NCBI GenBank assembly: GCA_937903155.1
Contig: CALCZU010000030.1
Coordinates: 5,257-69,256 of the forward strand
Direction of reading: 5' to 3'
Source of the DNA: an uncultured Bdellovibrionales bacterium
Lineage (GTDB): Bacteria > Bdellovibrionota > FAC87 > UBA2466
Length of the DNA stretch: 64,000 nt
The notes below the pieces were generated by a model. It saw only the letters and a list, made by a program, of their open reading frames with translations. It ran no database searches and had not been told where the DNA came from. This document shows positions 1 through 64,000 of this stretch, piece after piece; within the stretch, counting starts at the first letter, position 1, and every line of letters starts with the position of its first letter. The translations under genes were made by a program, and so were the position numbers.

Positions 1-543
1 GCAGCGACAAAGTTGGAAGCGCAGCCTCTAGAACTCGATAAGGTAAAAATCGCTATGGCGTTTGGAACTGAGTACCAGACGAGTCTTGCAGCCCTGCAGA
101 AAACAGTCCCAAAGTTAGATCTTAATTTATTAAAGCGGTTCTTAGACAGTTTAAGCGCTTCACGTTCAACGGAAGAAGCCGAGAAAATGATAGAAGAAAG
201 AAAAAGTTCTAAGCAAAGTTCAATCCCTTTGGGCGGAAGCGCTGATTCTGGCTTTTTTGTTGAGGGAAAAAGGGCCGATGTAGGAGCAATCGTCGCAGGT
301 TTCTTAGTCGATGCGACGATGCGAACCGCCAGCCGGCAAAAGTTCAACGACCAAGAATCGGAGAGAGAAGCAAGAGACTTGCGCGCCCAACAATTGGCGG
401 AGCACCAGTTACGACAACAAGCCGCCGCTCTCCTCAATGGAGCAGCAGTCCCGCCCACAATTCCCCCAGACGCTGACTGCCTGAACGCCATGACAAATCT
501 AGGAAAACACAAAAAAATTGCCACCCTCTTCAACCCCCGATAG
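1..543 (+). CDS. Hypothetical protein, C-terminal fragment (ORF open to the window edge)
   Basis: Frame 1 is open from nt 1 to TAG at 541-543. Ala/Gln-rich tail, no recognisable motif. Confidence 0.4.
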   Translation, partial: AATKLEAQPLELDKVKIAMAFGTEYQTSLAALQKTVPKLDLNLLKRFLDSLSASRSTEEAEKMIEERKSSKQSSIPLGGSADSGFFVEGKRADVGAIVAGFLVDATMRTASRQKFNDQESEREARDLRAQQLAEHQLRQQAAALLNGAAVPPTIPPDADCLNAMTNLGKHKKIATLFNPR

Positions 544-734
544 GGGGGGGAGGCCAGCCAACTCCAGCGAAGCGCTCAAGGTTGCGAATCTTGGTCTAGG
601 TGTCTAACAAATATCAATTTTTTTGGGGGGCTTCGAGGCTGCTTAGGCGTGGCATGGGGATTGCTCAATACGCGTGTCGAGAAAGAGCCATGGGGTTCTG
701 ACTCATTAAACATTTAGATAGGTAGGATATCATT

Positions 735-1013
735 TTGAAAAACGTGATTAAGTTGTCGTTGTTTTTAGGTTTATTTTTATTAGCTCCCGGAAAGGCGAAT
801 GCCTGCTCTCACGGATGCGGAATTGCGAGTCCGCTTGCAATCCGTAACGCACAAGCCGTCAACAGAGTCGGAATCGGTAGATTCCCACTTGTTCCGTTTG
901 CTGCTCCTATCCGCCGTTCTTTAGGTCTTCCAGGCTTTACACCTGTTCGCCAATTCCTATTCGGACGCGGTGCTATCCGACGTCAAAACCGTCGCGCCTT
1001 CTTGTTCGGTTGA
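735..1013 (+). CDS. Small exported, extremely cationic protein (no Asp/Glu in the mature part)
   Basis: TTG start. Signal peptide MKNVIKLSLFLGLFLLAPGKANA. Mature ~69 aa has 11 Arg, 0 Asp/Glu and a CSHGC pair. A hairpin plus T-run follows the stop. Confidence 0.55.
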   Translation: MKNVIKLSLFLGLFLLAPGKANACSHGCGIASPLAIRNAQAVNRVGIGRFPLVPFAAPIRRSLGLPGFTPVRQFLFGRGAIRRQNRRAFLFG

Positions 1014-1036
1014 TTGATAAGAATTGGTTTCGATTT

Positions 1037-1081
1037 GGGCCTCGTGATCTTTAGAGAGACATGAGGCCCTATTTTTTTTTC
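1037..1081 (+). terminator. Putative rho-independent terminator
   Basis: GGGCCTC (1037-1043) pairs with GAGGCCC (1063-1069), followed by TATTTTTTTTTT. The loop is rather long (19 nt). Confidence 0.5.
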
Positions 1082-1254
1082 CAGCCCGAGAGAATATCGC
1101 CGAGAGTTTGCGGGATATCGCGGCCCTTTTGTTCAATTTCTATTTTGAGTAGATTCCATTCCGATTCGATGCGATCCATTTTGCGCAAGAGTTGCTTGGC
1201 TTCGCGTTCAAGCTTTCGGATCTCTTTCAACTTTTCTCTGAGTTCAATATCCAC
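1069..1254 (-). CDS. Small coiled-coil protein (hypothetical)
   Basis: 61 aa, heptad-like charged sequence (LREKLKEIRKLEREAKQLLRKMDRIESEW), 20 nt downstream of the cytochrome gene on the same strand. Its KKK tail is encoded by the terminator T-run, which lowers confidence. Confidence 0.4.
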   Translation of the reverse strand: MDIELREKLKEIRKLEREAKQLLRKMDRIESEWNLLKIEIEQKGRDIPQTLGDILSGWKKK

Positions 1255-1274
1255 GCAAGAAAAAATCGCATTTT

Positions 1275-2288
1275 TTAAGGCGTCTGTCTAGTCAGCGTCG
1301 TAATCCACTGACGGACAAGCATCACTGCAGCCGAATCGATAAGCTTTGCTCCGATGGCCGGCATATGCCCCGTCCCCAAATTTTGCATTTGGTAAGGAAT
1401 GGAACTGAGTTCGGGATTGCCCGGCACGATTCTGAAAGATTGTAGCATCCCCGGAATTGTAAAGACTTGATTGATGCGATTCACGGTCGTCACAAACGTG
1501 GGAGTTCCCTTTTCCGAAGCGGCTCCCAGATCGTAATGCATATTTAAATTCACAGGAATGGCGCTCCCTCGGGGGTTGTGACAACTGGCACAGTTCGAGT
1601 GAAAATAGCCCAAAACTGTTCTCCCTTGAGGCGTGCTTGCTCTAATTTTGGGGGAGCCTTCTTCAAATTCTTTTGCCACGTTTGTTAGAATTTTTTCTGA
1701 AATCAGTTTGGTTAAAGTCCAACCGTCTTTGGGTAACGATTCTGAATGAAGCGCTCCTGGGTCTCGGTCGTCAGAAAGTTGAATCGCATCGAAACCAAGC
1801 ACCGGGTCACTATTCTTTCGGTGACAGCGTAGACACTCCGTGACCGAAGGGATGTCATGCTTCATTTCATTTGAGACAGGATAATAATCTTTGACTCCGT
1901 CTTCAGGCGCGAGTGTCGCTTCGGTCTCGGCTCCATTCCAAAGATAAGTTGCAAATTCCCATTCGTCCTCCGTAGTTTTTTCCATCAATCGGGTCTCAAC
2001 CCTTTTTGAACCAAACGAAAATTCTTTCCAAATTTTTGTTCCGACGGGAAATTGCCATTGATTGGGATCGTCTGAATTGATTTTTTGTTCGACGGGTAAA
2101 AAAATCCAACGTTTTTTCAAGGCGCCATCCGTCCACAACGGATATTGCGGAGAAAAAGCTCGGTTCTTCGAATCCACGTTCTTCGATGGCAAATCCAAAT
2201 AGAGGTCGGTCTCGGAAAGTTTTGTTTTCGGTGACGCATGTGCAAATTGAGTAAGAAAAAAAAGCGCCGCAAAAAGGATCTTCGTCAT
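1275..2288 (-). CDS. Exported putative di-haem c-type cytochrome
   Basis: Signal peptide MTKILFAALFFLTQFAHA. Two CxxCH haem-binding motifs (CLRCH, CASCH). Confidence 0.7.
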   Translation of the reverse strand: MTKILFAALFFLTQFAHASPKTKLSETDLYLDLPSKNVDSKNRAFSPQYPLWTDGALKKRWIFLPVEQKINSDDPNQWQFPVGTKIWKEFSFGSKRVETRLMEKTTEDEWEFATYLWNGAETEATLAPEDGVKDYYPVSNEMKHDIPSVTECLRCHRKNSDPVLGFDAIQLSDDRDPGALHSESLPKDGWTLTKLISEKILTNVAKEFEEGSPKIRASTPQGRTVLGYFHSNCASCHNPRGSAIPVNLNMHYDLGAASEKGTPTFVTTVNRINQVFTIPGMLQSFRIVPGNPELSSIPYQMQNLGTGHMPAIGAKLIDSAAVMLVRQWITTLTRQTP

Positions 2289-2353
2289 TGATCAAAATTT
2301 TATCACAGGCGAATAGTTGTAACAGCAGCTAACTCAAGTTACCGTATACAGAA

Positions 2354-3232
2354 ATGTTCAAACGAATTCTAATTTTTTTAATGTGTGCAAACACTTTATG
2401 GGCGGCAAACGAAACAAAGCTAAAACAACAAACACGGATTTTTTATCTTCCTAAAAATCCCAACTACGTCCGAAAGTTTCTTTTACCTCCGCTCTTTTCT
2501 CTCTTGTTTCCGGGTTCCGATCAGTTTTGGGAAAAACAATGGGTTCCGGCGACCACTTACCTGGCCGGAGCGCTCGCGGGGACGGGGCTCATCGTCGCGA
2601 GTCGCGGAACCGGGGATAATCGCTATCGCAATTTCGGATTTGATGTCTATTTGACGGCGGGCGGCTTAAGCGCCTATCACGCTTTTCGGACGGCAGTTGT
2701 TTCGAGAAAAACTCAAGGTGAGTTTACGTACGTTACAGAGGATGAGCATCCATCGACGCTGCTATTTGCTCCCTTCGATTACCACCATCTCCAGGAATAC
2801 ACGACGTGGGCGCCCCTTGCGGCGGGCCTTCTGATTTTCAGTTTTTTAGGCGAGCATAAGCAGGGAGGAAGTGCGACCTTGAATGACCTCTTTTATTCAG
2901 GGACGGTTTCGTACATGAACGCTGTCGGAGAAGAAGCGATTTTTCGCGGTTGGGTGCTTCCCATGATGAAACATTACGTGGGACAGGACTCGTGGGCGAT
3001 CGGAATCACGGCCGGCCTCTCAAGTATCTACCATGGCGCTCGATTGAAACACTGGGTGAGCTCGCTAGCTTTGGGAGCCTATTTGGGGTGGCTTGCCCAA
3101 CGAAATAACTATGCGATAGCGCAGGGCATCTTTATTCATACATGGTGGGATTTAATCGCTTTTTTCAGTGACTATGCGTATAACCGCGACCAGGCATTCC
3201 TCAGCCTGCCGCCTGTCGTTATTAACTTCTGA
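2354..3232 (+). CDS. CPBP (CAAX/Abi) family intramembrane glutamic endopeptidase
   Basis: Polytopic membrane protein with the three CPBP motifs: EEAIFRG (EExxxR), SIYHG (FxxxH-like), IHTWWD (HxxxD). Confidence 0.7.
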   Translation: MFKRILIFLMCANTLWAANETKLKQQTRIFYLPKNPNYVRKFLLPPLFSLLFPGSDQFWEKQWVPATTYLAGALAGTGLIVASRGTGDNRYRNFGFDVYLTAGGLSAYHAFRTAVVSRKTQGEFTYVTEDEHPSTLLFAPFDYHHLQEYTTWAPLAAGLLIFSFLGEHKQGGSATLNDLFYSGTVSYMNAVGEEAIFRGWVLPMMKHYVGQDSWAIGITAGLSSIYHGARLKHWVSSLALGAYLGWLAQRNNYAIAQGIFIHTWWDLIAFFSDYAYNRDQAFLSLPPVVINF

Positions 3233-3258
3233 CCGGTTTTGCGGTATCGTATGTGCTT

Positions 3259-3972
3259 ATGCAATGTGTAATCCTTGCGGGTGGGCTCGCTACCCGAATG
3301 CGTCCGATCACTGAAACAATCCCAAAACTTTTAATTCCTGTTGAAGGTCAGCCATTTGCTTACCACCAATTGCAGTGGCTTAAAAAACGCGGAGTCACTG
3401 AAGTGCTCCTTTCGATAGGTTATCTAGGTGACATGATCCGCGAATACATTAAGGAAGGTCAGAATTTCGGCCTTAAAGTCGATTATGTCGATGAAGGAAA
3501 AAATCTTCGGGGCACCGCCGGCGCTTTAAGACTGGCATTAGACGAAGGAAAACTGAGAGAAAACTTTTTAGTGACTTATGGCGACTCGTTTCTCCCGATC
3601 GATTATCAAGATGTCTATTCCCGTTTTTTGATGAGCCAAAAATCCGCTTTAATGACCGTATTTCAAAATTTCGGTCAGTGGGACGCAAGCAACGTTTGGT
3701 TTGAACGAAACCAAGTTCAGCTCTACGACAAATTCAAAAAGCATCCTGAGTTTTCGGCGAATCTTCAGTACATCGATTACGGCCTTTCCGCCTTTAAATC
3801 CGAGACAATTGAGGAACGGGTACCGCCCAACGTGACGGCAGATCTTGCCACCCTCTTCTACAATCTAAGTCGCGAAGGCGAGCTAGAAGGATACCTTGTC
3901 AAAGATCGCTTCTACGAAATCGGATCCCCCGAAGGCTTAAGAGATTTCACACAGTACATATGTAACGCGTAG
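3259..3972 (+). CDS. Sugar-1-phosphate nucleotidyltransferase (HddC/heptose-1-P guanylyltransferase-like)
   Basis: N-terminal MQCVILAGGLATRMRPITETIPKLLIPV (G-x-G-T-R signature). ATG at 3259 lies inside the GTG-3253 ORF. Neighbours are SIS isomerase and transaldolase genes. Confidence 0.8.
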   Translation: MQCVILAGGLATRMRPITETIPKLLIPVEGQPFAYHQLQWLKKRGVTEVLLSIGYLGDMIREYIKEGQNFGLKVDYVDEGKNLRGTAGALRLALDEGKLRENFLVTYGDSFLPIDYQDVYSRFLMSQKSALMTVFQNFGQWDASNVWFERNQVQLYDKFKKHPEFSANLQYIDYGLSAFKSETIEERVPPNVTADLATLFYNLSREGELEGYLVKDRFYEIGSPEGLRDFTQYICNA

Positions 3973-4064
3973 TGTTATAAGCTGAAATTCCTTACGCTTC
4001 TGCCTTTTCTTTCTTTCTCTGTTCCTCTAAAGTGCCCCCTGAACCCATAAAGGAAGGATCGCAC

Positions 4065-4784
4065 ATGAAATCACCTTACCAAGGCAAGATCAAAATTTAT
4101 TCCGACGGAGCCGATCGCACATCGATGCTCGAGATGGCAAAGAATCCGCTCGTACAAGGTTTAACGACTAATCCTACCCTGATGAAAAAAGCGGGGATTA
4201 AGGATTACCGAAGTTTTTGCAAAGATATTTTAAAAGAAATTACGGACAAACCCATTTCTTTTGAAGTATTCGCCGATGATTTTAAAGAAATGAAAAGACA
4301 AGGTCTTGAAATCGCTGGTTGGGGAAAAAACGTTTATGTAAAAATCCCGATTACCAATAGCGAAGGGGAATCTTCCATTCCTCTTGTCAAAGAACTTTCG
4401 CACGAAGGCGTGAAGTTAAATGTGACCGCTCTTCTCACTCTAAAACAGACATGGGAAACTTGCTTAGCTCTAAAAGGCGGCGCTCCTTCGATTGTCTCGG
4501 TGTTTGCTGGAAGAATCGCCGATACCGGTGTCGATCCAATGCCTTTGATGTACGCTGCTGCCGATATGTGTGCATCTACCGATAAAAATATCGAGTTATT
4601 GTGGGCAAGCTCCAGAGAGCTTTTCAATATTATTCAAGCGGAACAAACCGGCTGCCAAATCATTACGGCAACGCCCGACATTCTTAAAAAGATGTCTATG
4701 TTGAATAAAGATCTCACAACTCTCAGTCTTGAAACGGTTCGCATGTTCCGAAGTGACGCAGAATCTGCAGGTTTCACGCTATGA
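4065..4784 (+). CDS. Transaldolase / fructose-6-phosphate aldolase-type (TalC/Fsa class)
   Basis: KIYSDGAD...GLTTNPTLMKK motif, short (~239 aa) class. AAGGAAGGA Shine-Dalgarno at 4050-4058, ahead of ATG 4065. Confidence 0.8.
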   Translation: MKSPYQGKIKIYSDGADRTSMLEMAKNPLVQGLTTNPTLMKKAGIKDYRSFCKDILKEITDKPISFEVFADDFKEMKRQGLEIAGWGKNVYVKIPITNSEGESSIPLVKELSHEGVKLNVTALLTLKQTWETCLALKGGAPSIVSVFAGRIADTGVDPMPLMYAAADMCASTDKNIELLWASSRELFNIIQAEQTGCQIITATPDILKKMSMLNKDLTTLSLETVRMFRSDAESAGFTL

Positions 4785-5380
4785 AAACTTTTACCGAAAC
4801 GTTTTTAGAAGAGAGTATTTCTTTAATCAAAGATCTCGACGTCTCCTCTATCGAAAACATGGCGAAGGGACTTGGCGCTTGCCGCGATAAAGGGGGCCGC
4901 CTCTTCATCCTCGGTGTTGGCGGTTCTGCCGGTCATGCAAGTCACGCGGTCAATGATTTTAGAAAAATCTGTGGTTTTGAAGCGTACACACCGACGGATA
5001 ACGTCTCTGAACTCACCGCTCGTGTGAACGATGAAGGATGGGATACCAGTTTTTCGGAATGGCTTAAAGTTTCCAGAATTAACGGTAAAGATGCGGTTCT
5101 CGTTTTCTCCGTCGGTGGCGGAAATAAAGAAAAAAACGTGAGCGTCAATCTTGTGAGAGCCTTAGAAGTCGCTAAAGAAGCGGGCTCAGAAATCTACGGA
5201 ATTGTCGGTAAAGACGGTGGTTACACAAAAACCGTTGCAAAAGCTTGCACCGTGATTCCAACCGTTTCAAACGACCGCATTACGCCTCATACCGAAGGGT
5301 TTTGTGCTGTGGTTTGGCATCTGCTTGTGAGTCATCCCGCGCTGAAAGTGAAAATTACGAAGTGGGAGTCTGTGAGATAG
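4781..5380 (+). CDS. SIS-domain sugar-phosphate isomerase (phosphoheptose isomerase-like)
   Basis: RLFILGVGGSAGHASHAVNDF SIS signature. ATGA overlap with the transaldolase stop suggests translational coupling. Confidence 0.75.
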   Translation: MKTFTETFLEESISLIKDLDVSSIENMAKGLGACRDKGGRLFILGVGGSAGHASHAVNDFRKICGFEAYTPTDNVSELTARVNDEGWDTSFSEWLKVSRINGKDAVLVFSVGGGNKEKNVSVNLVRALEVAKEAGSEIYGIVGKDGGYTKTVAKACTVIPTVSNDRITPHTEGFCAVVWHLLVSHPALKVKITKWESVR

Positions 5381-5386
5381 AAGTAA

Positions 5387-6118
5387 ATGAAGCTGTCGAT
5401 CATTCTTCCTGTTTTTAACGAATCTGCCCACGTCGGGATTCTTTTGCATCGAGTGCTCGAACAACCCATTCTAGGTCTTGAAAAAGAAATGGTGATTGTC
5501 GAAAGCAATTCGCAAGATGGCTCCCGCGAAATTGTGATGGCGTTTGCGGATCGATTTCCGGAACAAGTGAAATTGATTTTGCAAAAAGAAGCGCTCGGTA
5601 AAGGGCACGCGGTCCGTCAGGGACTTCAGGCCGCGACGGGTGACATCATCTTGATTCAAGATGGCGATCTAGAATACGATGTCAAAGACTATCCCTCTCT
5701 CTTGCAACCGATTTTAGACGGCAAGGCCCAATTTGTACTCGGAAGCCGGCATCTGTCTGCTGGGAGTTGGAAAATTCGAAAATTCAAAGAAAGTCGATTT
5801 GCTTCTTCGGTTTTGAATTTAGGCGGAAAACTTTTTCATGGAATGTTTAACCTGATTTATCGAACGAGCTTGACCGACCCCACAACGATGTACAAAGTCT
5901 TTAAGAAATCGTGCATTCAAAATCTGACTTTCGATTCAAATCGTTTTGACTTTGATTTTGAGTTGGTTGCAAAGCTAATTCGAAGTGGATTTATTCCGTT
6001 AGAAGTTCCGATTTCGTATGTCTCACGAGGGTTTGAAGAAGGAAAAAAAATCCATGTCTTTAGAGATCCTTTTACCTGGGTGTGGGCCATTTTAAAATTC
6101 AGATTTTGTAGGGTGTAA
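5387..6118 (+). CDS. Glycosyltransferase family 2
   Basis: MKLSIILPVFNES N-terminus and DGDLEYD (DxD-type) motif. Confidence 0.8.
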   Translation: MKLSIILPVFNESAHVGILLHRVLEQPILGLEKEMVIVESNSQDGSREIVMAFADRFPEQVKLILQKEALGKGHAVRQGLQAATGDIILIQDGDLEYDVKDYPSLLQPILDGKAQFVLGSRHLSAGSWKIRKFKESRFASSVLNLGGKLFHGMFNLIYRTSLTDPTTMYKVFKKSCIQNLTFDSNRFDFDFELVAKLIRSGFIPLEVPISYVSRGFEEGKKIHVFRDPFTWVWAILKFRFCRV

Positions 6119-6120
6119 TT

Positions 6121-7083
6121 ATGAAAAAAGCATTAGTGACCGGTGCCGCGGGTTTTATTGCAAGCCACTTGTGTGACCGTCTGGTTGAAGAGGGTTATCA
6201 AGTCACGGGCGTCGATAATTTATCGACAGGCCGAAAAGAATTTTTAAATAAGATTACGGGACACCCACACTTTAAATTAGTCGAAAGAGATATTACAGAC
6301 GCCAACGCGCTGAAAGATTTAATGGATGCGGATACCGAGCGTGTGTTTCACCTAGCTGCAAACGCCGATGTTCGGTTTGGTTTAAATCACCCTCGACGCG
6401 ATTTGGAGCAGAACCTGATTGCAACCTGGAATGTCGTTGAAGCGATGAGAGAAAAAGGAGTAAAGAGGATTGCGTTTAGCTCCACTGGAAGTGTTTACGG
6501 TGAAGCCCCTCAGATTCCTACGCCCGAAAATGGGCCTTTTCCGATTCAGACGTCGCTTTATGGAGCGGCAAAGGCGGGCGCCGAAGGTTTTCTCTCGGCC
6601 TATGCTGAAGGGTACGGGATGAAGGTGCATATCTTTCGTTTCGTATCGATCTTAGGAGAGCGTTACACTCACGGACACGTTTTTGATTTCATTAAAAAAT
6701 TAAAAGACGATCCCACAAAATTAAATATTTTGGGCGACGGAAAACAGAAAAAATCGTACTTGTACGTCGGTGATTGTATTAATGCGATTATCAAAGCCGT
6801 GAATTACGAAACTCCACGTCCGGTGGAAGTTTATAATTTAGGCACTGACGAATATACGACGGTTGATACCTCGGTTGCGACCATTAGCGAGATGTTAAAA
6901 GTTCGACCCGAAAAAATTTATAGCGGCGGCGAAAGAGGATGGATTGGAGACAATCCTTTTATTTTCCTAGACTGCACAAAGATTAAAAACACAGGCTGGC
7001 GCGCAGAAAAAACCATCAAAGAAGGCGTCCAACTGACAGTGCAATACCTCACCGAAAACCCATGGGTCTTTGACAGAGCATGA
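6121..7083 (+). CDS. NAD-dependent sugar epimerase/dehydratase (extended SDR)
   Basis: VTGAAGFIASHL Rossmann motif (GxxGxxG) and YGAAK (YxxxK) catalytic motif. Confidence 0.85.
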   Translation: MKKALVTGAAGFIASHLCDRLVEEGYQVTGVDNLSTGRKEFLNKITGHPHFKLVERDITDANALKDLMDADTERVFHLAANADVRFGLNHPRRDLEQNLIATWNVVEAMREKGVKRIAFSSTGSVYGEAPQIPTPENGPFPIQTSLYGAAKAGAEGFLSAYAEGYGMKVHIFRFVSILGERYTHGHVFDFIKKLKDDPTKLNILGDGKQKKSYLYVGDCINAIIKAVNYETPRPVEVYNLGTDEYTTVDTSVATISEMLKVRPEKIYSGGERGWIGDNPFIFLDCTKIKNTGWRAEKTIKEGVQLTVQYLTENPWVFDRA

Positions 7084-8081
7084 ATTTGAAAGTCGGCATT
7101 ATTGGAGCGGGACTGATTGGTGGTAAACGCGCGAAGGCACTTTTGCCGGGCGATAAGCTGACGTGGGTCTGCGATGTTTCGTTAGATAGAGCAAAAGCGC
7201 TTGCGGATTCTTATCAGGCGAAATCGACAACAGAACCGAAAGAACTTTTGGCGAGTTCGGACGTCGATGTCGTCATCGTTGCGACTTCGAATAAGTCGAT
7301 TCCCGAATTGTCGTTACTCGCTTTGAAGCATGGAAAGCACTTGCTGGTTGAAAAACCTGCTGGGAGAAACCCCATTGAATTGCGCGAAGTCCTCGCAGTA
7401 GAAAAACAATCAAAGAGTATTGTTCGCGTTGGTTTTAATCACCGATTTCATCCGGCCCTTTTAAAAGCCAAGAAAATGATCGACGAAGGAAAAGTCGGCG
7501 AATTGATGTACTTCAGAGCTCGATACGGACACGGCGGAAGACTCGGCTACGATAAAGAGTGGCGAGCGGTTCCCGAAATTGCTGGAGGCGGTGAGCTTTT
7601 AGATCAAGGCGTGCATCTGATTGATCTTTGCCGTTGGATGGGTGGAGAATTTGATCTGGAATGGGGAAGGGTAGAGACCTTTTTCTGGGACATGCCAGTT
7701 GAAGACAATGGATTTATGCTTTTAAAATCCCGCGAAAAAAAGACACGTGCGTTTCTTCATGCAAGTTGTACGGAATGGAAGAATCTTTTCGATTTTGAAA
7801 TTTTTGGTAAGACAGGCAAATTACAGATCTTTGGAATCGGCCGCAGTTATGGCGTCGAGGAACTCCGCTTTTATCAGATGAAACCGGAAATGGGTCCGCC
7901 TGAAATCACGATTGAAAAGTTTCCAGAAGAAGACCACTCGTGGAATGACGAATGGATTTCGATGCATCAAGAGATCGAGGGGACTCAAACAAATCTCGGA
8001 ACGATTGAAGATGCGCTCCGCTCGGTCGAAATTGTTCACGCGAGTTATAAAATGTCCGATTGTCCCTACACCAAAATCTAA
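7080..8081 (+). CDS. Gfo/Idh/MocA family oxidoreductase
   Basis: MNLKVGIIGAGLIGGKR Rossmann N-terminus, LVEKP motif. ATGA overlap with the upstream epimerase. Confidence 0.8.
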   Translation: MNLKVGIIGAGLIGGKRAKALLPGDKLTWVCDVSLDRAKALADSYQAKSTTEPKELLASSDVDVVIVATSNKSIPELSLLALKHGKHLLVEKPAGRNPIELREVLAVEKQSKSIVRVGFNHRFHPALLKAKKMIDEGKVGELMYFRARYGHGGRLGYDKEWRAVPEIAGGGELLDQGVHLIDLCRWMGGEFDLEWGRVETFFWDMPVEDNGFMLLKSREKKTRAFLHASCTEWKNLFDFEIFGKTGKLQIFGIGRSYGVEELRFYQMKPEMGPPEITIEKFPEEDHSWNDEWISMHQEIEGTQTNLGTIEDALRSVEIVHASYKMSDCPYTKI

Positions 8082-8207
8082 AACCGAATCACGGTTTGAA
8101 TTGTATTCGTTTAGTTTTCACTATTTCAATTGTGATGCTTTAGTTAGGATTTGATTAGTTGTGTCAAAAACCTTCGTTTCATCCGCTCCAAATGTTAAAG
8201 TAAAGGG

Positions 8208-9776
8208 ATGTGCGGGCGTCGTGTATCAGTGGGATTTTACTTAAGATTATTTGCATTCCTGCTCGCGTCTTTCTACCCCCAAATGAATCTTCTGGGGGCG
8301 CGACGTGCTCGACCCGATTGCAAAACCGAAAGTAAAAATTTAGCAGAGCCAGACCAGATTAAATTCAGAAAGATTTTTTACGTGGAGGATTTCGAAGACG
8401 CCGGAAAAATGGAAGAAGAGCTGAGCGAGGCAAAAGCCTTGATGAAAGAATTGAAGGACGGAGGAGTGATGACCGAAGATGTCTGGGGAAAGCGCTTCGA
8501 AGTCAGACGATTGAGCGAGATTGAGAACAGACTGCTTTTTAAATCTTTGCATTTTTTGAGATTTCGGATCAAAAGAGCTCAAGCTTTGATCCGTCGCCAT
8601 GAAGCACCCTCAAACCAAAATGCCGACGAAGCTAGTAAAACAATCCAAGCTGATTTTAAGATGGCACAGGAGTTAGTCAGTCTTTTGCATTCGGCACATT
8701 TCCCTTTAGTTTTTTTTCTTACCGATAAACAATATTCGTCCATTTTAAAAAATTTCGCCAAGGCGGAACTAGGGATAGTTGAGGTAGGTTCGCATGCCTT
8801 GTTGAAGGTGATTGAACGCTACGATTATAGAATGAATTTTACCTTTGGAAGCTATGCGGGCGCCGTCCTCAGGAATTGTTTTATTGAATTGAATCAAAAA
8901 GTCATAGAGCAGGGTGGAAAAACTGTCTCTTTGGATCTTTTAAACTCAACCCTAGATGACAATAAGAGAGCTTTCGTGATGACGGAAGATACGAAAACTG
9001 AGGGAGCTTTAGATCTCGTAAAAAGAACTGAACTCATCGAGGTTGTCAGAGAAGCCGTGAAAACCATGACCGAGGAACAAGCTAAAATCATTTCTCATTT
9101 ATACGGCTTGGACCCGTATGAAAAATTAAATCATATTGAGATTTCAAAACGACTCGGGATCCGAGCGAGTCGAGTGAAAGCGATTCAACAGCGAATTGAA
9201 AGACTCCTCGCCGAAAAGTTACAAGGTTACTGGGGTGCGGGTACTTCTGTGGAGATAAAATCGAATGCGGACAAACCTGCCGTTTCCGCACAACAGCCCC
9301 AAAGAGAGAAAATGGCCGAACCTCAGCATGTCAGCGATTCGAAAGTAAATGATTTCGCGATAAAACTCGATCTTCGATTGACCCCAAAACTAAAGCGACA
9401 GGTTGAAATCTATCTCCAGTATGAACAAACCCAAGGTTCTTTTAGAGAAAGAATATTCAAACTTTCGGACCGATTCAAAATAGAACCTTACAAAATAAAA
9501 GTAGCGGTTGAAGAGATCCAAACGCTTTTAAAGAAGAAAATTCCGCAGGTTAAAATCGATCCCACAAAAGTAGAGACGCAGTTGCTCGAAGCGATCGCGA
9601 ACTCTCGATTACCGTTGTCTGATCGGCAACTTGATCTTATGAAAATGTACTACGAATTCGACGGAACCCATCAGCGAAGACTGCGATTGATCGCTCCGAA
9701 ACTTAAAATGGAGCTAAAAGTACTACAAAGAGAGATTGACCTAATCATGGATGTGTTTCAGCAAAACAAACCCTGA
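8208..9776 (+). CDS. Atypical sigma-70 family protein with long N- and C-terminal extensions
   Basis: Region-2-like LLKVIERYDYRMNFTFGSYAGAVLRNCFIE. Region-4 HTH LTEEQAKIISHLYGLDPYEKLNHIEISKRLGIRASRVKAIQQRIERLL. Start uncertain (alternatives ATG 8283, 8409). Confidence 0.6.
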   Translation: MCGRRVSVGFYLRLFAFLLASFYPQMNLLGARRARPDCKTESKNLAEPDQIKFRKIFYVEDFEDAGKMEEELSEAKALMKELKDGGVMTEDVWGKRFEVRRLSEIENRLLFKSLHFLRFRIKRAQALIRRHEAPSNQNADEASKTIQADFKMAQELVSLLHSAHFPLVFFLTDKQYSSILKNFAKAELGIVEVGSHALLKVIERYDYRMNFTFGSYAGAVLRNCFIELNQKVIEQGGKTVSLDLLNSTLDDNKRAFVMTEDTKTEGALDLVKRTELIEVVREAVKTMTEEQAKIISHLYGLDPYEKLNHIEISKRLGIRASRVKAIQQRIERLLAEKLQGYWGAGTSVEIKSNADKPAVSAQQPQREKMAEPQHVSDSKVNDFAIKLDLRLTPKLKRQVEIYLQYEQTQGSFRERIFKLSDRFKIEPYKIKVAVEEIQTLLKKKIPQVKIDPTKVETQLLEAIANSRLPLSDRQLDLMKMYYEFDGTHQRRLRLIAPKLKMELKVLQREIDLIMDVFQQNKP

Positions 9777-9868
9777 GATTTGACTTCTTGCGTAATTTAA
9801 TTGTGAAGAAATTCTCATATTTTGTGGAAACCCTGCCGATAGGTTAAGTGACCGTTCTCTATCGCACC

Positions 9869-11005
9869 ATGAACCTCAAATCTAAATTCACCACTAAAAA
9901 TGTTCTTACTATCTCGGGTATTTACGTATTGATTCTCCTCTGCCTTGAATTCGCGGGGCACTTTACGATCAAGTACATTGAAAGTCGCCGGCCGAGCGGA
10001 ATTTACGCTGAAAATATCATGAGCTTGCACGAGCCCGTGCTCGATTTCGCGCTCAAAAAGAAGGTCGATGAAAATTTTCCCGGTTGGAATGTAAAGACGA
10101 ATGTATTGGGATACCGCATCGGGCAGGATTTCGAACTCGAAAAGCCGAAGGATACTTTACGCATTGTTTTAATGGGCGGCTCGACGATTTTCGGTTGGGG
10201 GGTCGGGAGCGAAGACAGTATTCCTGTGCTTCTTCAAAAGCTCATCACCGACGAAATAGCCAAATCAGGACGCTCAATTGCAAATCTCCCTAAAAAGGTT
10301 GAAGTCATTAATGCGGGCGTACCTTGGTACACCACCTGGAATGAAGCCGCCCTCACTGTCCACCGCGTGATGATGTTGAAACCTGACTGGGTAATTGCCT
10401 TTGATGGTCTAAACGATGCTGCGAAATCCCTCGCTCCCGAATGGAAGCCAATTTACAAAGGCTACGAAGATGTCGCGACCACACTCGTGCGGGAAAGGCT
10501 TGAACATAAAGTCACACTCAAAGATTTTCTTCTCGAAGTCGCAAACTTAAGTCCAACGGTGCGTTATCTCTACGCGAAACTCCACGCCAAAAAAGAAATG
10601 CAAATGGGCGCTTACCACCCAGAAGTTTGGGACCAGTACGTTTACTACCACGAAATCGTCAAAGCGCTTTGCGATGGCAAAGGGGTCCGTTATTCCGCCT
10701 TTCTTCAGCCGGTCATGATGGTCCACAAGCCATTGCACGAACAGGAGCTTAAGACGAACTTCACTAGTATGCGGGATGACAAAATCGCTCAGACCTTTAA
10801 AAAAGTCTATCTGATTGGCGAAGCCGCTCTCGAAAAAGCTTCGTTTAAGATTACGAATCTCGCCGCTGTTTTTGAGAACACGAAAGATGTGATTTACCTA
10901 GATGGGTTGCATTATAATAGGCTCGGCAATATGATGCTCGCTGAGGCTATTTTTAATAATGAAGTCAAACCCAAGCTTTCGACTATGATGAATGCTGGGT
11001 TGTAG
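9869..11005 (+). CDS. SGNH/GDSL-like hydrolase family protein, membrane anchored
   Basis: Block I VLMGGSTIFGWG, block III FDGLNDA, block V LDGLHYN. N-terminal TM helix. ATG 9869 lies inside the GTG-9848 ORF. Confidence 0.65.
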   Translation: MNLKSKFTTKNVLTISGIYVLILLCLEFAGHFTIKYIESRRPSGIYAENIMSLHEPVLDFALKKKVDENFPGWNVKTNVLGYRIGQDFELEKPKDTLRIVLMGGSTIFGWGVGSEDSIPVLLQKLITDEIAKSGRSIANLPKKVEVINAGVPWYTTWNEAALTVHRVMMLKPDWVIAFDGLNDAAKSLAPEWKPIYKGYEDVATTLVRERLEHKVTLKDFLLEVANLSPTVRYLYAKLHAKKEMQMGAYHPEVWDQYVYYHEIVKALCDGKGVRYSAFLQPVMMVHKPLHEQELKTNFTSMRDDKIAQTFKKVYLIGEAALEKASFKITNLAAVFENTKDVIYLDGLHYNRLGNMMLAEAIFNNEVKPKLSTMMNAGL

Positions 11006-11013
11006 GAGCATCC

Positions 11014-11700
11014 ATGAAAAAACTTTTCCTTCTCTCTCTTCTTTGCGTTAGCACGTTTGTTTGGGCAGAACCCACGACTCAAAGTATGGATCAGCAATTT
11101 TTGCAGATGATGCAAAAACGCGCTGAAGAAACTGCGAAAGAAGAAGAATTTAAAAATCCTAAAAAACCAAAAATCGACGGAACTCGCGCTGCTTTAGGCT
11201 CTAAATCTGCAGCGATCCAAATTATCGAGTACTCGGATTTTCAATGCCCTTACTGCAAAAGAGGCGCTGACACCGTGAAAGAAGTGCGTGAGCATTTCAA
11301 AGGGAAGGTTTACTTCCAATTCAAACATCTTCCACTTCCTTTCCACCCTTTTGCGATGAATGCGGCAAAAGTATTTGAAGCTATTGCTTTGCAAGATGCA
11401 AAAAAGGCCTACGCTTACCACGACGAAATTTTTGCTCACCAAGAAGCTCTCTCGGGAGGCGACAATTACCTCTTTGAAGTCGCGAAAAAAGTCGGTGCGA
11501 ATGTCGACAAAGTGAAAAAAGATATGACTTCTGAAAAAGTTCAAAAACGGATCAACGAAGACATGGAAGAAGCGAAAAGTTTCGGCATCCAAGGAACTCC
11601 AGGTTACATCGTGATGGGAGTCTCTCTTAAAGGCGCGTATCCGAAAGAAGAGTTTTATAGCATCGTCGAAAAACGCCAAGCGAAGAAATCAGCCAAGTAA
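11014..11700 (+). CDS. Periplasmic DsbA-family thiol:disulfide oxidoreductase
   Basis: Signal peptide. YSDFQCPYC thioredoxin-fold active site. Confidence 0.8.
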   Translation: MKKLFLLSLLCVSTFVWAEPTTQSMDQQFLQMMQKRAEETAKEEEFKNPKKPKIDGTRAALGSKSAAIQIIEYSDFQCPYCKRGADTVKEVREHFKGKVYFQFKHLPLPFHPFAMNAAKVFEAIALQDAKKAYAYHDEIFAHQEALSGGDNYLFEVAKKVGANVDKVKKDMTSEKVQKRINEDMEEAKSFGIQGTPGYIVMGVSLKGAYPKEEFYSIVEKRQAKKSAK

Positions 11701-12504
11701 TTTGATTTGGCTCTCGTATTGCGGGAGACAATAAACTGTTTGGTCATTGATTTGGCAGAAACGGTAGCCGCAGTCTTTTAAAAAAAGATTAATTTCGGAG
11801 ATCTGGTGTTCGGAAAGCACTTGCGGATGGTATTCGAGTGCGAGGATCTGCACCTTCTTCTGCTTGAAAATTTCTTTGCCACCTTCAATCACGAGAGCTT
11901 CCGCGCCTTCGCAGTCAATTTTCATCAGGCGAATCTCATCGATTCCATTTTCTAAACAATATTTTTCAAGCGTTTGAGTGGGAACGGTTTCTTTCACTGT
12001 ACTCATTTTCGAAACCTGAAAAAGACTCGAAGATCCCGTGTTCGTGTTGGGTCGCAAGTAGAGTTCAGTCGTCCCTTCTTGTGCGGAGAGCGCAACTCGC
12101 GAAACCGAAACATTTTTGCATCGGTTTAGTTCCAGATTTTTTTCGATCACAGGAATCAGACGGCTCTGAGGTTCAACGCAGAAAACTCTACCGTTTTTAA
12201 TGACCCTCGAAGCGAGGACTGAGAAATAGGCTTCATTGCCCCCAATATCGACGAATACATCGTTTTCTCGAAGAAGGGACATTACTAAATGCGACATCTG
12301 AGATTCGTAGATCCCATCTTTTAAAAGTGCCTGACCAAACACTGAAACAGGGTCTGCCCAGAAGACCGCATTGAGCGACGTCGGGATAAATTTTCTCTCG
12401 ATATGCAGGATCGATTTAATACATTGGCCGAGTTCTGCCGGTCGGACTCTTAAAAGGGCGCTATAAACAAAAAGCTGAAAAGAATTAAAAGAACTGTGAG
12501 TCAT
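11689..12504 (-). CDS. FkbM-family methyltransferase
   Basis: FVDIGGNEAYFSVLAS SAM-binding motif and overall FkbM-like layout. The 3' end overlaps the dsbA-like gene by 12 nt (convergent). Confidence 0.7.
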   Translation of the reverse strand: MTHSSFNSFQLFVYSALLRVRPAELGQCIKSILHIERKFIPTSLNAVFWADPVSVFGQALLKDGIYESQMSHLVMSLLRENDVFVDIGGNEAYFSVLASRVIKNGRVFCVEPQSRLIPVIEKNLELNRCKNVSVSRVALSAQEGTTELYLRPNTNTGSSSLFQVSKMSTVKETVPTQTLEKYCLENGIDEIRLMKIDCEGAEALVIEGGKEIFKQKKVQILALEYHPQVLSEHQISEINLFLKDCGYRFCQINDQTVYCLPQYESQIKLLG

Positions 12505-12553
12505 GGATTAAAATATTCTATACTCGAACCCTGCGTCAATAACAGGTGAATAT

Positions 12554-13342
12554 ATGCTATATGAAATCTCCCAAGTTTTAAGAGTTTTTGTTTGGCCCTT
12601 TAATCTTTGCTGGCTTTCTTTAATTTTGACGCTCTACTTGCTAAAGAAAAATAAGATCATCTGGGCGAAGCGTGTTTTATGGGGAGTCATCATTTTTACT
12701 TTCATTTTTTCGCTTCCGTTTCTCGCCTACTTTCGAACGCGGATGATAGAAAGCACCTATCCCTCTAGACCCATTGCAGACTACCCAATAGCGGATGCGA
12801 TTGTCGTATTGGGAGGCAGTACGGGTGCGAAAGTTTTTCCGAGGCACGAAGCGGAAGAGGTCGACGGAAGTAGACTCCTCCCCGCAGTTCGGCTCTATCA
12901 TCTGCAAAAAGCGAAGATCATCATCGTGACCGGAGGTGTTCCCTACACCGACATCAATGGGGTTGAGAGGACCGAATCGAAGGATATGAAAGAAGTTTTG
13001 ATCGACATGGGAATTCCTGAAAACGCCATCATTGAGGAAAATCATTCGAGAAATACCGTCGAAAATGCGCTGTATACCAAAAAAATTCTCGAAGAAAATC
13101 ACTTCAAAAATATTCTATTGGTTACCGCCGCCGTTCACATGCGGCGAGCGATGATGATTTTTAACCGATTGGAAATCGCCGCTACCCCAGTTCCGTGCGT
13201 TCACAAAGCGACGCGGAAAACTTTCGGGGTTTCAGATTTTCTTCCCGAGGCAGGCGTTTTTGCAGGCATGAATTCGCTCTTAAAAGAATTCTTTGGATAT
13301 ACCCTGACGTCGCTACTCCCGTTAAAAAGCTTTTCGAAGTAA
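12554..13342 (+). CDS. YdcF/ElyC (DUF218) family envelope protein
   Basis: N-terminal TM helices, AIVVLGG and ENHSRNTVENALYTKKIL motifs typical of DUF218. Confidence 0.7.
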   Translation: MLYEISQVLRVFVWPFNLCWLSLILTLYLLKKNKIIWAKRVLWGVIIFTFIFSLPFLAYFRTRMIESTYPSRPIADYPIADAIVVLGGSTGAKVFPRHEAEEVDGSRLLPAVRLYHLQKAKIIIVTGGVPYTDINGVERTESKDMKEVLIDMGIPENAIIEENHSRNTVENALYTKKILEENHFKNILLVTAAVHMRRAMMIFNRLEIAATPVPCVHKATRKTFGVSDFLPEAGVFAGMNSLLKEFFGYTLTSLLPLKSFSK

Positions 13343-13345
13343 GAA

Positions 13346-15313
13346 TTATTTAGCCGAGACTAAATCCCCTAAAACATTCACAGCTTCTTGAATGAAAGGA
13401 TTCTTTTCGTCTTCGTCATCTTTTTTCTCTGGATCATCGGGATTAGTGGGGAGATCCTTTTTCGTATCTTTGATCTTCGTTTCGGGTTTTGTGGTTTTCG
13501 CGGCTTTAGATTCGGCCTTCAACTCTGCGAGTTTAACGATTCCAGCGTTTTTCTGTGTCTTTTCAATCTTTTTCTTAAGCTCGACAAACTTAGGATCTTT
13601 AGAAATCCGAGCGGCTGATTTATCCGATAACTTTTTGGTAACCGAATCAGTAATCGGTTCCCATTTCGATTCCGCTGCCGTCGTGTTGCCACTTTTTGAG
13701 ACAAACGTGGGAACCTTTTGTGGAGGAAGCGAGTAGTCTAGGTTCTTTTCACCGATTTCATCCGTACTGAAAATCGAGGGAAGAACAACATCCGCTTTCA
13801 CCCCTTGTTGCTGAGTAGAAACACCGCTCGGGATAAAGAACATCGCCATCGTGACTTTCATTCCGCCGAGATTAAAGGGCAAATCACTTAACGATTGAAC
13901 GGAACCTTTTCCAAACGTGTGGTCTCCGCCGACGATCACCGCGCGATGATAGTCTTTTAAAGCTCCGGCTAAAATTTCAGACGCGGAGGCACTCACACGG
14001 CTCGTGAGAACGACCAAAGGGCCATTGTATTCCACACCTTCTTGCTCGTCTGCAAGCACTTGCACATCTCCTCTGAAATTTTTAGTCGCGACAACGCCTC
14101 CGGTATTAATAAAGAATCCAGAGATTTTCACCGCTTCATCAAGAAGACCTCCGCCGTTTCGGCTTAAGTTTAAGACGATTCCATCAACCTTTTCTTTTTT
14201 CGCGGCTTGAATCGCACGTTTGATATCTTCAGAGCAAGAACGGCCTTCTTTGCCCCCGGTTCCGTAGAATCCTGGCAAATCAATGACTGCAAATTTTTTG
14301 TCTTTACCGTCGATTTTTCTTTTCTCGTAAGTCACCTTTGCAGCTTGCTCTGCGAGATCGACTTTGTCTCGAACGATCGTTGTCTCAAACGTTTCGCTCT
14401 TATCGCCTTGGCGTAAGATATTGAGAATGACTTTAGTGCCTTTCTTTCCGCGAATCATTTTAACGACATCCCGAAGATCCATATCCATGACCGAGACCGG
14501 AGTTCCGCCGGGTTGAGAAACCGAAATAATCTTGTCTTTAGGTTTTAAAACTTTTGCTCTGTCGGCACTTCCGCCTTTGATGAGTTCTTCGATCACGGTG
14601 AACCCATCTTCAGACCGGAGAGAAGCGCCGATGCCTTCTAAAGAAAGTTGCATCTGGATCTGAAAGTCTTCAAGGCTATCAGGCGAAAGGAAACTGGAAT
14701 GAGGGTCAAGTGCTTCCGCAAACGCGTCTAAGAAATACGCGTAGACGTCACTGGCTTTTCTATCTCGAAATCTCTTTGTAATCAGTTCATAGCGATGGAT
14801 GAGCTGTTTTTTTGCGTCAGCGGGCTTCACTTTAGCGAGTTGCAAATTGTACATTTGAAAGTGCAACATTTTTTTAATGGTGTTGAATTTGTCTTGCGAG
14901 GTTTTTGAATAACCCCGTTTTTTCGGATCAGTCGTCAATTCGGTGTTCTCATCTAAAACATATTTATCGTTGATGAAGGATTTCACGAAAGCTTCATTCT
15001 CTTCGGCGCGCGAAATCACTTTTTTCTGAACTTCAAAAAGATCCGAACAGGTTCCGGTCTTTGCTTTTTCGAATACTTTTGTCAGAAGCGTTTTGAGTTC
15101 GCTGATATCCGATTCGATGAACATGGTTTTCGAAGGGTCTTGATTTTTCAGATACTGATCAACCGTGTGACTTTTAATCTCATTGGTCAGCGTTTTATGG
15201 ACGTAGTGGGCTTTTAAAAAGGCTTCGGTGATTTGAGGGACGTGAGAACATTGCAGTTCTAAAGAAAAGCTAAGGGAGCTAAAGATTGCAAATGCCGAGA
15301 TGAGTCTAAACAT
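13346..15313 (-). CDS. S41 family C-terminal processing (tail-specific) peptidase
   Basis: PDZ region, NGGGLL, SASASEILAGALKD (catalytic Ser) and FGKGSVQ motifs. ATG 15313 has an AAGGAA Shine-Dalgarno and gives the signal peptide MFRLISAFAIFSSLSFS. Confidence 0.85.
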   Translation of the reverse strand: MFRLISAFAIFSSLSFSLELQCSHVPQITEAFLKAHYVHKTLTNEIKSHTVDQYLKNQDPSKTMFIESDISELKTLLTKVFEKAKTGTCSDLFEVQKKVISRAEENEAFVKSFINDKYVLDENTELTTDPKKRGYSKTSQDKFNTIKKMLHFQMYNLQLAKVKPADAKKQLIHRYELITKRFRDRKASDVYAYFLDAFAEALDPHSSFLSPDSLEDFQIQMQLSLEGIGASLRSEDGFTVIEELIKGGSADRAKVLKPKDKIISVSQPGGTPVSVMDMDLRDVVKMIRGKKGTKVILNILRQGDKSETFETTIVRDKVDLAEQAAKVTYEKRKIDGKDKKFAVIDLPGFYGTGGKEGRSCSEDIKRAIQAAKKEKVDGIVLNLSRNGGGLLDEAVKISGFFINTGGVVATKNFRGDVQVLADEQEGVEYNGPLVVLTSRVSASASEILAGALKDYHRAVIVGGDHTFGKGSVQSLSDLPFNLGGMKVTMAMFFIPSGVSTQQQGVKADVVLPSIFSTDEIGEKNLDYSLPPQKVPTFVSKSGNTTAAESKWEPITDSVTKKLSDKSAARISKDPKFVELKKKIEKTQKNAGIVKLAELKAESKAAKTTKPETKIKDTKKDLPTNPDDPEKKDDEDEKNPFIQEAVNVLGDLVSAK

Positions 15314-15430
15314 AAATGATTCCTTATAGTTAGCATATGATAATATCACGGTTAATGAGATGAGAGAAGGTTGAAATCTGGATACAGCTCTCTCTATTAT
15401 ATGATAAAACTGAATTTAAGGGAGCAGCAT

Positions 15431-16480
15431 ATGACACAAAATAATAACCCCATCGGACTCCAGGGCATCGAGTTCATTGAATTCAGTACTCGATCACCTG
15501 AAACCATCGAAAAACTGTTTTACGCATTCGGTTTCTCTAAATTAATGCGCCATTCCACAAGGAATGTAAATTACTACAACCAAAATGACATTCACTTTCT
15601 CATCAACCACGATAAAAATTCATTTGGAGCAAAATTCGAAGCGCTCCATGGCCCTTGTGTTTCGGCAATGGGCTGGCGTGTGAAGAGTGCAGATGCGGCT
15701 TTTAAAAAAGCTTTAGAACTCGGAGCGAAAGCGGCCGAGGTCGGAGATTACCAAGTTCAAAAGGGAGAAAAACTTCGAGCGATTTACGGAATCGGCGACA
15801 GCCTCATCTATTTCATTGAGAATTGGAAAGAAAAAGACCGTTATGAACGAATGGGTTTTGAAAAGACTGAACCCGTTCTTCACAAAGAAAAAGGTTTTCT
15901 CTGTGTCGACCATCTCACGAACAATGTTCCTCAAGGAACGATGAAGCATTGGTCTGATTTTTATAAGAATATTTTTGGGTTTACCGAGATTAAATATTTT
16001 GACATTAAAGGCGTGAAAACAGGTTTGATTTCCTACGCCTTAAAATCCCCGTGTGGAACTTTCTGTATTCCAATCAATGAAGGCACCGACGCCAAATCTC
16101 AAATCAACGAGTATTTGGAAGAATACAAAGGAGCGGGCGTTCAGCATATCGCGCTTCTGACGACGGATATCATTTCGAGTTTAGATGCCATTCAAAGCAA
16201 AGAAATTCAGACTTTGGATATTGATAATGAATATTACGAAGAAGTTTTCGATAGAGTTCCCAACGTCACCGAAGATCACGCTGAACTTCAGCGCTTAAAA
16301 ATTTTAGCGGATGGAGATGATGAAGGATACTTGCTTCAGATCTTTACGAAGAATTTAATTGGTCCCATTTTTATCGAAATCATTCAACGAAAAAACCATC
16401 ACGCGTTTGGAGAAGGCAATTTCGGAGCCCTGTTCCGCTCGATCGAAAGAGATCAGCAAAAACGCGGTTATTTGAAATAG
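15431..16480 (+). CDS. hppD: 4-hydroxyphenylpyruvate dioxygenase
   Basis: GIEFIEF, GVQHIAL, LLQIFT, FIEIIQR and GFGEGNFGALFRSIERDQ motifs. ATG 15431 lies inside the longer ORF. Confidence 0.9.
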   Translation: MTQNNNPIGLQGIEFIEFSTRSPETIEKLFYAFGFSKLMRHSTRNVNYYNQNDIHFLINHDKNSFGAKFEALHGPCVSAMGWRVKSADAAFKKALELGAKAAEVGDYQVQKGEKLRAIYGIGDSLIYFIENWKEKDRYERMGFEKTEPVLHKEKGFLCVDHLTNNVPQGTMKHWSDFYKNIFGFTEIKYFDIKGVKTGLISYALKSPCGTFCIPINEGTDAKSQINEYLEEYKGAGVQHIALLTTDIISSLDAIQSKEIQTLDIDNEYYEEVFDRVPNVTEDHAELQRLKILADGDDEGYLLQIFTKNLIGPIFIEIIQRKNHHAFGEGNFGALFRSIERDQQKRGYLK

Positions 16481-16483
16481 TCT

Positions 16484-17221
16484 TTAGCTGGGCAGACACA
16501 TTTTCTTTCCTCCCAAACAGGGTTTAGGCGGGGGTTGTGGAGGATTGTGTGGACCGGGCCGTGGATGGGGTTGTATCGGAGGCATTGGAGGCCTTGGCGG
16601 CGGGTTGGGGGGGTGTGGCGGTTGTGGAGGCGCGCAACTCCTAGTTTGAATTTGGTAAATCAGTCCCGACGAAACATCGATTGTATCGACGGCAGCCAAA
16701 GTTTGATCGCCGGCTGGATTAGTCGCGACCGAAAGTTGTGAAATCACTCGTAACGTGACGTCTTTACCGCAAGGTGACCAGACCATTTCTTGATTTGCAA
16801 TTCGGTGCGAGAGAAAAAAATTCCCTCTTGCTTTTGCCCTGAGACCATTGCGGTGGCGAGGCCCGTTTGCTTTAATTCCTGTAAAGAAGGCGTCGACATC
16901 CAAATCCGCGCTGGCGCCTTCAGGGATACTACTAAAACCTCGATAATCCATTTCAAAAATTGAGATGGAATAGCCAGAGGGGACGTGAACAGGAATCATC
17001 AGCTCGCAGGCTTTGCGGTCGCGTCTTTGTGAAGCATTTGCCTCGACCGTAAAAGCGTCAAAAAGAATACTGAGTTGAGTAGCATCCGGACTCAGTACGG
17101 TGGCAGCGGATCCGTTGGGACAACCGGTTCCCCGATAATCAGGAATTCCCAATGAAAGCGAGTCTGCAAAAACTGAATTTACAGAGAAAAATGCGCAAAC
17201 GAGTATCCAGTGTTTTTTCAT
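16484..17221 (-). CDS. Exported protein (DUF4360-like from memory) with a poly-proline C-terminal tail
   Basis: Signal peptide MKKHWILVCAFFSVNSVFA preceded by a GGGGGAG Shine-Dalgarno. GTGCPNGS...LSILFDAFTVEA pattern. C-terminal PPQPPHPPNPPPRPPMPPIQPHPRPGPHNPPQPPPKP. Confidence 0.6.
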   Translation of the reverse strand: MKKHWILVCAFFSVNSVFADSLSLGIPDYRGTGCPNGSAATVLSPDATQLSILFDAFTVEANASQRRDRKACELMIPVHVPSGYSISIFEMDYRGFSSIPEGASADLDVDAFFTGIKANGPRHRNGLRAKARGNFFLSHRIANQEMVWSPCGKDVTLRVISQLSVATNPAGDQTLAAVDTIDVSSGLIYQIQTRSCAPPQPPHPPNPPPRPPMPPIQPHPRPGPHNPPQPPPKPCLGGKKMCLPS

Positions 17222-17333
17222 GGCTCCCCCAACATTCATTCAGTGCAAAGGAGTGGCCAACGTTTTACGCACGGAAGCTTTCAACGTTTTGAAAATTTAA
17301 CGCTAGTGGATTCTATCTGACACCGGGCGGGAC

Positions 17334-17978
17334 TTAAAAAATACGGAAAGTGACGCGGCGATTTTTGGCTTGATTGTCGGGAAGAGAGCTTCCCGAATCG
17401 TCCTGATTGGGCGCAATGGGTTTGACATCTCCCCAGGCGATGGCGCTTGTGCGCTTTTGAAGTTTTTCGGGAAGGTTCAAAGCTCTTAAAACCGCCAACG
17501 CGCGTTTTGAAGAAAGTTCCCAATTGTCTTCGATTTCAGAAGTGTGAATCGGAACATTGTCGGTGTGCCCTTCAATTCCGATATGAAACTTTTCAGGGAC
17601 GCGGGTCAACGCTTTTGCAAGGCTCTCAAGTTTTTGTAAACCGACTTCGTGAAGACGGTAAGCACCGCTTGAGAAAAACACGTTGTCTTTCACTTCGATG
17701 AGAATGGCGTCGTCCTGACGAGACACGGAAATTTGTTCTGAGAGTTTTTGGGTTTCTGCCCATTGTTTAAAATCTTTTTCTAAAACTTGCACGGGATCGA
17801 CGGGCTTGGGTTTATTTTGAATCGTTGCAACGACTTCTTTGAAATCAGATTGTTTTACTTTTTTATAAGTGAAACTAAAAAGCATCACAAAGAATACGAA
17901 TAAAAGAATCATCAGATCGCTTAACGAGGTGAGCCATAAAAACTCTCCCGGATCTTCTTTTTTCTTTCGGTTTCGCAT
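17334..17978 (-). CDS. MotB/OmpA-family stator protein (peptidoglycan-binding)
   Basis: N-terminal TM with the conserved Asp (LTSLSDLMILLFVFF). OmpA-like domain IEGHTDNVPI...NWELSSKRALAV. Confidence 0.8.
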   Translation of the reverse strand: MRNRKKKEDPGEFLWLTSLSDLMILLFVFFVMLFSFTYKKVKQSDFKEVVATIQNKPKPVDPVQVLEKDFKQWAETQKLSEQISVSRQDDAILIEVKDNVFFSSGAYRLHEVGLQKLESLAKALTRVPEKFHIGIEGHTDNVPIHTSEIEDNWELSSKRALAVLRALNLPEKLQKRTSAIAWGDVKPIAPNQDDSGSSLPDNQAKNRRVTFRIF

Positions 17979-17984
17979 CTTTTT

Positions 17985-18764
17985 TTAGGCGGCTTGTGGA
18001 GGCGTTGAGCTTTGAGGGTGATTAATCTCCGCGGCCTCCGCGAAATAGTTCGTCGGTTTTCGCTTTTCAATCAGCTCGAGCCATTTCATGAGCTGATCGT
18101 AAGCTTCTCCTTCGATGCTCAGAACCCGTTCCACTTTTTGTTGAATTGGAGTCCAGATGCAGATGGAGAAAAAGAGGCCGTAGAAAGTTGTCAGCAAAGC
18201 GAGGCTCATATTCGAGCCAATTTTAGAAGGATCTTCTAACGTCGAGAGTAACCGGACCATTCCTAAGATGGTTCCGAGCATCCCTAAAGACGGTGCCAAT
18301 CGAAGTCCCATTGATGTCACAGCAAGACAATGTTCGGTGCGATTGAGAAATCGATCTTTTTCGAGATTCAGTAAGTCGCGGATATCACAAGGAGGCATTT
18401 TCACCGAAAGTTTGTCTATCGATTTACGAACATAAGGCGAAAACTTTCCTGTCTTTACTTTTTCGAAAACGCCAGAGCCTTCGGAGTAGTATTCTTTTCC
18501 TAAACGGTGCAAAAAGAGAGCCTCTTTTTCATGTAAACGGAGTCTTGTTTTAGGTCCGGCGCCAAAAAGAATTCCAAGGGCTCTCGCCAAAGTTTCATCT
18601 TCAAAACAAATCAGCGTCAATGCCACGGGCCCAAGTCCCGTCAACACCAATGCAGGCCAATGCAGAAGTCGGTAGACGCCTTCAAGGCTCGATTGACTTT
18701 CGAATTCGTAGACGACGAACAGACAGGTGCCGAGAAGAAGGATTCCAGCAAGTCGTGAGATCAT
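17985..18764 (-). CDS. MotA/TolQ/ExbB-family proton-channel protein
   Basis: Two N-terminal TMs, a ~100-aa cytoplasmic loop, then GMLGTILGMVRLL and LLTTFYGLFFS (MotA TM3/TM4 signature). Confidence 0.8.
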   Translation of the reverse strand: MISRLAGILLLGTCLFVVYEFESQSSLEGVYRLLHWPALVLTGLGPVALTLICFEDETLARALGILFGAGPKTRLRLHEKEALFLHRLGKEYYSEGSGVFEKVKTGKFSPYVRKSIDKLSVKMPPCDIRDLLNLEKDRFLNRTEHCLAVTSMGLRLAPSLGMLGTILGMVRLLSTLEDPSKIGSNMSLALLTTFYGLFFSICIWTPIQQKVERVLSIEGEAYDQLMKWLELIEKRKPTNYFAEAAEINHPQSSTPPQAA

Positions 18765-20488
18765 GAAATTGCCTCGCGAATTTTCTTAGTAAGAACTATT
18801 TTTGCAGCGTTTGTTTTTTCGCTGTCGGCGTCTCGGTAGCCTTCCAACTGATTGACAAGGTAATCTCGTCTTTTCGCAGGGACGGCATCGAGAATGACTT
18901 CTGAAACATTTGGACTGCAAGTTGCGAGCGCTAAGCAAAGTTCTTCATTGTCCATACTGGACAAAACTTTCTCAAGCATCGCATTGGGAAGAGTGGCTGC
19001 GTCTTCCAAGGTAAAACGGAATTTTTTAAGAGTGGGGTAAAGTTCCGGTTTATCCCTCTCGAGCATTTTTAAAAGTGATTCCTGATCGTCAGTGACGTTT
19101 AGAATCTTACCCCAGAAATCCGCTTCATCTTTTTGGGAGCCAAAAATATTTTTAGGCAGCTGGTTTGCGAGTTGACGAACCTGCCTTTCGATTTCGAGTA
19201 ACTCTGCATAGGGTACTTGATTTAGCTTGGAAGAGTAGCTTAACACTTGAGTTTTTTCGCTGTCAGAGAGAGGTTTTAAGACTTTGGCAGACTGTTGAGG
19301 AAGCATGAAGCGCAACATCGTTGCGACAACCTGATGACTTTGCAGCGAAACAATCGCACCTAACTGTTCATCGGTTAAGAACTGTAAGAATCCAAAAAAC
19401 TGAGAACTCTTCCAGTCTTGCGTTCTTACAAACTCATCAAAGTTTTTTTCATGTCGAGAAAGTTTGAGTTCAATCTCCGGAATTTCGGGTGATTGGGGTG
19501 CACGAGGGATGGCCAACCCATCGAGTAAGCTGTCAAACGCGGGGCCTGCGAGACCAAATGAAATCTCATTTCGTAATTCGACATTGAGTAAAGAGTAATA
19601 GTTTTTAAACGACTCTGAGCGAGCTAAAAATTTATCCAGAAGCTGTTCTCGGACGGAAGGTCCTCGCTCAAGCCGCGGTCGGGAGGACGACGATCTTCTC
19701 GGACCACCGATTTGATGCGTAGAATTCTCGGATGCGTTTCGGGCAGTTAAAAAAGGAAGAAGGTTTTGCATGGAAGTATCTTGCTTGCCGTTATTCTGAT
19801 TTTCCCGCTGGATCAGAAGCATCATGGCAATGGCACCTAAGAGAGCCGCTCCCACCCATCTCATATAGAGCCACACCTGCTCCATTAAAGAGGGAGGGGT
19901 TTTCTCTTTCATCTTCTCGACGGATAGCTGAAGCTTTTCGAGCGCTTTTTCGGTATCTGTTTTACCGACAGGTTTCTCAGGCTTTAGCATCGCGATTTGG
20001 GCGAAGCTGACATAAGATTTATTGGGGTAACTTCCTCTTAAATAATCTTGGATGAGAGTTTTCGCTTGCGCGACGACTTTTTGAGGAAGCGTATTATCGA
20101 ATTTAACGTAAATCTTTAAAGTATTGAGTTCGCTCGTTTCAACGGTCCGATAGACTTGGCGAGACTGAACAGAAGGATTTTCTTTAACGACGACTTCTTC
20201 TTTAAATTCAGGAACAAAGCCGGGAAGTGGCGGAGCGACTTCATTTTCTTTTTTGATTTCCGATTGAGTCTGAGCTTGCAGTGTTTCGCCTTCGACCAAG
20301 CGTCTTTCGGATTTGATTTGAATATCTGCATTCACTTGTATCAGAAATTGTTCTTTGGAGATAATTCGCGAAATCGCATTTTCGAGGTCTGATTGGACTT
20401 TCGCTTCCACTAAATAAGCATCATTCGCAGCAAATGCGAAGAAAGGAAGTAAAAAGAGGAACTGCAAAATGTGCGATTTACGGTTCAT
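18761..20488 (-). CDS. Bitopic membrane protein with a cytoplasmic FliG-C-like (or MgtE-N-like) domain
   Basis: Signal/TM1, ~185-aa periplasmic part, TM VWLYMRWVGAALLGAIAMMLLI. Cytoplasmic helical repeats end in FRFTLEDAATLPNAMLEKVLSSMDNEELCLALATCSPNVSEVILDAVPAKRRDYLVNQLE, resembling the FliG C-terminal domain. ATGA overlaps with both neighbouring genes. Confidence 0.6.
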   Translation of the reverse strand: MNRKSHILQFLFLLPFFAFAANDAYLVEAKVQSDLENAISRIISKEQFLIQVNADIQIKSERRLVEGETLQAQTQSEIKKENEVAPPLPGFVPEFKEEVVVKENPSVQSRQVYRTVETSELNTLKIYVKFDNTLPQKVVAQAKTLIQDYLRGSYPNKSYVSFAQIAMLKPEKPVGKTDTEKALEKLQLSVEKMKEKTPPSLMEQVWLYMRWVGAALLGAIAMMLLIQRENQNNGKQDTSMQNLLPFLTARNASENSTHQIGGPRRSSSSRPRLERGPSVREQLLDKFLARSESFKNYYSLLNVELRNEISFGLAGPAFDSLLDGLAIPRAPQSPEIPEIELKLSRHEKNFDEFVRTQDWKSSQFFGFLQFLTDEQLGAIVSLQSHQVVATMLRFMLPQQSAKVLKPLSDSEKTQVLSYSSKLNQVPYAELLEIERQVRQLANQLPKNIFGSQKDEADFWGKILNVTDDQESLLKMLERDKPELYPTLKKFRFTLEDAATLPNAMLEKVLSSMDNEELCLALATCSPNVSEVILDAVPAKRRDYLVNQLEGYRDADSEKTNAAKIVLTKKIREAIS

Positions 20489-21111
20489 TTTAATTTATCT
20501 AAAAAGGTTTTAACCTGAGAGTTGTTCGGTTCAAGAGCGAGAGCTTGTTGCCAAGCGCGTTTTGCCAAATCGTTTTGTTTTTGCACGTACATCAAGCTGC
20601 CTTTCATAATCCAGGCACGAACATACTCGGGTTTTTTGCGAATGATTTCTTCGACGACCTGGGTGGCCTCGTAATATTTGCGTTTATTGTACAAACGATT
20701 TGCTTCGAGCACCATGCGATCGGTGTCGTCGTATTCAATCGTAATTTTGGGAGGAATGACCGACGCGGGTTCTCGTTTGGGTTCATCTGTCGCGGCTTTA
20801 TTCTTCGAACTGTCTTCGGAGTTAGCGGTCGGAAAGCCCCCGGGGTACATATTGTGAATCACTAAAGGAACAGGCGTCGCTACGGGCGCAGCCGCTGCGG
20901 GTGTCGGCGTCGGAGACGGAGTCGGTTTAATCGAGCTTAAAGGGATCTGGATATTGTAGTTAAAACCGCCATCCGGCGCGTAATCGCCCAGAATCACTTT
21001 TTTTCCGTAGGGTGTGATCAGTTCGAGTCCACCGTTTGTTTCTCTCACATAGTAATTCTCAGCATTGTCTGCGAAGAGGATAAGAGAAAAAAGTGTGAAA
21101 AATTTGATCAT
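20485..21111 (-). CDS. Exported TPR-repeat protein with a Pro/Thr linker
   Basis: Signal peptide, PTPSPTPTPAAAAPVATP linker, C-terminal TPR (YYEATQVVEEIIRKKPEYVRAWIMKGSLMYVQKQNDLAKRAWQQALALEPNN). Confidence 0.7.
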   Translation of the reverse strand: MIKFFTLFSLILFADNAENYYVRETNGGLELITPYGKKVILGDYAPDGGFNYNIQIPLSSIKPTPSPTPTPAAAAPVATPVPLVIHNMYPGGFPTANSEDSSKNKAATDEPKREPASVIPPKITIEYDDTDRMVLEANRLYNKRKYYEATQVVEEIIRKKPEYVRAWIMKGSLMYVQKQNDLAKRAWQQALALEPNNSQVKTFLDKLK

Positions 21112-21117
21112 GGAAAT

Positions 21118-22092
21118 TTAGCGTCCCAATGAAATGCCAATGTGTGCGCCTGCGTAACCTTTGTTAATCGTGGGATCTTCTTTATCAGGCGAAAAATAAA
21201 GGGCTTCAAATCCTATTAAAGCGAAAGAACCTAAGAAGAATTCTAATGACGCTCTTCCTGCAAAACCTTTTCCGCCTCCGCCAAAGGCGTAGCCTAAACC
21301 TGGGTTAAAGGCGTAACTTAAAAAACTGTGTCCGAAGCGTCCACGAAATGAAAGTGTCGGGCAAATCGAGAGAATCGTTCCATCTCCAAAAGTTGCTCCC
21401 ATCGTTAACCCAGCTTTCGCAAATCCTACTTCTTCTAAAAGTGCTAAGCCGACGGCATTTGAAAAGGAGGAACTTCCCCCCGTTGCTGTGGAAGTGCCAC
21501 CGAACAGCTTCCCAGATCCTAAAGTGAATAAAAACTGGACTGAGCTATCCTGAAAACTTAGAGCCGGCACTGAGAATCGCTCCGCACCCATTAAATCACC
21601 CGAAGGATTTTTGTAGAGACTGGCTTGCGCAATCAGATTCATTTTTGTTCGGTAGATTTCTACAATCAAAAACGATTCGACAGGATAGCGTTTTCCCATC
21701 GTCTTAATATGTTCGATGTCGGGGGCACCTTTACTGATCACCACTCTGTCATCCGAGACATTGACTTGAGGGGTTCGGCATTCCGAACAGGAAGACACTT
21801 TTGTAATTCCTTTGTTGGCGAGACCCTTCATAATTTCATTTTCAACGATATTGCTGAAGTCTTGATCCAAAGGATAATTGGTATGTACGTAAAAGATTCC
21901 GACGGAATTTGGACGGGTCTCTAGGTTTGCGATCCAATTGGCCGTTTCTTCTCCGATAATAGAGCCTGCTCGAAACTCAGCCTCCTCCGGAGCGCGAGCG
22001 AAAAGATTCGCCCCAAATAAGAGAACTACAAGCCACGCAAATTTAATCTGATAATTTTTCATATTAAAAAGGGTACGAGTATTCATCGGCAA
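21118..22092 (-). CDS. Exported hypothetical protein with a Gly-rich beta-rich C-terminal half
   Basis: Hydrophobic signal FAWLVVLLFGANLFA. First gene of the stator-containing operon. Start uncertain (TTG 22092, ATG 22086 or ATG 22062). Confidence 0.55.
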   Translation of the reverse strand: MPMNTRTLFNMKNYQIKFAWLVVLLFGANLFARAPEEAEFRAGSIIGEETANWIANLETRPNSVGIFYVHTNYPLDQDFSNIVENEIMKGLANKGITKVSSCSECRTPQVNVSDDRVVISKGAPDIEHIKTMGKRYPVESFLIVEIYRTKMNLIAQASLYKNPSGDLMGAERFSVPALSFQDSSVQFLFTLGSGKLFGGTSTATGGSSSFSNAVGLALLEEVGFAKAGLTMGATFGDGTILSICPTLSFRGRFGHSFLSYAFNPGLGYAFGGGGKGFAGRASLEFFLGSFALIGFEALYFSPDKEDPTINKGYAGAHIGISLGR

Positions 22093-22209
22093 AATATGAA
22101 AAATTCTTCACAATGATTTAGGGGGTGTGCGTCAAATTCGTTTAGGTACTTCGCGAAGAAACTGTCACACATTTCTTTGGGCCTTCGTCTGAAGAGCATG
22201 GAGACGCGG

Positions 22210-23382
22210 ATGAAACGCAAAGAGACAAAACATCATTTCTTGTGGGTCTTATTAGTCTTGGGATGTCTTGCGACGCTATATTTTTCGCAGAGCGCCTATG
22301 CTGCTGATGATAGTTTTTTGAGGAAGAGCTCGGAGAGTTTTAGAGCCGTAGCCAAAAAAGTGGGGCCGTCAGTCGTGACGATTCGCGCGAAACATCAGTC
22401 ACATCCTTCGAGTCAAAGTCGCTTGGCCCCCCGCCCCGGGGGCCCGTCATTTAATCACCGATTTAATCCATTTGAAGAATTTATGAGCCCTTTTCAAGTG
22501 CCGCCGGGAGCAAATCCTCGTGAAGAGCAGGGCGATTCTTCCGGCTCTGGATTTGTGATTGATCCGAGAGGTTATATTTTAACGAATTATCATGTTGTTA
22601 AAGGCGCTCAGGAGTTCGAAGTCACTCTCCCCGATGATCAAGAAAAACTGAGCGCCAAATTAATTGGAAAAGATGCGAGAACGGATCTCGCGGTCATTAA
22701 AGTGGAAAGCCGGACGTCCCTTTCGGCGATTGTTTGGGAAAATACAGACAACGTCGAAGTGGGCGACTGGGCGATCGCGATTGGTAGTCCATTTATGTTG
22801 AGTCACTCCGTCACGGCCGGAATCGTGAGTGCAAAAGGGAGAAACGCTTCCAATGTCATGGGAGCGGAATTCGGCTACGATTTAATTCAAACCGATGCCG
22901 CGATTAATCCCGGCAATTCGGGTGGACCTCTTTGCACACTCGATGCAAAAGTCATGGGTGTAAACACAGCGATTTACTCCAAAAGCGGAGGATATATGGG
23001 GATCGGGTTTGCGATCCCCTCCTCCACCGCTCGTGAGACCGCTGAAAAACTCATTCAAAAAGGAAAGGTTGAAAGAGGTTGGATGGGAATTCGTATCGCG
23101 CAAACGGATAAGGAATTGTTGAAAGATCTCGGAATTAAATCCGGCGTTCTTGTTCATGAAGTGGATGAAAACAGTCCTGCTGAGAAAGCCGGGATTCATC
23201 CCGGTGATGTCATCGTACAAATTGGCGCCACGGCAATGACTGAACCCAATGAAGTCCAAAAGTTTGTCGGTTCAAAAGCACCGCTCGAAAAAATTAAGGT
23301 CTCCCTCATCGATTACCAGAATAAGAAGAAGAAAGAAGTGGAGGTGAAATTAGCAGAAATTCCTGAGCAAAATCCAAACTAA
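22210..23382 (+). CDS. HtrA/DegP-family periplasmic serine protease with a PDZ domain
   Basis: TNYHV (His), DLAVIK (Asp) and GNSGGPL (Ser) catalytic triad motifs, C-terminal PDZ. GGAG Shine-Dalgarno 8 nt before ATG 22210. Confidence 0.85.
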   Translation: MKRKETKHHFLWVLLVLGCLATLYFSQSAYAADDSFLRKSSESFRAVAKKVGPSVVTIRAKHQSHPSSQSRLAPRPGGPSFNHRFNPFEEFMSPFQVPPGANPREEQGDSSGSGFVIDPRGYILTNYHVVKGAQEFEVTLPDDQEKLSAKLIGKDARTDLAVIKVESRTSLSAIVWENTDNVEVGDWAIAIGSPFMLSHSVTAGIVSAKGRNASNVMGAEFGYDLIQTDAAINPGNSGGPLCTLDAKVMGVNTAIYSKSGGYMGIGFAIPSSTARETAEKLIQKGKVERGWMGIRIAQTDKELLKDLGIKSGVLVHEVDENSPAEKAGIHPGDVIVQIGATAMTEPNEVQKFVGSKAPLEKIKVSLIDYQNKKKKEVEVKLAEIPEQNPN

Positions 23383-23444
23383 CGGCAATTCTTTTAGTGT
23401 GGTTAGAAGAATGACCGTATTAATAACTAAATAGAAGATACCAG

Positions 23445-23485
23445 GGCCTTCTTTCTGTCTTTTGGAAAGAAGGCCATCTCTTTTT
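23445..23485 (+). terminator. Rho-independent terminator
   Basis: Perfect 11-bp stem GGCCTTCTTTC / GAAAGAAGGCC followed by ATCTCTTTTT. Confidence 0.7.
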
Positions 23486-23564
23486 GTCAGAAGGCACTCA
23501 GCCAGGCTCAAAAATGCGTTTTCCTTGAAGTTTTGGGCTGAACGGGCTATATCATTAGAACATT

Positions 23565-24296
23565 ATGAGTGCTCCTGACGCCGCATTTGCTGTAATTCCC
23601 GCTCGGGCACACTCATCTCGATTCCCTTTTAAAGTCATTGCTCCGATTCTGAATAAACCGATGATCCAACACGTTTGGGAAAATGCGTTGCTCGCTGAAA
23701 GTTTAAGCGGAGTGATGATTGCAGTCGACAATGAGGTCGTGGCGGAAGTGGTTCGCGGGTTTGGCGCCAAAGTCGTGATGACGCCCGAGCTTCCTTCAGG
23801 AAGCGATCGCGTCGCATTTGTCGCAAAGGATATCGCGGCCGAGTTTATTATTAATATCCAAGGCGATGAGCCCTTATTGCCGCCCGAACCGATTGACCTT
23901 TTGGTAGAGGCGCTCAAAAATCATCCAGAAGCTTCGATATCGACTTTGGCCGTTAAAATGAAATGTCCAGAGACGTTAAAAAACCCAAACGCGGTGAAAG
24001 TGGTTTTGAATCAAAAAAATGAGGCTTTGTATTTTTCACGGCAGCCGATTCAAATAGACCCGGATGGAACTTATTTAAAGCATATCGGAATCTACGGGTA
24101 CCGACGAGAGGCCTTAATGAAGTTTTGTTCACTTCCTCAAGGAAAACTTGAGAACACCGAAAAACTCGAGCAATTAAGAGCTTTAGAAAACGGGATGAAA
24201 ATTCAAGTCGTTGAAATTAAGATGGACACAATCGCTGTCGACATCCCAGAAGATTTAAAAAAAGTTGAAATGTACCTAAAAGAAAGAAACTTATGA
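23565..24296 (+). CDS. kdsB: 3-deoxy-manno-octulosonate cytidylyltransferase (CMP-Kdo synthetase)
   Basis: [16 protein letters not shown]-terminus and IQGDEPLL motif. ATGA overlap with pyrG. Confidence 0.9.
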
Positions 24297-25999
24297 AAAC
24301 GAAATATATTTTTGTGACGGGAGGAGTTCTTTCCTCATTGGGAAAAGGTCTCGCGTCGGCTTCTTTAGGGGCATTGCTTGAAAATCGTGGCATTCAAATT
24401 ACGATGATGAAAATGGATCCTTATTTGAATGTGGATCCTGGAACGATGAATCCTTTTCAACATGGCGAAGTTTTTGTGACTGAAGACGGCGCGGAAACCG
24501 ATCTCGATCTTGGACATTACGAGCGCTTCACGAACGTGAATTTAAAGCGAGAAAACAGTGTGACCGCCGGTCAAGTTTACGAGACCGTCATCGCTCGCGA
24601 ACGCCGTGGGGGCTATTTAGGCGGAACGGTTCAAGTCATTCCTCACATTACCGATGAAATTAAAGAGAGAGTAAAAAACGCAGCCAAAGGAAAAGAAGTC
24701 GCGATTATCGAAATCGGTGGAACCGTCGGCGATATCGAATCCCTTCCCTTTTTGGAAGCGATTAGACAGTTTCGATTCGATGTGGGAGAAGAAAATGTTT
24801 TATTTATTCATCTGACATTGGTTCCTTATCTAGGCCTATCGGGCGAGTTAAAGACAAAACCCACTCAGCATTCCGTGCAAAAATTGAGAGAGATTGGAAT
24901 TCAACCCGATTTTCTATTGTGTCGCACCGACCGTGACATCCCAGAAGATATTAAGGCAAAGATTGCACTCTTTTGTAACATGAAAGCCGAAAATGTAATT
25001 ACGGCGAGGGACGTCTCTAATATTTATGAAGTGCCTTTGGTTTATTACCAGCAACGTTTCGATGAAAAAATCTGTGAACGTTTGCGTCTTAAGAACAAAG
25101 CCAAAGGTTTAGACCGCTGGGCTAAAATCGCTCAGATTATCTCCGCACCCAAAAACGGTGAAATCGAAATCGGAGTGGTTGGAAAGTATGTCGATCTGAC
25201 CGAGTCTTACAAGAGTGTCAGTGAAGCGCTCGTTCATGGAGGAATTGCCAATCAAGTTTTGTTAAAATTGAGATACATCGATTCTGAAAAACTCGAAAAG
25301 CAGAAAAATCTTGAAGAGCAACTCGAAGGCCTCTCCGGCATTTTGGTTCCCGGAGGTTTTGGCCAACGTGGAGTGGAAGGAAAAATCAAAGCCATTCAAT
25401 ACGCAAGAACGCATAAGATTCCTTACTTTGGAATTTGCATCGGTCTTCAGCTAGCCATCATCGAATATGCGAGAAATATTTGTGGATTAAATAAAGCTAC
25501 GAGCCGTGAGTTCTCCAATACCGGAGAATTCGTTATTGATTTAATGGAAGACCAAAAACGCGTCGATAAACTCGGTGGCAGCATGCGACTGGGTTCTTAC
25601 CAATGTAAGATCTCAAGCGGAACGATTGCGAACGAAGTTTATGGTAAAACCGAAATTTCTGAACGTCACAGGCATCGATACGAGGTGAATAACCACTATC
25701 GAAAGACTTTAGAAGAAGAAGGCCTCATCGTTTCAGGTGTGAACCCGGAGTTGAAACTCGTCGAAATGATCGAAGTTAAAGGTCATCCGTGGTTCTTGGG
25801 ATGTCAGTTCCATCCCGAATTCAAATCAAAACCCTTTCTGCCCCATCCTTTGTTCGTAGGTTTTGTGAAGGCTTCTTTAAAGTATCACGCGTCTAAAGGG
25901 ATGAAGCCGACGAGAAAAGGGAAAAAGGATTCAAACATTCTCTTAACGCAAGGTAAGCGCAAAGCCCGTTCGAACAGCTCCCGCGAAGCCCGACTGTGA
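24293..25999 (+). CDS. pyrG: CTP synthase
   Basis: [38 protein letters not shown], and the glutaminase domain GICIGLQ ... HRHRYEVN. Confidence 0.95.
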
Positions 26000-26053
26000 T
26001 ATAATGTTAATCTCATAGACTCAGATTAACACTTCTTCCGTCCGCGCTTCGCA

Positions 26054-27180
26054 ATGACAGAAACAACCACGCAGAAACATTTTTCGACTTTGGATGGGCT
26101 GCGAGGACTGGCGGTTTTATACGTTTTTATTTTTCATTTTTCTGAATTTGAATCTTTTTCGTGGAAAAGCGAAGTTTACTTGAGGTTTGTAAAACTCGGT
26201 TGGAGCGGGGTAGATCTTTTCTTTGTCTTGTCTGGTTTTTTGTTATCAGGGATTCTTATCGATTCTAAAAACTCTTTTCACTATTACCGAAATTTCTACA
26301 TCAGACGTAGTTTGCGGATTTTGCCTCTACATTACAGTTTTTTGATTTTAACTCTTTTTATTCTACCCCTTTTAAGCGCAGGACTGGCGGATATTGCGCT
26401 TCGAGGGCAAAAATACTGGGCGCCTTATTTTTTCTTTCTTGCAAATTTTGTGAATATGGCAACTGGCTGGAAGGGAAACTGGCTCGATCCCATGTGGAGC
26501 CTCGCGGTCGAAGAGCAGTTTTATTTTTTCTGGCCAAAGATCGTGAAAAGTCTTTCTCAATCGAAGCTAAAGTTTCTGTGCTTTGCAATCATCCTTATCT
26601 GCCCTTTGATTCGCCTTGGCCTCATCGTTTTAGAAGTGAACCCGCTCATAAATTATGTTTTTATCTTGTCCAGACTCGATGCTTTGGCGGTGGGGGGGCT
26701 TGTTGCTATTTTATACCGGGAGAAAAGTAAAATTCTTCTGGACCGAAATCTAGCGGTTCTGGGCGCGCTATTTGGGGCGGGCATTGCGGTGGTTTATTAC
26801 ACATCCCCGTTTGCGAGAACATTTGCAAGTATGTTCGTGGGTTATTCCTTTTTGGCAGTTTTTTATGGGGCCTTACTCGCATCTCTTTTACATCCCGATG
26901 AGAAGCATTTAAGAACGCGTGTTTTTTCGTACTTTTTTTAAGGATTGTAGGAAAATATAGCTATGGGATTTATTTGTTCCATGTCCCTGTTCGAACCCTG
27001 TTAATGCAGTATAAGATTTTCTCAGGCGCGTTCGTGAAATATGGAATTTCTTTTACCGCCAGTCATTCCCTTTTTGTTTTAATTGGATTTGCCAGCACGT
27101 TTTTTTGTGCGTGGGTGAGTTACGAGGGAATGGAAAAAAGATTCCTAAAATTGAAGCGATTTTTCCCGGCTTCTGCGTGA
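26054..27180 (+). pseudogene. Acyltransferase-3 (OafA/YrhL-like) membrane acyltransferase, frame-disrupted at a T7 tract
   Basis: ORF 26054-26941 (LDGLRGLAVLYVFIFH, WSLAVEEQFYFFWP) stops at 26939-26941. The conserved C-terminal motif GKYSYGIYLFHVPV continues in another frame (open from 26902, ends 27180). One extra T in the T7 run 26933-26939 restores a single reading frame. Confidence 0.6.
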
Positions 27181-28761
27181 AGCTTCTTTTTGAATTTTTC
27201 CCAATAAGTTTTTTCTCAAGATGGAACTCGCGGTGACAACACCTGAAAATGCAGCGCCCCCAACACCGACCGTTAGAATATCCTGACCGGTCATAAAAAG
27301 ATTTTGGATAGGCGTGTGCGAACGTAACCAACGCATCCGAAATCTTGCGGGGGTATGTTCGAGTCCATAAATTTCGCCTGAAGAGTAATTAGAAAAATGC
27401 TGGGTTGAAAGAGGTGTCGAAAATTCGCAAGTGTGGATATGATTTTTTGCCTGGGGAACAACCTCGAAGAGTTTATTCAAGAGTCTTTGCTTTTGAACCT
27501 CTTTGAATTTTTCGTAGTCCTCTCCGCGCTTTTTTAAAGAAGTGCCATCCCACTTTTTAAACCATTCGAAGGGCGCCATCCCTAAGACTTGAATCGTCGA
27601 CTGATTGGGGTGGGACTCTTCCCATAGAGGATCCTTCGCTGAAGGAAATGAAATATAGGCGAAAGGAAGCGGTGCATCCGGATCTAAATGAAAGTTTTCG
27701 AAGAGAGAATCGAAATGATAATCCGAATACATCCAGTAGTTAAATTTGGGCAAATTCAAATCTTTATCGGAACGATTGAGTCCCACGTAGGCACAAAAAT
27801 GCGAAATCGACGGTTTGATCGTTTTTAATTGTTGAAGGATAGGAAAGGGCTTATCGGGAACCTCTTTCAAAAATCGTTCGAAAGTATTGCGGGCTCCCGC
27901 ATTGCTAATTACTTTGTCAGAAAAAATCTCGTCCCCGTTTTTGAGGCGCACCCCAACGGCCTTGTTTTTTACAAGAAGGATTTGATCGACTTCCGCCCGC
28001 AAGCAGAGTTTTCCCCCGTACTTCGTAAATTCTTCCAAAATTGAATGGTGGATTCGCGACGCCCCTCCGCTAGGATAGCTTCCGCCGTTTAAGTAATGAC
28101 CGGCGACTAACGCGTGCATTGCAAAACTGCTCTTCTTGGGCGGCAGGCCGTAATCGCCACATTGAGCGGTGAGCACTGAGATCAGTTTTTCATTGTTAGT
28201 CAGCCTTCTCAAAACTTCATAGGTTGTTTGGTCTGACCACTTATAAAATCCATTTCGTAAGATCCAGCCCACGTATTTACTTAACGGAATGGGCATCGAA
28301 CGTTCGCCGAAATGCATGAGGGTGCGGAGTCGAACTTTTTTAAGTAGAGAAAAGTACGATTCGATGGCGGAACGATCGTCGGGGAATTTTTCAACGAGTT
28401 TCTGAATCTGGTTTTCTTCTCCCGCGACAAAATCATAAGTGTCGTTGGCAATCACCACCCGATCGTAGATTTCTCCCATCGGTTCCCACAAAAGCTTCGC
28501 ATCTGTCAGATAATCAAAAACTTGCCGCAGCTGGGCTTCGGGACGGTGGACCTCTCCGACATAGTGGACTCCGACATCCCATTCATAACCTTGTCGTTTA
28601 AAAGTATGAGAGAAGCCGCCAGGAAGATAATGGCGTTCTAAAACGAGAACCTTTTTCCCCTCTTTTGCAAGGAGGGTGGCCGCCGTAAGACCTCCGATTC
28701 CTGAGCCAATGACGATGCAATCATATTTCTCTCGGGCGATAGATGGAGAATAGGCATGCAC
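27145..28761 (-). CDS. FAD/NAD(P)-dependent oxidoreductase, phytoene-desaturase (CrtI)-related
   Basis: YDCIVIGSGIGGLTAATLLAKEGKKVLVLERHYLPGG dinucleotide-binding motif. ~540-aa CrtI-like length. Confidence 0.8.
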   Translation of the reverse strand: MHAYSPSIAREKYDCIVIGSGIGGLTAATLLAKEGKKVLVLERHYLPGGFSHTFKRQGYEWDVGVHYVGEVHRPEAQLRQVFDYLTDAKLLWEPMGEIYDRVVIANDTYDFVAGEENQIQKLVEKFPDDRSAIESYFSLLKKVRLRTLMHFGERSMPIPLSKYVGWILRNGFYKWSDQTTYEVLRRLTNNEKLISVLTAQCGDYGLPPKKSSFAMHALVAGHYLNGGSYPSGGASRIHHSILEEFTKYGGKLCLRAEVDQILLVKNKAVGVRLKNGDEIFSDKVISNAGARNTFERFLKEVPDKPFPILQQLKTIKPSISHFCAYVGLNRSDKDLNLPKFNYWMYSDYHFDSLFENFHLDPDAPLPFAYISFPSAKDPLWEESHPNQSTIQVLGMAPFEWFKKWDGTSLKKRGEDYEKFKEVQKQRLLNKLFEVVPQAKNHIHTCEFSTPLSTQHFSNYSSGEIYGLEHTPARFRMRWLRSHTPIQNLFMTGQDILTVGVGGAAFSGVVTASSILRKNLLGKIQKEASRRSREKSLQF

Positions 28762-28805
28762 CCTTATCCAGTACCTGAGTTCATGAGGGGTGACAACGGG
28801 CAGGC

Positions 28806-28838
28806 AAAAAAAAACGACCAGCCCCTAAGGACTGGCCG
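28806..28838 (-). terminator. Rho-independent terminator
   Basis: On the minus strand CGGCCAGTCC-TTAG-GGGCTGGTCG (10-bp stem with 2 G-U pairs) followed by T9. It lies 17 nt after the stop of the 28855-29916 gene. Confidence 0.7.
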
Positions 28839-28854
28839 TTTTAAATTTCAGAAA

Positions 28855-29916
28855 TTACTTCTTTGCTAAGCGATCGATTTTTTCTTTGAATTTTTCGAAG
28901 GGCTGCGCTCCTTGGAGGAGAGCACCATTGATCACGAAAGAAGGAGTCGCTTGAATTCCGACAGACTCGGATTCTTTGCGGCTTTTGTTAATCAGTTCTT
29001 CATGTTTCTTCTTATCAAAGCATTCCGCAAATTTCGTGGCGTCCATTCCCAGCTTTCCAGCGTAGGTTTTGAAATCCGCATCTTCGAGTTTTTGTTGGTT
29101 TTCGAAAAGCATATCGTGCATTTCCCAGAATTTACCCTGGTCTTCGGCGCATTGAGCAGCCATGGAAGCCGGGAAAGCGCGTGGGTGATTGGGAAGCGGC
29201 ATATGTCTGAAAACGATTTTAATTTTTTCAGGACCGAATTCTTTTTTCAGTCTTTGAATCGTTGGCACCGCTCTCGCGCAGAACGGACATTGGAAATCGG
29301 AGAATTCTACGATGGTAATCGGAGCATTCTTATTTCCCCAAGTTGGGTAACCATCGGTCGTGACTTTGAGGCTTGGCGATTCTGGCTCAGGAATCATGAT
29401 CTTCACTTTGGAAGTTTCACGAAGTTTTGCGACGTAGGCTTGACGTTTTTCGAATTTTTGGCGGTATTTTAAATATTCTTTCACGTCGTCTTTTTTGACT
29501 CTCGGATCTTTCAACGAAAGACCTTTGGAAGCTAAAAATTCATCGATTTGTTTGTCGGTGACTTCAGCGACAACGCCTTGGGATTCTTTATCGAGAAGTT
29601 GTTCCATCGAAATATTTTGCTTTTTGGCTTCAATTTCGATCACTTTTTGATCAACGTATTCGTTGATTGCTTGTTCTTTGGTTCGATAAACTTCTTCTTC
29701 GAGATCGAACAAACGAGTTTTGATTGCGGCAAACGCTTCAGAAGCTTTTACGGAACGGCCTCCGAATTCAGCAACCACCGGATCGCCTCCGCTCATGCTT
29801 CCGCCGCCCTTGATTGCCATCGCGCCGATGACACCTACGACGATTCCAACTACGACACAAACGCCGTAGATGAGCGAATGGTTAGATCCGCCTTTTGATT
29901 GATTTGCCTCAGTCAT
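28855..29916 (-). CDS. Membrane-anchored DsbA-family thiol:disulfide oxidoreductase with an N-terminal chaperone-like helical domain
   Basis: N-terminal TM, FSDFQCPFC active site in the C-terminal thioredoxin fold. AGGAGA Shine-Dalgarno upstream. Confidence 0.8.
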   Translation of the reverse strand: MTEANQSKGGSNHSLIYGVCVVVGIVVGVIGAMAIKGGGSMSGGDPVVAEFGGRSVKASEAFAAIKTRLFDLEEEVYRTKEQAINEYVDQKVIEIEAKKQNISMEQLLDKESQGVVAEVTDKQIDEFLASKGLSLKDPRVKKDDVKEYLKYRQKFEKRQAYVAKLRETSKVKIMIPEPESPSLKVTTDGYPTWGNKNAPITIVEFSDFQCPFCARAVPTIQRLKKEFGPEKIKIVFRHMPLPNHPRAFPASMAAQCAEDQGKFWEMHDMLFENQQKLEDADFKTYAGKLGMDATKFAECFDKKKHEELINKSRKESESVGIQATPSFVINGALLQGAQPFEKFKEKIDRLAKK

Positions 29917-29968
29917 ACTTCGTTCTCCTAAATAGGGGTAAAAAACAATGCGCTAAGACTATCGGCTT

Positions 29969-30604
29969 TTAAGCCAGAATGAAACTTTTTTTAATGGATT
30001 GCACCAGTTGATTTGATGCGTCAATCCAGGTGGATTTGACCCCGTTTTGCCAGAGAGATGTGAGAGCAACTTCTTTTTGGCCACAGGGATGAATGCCCCG
30101 GAAGGGATTGTGTTGAGGCGATAAATATAGCGCAAACCCATGCGAGGTCACTCCACGTTGAATGCGGATTCCAAAGGAGCAAATTTTTTCATCGCCGACG
30201 TAGATTCCGTAGGGTTCGTCTTTAATTTGAGAAACGAGATTCTGCAAATTCAAATAGTTTTGAACGGCTTTTGATAAAATAGCGACGTACGCTTTGGTAT
30301 CTCTCTCCGCTAACCCTAAAGTTTTCAAAGCAAGAATCGGAAAAACCACAATTTGTCCCGGACCGTGATACGTCCATTTTCCACCGCGAGTGACAGGCGT
30401 CAGAGCGATCTCCTTTTCTCGACAAGTAGATTCATCCCACAAGAGATCGGATTTTTCAGCGGAAATTCCTGCGGTAAAAGTCGGTTTTGGTTCAAAAACC
30501 AGCAGAAAACTCTCGCGTGGATCTTCTGTGACTTTGAGCAAACACTCTTCTTGAATGCCTAAAATAGCCTCGAAAGAAACATCTCTAAATACTTGAACTT
30601 GCAT
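29969..30604 (-). CDS. lipB: Lipoyl(octanoyl) transferase
   Basis: RGGKWTYHGPGQIVVFPIL signature and GIRIQRGVTSHGFALY. Confidence 0.85.
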   Translation of the reverse strand: MQVQVFRDVSFEAILGIQEECLLKVTEDPRESFLLVFEPKPTFTAGISAEKSDLLWDESTCREKEIALTPVTRGGKWTYHGPGQIVVFPILALKTLGLAERDTKAYVAILSKAVQNYLNLQNLVSQIKDEPYGIYVGDEKICSFGIRIQRGVTSHGFALYLSPQHNPFRGIHPCGQKEVALTSLWQNGVKSTWIDASNQLVQSIKKSFILA

Positions 30605-30740
30605 AAAGAGAGACTACAAGCAGCCGGAAGCACTTGCAAGGACGGCGGATAACGGCCTTTATTCTTTCTTTTTCTTATCCCTTTTTTGGAAGCAACTATG
30701 TTATACGCGAGTTTACGTACACTCGAAGTGAGCCAAAAGA

Positions 30741-31403
30741 ATGAAAAACAAATTCATTTTTCTCATACTCATATCAACGCTAAACGCGTTTCCTGCCTTT
30801 GCAGAAATCAGATGCCTCACGTTACTCGCGGGCTTAATAAAAACGTCCTATACCTCTAAGACGGCCTACAAGCGGAGTGCTTGCATGATTAATTCAGGGG
30901 AGCTCGCCAGAAATATTTCTAAAAAGTTAGCGCATGAAATTGATCTGGATGAACTCAATATTTTGTTTATCAAACACCGGGACTTATCGAATCCGTTCGT
31001 CGTTCCAAACCAAATTCCAACCCTTCAGTTTCTGGTGCCCCATCACCGCCGGACTGCTTTAATGAGTGATTCAAGTCGTTTCTACACGACATGGAAGTAC
31101 CATGCCGTTTTAGAATTTCGCGGACTGATTATGGATCTTGATTTCGAAAATATTTCCGAACCCATTCCTGCACGCATCTATTTTCAGAAAATGTTTCCGC
31201 CGCTTTCCATTACTAAAATAAAAAAGAATGTGATTGACCCCGAGGGCTATCTCAATGACTGGGGGAAACTTCATCTGCATAAAATCCCTGCTAAATTTTA
31301 TCTTGATCACTACCCAAAACGTCCTGACGACCTCGATCGCGAAAGCACAGAAAAGTTACTGTTGCTACCTGCTATCGATTTAGAAGATTATTTAGCGCCC
31401 TAA
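30741..31403 (+). CDS. Exported hypothetical protein
   Basis: Signal peptide MKNKFIFLILISTLNAFPAFA. No recognisable motif. Confidence 0.5.
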   Translation: MKNKFIFLILISTLNAFPAFAEIRCLTLLAGLIKTSYTSKTAYKRSACMINSGELARNISKKLAHEIDLDELNILFIKHRDLSNPFVVPNQIPTLQFLVPHHRRTALMSDSSRFYTTWKYHAVLEFRGLIMDLDFENISEPIPARIYFQKMFPPLSITKIKKNVIDPEGYLNDWGKLHLHKIPAKFYLDHYPKRPDDLDRESTEKLLLLPAIDLEDYLAP

Positions 31404-31442
31404 AACTTTCGAAATACGGTCTGATTATTTTCCACAGAACGA

Positions 31443-31575
31443 GGGATTGGGAGGGGACCGGGGCACAACGGAGCCCAAGTTGTTTCGCAGACCCTCAATA
31501 AGGTTCGGAGACTCACGGATGTTTTGTCGAGAAGGGTACTTGGGTTCCGTTGTGCCCCGGTCCCCTTCCAATCCC
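31443..31575 (+). repeat. Long inverted repeat: 38-bp stem with a 57-nt loop
   Basis: Arms 31443-31480 and 31538-31575 pair at all 38 positions: 36 Watson-Crick plus 2 G-U when read as plus-strand RNA. It sits between convergent genes. Confidence 0.85.
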
Positions 31576-31589
31576 GTCGCTGCGAGCAA

Positions 31590-32198
31590 TTACTGGGATC
31601 GAAGCGCTTTGAAGTCTTGTTTAAAGTGGGTACGGAAGCGGGGGAAGTAACGCAAGAATGTTGTGACTTGAAGAACTGCGAGTAGGCAGTGGATGACGAG
31701 GCGGAGTTCGGAGGGCAGGGCGTTTGAGGGTAGTTTAAAAAGTTCGGCGCCGATGAGGATTGCGACCCAGACGTATTGTAAAAACGTATTCCATTTTCCG
31801 ATTTTAAGAGTTTCGAAGGTGACGGTATTTTGAATGTTTGAAAGATTCGCCATCATAAAGCCCAGCACTTGAAGTAAATTCACCGAGAATACGAGTCCAG
31901 TGAACCAGGCGGGGCTGAGCCCCAGGTGCATGAGACTAATATAAAACGAAACGAGGATAATTTTATCCGCAACCGGATCGAGGATTGCGCCAATTTTCGA
32001 AACACAATTCCAACGGCGCGCTAAATACCCATCTAAAAAATCGGTGAGGCCTGTGAGCACAAAAAGTCCGACTGCCATTTCGGATTTTTTTTCGAATAGG
32101 AAATAAAGTGCGAGGGGACAACACAGAATGCGAATGCAGGTGAGGATATTAGGAATCTGCTTTAAAATGTAATGTGTTCTACTGGGTCGGAGGAGCAT
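31590..32198 (-). CDS. pgsA: CDP-diacylglycerol--glycerol-3-phosphate 3-phosphatidyltransferase (CDP-alcohol phosphatidyltransferase family)
   Basis: DFLDGYLARRWNCVSKIGAILDPVADKI, matching D-x2-DG-x2-AR-x8-G-x3-D-x3-D. Confidence 0.8.
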   Translation of the reverse strand: MLLRPSRTHYILKQIPNILTCIRILCCPLALYFLFEKKSEMAVGLFVLTGLTDFLDGYLARRWNCVSKIGAILDPVADKIILVSFYISLMHLGLSPAWFTGLVFSVNLLQVLGFMMANLSNIQNTVTFETLKIGKWNTFLQYVWVAILIGAELFKLPSNALPSELRLVIHCLLAVLQVTTFLRYFPRFRTHFKQDFKALRSQ

Positions 32199-33171
32199 AA
32201 ACTTCCACCCGATCCCTTTCTTGAAATCCCGCGCCCGAGTGCATCACTGCTACCGAGCCATCACTTCCAAAAAATTCAACGACTTTTAGAATCCCTTTGA
32301 ATCGACCGGGAGCCACTCCCAATGAGGATCCACTTTCATCATCAAAAATTTCGCGTCCTGTTCCAAACACTTTGAGGAGCTGACCTTTTTGCAGCCCGCT
32401 TTGTTCGCCCGCGTTGATGTAGTAACGGTGCAAATCGATTTTTGCGATTCGCCCCATCCACGCGATTTTTCGCGCGTGGGATGCAAAGGCGGGATAAATT
32501 TTATTGAGCGCGTTGTCGACGGCGGTTTTTCCCCGATCAGCTTCATACGCTTCTTCCGTTTTCGAACTGAGAAAGCGAGTATGTTCTTCAGTGACTTGAG
32601 CGTCGGCCGTTTTGCTTAAGAGAAGTTTCTCATTGCCGGCGTCATGAAGCATAAACTTCACCGTTGCCGTAACGGTTTGGTATTTTGTTCGAAACAGTCC
32701 GACTTCGTCGCCTCTTTCCTTAATTTCTACTTTTTCAATACTGCCGGAGACAATGGCGGAGACCCCTTGGCTACGTGCCAGTTCAAAGACTCTCTTGTAG
32801 TCAATTCTTCCTTTGGCGCCGTAGAACGATTCGTGATCTTCTAACGCCTCTTCGTCGATGAAAGAATATTCCGCAAACGAATTGATCTTATCTTTTACGG
32901 AAAGGGCTGCGTGGTCCGCAAGCTCAGTTCCTCCAAGACCCGAATAGTTCGCAAATTTTAGAACAAGAATTTTCTTTTTGGGTCGAGCGTTTTTTTCTCC
33001 AAGACTATTCTCTGCAACCGGCGGAGCTTCGGGGCTAGGAGTCGGTGTGGGGGTCGGTTCATTGAATACCAAAGTTTTGGGTTCTTCGGTCGAGGTTAAC
33101 CCCACCCAACGAAAAATCGCACAACCTTGAAATAACAAAAAGACGGGAAGAAGCAGTAGAAGTTTTTTCAC
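32179..33171 (-). CDS. Lipoprotein, hypothetical
   Basis: Lipobox LLFQGC, PTPTPTPSPEAPP linker. 1-nt overlap with the upstream gene and 20-nt overlap with pgsA. Confidence 0.65.
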   Translation of the reverse strand: MKKLLLLLPVFLLFQGCAIFRWVGLTSTEEPKTLVFNEPTPTPTPSPEAPPVAENSLGEKNARPKKKILVLKFANYSGLGGTELADHAALSVKDKINSFAEYSFIDEEALEDHESFYGAKGRIDYKRVFELARSQGVSAIVSGSIEKVEIKERGDEVGLFRTKYQTVTATVKFMLHDAGNEKLLLSKTADAQVTEEHTRFLSSKTEEAYEADRGKTAVDNALNKIYPAFASHARKIAWMGRIAKIDLHRYYINAGEQSGLQKGQLLKVFGTGREIFDDESGSSLGVAPGRFKGILKVVEFFGSDGSVAVMHSGAGFQERDRVEVYAPPTQ

Positions 33172-34292
33172 TACTTAGAGTATCGCATAACGATCGTATG
33201 AGAATCAACGCTGACGCGTTGAAGTTTGAATCCAGCCCAAGTTGTCGTCTGAATGCGTTGCGCTAATTCATCGCTCGAAAGGGTGCTTAAAACTTTGAAC
33301 TCAACCCCTGTGTTCTCAAGCATTTTCAATGACGGTTGATTTAAAAAATCCTGTCGCTGAAAATCCTTATCGATGAGCTTGTAGGTACGGTAGCCATCGA
33401 TTCCGCCAATGCCCTCAATGCGAAGCGTAAAATCGTTACTAAAAAGTTTCCCCTCAGAAATTGTCTCTTCAACCCCTTCGTGTAACTGTGCAAGAAAAGG
33501 TGTCAGCGACTTTTTAGCTCTCTCTGCATTGGTCAATGCGGAGGCGGCGACTGCGAGATCCTCGCTTTTTACAACGGCAAGGCGCGCAGGAGCCAAACTA
33601 TAAACGTATAAATCGATTCGCGCGGTCGAACAATTCGCACACTGAGAAAGATGAGCCCAAACAACCGCATTAAACCGACCCGCACCGACTTCGTTCGAAA
33701 GGGTGCCAATCTCATCTTCCGAAGAAGAGGGAGCATTGAGTCCAAGTCTGCCTTCAAAAGGGACTAATTTTGAATTGAGCTTTTGAAAGTGGGTGGTCAG
33801 CTCTTTAAAAACCAACTGAGCAACGGAGGAGTCTTTGATTTTTTCTGAAGTTTCTCTCGGTGCGCTTTGCATTGCACCTGCGAGCGACGAATAAATAAAC
33901 ACAGGGCGAATGCCTTCTTGGCCTTTTTCTTTCGTTTCGGAAACGCGAGCCCACTTTTTCAAAGCGTCGCTATCAAGATGTCCCGAAAGTTCCAACGTAT
34001 TCGGAAGTGCCGGCACGCGGGTGACTTTATAATCCAAAACATATTTTTCACCGAACTCGGGAGTAACCGCTTTTTGAAAATTCTGATAACGAGCGCCTAA
34101 AAAATTCTGCAGCCATTCTGCGACCGCTTTTTGTTTAAGCTGGGCAATTAATTTTGTTTGAACTTCGGGATTGTCCAAGGTCTCGTCCGCCTTGCCGGGT
34201 GTAACTTCGGCAGCGCCTGATACCACGAAGGAATTTCCTTGGACGGCGAGAAGATTAAAACTCAAGATCAAAAGTAAGAAAAGGTGTTTCAT
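33171..34292 (-). CDS. Exported hypothetical protein
   Basis: Signal peptide MKHLFLLLILSFNLLAVQG. Operonic with the lipoprotein gene and pgsA. Confidence 0.6.
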   Translation of the reverse strand: MKHLFLLLILSFNLLAVQGNSFVVSGAAEVTPGKADETLDNPEVQTKLIAQLKQKAVAEWLQNFLGARYQNFQKAVTPEFGEKYVLDYKVTRVPALPNTLELSGHLDSDALKKWARVSETKEKGQEGIRPVFIYSSLAGAMQSAPRETSEKIKDSSVAQLVFKELTTHFQKLNSKLVPFEGRLGLNAPSSSEDEIGTLSNEVGAGRFNAVVWAHLSQCANCSTARIDLYVYSLAPARLAVVKSEDLAVAASALTNAERAKKSLTPFLAQLHEGVEETISEGKLFSNDFTLRIEGIGGIDGYRTYKLIDKDFQRQDFLNQPSLKMLENTGVEFKVLSTLSSDELAQRIQTTTWAGFKLQRVSVDSHTIVMRYSK

Positions 34293-34457
34293 GGTATGAA
34301 TCCTACTTCAAGATTCCCTAAAATCAATCTTGAGTTCATTTTCGTCGTCAGTCCTGTCCTTTCTCTGCCTCTGTGCGTTGGCAGATTTTCTTGCCTCCCA
34401 GTTTTTTTAAACCTATTCTCACACTCAACAACCTTGCTGCGGCATGAAAGGATAAAA

Positions 34458-34994
34458 ATGAAAATCATCTTTGTACTAGTCGGTGCGTTTGTCTTCATAA
34501 CAAGTCATTTGTATGCGGGAGATGTTCAGCTCTCCGCTCCTCTCAAGGGACAGAGACAAGAAAAAGACAAAATCATCACTGCGGATCCACAAAAGGATAA
34601 ATGTTTGGTCCGATTTCAGACGACTGAAAAAAACAAACGCAAAGGTTTGAGCATCGAGTTTTCATGGGTCGGCCACCGCGAGCACTCCTTTTTCCTTCAC
34701 ATTCGAGGAAATGAAAGTCCTTTTGCTGCAAACTATTACGACGAATACCGAATCAAATCGTCTCTCGGGCCTGCAAGCGACGTCACTATCGACGCTGAGT
34801 TTGACGCTGATTTAAATGCGCTGGTTGTTCGCCAAGGAAAGTTTACAAATTTTCTCGTCACCGATTTTTCGTTCTTTTTGGATGAAACACGTCAACGCAT
34901 TGTAAAAGTTTCCGCCACCGGTCTCAGTGTAAATATGCAGGATGGGTACGAATGTAAAATTGACGCCGATGTAAACGAAATCTTGAAACCTTGA
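34458..34994 (+). CDS. Small exported hypothetical protein
   Basis: ATG 34458 preceded by GAAAGGA. Signal peptide MKIIFVLVGAFVFITSHLYAG. The longer ORF from 34284 would overlap the divergent gene start. Confidence 0.5.
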   Translation: MKIIFVLVGAFVFITSHLYAGDVQLSAPLKGQRQEKDKIITADPQKDKCLVRFQTTEKNKRKGLSIEFSWVGHREHSFFLHIRGNESPFAANYYDEYRIKSSLGPASDVTIDAEFDADLNALVVRQGKFTNFLVTDFSFFLDETRQRIVKVSATGLSVNMQDGYECKIDADVNEILKP

Positions 34995-34998
34995 AGGA

Positions 34999-37900
34999 CT
35001 ATCTAAAATCGATCTTCAGTTCATTTTCTGGATAGAGTTGTTTCAATTCGGCGATTTTATTGCGGTTGAGCGGAATCAGTTCCTTTGCTCTCAGTACCGT
35101 ACTCGTCAGTGGGCTATTGAGATGCAAAAACACGGGGCTTCCAGCTTTATCGTTAGAAGTTCCGAAGAACCTTTTTAAAATTTCGAGTTTTCCGGAATCC
35201 GCCGATTTATTGAGCGGAAAGTGAACATGGATTTCGCGCGCCATGGCTTCGTAAGCATGTCTTAAAGGGAGAATTTTCGAATTCGATTTTTTCGATAGGA
35301 TTAATTTTGGCGTTTTGTCGGTCACTTCTACCGTCGCTTTGATCCACAGAGGCTCTCCTGATTTTAACGTCGCTTCGTTTTCAATATAGATATCCGAAAA
35401 AGCCACGACTTCGACAGTCCCTGTTCTATCTTCTAAGTTCACAAACGCCATGCGATCGCCGCGTTTGGTGATAATTTCGCGCAAAGTAGAAACTTCGGCA
35501 CCGATGAGAACTTCTTTTCCACTCGAGATGCGCGCAAGATTATCAATCGTCGATGTCGTGTAACGATAGAGCTCGTCTTCAAAATCGTCTAGAGGATGGC
35601 CCGTGACGTAAAAACCAATCGTGTCCTTTTCGTATTTTAATTCGAGCAAGCGCGGCCAAGCTTCTTCGAGTTCGTATTCAATTTTTCGTTGGCTGAAAGT
35701 TGAATCAGCATCGCCGAATAAATCGGAGAAAGACGGTTGGTTGTCATCCAAAGTTTTCTGAACACTCGATCCCATTTCCAAGGCCGCGTCTATGGTTTTA
35801 AAAATACTCGCGCGGTTGACTCCAAAACTGTCAAATGCGCCAGCTTTGGTGAGGGCTTCGACGACCCGCTTATTCGTCGTGCGCGTGCTGACTCGAGTGC
35901 AGAGATCAAAGAGATCTTTGAAAGGCCCGCCTTTTTTTCTGGCTTCTAAAATCGAATCGATGGCGACTTGGCCGACGCCTTTGATAGCGCCCAGTCCGAA
36001 ACGGATTTTTTGGTCCGGAAGCACTGTAAAATCAGTTTCACTCTCATTGATATCCGGTTGCAGAACTTGGATTTTGTGGCGTTTGGCATCGGCGATGTAT
36101 TTTGTGATGTTGTCACTGTCATCGCGTTCGGAAGAGAGCAGAGCCGCGTAGAATTCCACCGGATAATGCGCTTTGAGATAAGCCGTTTGACAAGTAATAA
36201 CCGAATAGGCCGCCGCATGGGATTTGTTAAATCCGTACTCCGCGAATTTCGCCATCAAATCAAAAAGTGCCTCGGCTTTTTTCGCGTCGTGATTATTTTT
36301 TGCCGCGCCATCGAGGAAGATCTGCTTTTGCTTGGCCATTTCTTCGGGTTTTTTCTTTCCCATGGCTCGGCGGAGAAGGTCGGCACCTCCAGCGGTGTAG
36401 CTTGCAAGCGACATCGCGATTTGCTGAACCTGTTCTTGGTAAACCATAATACCGTAGGTCTCTTGCAAGATAGGTCTCAACTCTTCAAATTCGTAAACGA
36501 CTTGGATGTTTCCATGTTTTCGGCCGATAAATTCATCGAGCATTACCATCGGACCGGGTCGATAGAGAGAAATAATCGCGATAATATCTGCAAAGCGATC
36601 GGGTTTCGCTTTTTTGAGCAGATCCTGCATCCCCGAGCTTTCGAGCTGGAACACTCCAAACGTGTCGCCCTTCGAAAGCATCTCGTAAGTTTTTTTGTCG
36701 TTTAAAGGAATTTTATAAACGGTAAAATCTAAATCGGGATAAAGTCCCCGAATGAGTCGCTCGGCACTGGCTAAGAACGTTAAGTTTTTTAAACCTAAGA
36801 AGTCGAATTTAATCAGCCCAATCCGATCGGCATTGCCCATATCGAATTGGATGACCATTTCATTATTTTTTCCTTTAAATAAAGGAACATGCTCGACCAT
36901 CGGTCGGTTAGAAATCACAAGCCCCGCGGCGTGAATGGAAGCGTGGCGTCCCAAGCCTTCTAAGGCGCGACAGACTTGAAAAAGTTGCGCCATCTTGGGG
37001 TCCGTCTCGGTCAGTTGTCGTAAGCGGACCTCTTGTTCAAAAGCTTCTTCTAATGAAATGTTAATCGTTTCCGGAACGAGTTTCGCGATGCGATCAATAT
37101 CGCTATTTACCATTCCGAACACGCGTCCGACGTCTCGGATCACACCACGCGCTTGCAGTTTACCGAAGGTAATAATCTGCGCGACGCAGTCGGTGCCGTA
37201 CTTATTCACGACGTAAGAGATAATCTGATCGCGCTTTTGTTTACAAAAGTCGACGTCAAAGTCGGGAAGTGAGATACGTTCGGGGTTTAGAAAACGTTCG
37301 AATAAAAGTCCATGTTCGAGCGGATCGAGATCCGTAATTTTTAAACACCAAGCGATGAGACTTCCGGCTCCGGACCCTCGACCGGGTCCAACAGGGATGT
37401 CGTGATCTTTCGCGTGATTAATGAAATCCGCCACGATCAAGAAGTAACCCGTAAACCCCATGTTATTGATCACTTTGAGTTCGCGTTCGAGACGGTCGTT
37501 ATATTTTTTGTGTTCTTCAGGCGTTAACGCTAAGTAACCTGCTTCGCCGAATTTTTCTTTCAGTCGGTACTCAAGTCCTGCAATCGATTGCTCTTCGATA
37601 AATTCAACCTGAGTTTTTCCACCCGGAGGCTCGAACTTAGGATAGTAATAAATTTTCTTTCCCTGATCGTCGTCAAATTTAAAATCATAGTTACACTGCG
37701 ACGCGATTTCCATCGTGTTAGCGATGGCTTCGGGGCAATAAGAAAAATCTTCTTCCATCACGGCTTGCGGTTTGAAATAGAATTCATCTGATCGGATGCT
37801 CGAACCCGAAGTGTCTTCCATTACGTTGCCGGATTGAATCGACATCAAGACTTCGTGTGAGAAAACATCTTCTCTTTTCAAGTAATGAACGTCCGCCGTC

Positions 37901-38535
37901 GCCACGAGCTTAATATCCAAATCTTTTGCAAGCTCTTGCAGGCGTTGGTTGATCATCATCTGCTGTGGGACGCCGTTATTTTGAATTTCGAGATAAAACC
38001 GCTCGCCAAAAATTTTCTTGTAATCGAGCGCTGCCGCTCTGGCTCGATCCATATCGCCTAGCATGCACAAGTTTGGGATTTCGCCTTTCATGCATGCGGA
38101 TGTGGCAATGAGCCCTTCGGAGTACTGATTCAAAATTTCTTTATCGATTCGAGGTTTATAATAAAATCCTTCCAGATAACCCAATGAAACGAGTTTACTA
38201 AGATTGCGATAACCGATTTCGTTTTGCACAAGCAAAATCAAATGGCTTAATCCGGATTTTGAAGGTAAGTAAGGCGCGAGTTCGTCGTCTCCGCTTCCCG
38301 TATTTTTCATGAGACGCGATGCGGGCGCCATGTACATTTCACATCCCAGGATCGGTTTGATCCCGTATTGCTTCCCCTTCATGTAAAAATCGAGGACCCC
38401 GAACATATTGCCGTGATCGGTTAAGGCAACGGCTTGCATCTTGTCTTCGGCGGCAGCTTTAAAAAGATCGTCGAAGCGAATAGTCGAATCGAGCAGGCTG
38501 AACTGCGAGTGTAAATGAAGATGAGTAAATGCCAC
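34999..38535 (-). CDS. dnaE: DNA polymerase III alpha subunit
   Basis: PHP domain HLHLHSQFSLLDS, GPGRGSGAGSLIAWCLKITDLDP, DFDVDF, HAAGLVIS. 1178 aa, GTG start. Confidence 0.95.
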   Translation of the reverse strand: MAFTHLHLHSQFSLLDSTIRFDDLFKAAAEDKMQAVALTDHGNMFGVLDFYMKGKQYGIKPILGCEMYMAPASRLMKNTGSGDDELAPYLPSKSGLSHLILLVQNEIGYRNLSKLVSLGYLEGFYYKPRIDKEILNQYSEGLIATSACMKGEIPNLCMLGDMDRARAAALDYKKIFGERFYLEIQNNGVPQQMMINQRLQELAKDLDIKLVATADVHYLKREDVFSHEVLMSIQSGNVMEDTSGSSIRSDEFYFKPQAVMEEDFSYCPEAIANTMEIASQCNYDFKFDDDQGKKIYYYPKFEPPGGKTQVEFIEEQSIAGLEYRLKEKFGEAGYLALTPEEHKKYNDRLERELKVINNMGFTGYFLIVADFINHAKDHDIPVGPGRGSGAGSLIAWCLKITDLDPLEHGLLFERFLNPERISLPDFDVDFCKQKRDQIISYVVNKYGTDCVAQIITFGKLQARGVIRDVGRVFGMVNSDIDRIAKLVPETINISLEEAFEQEVRLRQLTETDPKMAQLFQVCRALEGLGRHASIHAAGLVISNRPMVEHVPLFKGKNNEMVIQFDMGNADRIGLIKFDFLGLKNLTFLASAERLIRGLYPDLDFTVYKIPLNDKKTYEMLSKGDTFGVFQLESSGMQDLLKKAKPDRFADIIAIISLYRPGPMVMLDEFIGRKHGNIQVVYEFEELRPILQETYGIMVYQEQVQQIAMSLASYTAGGADLLRRAMGKKKPEEMAKQKQIFLDGAAKNNHDAKKAEALFDLMAKFAEYGFNKSHAAAYSVITCQTAYLKAHYPVEFYAALLSSERDDSDNITKYIADAKRHKIQVLQPDINESETDFTVLPDQKIRFGLGAIKGVGQVAIDSILEARKKGGPFKDLFDLCTRVSTRTTNKRVVEALTKAGAFDSFGVNRASIFKTIDAALEMGSSVQKTLDDNQPSFSDLFGDADSTFSQRKIEYELEEAWPRLLELKYEKDTIGFYVTGHPLDDFEDELYRYTTSTIDNLARISSGKEVLIGAEVSTLREIITKRGDRMAFVNLEDRTGTVEVVAFSDIYIENEATLKSGEPLWIKATVEVTDKTPKLILSKKSNSKILPLRHAYEAMAREIHVHFPLNKSADSGKLEILKRFFGTSNDKAGSPVFLHLNSPLTSTVLRAKELIPLNRNKIAELKQLYPENELKIDFR

Positions 38536-38602
38536 GGTTATCTTACTCTTACTTCGAGGCCATTGGCTTGTCGATTGGCGAGTGTGACGCGATGAGTCTG
38601 TT

Positions 38603-40129
38603 TTAGAGTTTATCTTTCAGGTATTGCTTAATTTTTTCTAAGGTTGCCCCAAATCCAGCAGTGCGTGGCTCGTTCGAAATAACTTCGATGAGTTTGAGAT
38701 GGCTTTCAAGAGTGTTTAAAAGTGTTTTCGCTGTTTTGAGATTGTATCCTTTGCTCTTTGCTTGAACCTCGATTTCTCCTAACTCCGCAATGAGTTTTTC
38801 GGCATCTTTTCGAGGCGTTTCATTGAGTAGGAATTGCGCGCCGCTTTGAGCCGCCAGCCGGGAGCTCACAAGTGAGATCTGAACAATGCCCGCGAAAAGG
38901 TCGACATCGTGGATATTTTCTAAAATGAGGAACTTCCTCGACTCAACCATTCTCGCTTTTAGGTTATCGACGACTTTCTTTTTTAGATAGGGTGTTTCTG
39001 TCGTTTCGATGAGCGGCGAGACCATCTCGAGGACAAAATATCTTGCGACATACGCGCGATATCCTACTGAGATTGGCTGTGAAGAATCAATTTGAAATTG
39101 GTTTAAGAGGGAGGAGAGTCCTTCCACGTAATTTGCTTTGTAAGCGTAGAGTTTCGTCGCCAGTTTTTTAAAATCTTTTTCTAAAGACGGGAGGTCGAAA
39201 AACAAAGGGACTCCGTTTTTGGGCTCTTTTACCTCGTTGGGAATATCTAATTGACCTAAATCCGCTTCTCCCCAACAGACCGGAACGCCTTCGTCAGAAA
39301 TTGCGCACGTGTGGTTTCTGCCGGAGGCAATTTGATTCACTTTTCCTACCAGGGTTTCGGGAACCGAGCACTGTCCCTTGCCGTCGTATCCCCAGCAAGT
39401 GACGTCCCCTTTTTCTGAGAGGGCACAGGTGTGATCATCGCCCGACGAAACATGGGTGATTTTGGACAAACCAGAAGGAACCGTTCTTTGGTAATTACTA
39501 TCTTTTCCCCAACATTTCACAATTCCTTCTTCAGAGACTGCGCAGGTGTGTTGACCTCCCGCTGAAATCTGTTTTGCTTTAAAAGATGTGGGAGGATTAG
39601 TTTGGTTAAAACCGTTGTATCCCCAGCAAGTTACCTGACCCTCTTGCGAAAGCGCACAGTTATGATCTCCGCCCGACGAGATTTGTTTAATTTTCGCGAG
39701 AGTCGGGGGAACATTCGTCTGAGATTCGTTATTCAGTCCCCAACAAAAGACCTGGCCTGCTTCAGAAAGAGCGCAGGTGTGATAATTGCCAAGGGAAATC
39801 TGCCGGATCTTGGGCAAACGGGAGGGAACTGTACTTTGCCCGCTGCCATTAGCTCCCCAACAATGAACTTCTCCCTCGGACAGTGCACAACTGTGAAAAT
39901 TGCCCAAAGAAACCTGTTGAACTTTGGTTAAATGGGAAGGAACCGTACTTTGTTTGTCCGTATTGTATCCCCAGCAAGAAAGTTTACCTGTTTCCGAAAG
40001 TGCGCAAGTGTGTTTGCCACCCGCAATGACTGCTCGTTCATTTTTCTGGGCATTCTCAATCGTAGCGGTGTCCCATCCCAGTCCTATCGTTGCGAATGAA
40101 ATACAAATGGTTAAAAGTATAGTTTTCAT
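38603..40129 (-). CDS. Exported 7-blade RCC1-like propeller protein with a conserved C-terminal helical module (paralog A)
   Basis: Signal peptide. Seven ~38-aa repeats of type QISxGxxHTCALSExGxVxCWGxNxxxQxxVP. C-terminal ~200 aa shared with the three upstream genes, ending EPRTAGFGATLEKIKQYLKDKL. Confidence 0.85.
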   Translation of the reverse strand: MKTILLTICISFATIGLGWDTATIENAQKNERAVIAGGKHTCALSETGKLSCWGYNTDKQSTVPSHLTKVQQVSLGNFHSCALSEGEVHCWGANGSGQSTVPSRLPKIRQISLGNYHTCALSEAGQVFCWGLNNESQTNVPPTLAKIKQISSGGDHNCALSQEGQVTCWGYNGFNQTNPPTSFKAKQISAGGQHTCAVSEEGIVKCWGKDSNYQRTVPSGLSKITHVSSGDDHTCALSEKGDVTCWGYDGKGQCSVPETLVGKVNQIASGRNHTCAISDEGVPVCWGEADLGQLDIPNEVKEPKNGVPLFFDLPSLEKDFKKLATKLYAYKANYVEGLSSLLNQFQIDSSQPISVGYRAYVARYFVLEMVSPLIETTETPYLKKKVVDNLKARMVESRKFLILENIHDVDLFAGIVQISLVSSRLAAQSGAQFLLNETPRKDAEKLIAELGEIEVQAKSKGYNLKTAKTLLNTLESHLKLIEVISNEPRTAGFGATLEKIKQYLKDKL

Positions 40130-40132
40130 TTT

Positions 40133-41800
40133 TTAAATCTTTCCTTTTAGATATTGGCGGATTTTTTCTAAGGTAGCGCCGAATCCTGCTGTGCGAGGTT
40201 CTGTCGTGATGATTTCGATGAGCTTCTGATTTTTTTCAAGGAGACTGAATAACTCTTTCGATTGAGCGACGAGGTTGCCTTGTAACTTTATCTGAGTTTC
40301 GAGTGCCCCAAGGTCAGAGAAAAAATTTTGTGCGAGCTTCTGGCTGTTTTCGTCAACAAGGAAGGAGACGCTATTTTGCATGGCGAGTCGGCATACGGTG
40401 ATCGACGTTTTAAAAATAGAAGCGGTTAAATCAGCTTCGTGAACATTTTCTAACGTCAGAAGTTTTTTTGACTCATTCAAAGAAGTTCGTAAGTTTTTGA
40501 TGGCCTTCTTTTTGATAAAAGGCGTTTCGGTCGTCTCGAGAAGCGGCTCTAGCATTTCAAGAATAAAATACCTTGTGGCGTAAGCACGGTAACCTGCAGC
40601 CAAAGGTTTGGAAGGGTCCAAAATAAACTGGCTAGTGAGTGTACTCAGCCCTTTGATGTAGTTCGATTTATAGCTATAAAGTCTGGTTGAGAGTTTTTTG
40701 AGATCTTTTTCGAGTGACTCGAGTCGAAAAACAATCTCAGGCCCTTGGGAGAGGTCTTCGATTTCTTTTGGTATCGTCGTGATGCCATGATGTTTGGAAC
40801 CCCAGCAGGTAAGCTCTTCTTCTTTTATGGAGACTGCGCACGTGTACCCCTCGCCTAAAAAGATCCTCTTCGTTTTTTTGAGTTGGGGAGGAACGGCTGT
40901 TTGTCCTTTATCGTTTTCTCCCCAGCAGTCGACGTCCCCTTCTTCAGAAAGCGCGCACGTATGGTAGTAGCTTGACTCAATTTGCCGAGTTTTGTTTAGG
41001 CTTAAGGGAACTTTTGTTTGGCCTCGTTCGCCATGCCCCCAACAGGATACTGAACCTTCTTGTGAAAGAGCACAGGTATGGAGCGCACCTAAGATGATTT
41101 GTTTTGCTTTTGGCAAGTCCGGTGAGACGGAAGTCTGTAAAACATTCCATCCCCAGCATTCCACTTTTCCGTCGTCGGAGAGAATACAGGCGTGTCTTCC
41201 TCCCAAGACAATCTCTTTAGCTTTGAGCAAGCTCTCTGGTACTCTATCAATCCAGAATTCAGGATTGCCTTTTTGATCCGTCATTCCGCCCCACCCCCAA
41301 CAAAAAACTGAGCCTTCTTCTGTCACAGCACAAGTTCTTTCATCGCGTATTACAATGTTTTTTGTTCTGGGTAAGTTTTTGGGGACTGCCGTCTGTTTCA
41401 GATCGTTTTTTCCCCAGCAAGACACAATTCCTTTCTCGGATAAGGCGCACGAGTGATGATTTCCGGCAGCGATTTGTTTCGATTTCGCTAGATTTGGGGG
41501 GGCCGCTGTTTGAAGATACTCGTTGTCGCCCCAACACGTAACGACTCCTTCCTCGGAAAGCGAACAAATATGATCTGAGCCCAGTGCAATCTGCACAGAA
41601 GGGTCTAAACGAGAGGGTGTTGAGCTGGCTCCCCAGCAATGGACTCCTCCGAATTTAGAAAGGGCGCAAGCGTGGCGTGCTCCGGCGGCGACTGCGATGC
41701 CACTGTCTTGTGCTTCATTGATAGTGACGTTTGCCTGGCCAAAACCAATGGATGCAAAAATGCTAAAAATGAAAATCAGTTTGAACCCGTTTCTTTTCAT
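40133..41800 (-). CDS. Exported 8-blade RCC1-like propeller protein with a conserved C-terminal helical module (paralog B)
   Basis: Signal peptide, eight HxCAL...CWG repeats, C-terminal module ending EPRTAGFGATLEKIRQYLKGKI. 3-nt gap to paralog A. Confidence 0.85.
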   Translation of the reverse strand: MKRNGFKLIFIFSIFASIGFGQANVTINEAQDSGIAVAAGARHACALSKFGGVHCWGASSTPSRLDPSVQIALGSDHICSLSEEGVVTCWGDNEYLQTAAPPNLAKSKQIAAGNHHSCALSEKGIVSCWGKNDLKQTAVPKNLPRTKNIVIRDERTCAVTEEGSVFCWGWGGMTDQKGNPEFWIDRVPESLLKAKEIVLGGRHACILSDDGKVECWGWNVLQTSVSPDLPKAKQIILGALHTCALSQEGSVSCWGHGERGQTKVPLSLNKTRQIESSYYHTCALSEEGDVDCWGENDKGQTAVPPQLKKTKRIFLGEGYTCAVSIKEEELTCWGSKHHGITTIPKEIEDLSQGPEIVFRLESLEKDLKKLSTRLYSYKSNYIKGLSTLTSQFILDPSKPLAAGYRAYATRYFILEMLEPLLETTETPFIKKKAIKNLRTSLNESKKLLTLENVHEADLTASIFKTSITVCRLAMQNSVSFLVDENSQKLAQNFFSDLGALETQIKLQGNLVAQSKELFSLLEKNQKLIEIITTEPRTAGFGATLEKIRQYLKGKI

Positions 41801-43467
41801 GCTTTTTCCTTGAGATACACTTTGACTTTTTCGAGCGTCGCACCAAAGCCGGATGTTCTGGACTCAGAGGACAAATGCTCGATGAGTTTGGGGCTCGATT
41901 GCAGAATTCCTAAAAGTTCTTTGGCTTGGGATTTCTTATAGCCTTCAGTTTTGAACGCGGCTTCGAGTAGGCCTAAGTCGGTCATCATTTTCTCGGCATC
42001 TTTTCGAAGGTTTTCATCGAGGATGAATTGGGTGGAGTTTTGAAGCGAGAGCTTCACGGCTGAAAACGCGACTTGGTAAATTCCGGAACTGAGCTCGATG
42101 TCTTGAATGCCTGCGATTTCGAGCTGCTTTTTCGAATTCGTGAGCCCTAACTTCAAGTTTTCAAGCACTTTCTCTTTTACGAAAGGCGTTTCAGTCGTTT
42201 CGATCACGGCGGCAAGCATTTCAAGAGCGAAATAACGCGAGAGAAGCGAGCGATAACTAAACCCAGCGGCGACCGACGGATCGACTTTGAACTGAGGGAG
42301 AATCGAAGAAATTCCTCTCACGTAATTGCCTTTATACGAATAAAGTTTTTTGGCTAGTCTATCCAAATTCTTTTCCAGTGCGTCTAAGTTAAAATGGACG
42401 AGACCATCCTCCGTGGTTAAATCGAGCTGATAGGGATCAAATTTAAAGTCGGTCGTACAGAGAACCGGGTGGGTGGTGCTAATGACCGAGTTTTCGGAAG
42501 ATTCCACAGGTTCGGTTAGGTATTTAAGATCTAAATCGACTTTTCCAAGTTCGACGACCGTACTTTCTGAAGGCAGATACTCCACCGTCTGCATGTGCGA
42601 ATTCGCTGTAAAAGCACATACGCTCGTGCCCCTAAGAGAAGCGCTTTTGACTTTGTCGTGATATTCGAAAGGGGTGTAGTATCTTACATTCGTATTGAAA
42701 CCGTTTGGGTAAGCACACGTCACTTTGTATCTCCCTCCACTGGCGCCTTCAGTCCAAATTTTACTATTCGCGCTTTCTGAAATTGTGGCCGATTCGGCTA
42801 AGCGTTTTCGTAGACTTTTTGAAAAGTTTTCCGCCTTGCCGATCGGACTCCAATCTTTGCCAAACTCTGCACACGCTGTCTTGTGCTTATCGAACATGAC
42901 CGGCTCACTCAATTTGTAGATTTTTTTAACATCGGGAAGATACATCACCGAAAAAAACGAGAGGTTAACGACTCTCATTCGCTCTTTCTGAAAATCTTCC
43001 GATAGGATGAGTTTTTTCTCTTTCTCAATGGCGTTTAGGATTTCTTTATCCGCTAACGTCACTCTTTCACGCATTTGTTCAGTCGCTAATAAAGTTTCTT
43101 CCGCTTTTTTAAGTTCATCCTGTCGCAGGTCATTGTTCGTTAAATGGACGCGGAGATTTTTAAGTTTCGAATCCAAAGCGACGCCTGTGGGAATTCCCCC
43201 ATAAAGTCTATCGACGACGCCATAAAAACTTTGAACGCTGCGGACGTAGTTGTCATGATCAGCGGAAAATACTTGGGCTTGCGGCTGTCCTGAACAACCT
43301 CGGACAGGTGGAGGCGCATTGTCTTTACACTTTTCAAAAAAGACTCGATTACCTACGCGATAAACCAACGCGCGAGACGCGTCAGAATATTCCAGAGTTA
43401 GATCTGCAAATCCAGACATAGAGATTGTAAAAACAAGAGCCGCTGTTCTTAAAAAAGATTTTTTCAT
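41797..43467 (-). CDS. Exported protein with a non-RCC1 N-terminal domain and the same C-terminal helical module (paralog C)
   Basis: Signal peptide. ~350-aa head without HxCAL...CWG repeats. C-terminal module LDALEKNLDRLAKKLYSYKGNYVRG...ESRTSGFGATLEKVKVYLKEKA. ATGA overlap with paralog B. Confidence 0.85.
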   Translation of the reverse strand: MKKSFLRTAALVFTISMSGFADLTLEYSDASRALVYRVGNRVFFEKCKDNAPPPVRGCSGQPQAQVFSADHDNYVRSVQSFYGVVDRLYGGIPTGVALDSKLKNLRVHLTNNDLRQDELKKAEETLLATEQMRERVTLADKEILNAIEKEKKLILSEDFQKERMRVVNLSFFSVMYLPDVKKIYKLSEPVMFDKHKTACAEFGKDWSPIGKAENFSKSLRKRLAESATISESANSKIWTEGASGGRYKVTCAYPNGFNTNVRYYTPFEYHDKVKSASLRGTSVCAFTANSHMQTVEYLPSESTVVELGKVDLDLKYLTEPVESSENSVISTTHPVLCTTDFKFDPYQLDLTTEDGLVHFNLDALEKNLDRLAKKLYSYKGNYVRGISSILPQFKVDPSVAAGFSYRSLLSRYFALEMLAAVIETTETPFVKEKVLENLKLGLTNSKKQLEIAGIQDIELSSGIYQVAFSAVKLSLQNSTQFILDENLRKDAEKMMTDLGLLEAAFKTEGYKKSQAKELLGILQSSPKLIEHLSSESRTSGFGATLEKVKVYLKEKA

Positions 43468-43470
43468 CCT

Positions 43471-44991
43471 TTAGACCTTTTCTTTGAGATAGTTTTTAAT
43501 TTTTTCGAGCGTGGCGCCAAAGCCCGTGGTGCGAGCTTCTACGGAAAGTGTTTGGATTAGCTTTGGGTTTGTTTCAAGAAGGTTGAGAAGTTCCTTGGCT
43601 TGGGACTCGGTGTATCCGTTTGATTTCAATTGGACTTCGAGCTCTCCAAGTTTTGTGAGGAGAAGCTCGGCGTCTTTGCGTTGGTCTTCGTTAAGAAGAA
43701 ACTGTGCGCTGTTTTGAATCGCGAGGCGGGAGGCCATCAGCGATATTTTGTAAGTATTCATCCCCAATTCGATATCTTGTATCTCGGAGAGCTCTAAAGA
43801 TTTTTTTGCATCAGTGAGCTCCTTTTTTAAATTCATCACAACTTTTTCTTTGATGAAGGGCGTGTCCGTTGTCTCAACTAAAGGCGACAGCATTTCGAGC
43901 GCGAAGTATCGAGCGAGATATTTTTTATATTCGGCAGCAACGGGAAGTTTTTCATCGATAGGCAACTGAGTGATGAGAGCCGCCAAACCCTTCACGTAAT
44001 TTGCTTTATAAGAGTAAATTTTCTTCGCGATTCGATAAAAGCTTTTTTCTAAGCTTTGAAGGTTAAATTTTACCGGTGTGATTCCTGCTTGCAGTTCACT
44101 CACCTCATGGGGAACTCCAAGTTGTTTATAGTTGTTATCTCCCCAACAGAGAATTTCATCCCCGTCCATCTTTCCACAGGCATGGAAACCTCCCGCGGTG
44201 ACAGATTGCATTTCAGTAGGCATCACGGAGGGAAGGGTTCCGCCATCATGTCGTCCCCAGCAGTAAACCTTGCCGGTTTCGGCTACCGCACAAGTAAAAA
44301 AATAACCGACAGAAATCTGTTTAATCTTCGGTAACGAAGACGGAACGTCCGCTTGACCATCTCTTGAGCTACTGCCCCAGCAAAAAATTTTACCTTCTTC
44401 GGAAAGAGCGCAAGCATGATGCATTCCTGTTCCAATTTGTTTGATCTTGGGTAACTCAGGGACGGCAGGAATAGATTCTTGAAGTCCCCAACACTTTACT
44501 TTTCCCTCAACGGAAAGAGCGCAACTCGCATACCAGCCTGCCGAGATTTGTTTGATTTCGGGGAGGTAAGGAACATCGTTTTGTCCTGATGAATTGATGC
44601 CATAACATCGCACGATCCCGACTGAGGACAAGGTGCAAGTCGTTTGACCGGCTGCCGAGATTTGCTTGATATTGGATCCGGGGACACTGCTTTGATTTTC
44701 GAGGTTTGAGCCCCAACAAATTACTTTACCGGCTTCCGACAGCGCGCAGCTGTGTTCATTTCCTAAAGACACCTGAATGATTTTCGGAAGGGAAGGGGGA
44801 ACTTCATTCTCATGATGAGAACCTTCACCCCAACATTTTGTGACTTTGCCCTCATCGGATAAGGCGCAGTTGTGAAGAGGTCCCGCCGCGATAGAAACGC
44901 CTGTCTCCATCGCTTCTTTCAGATTTGCATCGTCCAGACTAAAGGAGAGACTGGAAAGAATGACCGCCGACAATAAGAGAAGGGTTTTCAT
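43471..44991 (-). CDS. Exported 7-blade RCC1-like propeller protein with a conserved C-terminal helical module (paralog D)
   Basis: Signal peptide, seven repeats, C-terminal module ending EARTTGFGATLEKIKNYLKEKV. 3-nt gap to paralog C. Confidence 0.85.
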   Translation of the reverse strand: MKTLLLLSAVILSSLSFSLDDANLKEAMETGVSIAAGPLHNCALSDEGKVTKCWGEGSHHENEVPPSLPKIIQVSLGNEHSCALSEAGKVICWGSNLENQSSVPGSNIKQISAAGQTTCTLSSVGIVRCYGINSSGQNDVPYLPEIKQISAGWYASCALSVEGKVKCWGLQESIPAVPELPKIKQIGTGMHHACALSEEGKIFCWGSSSRDGQADVPSSLPKIKQISVGYFFTCAVAETGKVYCWGRHDGGTLPSVMPTEMQSVTAGGFHACGKMDGDEILCWGDNNYKQLGVPHEVSELQAGITPVKFNLQSLEKSFYRIAKKIYSYKANYVKGLAALITQLPIDEKLPVAAEYKKYLARYFALEMLSPLVETTDTPFIKEKVVMNLKKELTDAKKSLELSEIQDIELGMNTYKISLMASRLAIQNSAQFLLNEDQRKDAELLLTKLGELEVQLKSNGYTESQAKELLNLLETNPKLIQTLSVEARTTGFGATLEKIKNYLKEKV

Positions 44992-45045
44992 TTCGACACT
45001 TTTCCTTTGAGATAAAGTTTTATTTTTTGCAATCTGCCGAGACTT

Positions 45046-45753
45046 TTACTTTTCTGATTCTGGGTCGATCTGAGCGAATTCTCCGTAGAACTCATTCAAG
45101 CCTTGAATTTCCAGAATGATATTAAATGCCGGATTGGAGTGCTGGATTTTCGAAAAAGCTTTGTAGAGTGTTACGATTTTCCGGTAGAGGGGATCGGCTG
45201 CTTTAAACGTTTTAGGCCGGTCTCCCAATTTGGCAACGGCAATGAGGTTTCCGACGGGAGCGACGAGATCGTTGATCTCTTTGGTCAGATCGGCTGGCAA
45301 ATCAGCAACCTTCTTTAAGTCCTGGAGCAGTCGATGGATTTCAGTGAACGTATTTCCTACGATTTGGCTATAAGGAGTGTCATCAAATCCACGATCCGTC
45401 ACAATAGCCTGATAGAGGGTTAAAACTTCTTTTAAATGCTTCTCATTATTGTCGGACTCGATACTTTTAAAGAAAGCAGTGGAATATCTGAAAGTCACAA
45501 TCAGCTGTTGGTAGCTTCTCATCGTTCCAGCGTGCGCCAAACCTTTAGCTTGGATTGAAGTTTTGATTGTTTCGCAATGCCTTCGGATGAGAAAAATTCT
45601 CGCCGAATCTAAGAGCTCGATATCCTGAGAAAGCTTGTCTCCCAAATAAATAATTCTATCCAGTTGGGCTATTGCTTTTTCTTTTTCAGTTTCTGCGAAA
45701 GTCGTGGGGGTGATTAGTAAAAGTCCGATGAGGGCAATCAAAAAGCGTTTCAT
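45046..45753 (-). CDS. Exported all-helical hypothetical protein (first gene of the RCC1-like operon)
   Basis: ATG 45753 preceded by AGGAGAG. Signal peptide MKRFLIALIGLLLITPTTFA. 54-nt gap to paralog D, with AAAGGAAAAG before its start and no hairpin. Confidence 0.65.
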   Translation of the reverse strand: MKRFLIALIGLLLITPTTFAETEKEKAIAQLDRIIYLGDKLSQDIELLDSARIFLIRRHCETIKTSIQAKGLAHAGTMRSYQQLIVTFRYSTAFFKSIESDNNEKHLKEVLTLYQAIVTDRGFDDTPYSQIVGNTFTEIHRLLQDLKKVADLPADLTKEINDLVAPVGNLIAVAKLGDRPKTFKAADPLYRKIVTLYKAFSKIQHSNPAFNIILEIQGLNEFYGEFAQIDPESEK

Positions 45754-45952
45754 ACTCTCTCCTATCAAAACGAGCCAATGCTTAAGCATTGCTATTGCTC
45801 ACAGAAAGTTGAGTCAATTTAAGAAGATCAACTCATAGACTAAGTGTTTACTTATGCTACGAGTTAAAAAGTCTTCATGAGAGGGTAATACAAATAAGCA
45901 GAGCCGGACTCAATCAGCAAAAAAAATGATTGAGTCGATATGAGTAGATTCT

Positions 45953-46052
45953 GTCATTGCGAAGAGCCGAAGGCGACGAAGCAATCTCGATGCACAAGAA
46001 CGCCTTTGCTATCGGCGAGATTGCTTCGTCGCCTTCGGCTCCTCGCAACGAC
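45953..46052 (-). repeat. REP-like palindromic element (37-nt arms, 26-nt loop) just downstream of lepB
   Basis: GTCATTGCGAAGAGCCGAAGGCGACGAAGCAATCTCG pairs with CGAGATTGCTTCGTCGCCTTCGGCTCCTCGCAACGAC: 35 Watson-Crick plus 2 positions that are G-U only on the minus-strand transcript. The core recurs at 53902-54097. Confidence 0.85.
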
Positions 46053-46062
46053 GTTGGGTACG

Positions 46063-46863
46063 CTATTGCGTATAAGTACCGATGCGCTCGTAACGGACCC
46101 ACGCTTTTCCTTGAGCCCAGTCGGGGAAGAATTTAAAAAATTCGTAGAAAAAGGCGAGCACTCGCATGGGAGGTGAGTAGTCTGCCACCATGCTTGCTTT
46201 GAGTTCCGGGTCCCAACTCGAATACCAGATGAACATTGCTTTTCCTTTAAGATTTTCCATCGGAACAAAGCCCCAGAATCGACTGTCCGAAGAATTGTCA
46301 CGGTTATCGCCGATAGCAAGTAAATGGCCTTCGGGAATGACTGTCTCTTCCATGTAGCGCGTGCGCACATCGTACTCGTGCGAGTTTGTTAAAATCATGT
46401 AATGCTTTTTGCCGGTGAGATTTTCGACAAAGAGCGTTTTATCGTCGGCGTCATCGATGTCGTACATCAAGGAGCGGTCTTTTAATTCATGTCGTTCGAT
46501 TTCTTGTCCATTCACTAAAAGTTTTCCGGAGCGAAATTCGACTCGGTCGCCCGGCAATCCGACGGCTCTCTTTACGAAGGTGACATTCGGATCTCTGGGG
46601 TATCGAAAAAGAATAATATCTCCGCGTTGAACGGATCCTGTCTTAAAAAGAATTTGCTCGGTAAAGGGAATGCGGACATCATAAGCGCATTTCAAAGCGT
46701 ACAGTCTGTCGCCTGTTTTCAATGTCGGTTCCATGGATCCTGTCGGAACTACGTACGGCTCAACAAAAGTCCATCTCAGCGCGAGCAGGGCTAAAATCAT
46801 GTAAGCCATCGTGTGGTTGTCTTTGATCCATTGGATAAACGAATTATTTTGAGAGTCTTTCAT
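46063..46863 (-). CDS. lepB: Signal peptidase I
   Basis: GSMEPTL (Ser box), RGDIILF, VKRAVGLPGD (Lys box), GDNRDNSSDSRFWGFVP. Confidence 0.9.
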   Translation of the reverse strand: MKDSQNNSFIQWIKDNHTMAYMILALLALRWTFVEPYVVPTGSMEPTLKTGDRLYALKCAYDVRIPFTEQILFKTGSVQRGDIILFRYPRDPNVTFVKRAVGLPGDRVEFRSGKLLVNGQEIERHELKDRSLMYDIDDADDKTLFVENLTGKKHYMILTNSHEYDVRTRYMEETVIPEGHLLAIGDNRDNSSDSRFWGFVPMENLKGKAMFIWYSSWDPELKASMVADYSPPMRVLAFFYEFFKFFPDWAQGKAWVRYERIGTYTQ

Positions 46864-47924
46864 TACATTCTTCCTGTTACTTCACGGATAATTTTTAAAG
46901 CGTTTTCGACATCCTTCTTTGTAATATCAAGATGCAGGACCGCTCGGAAGCGGCTTCCGCCAAAGAAGGAAAAGCGCACGCCGTGTTTTTTGAGTTCACT
47001 GACAAATTCTCGGGTTGTTACTTTCGGGTGCTTAAAGTGGAAAAACACCATATTCGTCGAAGGCTTTGAAGTTTCTACTTCGATGTGTGGAATCCCTTCG
47101 CCTAAACCAAAAGCAAAGAGACGCGCATTTTCGTGGTCTTCATGGATGCGCTCAACGTTATGTTTCAAAGCGTAGAGACCTGCTGCAGCCAACATTCCGC
47201 TTTGTCTCATCGCTCCGCCACTCACTTGTTTTAATCGTCGAATTTCTGCGTACTGAGGTTTGTCATAAGCAATGACGGCGCCCACAGGACATCCAAGTCC
47301 TTTCGATAAACAAACCGTCACGGTATCAAATTGAGAAGCAATTTTGTGTACAGCAACACCTGATGCAGTAGCGGCGTTAAAAAGTCTTGCGCCATCTAAA
47401 TGCGTTTTTAAATTGAGTTCACGAGCCGTGGTGATCACTTCAGACAATGTTTCTAAGGGCCAAGCAACTCCCCCTCCAACGTTGGTGGTATTTTCGATGG
47501 AGACCAATCGACTCTTCGGAGTGTGGGGTCCTGTGGCGTGACGAAAATATTGGATCAAATCGGCCTTAGAAAAAATGCCTTGTTTCGTGTAGATGGGACG
47601 CGATTGAACGCCCGAGTTCGCGGAGGCAGCGCCTCCTTCAGCGTAAAAAATATGGCAATCCCCATCGGCAATCAGTTCCTGCCCAGGACTGCATTGCAAT
47701 CGAATCGCGATTTGATTCGCCATGGTGGCTGACGGCAAAAACATCGCGCAACCCTTGCCGAGCATTTCGGCTAACTTTGTTTCGAGTTCGAGTGTGGTGG
47801 GATCTTCGCCCTGTTGTTCGTCGCCGACGACTGCATTCATCATCGCTTCTCGCATTCCTTTTGAGGGACGAGTCACAGTGTCGCTGTAGAAATCAATTCC
47901 TGTAAAAAACGGGCCGATAGACAT
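46863..47924 (-). CDS. ltaE: Low-specificity L-threonine aldolase (PLP-dependent)
   Basis: IDFYSDTVTRPSKGMREAM...GDEQQGEDPTT N-terminus and a LSKGLG PLP-lysine region. 1-nt overlap with lepB. Confidence 0.8.
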   Translation of the reverse strand: MSIGPFFTGIDFYSDTVTRPSKGMREAMMNAVVGDEQQGEDPTTLELETKLAEMLGKGCAMFLPSATMANQIAIRLQCSPGQELIADGDCHIFYAEGGAASANSGVQSRPIYTKQGIFSKADLIQYFRHATGPHTPKSRLVSIENTTNVGGGVAWPLETLSEVITTARELNLKTHLDGARLFNAATASGVAVHKIASQFDTVTVCLSKGLGCPVGAVIAYDKPQYAEIRRLKQVSGGAMRQSGMLAAAGLYALKHNVERIHEDHENARLFAFGLGEGIPHIEVETSKPSTNMVFFHFKHPKVTTREFVSELKKHGVRFSFFGGSRFRAVLHLDITKKDVENALKIIREVTGRM

Positions 47925-47986
47925 AGGCCGGCATCATAGGCAGTGCGCCTAAGAATGTAAAGCAAAGCGGGAGTCAGTCTTAAGTC

Positions 47987-48709
47987 TTAGAAATTGATTC
48001 GGAATGCAGCTGTCGCATACGACGAACCGAGGTCATACATCGCGGTTGTAGTCGTCACTTTTTTCGGAACGCTGTAATGGTAAATTCCTTCTAATCCAAA
48101 ACTGATTTCGCGGCCCACGATAAAATCCCATCCGATACCCAGTTCAATTCCGACAGTCGTTAAGAAAGTATCATTTCCTGCCGTCACCAGTCGGGTGTTG
48201 TCAAAAGACACGTCGTTGAAATCAAAGGACCCTTGGAGTTTCACGTAGGGAAGAAAACGATTGGAAGTGAAAGTCGCCTGAGTTCCAATTGCGATATTGG
48301 AAGTCGTTAACTTTCCAGAGGCCGCTCCGTTTTTATGAGTTGTTGAAGCTCTGTGAGTGCTGATAACAAAAGACCAAGGAGCAATCGCTTCCCAGATGAA
48401 ATGAAGTCCGATAAGAGGAGCACTTTGAAAATCATTTGCAAAATCGCCCATCGGGATAAACATGCCGATATCGATTCCGAGTCTTCTATCTAAACTTTGG
48501 TAGTGTGCGAGATCCTCTTCTTTGGTCGAATTCGCAAGTCTTCTACGAGATCCATCTCGGGGTTCGGCTTTGGCAGTGGCTTCCAAGTTATCAAGATTTG
48601 CGGCTTCAGTCGTTGGCTCTGCTTCAACGCTTTTGCTACGCAGTCTTTCAGCAGAATTTGCAGCTTGGGTTAATGTCAGTGCCAATAGAAGAAGTGTGAT
48701 TTTTTTCAT
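47987..48709 (-). CDS. Outer-membrane beta-barrel protein (small porin / OmpW-like class)
   Basis: Signal peptide MKKITLLLLALTLTQAANS, alternating beta-strand pattern, C-terminal AAFRINF (terminal Phe). Confidence 0.6.
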   Translation of the reverse strand: MKKITLLLLALTLTQAANSAERLRSKSVEAEPTTEAANLDNLEATAKAEPRDGSRRRLANSTKEEDLAHYQSLDRRLGIDIGMFIPMGDFANDFQSAPLIGLHFIWEAIAPWSFVISTHRASTTHKNGAASGKLTTSNIAIGTQATFTSNRFLPYVKLQGSFDFNDVSFDNTRLVTAGNDTFLTTVGIELGIGWDFIVGREISFGLEGIYHYSVPKKVTTTTAMYDLGSSYATAAFRINF

Positions 48710-48781
48710 CTCATTATTGTCGTCGATTTTAGTGAAATTAAAAAGGGGGTAGTAATGCGAGTGGTCAAATGGGGGAGGCGA

Positions 48782-50203
48782 TTACTCAAGGATGAAGAAT
48801 TCCACTCGACGATTAATCGCGCGTCCTTCTTCAGTGGCGTTACTGGCGCGGGGTTTGCGCTTTCCGTATCCCTGCGTCAGGATGGTTTCAGAACCAATTC
48901 CCTTTCCGACGAGATACCTTTTAACTGAGTTGGCTCGGTCTAGCGACAACTTCAAATTGTAATCTTCGCTATGGCTCGAATCGGTGTGACCTGCGATTAA
49001 GAGTTTTTTGACGTTGTTTTGTTTGATGACGTCAGCGATTTGATCGAGCAAAGAATGACTTTCGGGATCGAGTTCTGCTTTTCCGACTTTGAATTTGATA
49101 ATCTTACGAATCACAAATTTTCTGTCGACTACACTCACATCGTTTGTCGTGTAGTAATGTTTTCGTTCGGTTGATGTGAGACCAAACGTGTAACTGGCTT
49201 GTCCAATAATCTGAAAATCGGGTGAGAAGGGAACACCGGCGACAACGCCTTTACCCAACGCAATATCGGTTCCGAGTAAGAGCGCAAAACTTTTATTTTC
49301 AAGTGGAGTAATTCGACTTCCTACGGAGATTTTTGAAGGCGTTTTTCCAAAACCTAAACCTGAATTGATATGAGTTGTGTTCCAGTATTCGACGAAGGGG
49401 ATAAGATATGCGCCGAGTTTATATTCCGCTCCGAGACCCAGAGTGAACGTATTGTATCGACTGAAATTAAAAAACATTTCGGGTTCGAGGTTTGCCGTTG
49501 TTTTTGAAGTCCGGATTTCCGGGAGATGAAAAAGGGCATTCGCATGTAAAAATAAAGGCAGTCCGCTCGTTTCCAAAAATCCGTAAGTTCCGGCCAGTCC
49601 AAAACCGGCGCTCAATGTTTGTCCGGCCGGACTAAGCGCGTTGAAATTCGAAGCGACTAAAATATTTGCGATAGGTGCTACAAAAAGGCTTTCATTAATC
49701 TTAAAAGAATACATCCCAGAAAAATTAAAATCTCCCAGAGACGAAATCAGTTGTTGAGGATCTCCAAAAGTGGTCGAAGAATTTCTTCTTTCAACCGACA
49801 GTGTCAGATTTTGCGTCGGCGAATAGCCGACAAAAAGACTTTCGGCGATCGTCGTTGCTTTTCCAGGGCCAAAGGTCGGAAGCGGGTTTGTGACCGAATA
49901 GAATTCTCCGCCAATCCCAAAACTCAAAGCGCCGTTTGGAAGACTTTCGGCCGAGCGGACTCGGAAGATGCCGGCTTCCCCCCAGTTGCTTGAATAAATA
50001 TAATTATTCCGGATTTCGGTTTCACCTTCGACCGTTTTGTCTTCGCCCTTTACAAATTCGCGCTGTTCAATGGGTCTTTCTTTGGGTTTTCCTTCTCTTT
50101 GAAGCGTATCTAAATCAGGAGCTGAATCTTCAGCAAAAGCAAACAGCGAAAGAACTATGAAGAAAACGACATATTTTAAGTTTTTCATCGGTTTTGTAGG
50201 CAT
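48782..50203 (-). CDS. OmpA-family outer-membrane protein (beta-barrel plus C-terminal OmpA domain)
   Basis: C-terminal LLIAGHTDSSHSEDYNLKLSLDRANSVKRYL...NRRVEFFILE. Signal peptide MKNLKYVVFFIVLSLFAFA. Start ATG 50203 or 50188; the 50359 ORF start is unlikely. Confidence 0.8.
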   Translation of the reverse strand: MPTKPMKNLKYVVFFIVLSLFAFAEDSAPDLDTLQREGKPKERPIEQREFVKGEDKTVEGETEIRNNYIYSSNWGEAGIFRVRSAESLPNGALSFGIGGEFYSVTNPLPTFGPGKATTIAESLFVGYSPTQNLTLSVERRNSSTTFGDPQQLISSLGDFNFSGMYSFKINESLFVAPIANILVASNFNALSPAGQTLSAGFGLAGTYGFLETSGLPLFLHANALFHLPEIRTSKTTANLEPEMFFNFSRYNTFTLGLGAEYKLGAYLIPFVEYWNTTHINSGLGFGKTPSKISVGSRITPLENKSFALLLGTDIALGKGVVAGVPFSPDFQIIGQASYTFGLTSTERKHYYTTNDVSVVDRKFVIRKIIKFKVGKAELDPESHSLLDQIADVIKQNNVKKLLIAGHTDSSHSEDYNLKLSLDRANSVKRYLVGKGIGSETILTQGYGKRKPRASNATEEGRAINRRVEFFILE

Positions 50204-50309
50204 TTGATTTCTTTTAATTTTACCACTGGATGCTTGGAATCTGCGGATGAATTTTATTATTTTCTTCACGATATGAAATGCTGCGTCAAAATAGGTTATA
50301 CTCTTAAGT

Positions 50310-50990
50310 ATGTTGAAACGTATGAGCCAAAGCGTAACGATCGTTTTACTAATCACCACTCTGGTGTTCAGTGGGTACTTTATTTTTGTTTCCTACCGAG
50401 CGCTTACAGAGTTATCCAAAACCGAGTTACCTCCTTTGCCCCCTCAAAAAGAATTAGCTTCAATTGAGGAACACGGCGGCGGTCATGGTGGCGGTGGAGA
50501 ACATGGCGGAGGCGGAGAGCACGGAGCTCCCCCACCTGCTGAAGGTGGACATGGTGGCGGTCACGAAGCCCCTCCTGCGGAAGCCCATGGCGGTGGAGGA
50601 GAACATGGTGCGCCCGCAGCCGATGCTCATGGCGGTGGGGGCGGACATGGTGAAGCCGCAGCTGGAGCCCCTGCAAAAAAATCGGAGTCTTTAGCCATCA
50701 TCAGCTTTGATGAAGTTTTTGTGAACGTGGCGGCGGATCAAAGATCTTACGGGCTCGGAATCAAGCTCGAACTCGAACTATTTGAAGAGGGCAGCCGAGC
50801 CATCATTGAGAAACGTCAACCTGCGGTAAAAAATGCCATCATTCAAACTTCGCGCGAACAAGATTTTCACCAGCTCAATACGATCGCAGGAAAGCTTTAT
50901 TTTAAAGAGCTTTTAGCAGAGAGAATTAATGAACAATTTGGAGCACCTCTGGTTCGAAACGTCCATTTTTCTTCCTTCTTCCTGCAATAG
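50310..50990 (+). CDS. FliL-like single-pass membrane protein with a His/Gly-rich repeat insert
   Basis: TM VTIVLLITTLVFSGYFIFV. HG-rich repeats GGGHGGGGEHGGGGEHG...HGGGGGHG. C-terminal FVNVAADQRSYGLGIKLELEL...AVKNAIIQ...IAGKLYFKELLAERIN...VHFSSFFLQ, as in the FliL family. Confidence 0.6.
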   Translation: MLKRMSQSVTIVLLITTLVFSGYFIFVSYRALTELSKTELPPLPPQKELASIEEHGGGHGGGGEHGGGGEHGAPPPAEGGHGGGHEAPPAEAHGGGGEHGAPAADAHGGGGGHGEAAAGAPAKKSESLAIISFDEVFVNVAADQRSYGLGIKLELELFEEGSRAIIEKRQPAVKNAIIQTSREQDFHQLNTIAGKLYFKELLAERINEQFGAPLVRNVHFSSFFLQ

Positions 50991-51041
50991 ACCGAGTGTT
51001 TAGTTTACTAATCTTCCTTAAAAAGATATCGTCGTCTTATC

Positions 51042-52484
51042 GTGTTTACGAGAAAGACCAAAATTGTTGCGACGGTGGGACCTGCTGTTCAATCGAAAGA
51101 ATGGCTTGAGAAGCTTGCGCGCGCAGGCACAAACGTATTCCGCTTAAATTTTTCTCACGGAAATCATCCTGATTTTTCTCGCATTATTTCAGACATTCGC
51201 GAAATCGAAGAGCGTTTAGGAAGACCCATCGGAATTATGGCCGATGTTCAGGGACCTAAAGTTCGCATTGGCCGACTCGAAGGCGATAAAGTCGAACTCA
51301 AAAAAGGCGAAGAGGTTTACATCACGTCTGAACCGATTATCGGTGGAAGAAAAGATGGAAAGTTAACTCTTCCGACAGGCTATAAAGATTTTGTCAAAGA
51401 CGTGGCGCCTGGCTACACCGTCTTGCTCGACGATGGACTCATGGCCTTAAAAGTTTTGGAGCGGTCAAAAACCGAATTAAAATGCGTTGTCGTCGATGGC
51501 GGGATGTTGTCTCCTAATAAAGGCATCAATGTTCCTGAAGCTTCTTTTTCGGCGAATGCGATTACTGAAAAAGATTACGAAGATATTCTTTTCTGTATTG
51601 AAAGAGGCGTTGAGTACATTGCAATGTCGTTTGTGAGAACGGCACAAGAAGTCCGACATCTTAAAAAATTTATTGATTCGCGCGGCAAGCGCATTCAGGT
51701 CATTGCTAAAATTGAAAAGCGAGATGCTCTGGCAAACTTAGAGGCCATCATTGATGCTTCCGACGGTATTTTGGTCGCGCGTGGAGATTTAGCCGTTGAA
51801 GTCGGCAACGAAAGAGTGCCTCTTCTTCAGAAAAAAATTATTCGTAAAACCAATTTGCGTGGAAAAACCGTCATCATCGCAACACAGATGTTGATGTCGA
51901 TGGTTGATAATCCGAGACCCTCGCGTGCCGAAGCCTCAGACGTTGCGAATGCGATTGTCGATGGTACCGATGCGGTCATGCTTTCAAATGAAACGGCCGT
52001 CGGAAAATACCCGCTCGAAGCTATCGGCATGATGTGCAAAATCACCGAGGAAATGGAAGCCGATCCCGAGCCTCAACCGATTTTATACGATGAGTGGGAA
52101 CTGCCTGAGGGCGGACAAGAATATATTGCTGTGCTGCAAAGTGCAGTTCGCCTTGCCTCGATTGCCAAAGCAAAATGGATAGTCGTTGTGACACAGTCGG
52201 GTTACTCGGCGACTCTCGTATCGAAGTGCCGGCCAAATAACCGAGTATTAGCAGTGACTTCAAGTATGGAAGCTTACCGACAACTCGCTTTAAAATGGGG
52301 TGTGGAAGGCATCGTGATGGAAGATATGGATACGCTGATCTCCCAAACGGCTGTCTTTGAAGCGATCGGTCAAAGACTTCTAGCATTGAAACTCGTCAAC
52401 AGCGGCGATAAAATAATTATTACTGCCGGGCTTCCACGTTTAGCCCACGGATCAACCAACACAATCAAAGTTCACCAGATTTGA
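51042..52484 (+). CDS. pyk: Pyruvate kinase
   Basis: TKIVATVGPA, FRLNFSHG, LVARGDLAVEVG and MLSNETAVGKYP motifs. GTG start. Confidence 0.9.
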   Translation: MFTRKTKIVATVGPAVQSKEWLEKLARAGTNVFRLNFSHGNHPDFSRIISDIREIEERLGRPIGIMADVQGPKVRIGRLEGDKVELKKGEEVYITSEPIIGGRKDGKLTLPTGYKDFVKDVAPGYTVLLDDGLMALKVLERSKTELKCVVVDGGMLSPNKGINVPEASFSANAITEKDYEDILFCIERGVEYIAMSFVRTAQEVRHLKKFIDSRGKRIQVIAKIEKRDALANLEAIIDASDGILVARGDLAVEVGNERVPLLQKKIIRKTNLRGKTVIIATQMLMSMVDNPRPSRAEASDVANAIVDGTDAVMLSNETAVGKYPLEAIGMMCKITEEMEADPEPQPILYDEWELPEGGQEYIAVLQSAVRLASIAKAKWIVVVTQSGYSATLVSKCRPNNRVLAVTSSMEAYRQLALKWGVEGIVMEDMDTLISQTAVFEAIGQRLLALKLVNSGDKIIITAGLPRLAHGSTNTIKVHQI

Positions 52485-52504
52485 TTCCTTTTTAAGGGAT
52501 AAGA

Positions 52505-52804
52505 ATGAATCTCGACACGCATTTTTCGCGCTCGTATCTCTATTTTGTGCGCATTCCACTCATCTTTTTTTTCGTGAGTTTAATTTTAATGGGCATTCTC
52601 GCCAAAAGAGGCATCGTGGACTGGAGACGGATGGTTCACGAAAATGAAAACCTGCATTTAAAACTGGGACAACTTGAAAAACAAAAAACAAAACTTTTAC
52701 GCGAAAACGAACTGCTCGAAAAAAACGCTGAATATCAAGAAAATGTCATTCGTCAGACTTTAGGTTATATTAAAGCCAACGAAACCAGCATTGAATATGA
52801 GTGA
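52505..52804 (+). CDS. FtsB/DivIC-like septum formation initiator
   Basis: 99 aa, one TM followed by the coiled coil ENENLHLKLGQLEKQKTKLLRENELLEKN and IRQTLGYIKANE. Confidence 0.55.
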   Translation: MNLDTHFSRSYLYFVRIPLIFFFVSLILMGILAKRGIVDWRRMVHENENLHLKLGQLEKQKTKLLRENELLEKNAEYQENVIRQTLGYIKANETSIEYE

Positions 52805-53849
52805 AAAAGAATCTTTCAGCGTCTTCGCACCGACCCGCGCCGATCTTGCGGGGGGCACCATCGATTTGTGGCCCGTCTATAATTTTTTCGAATCCGGAAA
52901 AACAATCAACGTCGCACTCGATTTAAAAGCAAAGATCCATTTTTCTTTTTCGAGTGCTTCAACGACCGAAGTCGTGGTTCACGGAATGAATTCCGAAGTG
53001 GCAAGATTTTCTGGCAAAGTCACATCCGATGCGATTAAAAAAATGCCGAGCAGTTGCCAGTTTCCTGCTCATATCGTGTCGTCATTTTTCAAAACGTACG
53101 AAGGATTGAAAAATCTCCATCTCGAAGTCAAAGTCGAGTCCGAAGCTCCCCCTCGCAGTGGTTTAGGTGGCTCTTCGACGATTTGTGTGGCCATGGCTAA
53201 AGGTCTCGGAAAAGTGTACGAAAAATTCACCGGCGAAAAGTGGCGCTGGGAAATCCTCGAATGGTCGAAAGATGTCGAAGCAGGGTTCTTAAGAGTTCCC
53301 ACGGGCACGCAAGATTATCTCGCGTCGCTCTTCGGTGGCTTGAATTGTTTTGAGTCAAGGTACGGCGGAATTACTCAAACAAGTTACACTCCCAAAGTTT
53401 TTACGGAACTTTCAGAAAGAGCTCTCGTTCTTTACTCAGGGGAAATGCACCACAGTGGACTCAGTAACTGGGAAGTCTACAAATGTGCCGTCGAAGGAAA
53501 AAAATCCGTTTTGGAAGGATTTGAAAAAATCCGAGCAATCGCTGATCAAATAGACAAAGTTTTTAAATCGACTTCAGTTTCTTGGAAAGAAATCGGAAAT
53601 CTGATTAGCGACGAATGGAAAGTCAGAAGAGAGACGTTCCAAGTCCACACGCCCAAACTCGACGAAATCGTCGATTTTATCTCTAAACAACCCGTCCTCG
53701 GAGTCAAAGTCTGCGGCGCCGCCCAAGGCGGATGCTTACTCACGCTCGTCGAAAGCAATCACCGAAAAGCTTTAGAGGAAGCTTGCACCAAACACGGCAT
53801 CCAAATTTTGAAGACCTCACCTTATGCCTCCGGCGTTCACGTGAAGTAA
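52797..53849 (+). CDS. GHMP-family sugar kinase (HddA heptose-7-phosphate kinase-like)
   Basis: APTRADLAGGTIDLWP N-terminus and PPRSGLGGSSTICVAMAKGL GHMP motif II. ATG 52797 overlaps the ftsB-like stop by 8 nt. Confidence 0.8.
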   Translation: MSEKESFSVFAPTRADLAGGTIDLWPVYNFFESGKTINVALDLKAKIHFSFSSASTTEVVVHGMNSEVARFSGKVTSDAIKKMPSSCQFPAHIVSSFFKTYEGLKNLHLEVKVESEAPPRSGLGGSSTICVAMAKGLGKVYEKFTGEKWRWEILEWSKDVEAGFLRVPTGTQDYLASLFGGLNCFESRYGGITQTSYTPKVFTELSERALVLYSGEMHHSGLSNWEVYKCAVEGKKSVLEGFEKIRAIADQIDKVFKSTSVSWKEIGNLISDEWKVRRETFQVHTPKLDEIVDFISKQPVLGVKVCGAAQGGCLLTLVESNHRKALEEACTKHGIQILKTSPYASGVHVK

Positions 53850-53901
53850 TTTGAAGCTGGCCGTTGCCTAATCCAAGCAAAACGTAAATCCGCCCGACCC
53901 T

Positions 53902-54097
53902 GTCTTTGCGAGGAGCGAAGCGACGACTTGTCCGGCGCAGCTTTAGCGGAGACGGAAGCAATCTCGCTGTACTTGAGAAGAACTTTGGATGCGTCGGTAT
54001 TGCGAGACCGCCTTCATACAACGGACAACCTCAGCCCTCAACCAGGGCGCTCTTATGCATCGAGATTGCTTCGTCGCTGCGCTCCTCGCAAAGACGG
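53902..54097. repeat. Composite/interrupted copy of the REP-like palindromic element
   Basis: Right arm 54061-54097 CGAGATTGCTTCGTCGCTGCGCTCCTCGCAAAGACGG pairs with a split left arm (53902-53926 plus 53957-53966) interrupted by a 30-nt insert. 94-nt loop. It lies between convergent genes. Confidence 0.75.
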
Positions 54098-54116
54098 GGT
54101 TCCGCGCGGAAGGACG

Positions 54117-55115
54117 TTACCCTAACTTTTCAATCTTAATTTTCCCATTCACCTGAGAACTCTTATAAAGCGCGTCTATCACTGCCAAATTTTCCAGTGA
54201 GTCTTGCGAACCTAGAGGCAACGCCTCATCGAAAAGAATATGTCGGTTGAAGTTCTCAATCATGGTCGTCACTTGATCCGCTGTTTCAAATTTCAAAGTC
54301 TCTTTCAATTCTCCTTTTTCCCAAATCTCGGCATCAGAGTTCGAAAAAGGATTCCACATTTGAGGGACACGCAAAATCGCTTCGGTTCCGACGACTTCCA
54401 AGGTGCCCCGATACGCATGATTAAAACTCGAATGAAAAAGTGCGGATTTTCCATCCGAAAACTCGAGGAGCGCGCTCATTTCGGTATCAATTCCATTTTT
54501 GTAAACAGCGGATGAAAAAACACTTAAAGGTTCTTCTTGAAACGCCCAGCGGATTCCGGAGATGCAATAACATCCGACGTCGTAAAGACTCCCTCCGCCT
54601 AGTTCCGGGGTTCGTCGGGACAAAGAGTATTCATCGGTTAGTAAGAAATTTAATGCGGTATTCACGTGTCTGACTTTTCCTAGCCTTCCGCTGTCGACAA
54701 TTTTTCTCAAGGCTTGGGTCCGCGGATGGTGAGGCCACATATAACCTTCCATCCATTTCACTTGGTTTTCTTTGGCCGCAAGAATTGCTTTCTGAGTTTG
54801 TTCGCGTGTAACACAGAGAGGTTTTTCGCAAAGGATATGTTTTCCATTCTTCACTGCTTTGACCATCCATTCAAAATGCAAGGCATTCGGAAGTGGGATG
54901 TAGATCACATCAATTTCAGAATCGCCAATCAGATCTTCGTAGCTACGGTGGGCTTTCGCAATCTTGAATTTATCTGCTGCTTCTCGCGAGCGCTTGAGAT
55001 CGCGACTGGCAATCGCATACGCCTCAGAAGACGCAGCCTTTTGAATCGCTGGAATCAGCTTATTGCCAATTCGTGAAACTCCGAGAATTCCCCATTTCAG
55101 TCGTCGCTCTGTCAT
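54117..55115 (-). CDS. Gfo/Idh/MocA family oxidoreductase
   Basis: LKWGILGVSRIGNK Rossmann N-terminus and ILCEKPL motif. Confidence 0.8.
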   Translation of the reverse strand: MTERRLKWGILGVSRIGNKLIPAIQKAASSEAYAIASRDLKRSREAADKFKIAKAHRSYEDLIGDSEIDVIYIPLPNALHFEWMVKAVKNGKHILCEKPLCVTREQTQKAILAAKENQVKWMEGYMWPHHPRTQALRKIVDSGRLGKVRHVNTALNFLLTDEYSLSRRTPELGGGSLYDVGCYCISGIRWAFQEEPLSVFSSAVYKNGIDTEMSALLEFSDGKSALFHSSFNHAYRGTLEVVGTEAILRVPQMWNPFSNSDAEIWEKGELKETLKFETADQVTTMIENFNRHILFDEALPLGSQDSLENLAVIDALYKSSQVNGKIKIEKLG

Positions 55116-55193
55116 GCTCTCCGATCTATTCTCACACCTTCAGTATTTCAAGTTTTCAAAGCAAAAGTCATCTTGTAAAACTGTGTAGTGAAA

Positions 55194-56294
55194 ATGTACG
55201 ACGTCATTGTAGTGGGGCTGGGAGCGATGGGAAGTGCTGCCGCCTATCATCTTACGAAGAGAGGTCTTTCTGTTTTAGGCGTCGAGCAGTATTCCATGGC
55301 CCATGCTTTGGGAAGTTCTCACGGTGAAACTCGACTCATTCGTAAAGCGTATTTTGAAAACTCAGCTTACGTGCCCTTACTTGAATGCAGTTACGAACTT
55401 TGGAATGAACTCGAGAAAGAAACTGAGACCTCATTACTTCATCAAACCGGACTCGCAATTTTTGGAGCTCCTTCAAGCCCAGTTTTAAAAGGGAGTCTCG
55501 CGAGCAGCCGGCTTTTTAAAATTCCGGTCACGGAACATTCGCATGCCGAAAGTGTCCAGCTTTTTCCTCAGTTTGAAATTCCGAAAGACTTTATTTCTTT
55601 AGTCGAACCGAGCGGTGGGTACTTAGAAGTTGAAAACTGCGTCCGGGCGTTTTGCGAAGCTTCTAAAAATAGAGGCGCCGAACTTTTATTCGAAACTCGA
55701 GTCAAACAATGGAAATCGAGAGGAACGCGATTTGAGATCGAAACGGACATTGGACACTTTTCTTCCCGTTACGGTGTTTTTACAGCGGGCGCTTGGACGG
55801 GAGACGTTTTAAAAAGTCTTTCTCTCCCTTTAAAAGTGCACCGAGTTCCGCAGTTTTGGTTTGAATCGAAAGCGACTCAAAAAGAAGTCTGCTTTGCCTT
55901 CGATATGCCTTATGGGTTTATGTACGGTTTTCCGAAAATCAATGGCCTTCAAAAAGTGGCCGCTCACATTCCGGGAGAAATCGTTTTCGATCCTGCAACT
56001 GTTGATCGCAAAATTTCAGAAAACGATATTTCCCTCACTCGTCAATTTGTGGGAGATCAACTCAAAAAGTTTCAAGTGGATCCTGTCAAATCTTCGGTTT
56101 GCATGTACACGATGACACCCGATAGTCACTTTATTTTGGATGTTTTACCGGAAAAACCTAATTGCGTCCTTGCGGCGGGGTTTTCGGGCCATGGATTTAA
56201 ATTTGCTTCGAGTCTGGGAGAAGTTTTGACCCGTCTACTCTTGAAGGATCCGCTCGGGTATGACATAAATTTCTTACGCCTTAATCGATTTTAG
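55194..56294 (+). CDS. FAD-dependent N-methyl amino acid oxidase (monomeric sarcosine oxidase / SolA-like)
   Basis: YDVIVVGLGAMGSAAAYHL FAD motif and C-terminal AAGFSGHGFKF. Confidence 0.75.
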   Translation: MYDVIVVGLGAMGSAAAYHLTKRGLSVLGVEQYSMAHALGSSHGETRLIRKAYFENSAYVPLLECSYELWNELEKETETSLLHQTGLAIFGAPSSPVLKGSLASSRLFKIPVTEHSHAESVQLFPQFEIPKDFISLVEPSGGYLEVENCVRAFCEASKNRGAELLFETRVKQWKSRGTRFEIETDIGHFSSRYGVFTAGAWTGDVLKSLSLPLKVHRVPQFWFESKATQKEVCFAFDMPYGFMYGFPKINGLQKVAAHIPGEIVFDPATVDRKISENDISLTRQFVGDQLKKFQVDPVKSSVCMYTMTPDSHFILDVLPEKPNCVLAAGFSGHGFKFASSLGEVLTRLLLKDPLGYDINFLRLNRF

Positions 56295-56317
56295 GCCTTT
56301 CGGCAGATGGAGTAGAG

Positions 56318-58318
56318 ATGAGTTGGCTCGAAGGGTTAAACCCAGAACAAATAGAAGCGGTCAAACATAACGAAGGACCCCTCTTGATTTTAGCAGGAGC
56401 CGGATCGGGAAAAACGACGGTCCTGGTTTCGCGCGCCGGTCGGATGATCGATGAGAAAATCGTTGCGCCCGAAAATCTCTGTGTTCTGACTTTTACAAAC
56501 CGAGCCGCTCGAGAGTTAAAAGAACGTGTCTCAAAAAAACTGGGCAAAGTGGCGGACAAGATGTGGGCCGGTACGTTTCACTCCTTCGGTCTTAAAGTTT
56601 TAAGAAAATATCACAAGCATGCAGGACTGAGCCGTGACTTCGGGATTCTCGATCCTTCGGATGCTTCGCTTTTATGCAGAGAGCTTTTGCAGGATTTTAA
56701 GCACGATACAAAAGCGAGTTTTGATAACGACCTTTTGCTTTCTAAAATGAGTGAATGGCGCGAGCGGGGTCAGACAAAGTGCCAGAAGTATGATGACGAG
56801 TATGAAGAAACGCTCGAATGGTTACTTCCTCGATATCTCGCGCGCGTGCACGCTTTGGGAATGGTGGATTTTGATACTTTGATCATTAAACCTATTGAAC
56901 TTATGAAAGAGTTCAATAACATTCGTGCGGATTATCAATATCTCATGGTCGATGAGTTCCAAGATACGAGTCGCATGCAAATGCAGTTTATTGATAGCCT
57001 TGTTGAGGAGCATAAAAATCTCGTCGTCGTCGGAGATGACGACCAATCGATTTATGGTTGGCGTGGGGCTTTTATCAAAAATATTTTAGATTTTCCAAAA
57101 AGTTATGCTGGATGCAAAGTCGTTCGACTCGTTAGAAACTACCGCTCGACTCCCGAAATTTTAGCGGTTGCTAATGCCGTCATCGCAAAGAATCAAGATC
57201 GCCATAAAAAAGAGTTGCTCTCCGAAGCAAAACCTTCGGGCAAATTACCCGAATCTCTTGTCTTCGAAGATGAGACGGAAGAAATTGAAAACATCAGCCT
57301 CGAATTGAGAGCGCTCATCGAAGAAGGGTTTAAAAAGAAAGAACTCGCGATTCTTTACCGATCGAATCTTCTGGGCGCGATGTTAGAAGCAGAACTGCGA
57401 AAACAGCAAATCCCCTACAATATTTCAGGCGGGATGGGGTTTTTTGATCGCAAAGAAGTGAGAGACATTCTCGCGCTCGTTCGAACGGCTTATCGTCCTA
57501 ACGAAGTTTCGATTAAACGCGTGCTTCATTGCTTGCCTCGAGGGATTGGGGATAAGTCTTTAGCGGATCTCACTCAAAAAGCTCATGATCAATCGAAGAA
57601 TTTTATTGCAGTTGCACGCAATTGGCGCAATGAAGGCATCGAAGAACCCCTCGGTCATAAACTCGATGCGTTTTTCTCAGAATTAGATCAATTGAGAAAC
57701 GCTCTTTCGAATGCCACAGGTTCGACGATTCAGTCTGTTTTAATTAACGCGCTTGAGACGGGCGGATACAAAAAACATCTCGAAAGAATTTCTGCGAATT
57801 CGGTCGGCGTTGCAAATCGTTGGAAAATGGTCGAGATTTTTGCAGATATCTTAGCCCGTTACCTTACTCGCAAAGGCAGCGGCGAGGATTTTGTTTTAAA
57901 ATTCATGGATGCGATGGAGTTAAGAGACTACGCCACCGAGGAAAAAGAAAAAGACGAGCTCCAGCTTTTAACTCTGCATGCGTGCAAAGGACTCGAGTTC
58001 CCCGTCGTGATTTTTATGGGAGTTGAAGAAGACATCATTCCTCACCGCACACTCGGATCGGATGTCTCTGAAGAACGCCGGCTCTTTTACGTAGGAATTA
58101 CGCGCGCCAAAGAACGGCTGATTCTCACGCGCGCCAAAAAACGAAAAAGAAATGGACGCGTCCAGGATTCTCCACCCTCGCGGTTTCTACTTGAGATTCC
58201 AAAGCCATTGCTTTCAGAGCGCAGTGGGGGCAGGGAAGTCCGTGAGGATGTGAGAAAAGCGATGCTTCAGGATCTCTTCAAAAAAATCGCAAGCATCCAA
58301 AGCCCCAAATTAAACTAG
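56318..58318 (+). CDS. UvrD/Rep/PcrA-family ATP-dependent DNA helicase
   Basis: LNPEQIEAV, AGAGSGKTTVL (Walker A), VDEFQDT, GDDDQSIYGWRGA, NYRST, LLTLHACKGLEFPVV, RRLFYVGITRAK. Confidence 0.9.
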   Translation: MSWLEGLNPEQIEAVKHNEGPLLILAGAGSGKTTVLVSRAGRMIDEKIVAPENLCVLTFTNRAARELKERVSKKLGKVADKMWAGTFHSFGLKVLRKYHKHAGLSRDFGILDPSDASLLCRELLQDFKHDTKASFDNDLLLSKMSEWRERGQTKCQKYDDEYEETLEWLLPRYLARVHALGMVDFDTLIIKPIELMKEFNNIRADYQYLMVDEFQDTSRMQMQFIDSLVEEHKNLVVVGDDDQSIYGWRGAFIKNILDFPKSYAGCKVVRLVRNYRSTPEILAVANAVIAKNQDRHKKELLSEAKPSGKLPESLVFEDETEEIENISLELRALIEEGFKKKELAILYRSNLLGAMLEAELRKQQIPYNISGGMGFFDRKEVRDILALVRTAYRPNEVSIKRVLHCLPRGIGDKSLADLTQKAHDQSKNFIAVARNWRNEGIEEPLGHKLDAFFSELDQLRNALSNATGSTIQSVLINALETGGYKKHLERISANSVGVANRWKMVEIFADILARYLTRKGSGEDFVLKFMDAMELRDYATEEKEKDELQLLTLHACKGLEFPVVIFMGVEEDIIPHRTLGSDVSEERRLFYVGITRAKERLILTRAKKRKRNGRVQDSPPSRFLLEIPKPLLSERSGGREVREDVRKAMLQDLFKKIASIQSPKLN

Positions 58319-58319
58319 C

Positions 58320-58832
58320 TTACTTTTTCTTAAATAAATTCAGGTACTGCCCGTAACCCTCTGCCTCAAGCTTATCGACCGGGATAAATCTTAAAGACGC
58401 AGAATTCATACAATAACGAAGCCCCGTCGGAGTAGGGCCATCGTTAAAAACATGGCCTAAGTGCGAATCTCCGTGCTTGGATCGGATTTCAGTTCGGGTC
58501 ATAAAGGCGGTTTTATCGGTTTTTTCTACAAGATTGTCTTTTTCTAAAGGTTTCATAAAGCTAGGCCATCCGGTGCCTGAATCAAACTTGTCTTTAGAGC
58601 TGAAAAGCGCCTCTCCCGAGACAACATCGACGTAAATGCCCTCGGCGTGGTTATCCCAGTACGCATTCTTAAAAGGGGGTTCGGTCCCGCATTCCTGAGT
58701 CACTTTATACTGCTCACTACTCAGGTTTTTTTTGAGGTCTTCTTTCGCGGGTTTTTTAAAGTCTTTCATTTCTTTTCCTATACAAACTGATAAATAGAGA
58801 GCCCAAGAAACTAGAATGATGCTCTTTTTCAT
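58320..58832 (-). CDS. msrB: Peptide-methionine (R)-S-oxide reductase, exported form
   Basis: [17 protein letters not shown] and RYCMNS motifs. Signal-like N-terminus [16 protein letters not shown]. The ORF could extend to 58868. Confidence 0.85.
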
Positions 58833-58856
58833 AGAGTCCATCATAACTCTGAACGA

Positions 58857-60443
58857 ATGAAGGTTCAAATGAAGCCATATAAAAGAATCGCGCTCTTAGT
58901 CCTGTTGTTTTCAACGTGTCACTTATTTGCAGCGGTCCAAGAAATTCATATCGGAAATGGGGGAGGGGATGTCAAAGATCTCGACCCACAGATGACTACG
59001 GCAAACGAAGAGGGAAATATCATCCGAAACCTCTTTGAAGGCCTTGTCGTTAAAGATCCAAAAACAGCTGATCCGGTGCCCGGAGTCGCGTTGAAGTGGA
59101 CGACTTCGAAAGACGGGAAAAAATTTACGTTTCAACTCAATCCTAATGCGAAATGGAGTGACGGGACGCCGGTCACGGCAAACGATTTTGTTTATTCATG
59201 GACTCGGCTCCTCGATCCGAAAACGGCTTCCGAAAATGCGGTGCTTGCGCATGCGATATTAAATGGAAAAGAATTTAATCAGGGAAAAGAGAAAGATCCA
59301 AAAAAGTTGGGTTTAAAAGCCGTGAGTCCGACCGTATTTGAAGTCACGCTATCAAAACCGGTTCCGTATTTTATCCGTCTGATCAGCCATTTCATCTTTT
59401 ACCCCGTTCCTCAAAAGGCGATTGAAAAATCCGGAGCGAAGTGGACGCGCCCTGAAAATATCGTTTCGAACGGCGCTTTTGCGATGAGTAAGTGGGAAAC
59501 AAATAAGGTCGTGACGATCAAAAAAAATCCACACTACTGGGACAAAGAAAAAGTTCAGCTAGAGGCGGCTCATTTCTATCCGCTGAAATCTGAAACGGAA
59601 GAAAAAATGTTCCGAGTCGGAAAACTGCATGTTGTTTATGAAATTCCGACGGATTTGCTTCCCACCTGGGAAAAAGACAAAACCGGGTCGTTTCATCGCT
59701 CATCGGTTCTCGGAGTTTATTATTACTGGTTTAACGTGAACAAACCTCCGTTTGATAATCTCTTAGTCCGACGGGCTCTCACATTGGCAATCGATCGTGA
59801 AAAGCTTACCAAGTTTGTGACCAAGGGAAATCAAGCGGCAGCGACCGCATTCGTCCCGCCGGGATGCGGAGGGTATCAGCCGAAACCGATTCTTCCGAAA
59901 GACGGAAGCGATATCGCAAAAGCAAAAAAATTCTTAGCCCAAGCGGGATATCGTGATGGAAAAAATTTCCCAAAAGTGCAACTCATTTACAACACCAATT
60001 CGAATATCAAAAAAATTGCCGAAGCCACCCAAGCAATGTGGAAAGAAAACCTCGGGGTGGATATTGAAATTGTGAATATGGAATGGAAAGTTTTACTCGA
60101 TACCACCCATCAAAAAAATTTCGGAATGGCGCGAGCGAGTTGGACGGCCGACTACAATGATCCGACCACGTTTTTAAATCTCTTCCTTTCCTATTCGGAC
60201 AGCAATCAGTCTGGCTGGAAAAACGACGAGTACGATCGCTGGATGAAAGAAGCGGACGTTGAACTTTCGCCTCACAAACGATTTGAACTCATCAAAAGAG
60301 CCGAAGCGGTTCTTCTCGCCGAGCTTCCCGTGCTCCCAATTTACTATTACAATCGCTCAGCACTCCGGAGCCCCAAAGTCGCAGGCTGGTACACCAACGT
60401 CGAAGACGTCCATCCGCTCAAAGAAGTTTATATTAAAGACTAA
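58857..60443 (+). CDS. ABC transporter substrate-binding protein, family 5 (oligopeptide/dipeptide type)
   Basis: Signal peptide, [17 protein letters not shown] and NPHYWD motifs typical of OppA/DppA-type SBPs. Alternative start ATG 58869. Confidence 0.85.
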
Positions 60444-60558
60444 GCGCTATCGTGTTTTGTGAAAAGATATCCAATAGATATCGAACGACAACCGCAGATC
60501 TTTCGATAAATGAGGATCGTTTTACAAAAATAAGGTAAATCTTCGCTCTCTGAATACA

Positions 60559-61605
60559 ATGCCTCAATCAAAAAGACATTTTTTATGGGCGCTTGTGGTG
60601 CTCACCTTAACCTTTCATCCACAGTCGTCCTACGCAAACGAATGCTGGGACCGGCTTGTTGCATTCTCGGGAAAAGCGACTTTTGTTACAGTTAGGACGG
60701 TGGTCAAAGGGTCGTCGTATCCCCTTAGCATACCGATAGAGCTTTTTGTCAGGAATCTCGCGTCGCGAGATCAATTTGCAAAACAAAACCTCAAGAAAGC
60801 CATTTTTGATTTACCGTCCCTCATTGTCTGGGGAATCTCGGTCGGTGGCGTTTATTATTTTGACCCACAATTTACTCCAGAAGAATTTTACGAGAAGACT
60901 CGTTCGTTTGATGAGAAAAGCGATGTTGATTGTCTAGATGTTTACGTCAATGGGTTTGACCGACGGCAAGACCCTAGTTTCTACGCCGCCGCAAAAGCAG
61001 TGTTCGATGAGAAGTTACGGGATCAATTTGTCTACCTCGAGTCCCCCAACGCGGAAATCATGATCGAACAACTCGCAGACTTGGTGAAATCCCGCAGTAA
61101 AAAGATTTGTCGTTTGGAAGTGAATTCTCATGGAAGCTCCGGAGTTGTCGGCATTGGAGGGGATATCCCTCCGTTCGACAAGGCTGCAATCGATCGCATC
61201 GAACGAGACGATAGGATATTCAGTTACGACTTCGAATCTAAAAGGGGCCACTTTATCCCGATTCCCGACTTGTTCGAAGCGAGAGCAAAGATTCGGTTCA
61301 ATGCTTGTTCAGTCGCGCGCGGTGACGACGGAAAAGCTTTCATGAGTGCATTTGGAAACGTCTTTATGCCTCGCGGTGGCGAGATATATGCTGCTAACAT
61401 TAATATCAGCGGCCATTTGTTCAATAAGCATGGCGATAAAGTCATTGACCATCTGACAAATTTTGCTATTCCCGGAGGCGTTGCTTACCTTCAATTCAGG
61501 AAATATGAGAGAAGTTATCCGGCGGATTGGGAAGAGAAAATTCGCCTCCGGAAGAATCCGGTTGTCGTGTTTGAAGTAAACCCTCGCGCCGAAAAAAAGA
61601 AATAA
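60559..61605 (+). CDS. Exported hypothetical protein
   Basis: Signal peptide LWALVVLTLTFHPQSSYA. Motifs EVNSHGSSGVVGIGG and RFNACSVARGDDGKAF. No family assigned confidently. Confidence 0.5.
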   Translation: MPQSKRHFLWALVVLTLTFHPQSSYANECWDRLVAFSGKATFVTVRTVVKGSSYPLSIPIELFVRNLASRDQFAKQNLKKAIFDLPSLIVWGISVGGVYYFDPQFTPEEFYEKTRSFDEKSDVDCLDVYVNGFDRRQDPSFYAAAKAVFDEKLRDQFVYLESPNAEIMIEQLADLVKSRSKKICRLEVNSHGSSGVVGIGGDIPPFDKAAIDRIERDDRIFSYDFESKRGHFIPIPDLFEARAKIRFNACSVARGDDGKAFMSAFGNVFMPRGGEIYAANINISGHLFNKHGDKVIDHLTNFAIPGGVAYLQFRKYERSYPADWEEKIRLRKNPVVVFEVNPRAEKKK

Positions 61606-61621
61606 AAGTTTACGGGGTAAT

Positions 61622-62335
61622 TTACTTAGTCACTTCCCAATCGATAGGTTTTTGCCCAAGTTTTTTGAGGAGTGCGTTTGCTTTGGAAAAGGGTCGCGAT
61701 CCAAAAAAGCCGTTATGTGCAGAGAGCGGCGAGGGATGCGCCGACTCAATGATGTGATGCTGAGGATTCGTGATCAGCGCCTTTTTCTTTCGCGCGGGAG
61801 CTCCCCAAAGAATAAAGACAATTGGATTTTTTCGATCATTCAAAAGACTGATAATGCGATCGGTAAAATTCTCCCAACCTTTTTCCCGGTGAGAAAATGC
61901 CTGAGATTCGCGCACGGTTAAAACGGTATTCAAAAGCAAAACCCCTTGTTCGACCCATGACGTCAGTTCAGAATCTTCTCGATTCACTTTTTTACTTAAA
62001 TCCGCTTCGATCTCTTTAAAAATGTTCACCAGACTCGGTGGTTTCTTTTTCAGCGAATTGGGAACTGCAAAACTCAAACCGACGGCTTGACCGAGACCAT
62101 GGTAAGGATCTTGTCCTAAGATCACGACTTTCACATTTTCTAAATCTAACGATTGTAGCGCTCGCAAAACATTTTCTTTCGAAGGAAAAATCGTCTGACG
62201 AGTTTGATATTCGGATTTTAAAAACGCAGTCAGCTTTTTGAAGTATTCTTTGTCTTTTTCGTCTGAAAGATGCGCCCGCCATTGAGAGGGCAAGTTGTCA
62301 GGAAATCGCGATTGTGAACTCTGCATCATGCTCAC
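61622..62335 (-). CDS. ung: Uracil-DNA glycosylase
   Basis: VVILGQDPYHG, GVLLLNTVLTV and SAHPSPLSA motifs. Confidence 0.9.
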   Translation of the reverse strand: MSMMQSSQSRFPDNLPSQWRAHLSDEKDKEYFKKLTAFLKSEYQTRQTIFPSKENVLRALQSLDLENVKVVILGQDPYHGLGQAVGLSFAVPNSLKKKPPSLVNIFKEIEADLSKKVNREDSELTSWVEQGVLLLNTVLTVRESQAFSHREKGWENFTDRIISLLNDRKNPIVFILWGAPARKKKALITNPQHHIIESAHPSPLSAHNGFFGSRPFSKANALLKKLGQKPIDWEVTK

Positions 62336-62444
62336 GACGATAGCGAAAAAATTAAAGTTGTCAAAATCAGGTGTTCACAAAAAAATTTAAAAAGATTGGA
62401 CTTTGCTCGGCGTCGGAGATATTCCCGGGCAATGGGGGTTTTTA

Positions 62445-63500
62445 ATGTTTAGATCATTGACGTCTTTTCTTTCTTTTTTTCTGATTCTTTCGCTTTTCTC
62501 AGTTCACTCGCAAGCTGCGAGTAAAACTGCCACGATTTATAAAGCGTATGCCGCAACGTTTACCTTTCCTGACGAGGGTGAAGCCGACCCTATGATAAAA
62601 ACAGATTTTCTAGTGGAGTATGAAGCAAATGTTTGCGGCAAACTCCAAGGGACGGATTTCGATTTAAGTCACGTCATTCTCGGCGACACGAAAGACGTCG
62701 ATGTTTGGGTCACTGTTTATTACACCCCTGCGAGTGGTGCTTGTACGCTGCAGTCTTTTACAAAAGACATGCACATTAAAGCCAATATCAAATTACAAGA
62801 AGGCATCAAAAAATATGTGATGAACGTCGCTCTTGCGCAAGGACGCATCCGTTGGGAATTTACAAAAGACGACCAAGGAAAGTGGTCTTATACTTCGAGC
62901 GGGCCGGGAACCACACCGCCTCCGGTGACGCCTCCGCCCTTAAATGAGAAAGAGAAGTTGAAGAAAGAGATTGAGGACAAACGTGTTCGTTTCTATCAAG
63001 AGTCCAAATCATTCGCCATCTGTGTTTTTGGAATGACAGACGAAGACTGTCTCATCGGAACGGATAAAATGCTGTCACTCAGTAAGAGCTCCCTTTTTCC
63101 GACCGACAAGTTTACGGCGATTACGATCGAAAAAAGCTTCAAGGATTTAGCTCCGAGCGGCTTTGTGCAAATCGATTACTCTGCAGATGTCGACACCATT
63201 AAAAAACACCTCGAAAAACAGCCCGATGCAATGGGACCGATTCGTGCCAAAACGAAATTGGCGACAGACGGTTTCCAAAAAGACGTCAGCTGTGGCGATT
63301 TGGATTTTGCTCAATGTGAGAAGGGTTTGGACACGATGATCGAAATTAGCAAGGGAGCGCCTTTTAAGATGCGACCTCTTTCGAAGATCGTGATTGGCAA
63401 GAAGTTCGAGGTCTATTCGATTCAATCCGATTGGATTTTCGTGGATTACTCAGCAAATGCCGAAACGATTAAGGCTTATCTCTCTGAGACGAGTGATTAA
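62445..63500 (+). CDS. Exported hypothetical protein with an internally duplicated C-terminal domain
   Basis: ATG 62445 gives the signal peptide MFRSLTSFLSFFLILSLFSVHSQA. TPPPVTPPP linker. Two ~70-aa repeats ending FVQIDYSADVDTIKKHLEK and WIFVDYSANAETIKAYLSE. Confidence 0.55.
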   Translation: MFRSLTSFLSFFLILSLFSVHSQAASKTATIYKAYAATFTFPDEGEADPMIKTDFLVEYEANVCGKLQGTDFDLSHVILGDTKDVDVWVTVYYTPASGACTLQSFTKDMHIKANIKLQEGIKKYVMNVALAQGRIRWEFTKDDQGKWSYTSSGPGTTPPPVTPPPLNEKEKLKKEIEDKRVRFYQESKSFAICVFGMTDEDCLIGTDKMLSLSKSSLFPTDKFTAITIEKSFKDLAPSGFVQIDYSADVDTIKKHLEKQPDAMGPIRAKTKLATDGFQKDVSCGDLDFAQCEKGLDTMIEISKGAPFKMRPLSKIVIGKKFEVYSIQSDWIFVDYSANAETIKAYLSETSD

Positions 63501-63502
63501 CT

Positions 63503-63799
63503 TCAGGTTAGAGTTTTTTTAAGGCTCTGAAGGAGCAAGATAGATTTGTCGATGATTCGCAAAGACTGTTTGGTCGCGGTGCCTGAACCCTCGGGACAAA
63601 GGATTGCTTGTGGGGGGGCATCTAGAGCTTCTGCGATTTTTTCGACCGTTCCCAAAGTCGTATTAGGAGCCGCATTCTCGATCTGTGAAACATATCGGGA
63701 AGAAATATTGGCTTTCTTCGCCAAGTCGGCCTGAGAAATACCGTTTTGCTTTCTAAGTGACCTAATTTTTTTTGAGACGAGCTCAGCAATTTTTCCCAT
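63503..63799 (-). CDS. XRE-family helix-turn-helix transcriptional regulator
   Basis: IRSLRKQNGISQADLAKKANISSRYVSQIENAAPNTTLGTVEKIAEAL (Cro/C1-type HTH). Confidence 0.8.
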   Translation of the reverse strand: MGKIAELVSKKIRSLRKQNGISQADLAKKANISSRYVSQIENAAPNTTLGTVEKIAEALDAPPQAILCPEGSGTATKQSLRIIDKSILLLQSLKKTLT

Positions 63800-63835
63800 A
63801 GGCGCCCTTATATCTCATTTCGTTGATGAGCTCCA

Positions 63836-64000
63836 TCAGGATCGTCGGGTTTTCAATGAGATTCCACACTTATCGGTATATTGTTTCATCAACGCCATCA
63901 AAACTGAGAGATCATTGGGTTTTTGAGCATAAGCATGAATCCAATTCTTAAACGAATCCAGCAATTGAGAACTGGCATTGCTGCCGGAAAACCCTAAGAT
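63836..64000 (-). CDS. Hypothetical protein, C-terminal fragment (ORF open to the window edge)
   Basis: Hand translation of the minus strand: one frame is open from nt 64000 to TGA at 63836-63838 (...SQLLDSFKNWIHAYAQKPNDLSVLMALMKQYTDKCGISLKTRRS). It ends 36 nt upstream of the XRE start. Too short for the ORF track. Confidence 0.3.
   Translation of the reverse strand: MLGFSGSNASSQLLDSFKNWIHAYAQKPNDLSVLMALMKQYTDKCGISLKTRRS

Follow-up and report, generated by a model that had tools for sequence, protein, structure and literature searches.

For Bdellovibrio-like predators, the envelope is the route of attack on other bacteria, and the majority of the proteins they secrete have yet to be characterised. 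In the cellulosomal cohesin-dockerin system, dockerins are duplicated calcium-binding loops of ~70 residues and cohesins are beta-sandwiches. Polymorphic toxins combine a conserved N-terminal delivery region with a variable C-terminal toxin, carry an immunity gene directly downstream and use a dedicated secretion system. Legionella LegG1/PieG reaches eukaryotic hosts through type IV secretion and acts on the Ran GTPase. It is one of the bacterial effectors built from RCC1 repeats (bioRxiv 10.1101/2023.11.21.568195). BLIP-II (beta-lactamase inhibitory protein II) from Streptomyces exfoliatus (PDB 1JTD, 3QHY) is a secreted, very tight protein binder (PMC9146315). In the ectodomain of CRINKLY4 (ACR4, PpCR4; PDB 7A0J, 7A0K), a receptor kinase of plants, pairs of blade cysteines form invariant disulfides (bioRxiv 10.1101/2020.08.10.245050).

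The array described here comprises five genes, E-D-C-B-A, within a 64-kb stretch of DNA (the window). The N-terminal regions, or heads, of proteins A, B and D resemble BLIP-II, a Sec-exported bacterial protein that forms a compact seven-bladed propeller with ~40-residue blades. However, BLIP-II, which binds and inhibits class A beta-lactamases, is a stand-alone 28-kDa propeller with neither a C-terminal helical domain nor an E-like partner gene, whereas the A, B and D propellers are followed by a 205-residue helical domain (the module, or handle). BLIP-II also lacks the two cysteines per blade found in the window heads. The CRINKLY4 ectodomain is an extracellular seven-bladed RCC1-like propeller whose paired blade cysteines align with those of the window heads. 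That propeller belongs to a eukaryotic receptor kinase, where it precedes a cysteine-rich domain, a transmembrane helix and a kinase, with no helical handle; the likeness implies no shared function. LegG1/PieG is another example of a bacterial protein with RCC1-type repeats that works beyond the cytoplasm of the cell that makes it, but the window proteins differ from it in their Sec signal peptides, their short BLIP-II-like blades and their C-terminal domain. As in the cohesin-dockerin system, several secreted proteins with differing or duplicated heads share one C-terminal domain and adjoin a conserved partner gene. Here, however, the module and E are both predicted helical bundles of ~200 residues with no sequence or fold match, and their mutual binding is putative. 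Finally, the layout is the reverse of that of polymorphic toxins: it is the heads that vary, whereas conservation lies in the C-terminus, the position of the small partner gene is upstream, export appears to be by Sec only, and no toxin or immunity family is matched.

Results

A five-gene operon inserted between lepB and dnaE

All five genes lie on the minus strand. Gene E (45046-45753; 235 amino acids with the start at MKRF) leads the module genes D (43471-44991; 506 amino acids; P0002 in our protein set), C (41797-43467; 556 amino acids), B (40133-41800; 555 amino acids; P0003) and A (38603-40129; 508 amino acids; P0001). The open reading frames of the last four coincide exactly with the packed genes of the initial annotation, and E, with its signal-peptide features and all-helical model, is the fifth exported helical protein which that annotation placed at the head of the array. 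E lies 54 nt upstream of D; C and D, like A and B, are separated by 3 nt, and B and C share an ATGA overlap. This packing, together with a sequence scan that found no convincing internal promoters or terminators within the operon, suggests that E-D-C-B-A may be expressed as one transcript.

The hydropathy profiles of all five proteins show basic residues at the N-terminus and then a hydrophobic segment; the signal peptides originally assigned to the four paralogs are thus borne out and E has one likewise. A second segment hydrophobic enough for a transmembrane helix was absent from all five in the same kind of scan. Lipoprotein anchoring was rejected: inspection by eye of the five signal peptides revealed no cysteine-containing lipobox at a sensible position. 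A-E are probably exported by ordinary Sec signals; the genes near the operon do not encode a dedicated delivery system. It is plausible that the proteins serve in binding, adhesion or interaction with prey, within the envelope or at the surface.

The operon is a 7.5-kb insertion between lepB, on the upstream flank (46063-46863, minus strand; signal peptidase I, Pfam Peptidase_S26), and dnaE, on the downstream flank (34999-38535, minus strand); lepB adjoins dnaE in two relatives (L026, L027). An inverted repeat (45953-46052), whose 37-nt arms are 95% complementary and flank a 26-nt loop, separates the lepB stop from gene E and sits at the upstream edge of the block; it occurs only once in the window. 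A defence-island or prophage origin was considered and discarded: there are no PADLOC or PHROGs matches, and the window holds neither a tRNA nor an Rfam element. The E-D spacer contains the fossil 3′ tail of a module (44988-45032, minus strand; repeat family D14), a remnant of a lost module gene that reads LQKIKLYLKGKVSK* and whose stop overlaps the ATG of D. In locus L003, an internally deleted module gene occupies the same position.

A C-terminal helical module common to four exported paralogs

The last 205 residues of A-D (encoded by 38606-39220, 40136-40750, 41800-42414 and 43474-44088, respectively) align without gaps, at 48-55% identity to paralog A and with 64 invariant columns. The ~200-residue shared module of the initial annotation is therefore real, and all of the near-invariant blocks quoted there are present. 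At the DNA level the modules are 51-58% identical, with saturated synonymous sites (pS 0.78-0.85 vs pN 0.31-0.39), which supports the proposal of an old duplication held under purifying selection. Structure prediction yields nine helices (pLDDT 85, pTM 0.85).

Searches of Pfam and NCBIfam with the 205 residues gave no family match at E values up to 0.1; the first reading had likewise recognised no named domain in the module. Sequence comparison with PDB yielded nothing passing E 0.1. PHROGs had no match to the module, and PADLOC none to the full-length module proteins. With the predicted fold as query, Foldseek gave no match under E 0.001, either in PDB or in a viral structure library.

Predicted RCC1-type propeller heads in A, B and D

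Proteins A, B and D each consist of a signal peptide, an RCC1-type head (39221-40129 in A) and the module. Their heads score 174-212 bits against RCC1_2 (PF13540; cut-off 22; E 1e-52 to 1e-64) and 160-173 bits against WD40_RLD (PF25390; cut-off 150), with 6-7 RCC1_2 stretches and 6-8 CWG motifs per protein. They align in two segments with most of the length of seven-bladed BLIP-II, which is also the closest solved relative of the A head (1jtd_B, E 2.5e-34). These heads are predicted seven-bladed beta-propellers of the RCC1/BLIP-II type. The two cysteines per blade, aligned with the blade cysteine pairs of the CRINKLY4 propeller 7a0k_A, fit with an oxidising compartment.

The description of the heads as variable holds for C, which joins its signal peptide and module to an unnamed non-RCC1 head of ~350 residues; it does not hold for A, B and D, whose heads are of one known type. 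The C head has no sequence match in PDB. It recurs in two other module proteins (P0004, P0019), and two more (P0026, P0031) resemble it only in their N-terminal sequence and in the absence of CWG repeats.

E and module genes form a conserved unit

When 1.84 billion representative proteins were searched exhaustively, only 57 representatives with the module emerged, all metagenomic. Their heads are RCC1-type, C-type or absent. The head-less, module-only proteins include P0021 and the product of 10738-11418 in locus L011; in these the handle may act alone, an observation that counts against a role in docking heads onto E.

The genome context of the family was reached through homologues of E, and gene order was counted over 12 distinct loci with enough downstream DNA. 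One or more module genes follow E in 11 of the 12, down to 34% E identity and frequently with overlapping stop and start codons. In L002 and L003, the module genes are directly preceded by a gene whose product is 45-51% identical to E. The exception among the 12, L007, has E directly followed by a gene termed X, with no module gene; elsewhere, no E lies in the 1 kb upstream of the module gene of P0004 (L001). All E-module loci come from metagenome-assembled genomes labelled Bdellovibrionales, Oligoflexales or Deltaproteobacteria, a narrow taxonomic range. Thus, the genes that the initial annotation grouped together are co-conserved in related genomes, and what is truly conserved as a unit is E together with at least one module gene.

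These counts bear on the view that there is no joint system at all, only secreted RCC1 proteins whose paralogs expanded locally, beside a functionally unrelated E. Such a view could draw on the fact that all the homologues are unnamed metagenomic proteins. It is strongly disfavoured, and to our mind very improbable, given the E-then-module order over so wide a range of E identities, with gene ends that often overlap, and given the retention of the same module with a non-RCC1 head and in head-less forms.

Most relatives have a larger cluster, in the order F-E-module(s)-X-protease, where F is secreted, X is a cytoplasmic helix-turn-helix protein and the protease is secreted and trypsin-like. The 64-kb window contains no homologue of F (even at E up to 50), X or the protease; the three are either dispensable or sited elsewhere in the genome. 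PADLOC and PHROGs left E, the module proteins, F and X unmatched, the sole match being a generic one to the trypsin domain of the relatives' protease, and a literature search on RCC1 proteins in Bdellovibrio brought up nothing on this family. Kinship of the module with the helical C-terminal half of F or with the protease tail was also evaluated and rejected (probability about 0.1%).

The presence of a secreted Trypsin_2 protease gene at the cluster end in L008, L009, L011 and L015 is what one would expect if the handle were a large C-terminal sorting or anchoring domain, comparable to the C-terminal domains of T9SS or to exosortase and sortase substrates, with the protease, F and E as its processing machinery. 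The position of the module, at most 5 residues from the C-terminus in 46 of the 57 representatives, and the use of one tag for several cargoes point the same way. Yet the window lacks the protease, F and X and still keeps four intact module genes under purifying selection, two family members (P0014 and P0023) run about 165 residues beyond the module, and the module-only proteins would be tags without cargo. Known C-terminal sorting and docking domains consist of a short tag, a small beta-sandwich or a calcium-loop fold; a predicted nine-helix bundle of 205 residues is unlike any of these and far larger than known sorting signals. No Pfam or NCBIfam model of such domains (T9SS CTD, dockerin, PEP-CTERM, GlyGly-CTERM, LPXTG) matches the module. 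We consider a sorting function quite unlikely.

Protein E is better conserved than the module

The E family comprises 121 clusters, all unnamed and without Pfam hits. By sequence, E itself matches nothing in Pfam, NCBIfam, PADLOC, PHROGs or PDB. Its AlphaFold2 model (pLDDT 92) has about ten main helices, and the fold has no Foldseek match in PDB. Descent of E from the module, as a stand-alone copy that diverged, was dismissed on hhalign probabilities of 0.2% (single sequence) and 3% (profile to profile); comparison of E with F was weak as well (10% probability). Residues S91, D124 and D178 of E are invariant and R179 nearly so. These polar residues point to a site for ligand binding or catalysis, not to a passive scaffold, and count against a model in which E serves as a docking hub. 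By this set of comparisons, the handle domain and E would constitute two new protein families in a conserved multi-gene cluster unnamed in databases, newness being judged against Pfam, NCBIfam, PADLOC, PHROGs and PDB; a distant known relative may exist beyond these.

E was compared with the module that matches best in 11 loci and shows the higher conservation in every one (34-55% vs 21-38% identity). This pattern fits a single hub constrained by many partners. It is usually the opposite of what toxin-immunity arms races produce, and so weighs against another reading. In that view, which follows the logic of toxin-immunity pairs, the effector is the handle itself, for instance as a helical bundle that is toxic, inhibitory or active on membranes; the heads direct it to its targets, and E serves the producer in the periplasm as a protector or chaperone. 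Secreted module-only proteins, the E signal peptide (which would put E in the same compartment as the module), the occurrence of one E per array and the insertion of the operon at lepB-dnaE, where it behaves like a movable island, would all suit such an arrangement. The colicin-type pore-forming domain, a C-terminal helical bundle of ~200 residues around a hydrophobic helical hairpin, provides a comparison. The module, however, lacks such a hairpin (best 19-residue hydropathy window ≤1.42), and its Foldseek matches include no colicin structure or other pore-forming fold, none having an E value below 1. In addition, E lies upstream, not downstream, of the module genes; Pfam, NCBIfam and PADLOC show no toxin, immunity or defence family; and export relies on plain Sec signals with no dedicated delivery system nearby. 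We regard an effector function of the handle as unlikely.

Discussion

The operon can be viewed as a minimal copy of a conserved, undescribed extracytoplasmic cluster in uncultured Bdellovibrionota-like bacteria. Its core would be a small, slowly evolving, exported helical protein, E, with one to five or more exported proteins bearing the handle. Our preferred reading, which we put forward tentatively, is that the module allows interchangeable binding heads to dock on E, at a location outside the cytoplasm. We infer that the handle is an assembly or docking domain that physically binds E and so attaches the N-terminal heads to it; this would take place at the cell surface or within the periplasm. 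The majority of heads would be compact, disulfide-stabilised, seven-bladed propellers of the BLIP-II/CRINKLY4 kind that capture targets, which may be proteins or parts of the envelope, with E as the common hub or active core. The absence of F, X and the protease from the window and the two departures from the usual gene order (L007 and P0004) weigh against this reading. The arrays may grow and shrink through duplication and deletion between the conserved 3′ modules, in line with the fossil tail in the E-D spacer and the internally deleted gene of L003.

A more specific scenario, which we regard as speculative and improbable, is that E and the handle, together with F, X and the protease in full clusters, form a new machine that works outside the cytoplasm and is peculiar to predatory Bdellovibrionota. 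Its BLIP-II-like propellers, docked in arrays onto E, would capture envelope enzymes of the prey or of the cell itself, such as those of the penicillin-binding/beta-lactamase fold, and these would be inhibited or proteolysed in the course of predation.

Among natural beta-lactamase inhibitors, the one that the propeller head resembles is among the tightest known. If the heads bind cell-wall enzymes, the system could represent a new way for predators to disarm their prey or to protect themselves, and a possible source of new protein binders. Whatever their function, the handle and E families lend themselves well to structural and genetic study, and the E-then-module rule offers a simple means of finding the system in new genomes.

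Organization of the array and predicted export of its products

All five genes of the array are read from the minus strand. The leading gene, E, codes for a helical exported protein (45046-45753; 235 aa with the start at MKRF, in agreement with the gene call behind the family protein P0063) and is followed by four paralogs, D (43471-44991, 506 aa), C (41797-43467, 556 aa), B (40133-41800, 555 aa) and A (38603-40129, 508 aa). The four paralog reading frames and their junctions are exactly as described in the initial annotation: 3-nt gaps separate A from B and C from D, and B and C share an ATGA overlap. A spacer of 54 nt lies between E and the start of D. Such tight packing makes it likely that the array is expressed as a single transcript. 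Consensus scans of the operon found no excess of promoter-like or terminator-like sites over shuffled sequence.

Signal peptides had been assigned to the paralogs, and one or two basic residues followed by a 12-residue hydrophobic core (Kyte-Doolittle 1.7-3.0) are indeed present at the N-terminus of A-D, and of E likewise. A hydropathy scan found no second membrane-spanning hydrophobic segment in any of the five. As far as can be told from sequence, A-E would be Sec-exported soluble proteins. The region upstream of lepB (47987-50990) encodes a small outer-membrane beta-barrel-like protein, a 525-aa OmpA-family protein and a divergent FliL, the ordinary envelope and flagellar context of a diderm, motile organism.

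The C-terminal module is an old, constrained and unnamed domain

The last 205 residues of A-D, hereafter the module or handle, align without gaps, with 48-55% identity to paralog A and 64 invariant columns, within which fall all of the near-invariant blocks singled out by the first reading. Between paralogs the module DNA is 51-58% identical, with saturation at synonymous sites (pS 0.78-0.85) and a pN of 0.31-0.39, which makes the duplication an old and constrained one, in line with the purifying selection proposed initially. The view that the module is no named domain also held: searches of Pfam, NCBIfam and PHROGs returned no match, nor did PADLOC with the full-length proteins. Profiles built from 4 and 40 module sequences found no PDB chain with an E-value better than 0.17. 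An AlphaFold2 model, confident even though made from the four sequences only (pLDDT 85, pTM 0.85), has nine helices; Foldseek matched it to no PDB entry below an E-value of 1 and no viral model below 0.3, the partial matches being generic four-helix bundles.

When 1.84 billion representative proteins were searched exhaustively with HMMER, 57 module proteins were obtained (E-value ≤0.001), among them A, D and B from the window itself. In 46 of the 57 at most 5 residues follow the match, placing the module at or near the C-terminus; in P0014 and P0023 it is not terminal and precedes a further Cys-containing tail of ~165 residues. What comes before the module is an RCC1 propeller, a head of the C type, or a signal peptide only. 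The ten clusters looked up were singletons or tiny, metagenomic, and named only "hypothetical protein".

Two types of head

The N-terminal parts, or heads, had been called variable. Those of A, B and D, however, all consist of RCC1-type repeats (Pfam RCC1_2, E-values 2e-52 to 3e-64, with WD40_RLD also above cut-off; 6-8 CWG motifs each) and belong to the RCC1-like propeller superfamily. Their closest match among solved structures is BLIP-II (E-value 2.5e-34), a beta-lactamase inhibitor with seven blades that Streptomyces exfoliatus secretes; the CRINKLY4 kinases of plants, with their extracellular propeller, rank next. These heads are not BLIP-II proteins, since they carry an extra domain and two Cys per blade (39221-40129 in A; also B and D) that BLIP-II, the closest bacterial structure, lacks. 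These residues align with the paired blade Cys of CRINKLY4 (7a0k_A), which form invariant disulfides (bioRxiv 10.1101/2020.08.10.245050), and would fit a location outside the cytoplasm. The ~350-residue head of C differs from the others and has no match in Pfam or among PDB sequences. P0004 and P0019 carry this head too; the likeness of P0026 and P0031 to it is limited to N-terminal sequence and the absence of CWG repeats.

E is a conserved partner

Two distant loci, L002 from a JGI metagenome and L003 from a Logan assembly, have immediately before their module genes a gene that is 45-51% identical to E. A profile search gathered 121 E clusters, all of ~230-250 residues and free of names or Pfam domains; organism labels occur only on MAGs, and read Bdellovibrionales, "Deltaproteobacteria bacterium" or the like. 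Scans found E in three MAGs among species-representative genomes (labelled Deltaproteobacteria, Oligoflexales and Bdellovibrionales) and at 13 loci in JGI metagenomes. The very confident model of E (pLDDT 92) is all-helical and matches no PDB structure (best E-value 0.15, TM about 0.2-0.3). A relationship of E to the module was considered and rejected, none being detectable.

Compared across 11 loci, E is in every case better conserved than the module that matches best (34-55% against 21-38% identity). Its polar residues S91, D124 and D178 are invariant and R179 nearly so, a hint that E may be more than a scaffold. The handle could be an active effector and E its protector, which we regard as unlikely. 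Handle and E could be assigned neither to toxin-immunity pairs nor to defence or phage families.

A recurrent cluster in relatives

When an HMM for each component was run over all fetched loci, a recurrent order emerged: F, E, module gene(s), X, protease. F is an exported protein of ~250 aa, beta-rich in its N-terminal half and helical in its C-terminal half; one to five or more module genes follow E; X (~575-650 aa) is cytoplasmic, without signal peptide, and gives weak TPR and weak C-terminal winged-helix matches; the protease is an exported Trypsin_2 protein of ~490 aa. F and X are likewise unnamed families, as is the stretch of ~290 residues at the C-terminus of the protease. Full copies occur in L008 (9117-16766), L009 (4711-16310), L011 (6984-14867) and L015 (8757-19653). 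That the genes are conserved together was borne out by the 12 distinct loci with at least 1.5 kb after E: in 11 it is a module gene that comes next, its start codon often overlapping the stop codon before it; only in L007 does X follow E directly.

A groundwater, Bdellovibrionales-like contig (L011/L012, 7896-10004) has three tandem ~228-aa secreted paralogs between F and E, 64-67% identical to one another and without match to known families.

Another reading takes the handle for a large sorting domain that the exported protease would serve. We hold this to be quite improbable. Handle and E did not qualify as sorting domains, dockerins or pore-forming domains. Module genes can occur apart from E, as P0004, the closest relative of C, follows a Kelch-like repeat gene and has a sigma-70-type factor gene on its other side (L001, 58-912 and 2876-3664), with no E within 1 kb upstream. 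That there is no joint system at all seems very improbable to us.

Insertion and turnover of the array

The window's copy of the cluster is a minimal one, with no homologues of F, X or the protease in the 64 kb. Identity of the window DnaE to organism-labelled proteins does not exceed 64% (a "Bdellovibrionaceae bacterium" MAG); relatives in L026 and L027 reach 83% and 71%, and both loci are otherwise syntenic with the window downstream of dnaE. In L027 dnaE follows lepB after 25 nt (1323-1347), leaving the junction empty, and L026 has two unrelated small genes there (8420-10000). Neither locus matches E, the module, F, X or the protease. These junctions without the operon, next to syntenic genes, show that the 7.5-kb block E-D-C-B-A (38536-46062) is an insertion at a variable lepB-dnaE junction. 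A protein of 505 aa encoded in L026 (931-2448) combines TPR-like repeats with a C-terminal helix-turn-helix and has the general layout of X, but gives no match to the X profile.

At the upstream edge of the block, between the lepB stop and E, lies an inverted repeat (45953-46052; 37-nt arms, 95% complementary, 26-nt loop) that has no second copy in the window. It may serve as terminator of lepB, or it may be an element or scar marking the border of the inserted operon. The E-D spacer, when translated, holds a fossil module 3′ end, LQKIKLYLKGKVSK* (44988-45032, minus strand), whose stop codon overlaps the ATG of D as at a normal gene junction. At the same place after E, L003 carries an internally deleted module gene (5481-5819), its N-terminal signal and first blade joined out of frame to a module tail. 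The fossil tail and the deleted gene indicate that the arrays turn over by duplication and deletion.

A possible docking system

Exported proteins with a common novel helical C-terminal domain, swappable heads and variable copy number, and a slower-evolving exported partner encoded just upstream, lead us to propose, tentatively, that the handle is a domain for docking or assembly, through which binding heads would be attached to E outside the cytoplasm; the BLIP-II-like propellers would be the parts that bind targets. A literature search found no paper describing handle or E, and we rate the handle-plus-E cluster as outside known kinds, as judged against Pfam, NCBIfam, PHROGs, PADLOC and PDB. 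Handle and E represent two clear-cut new families, joined in a cluster that is conserved in a predatory lineage.
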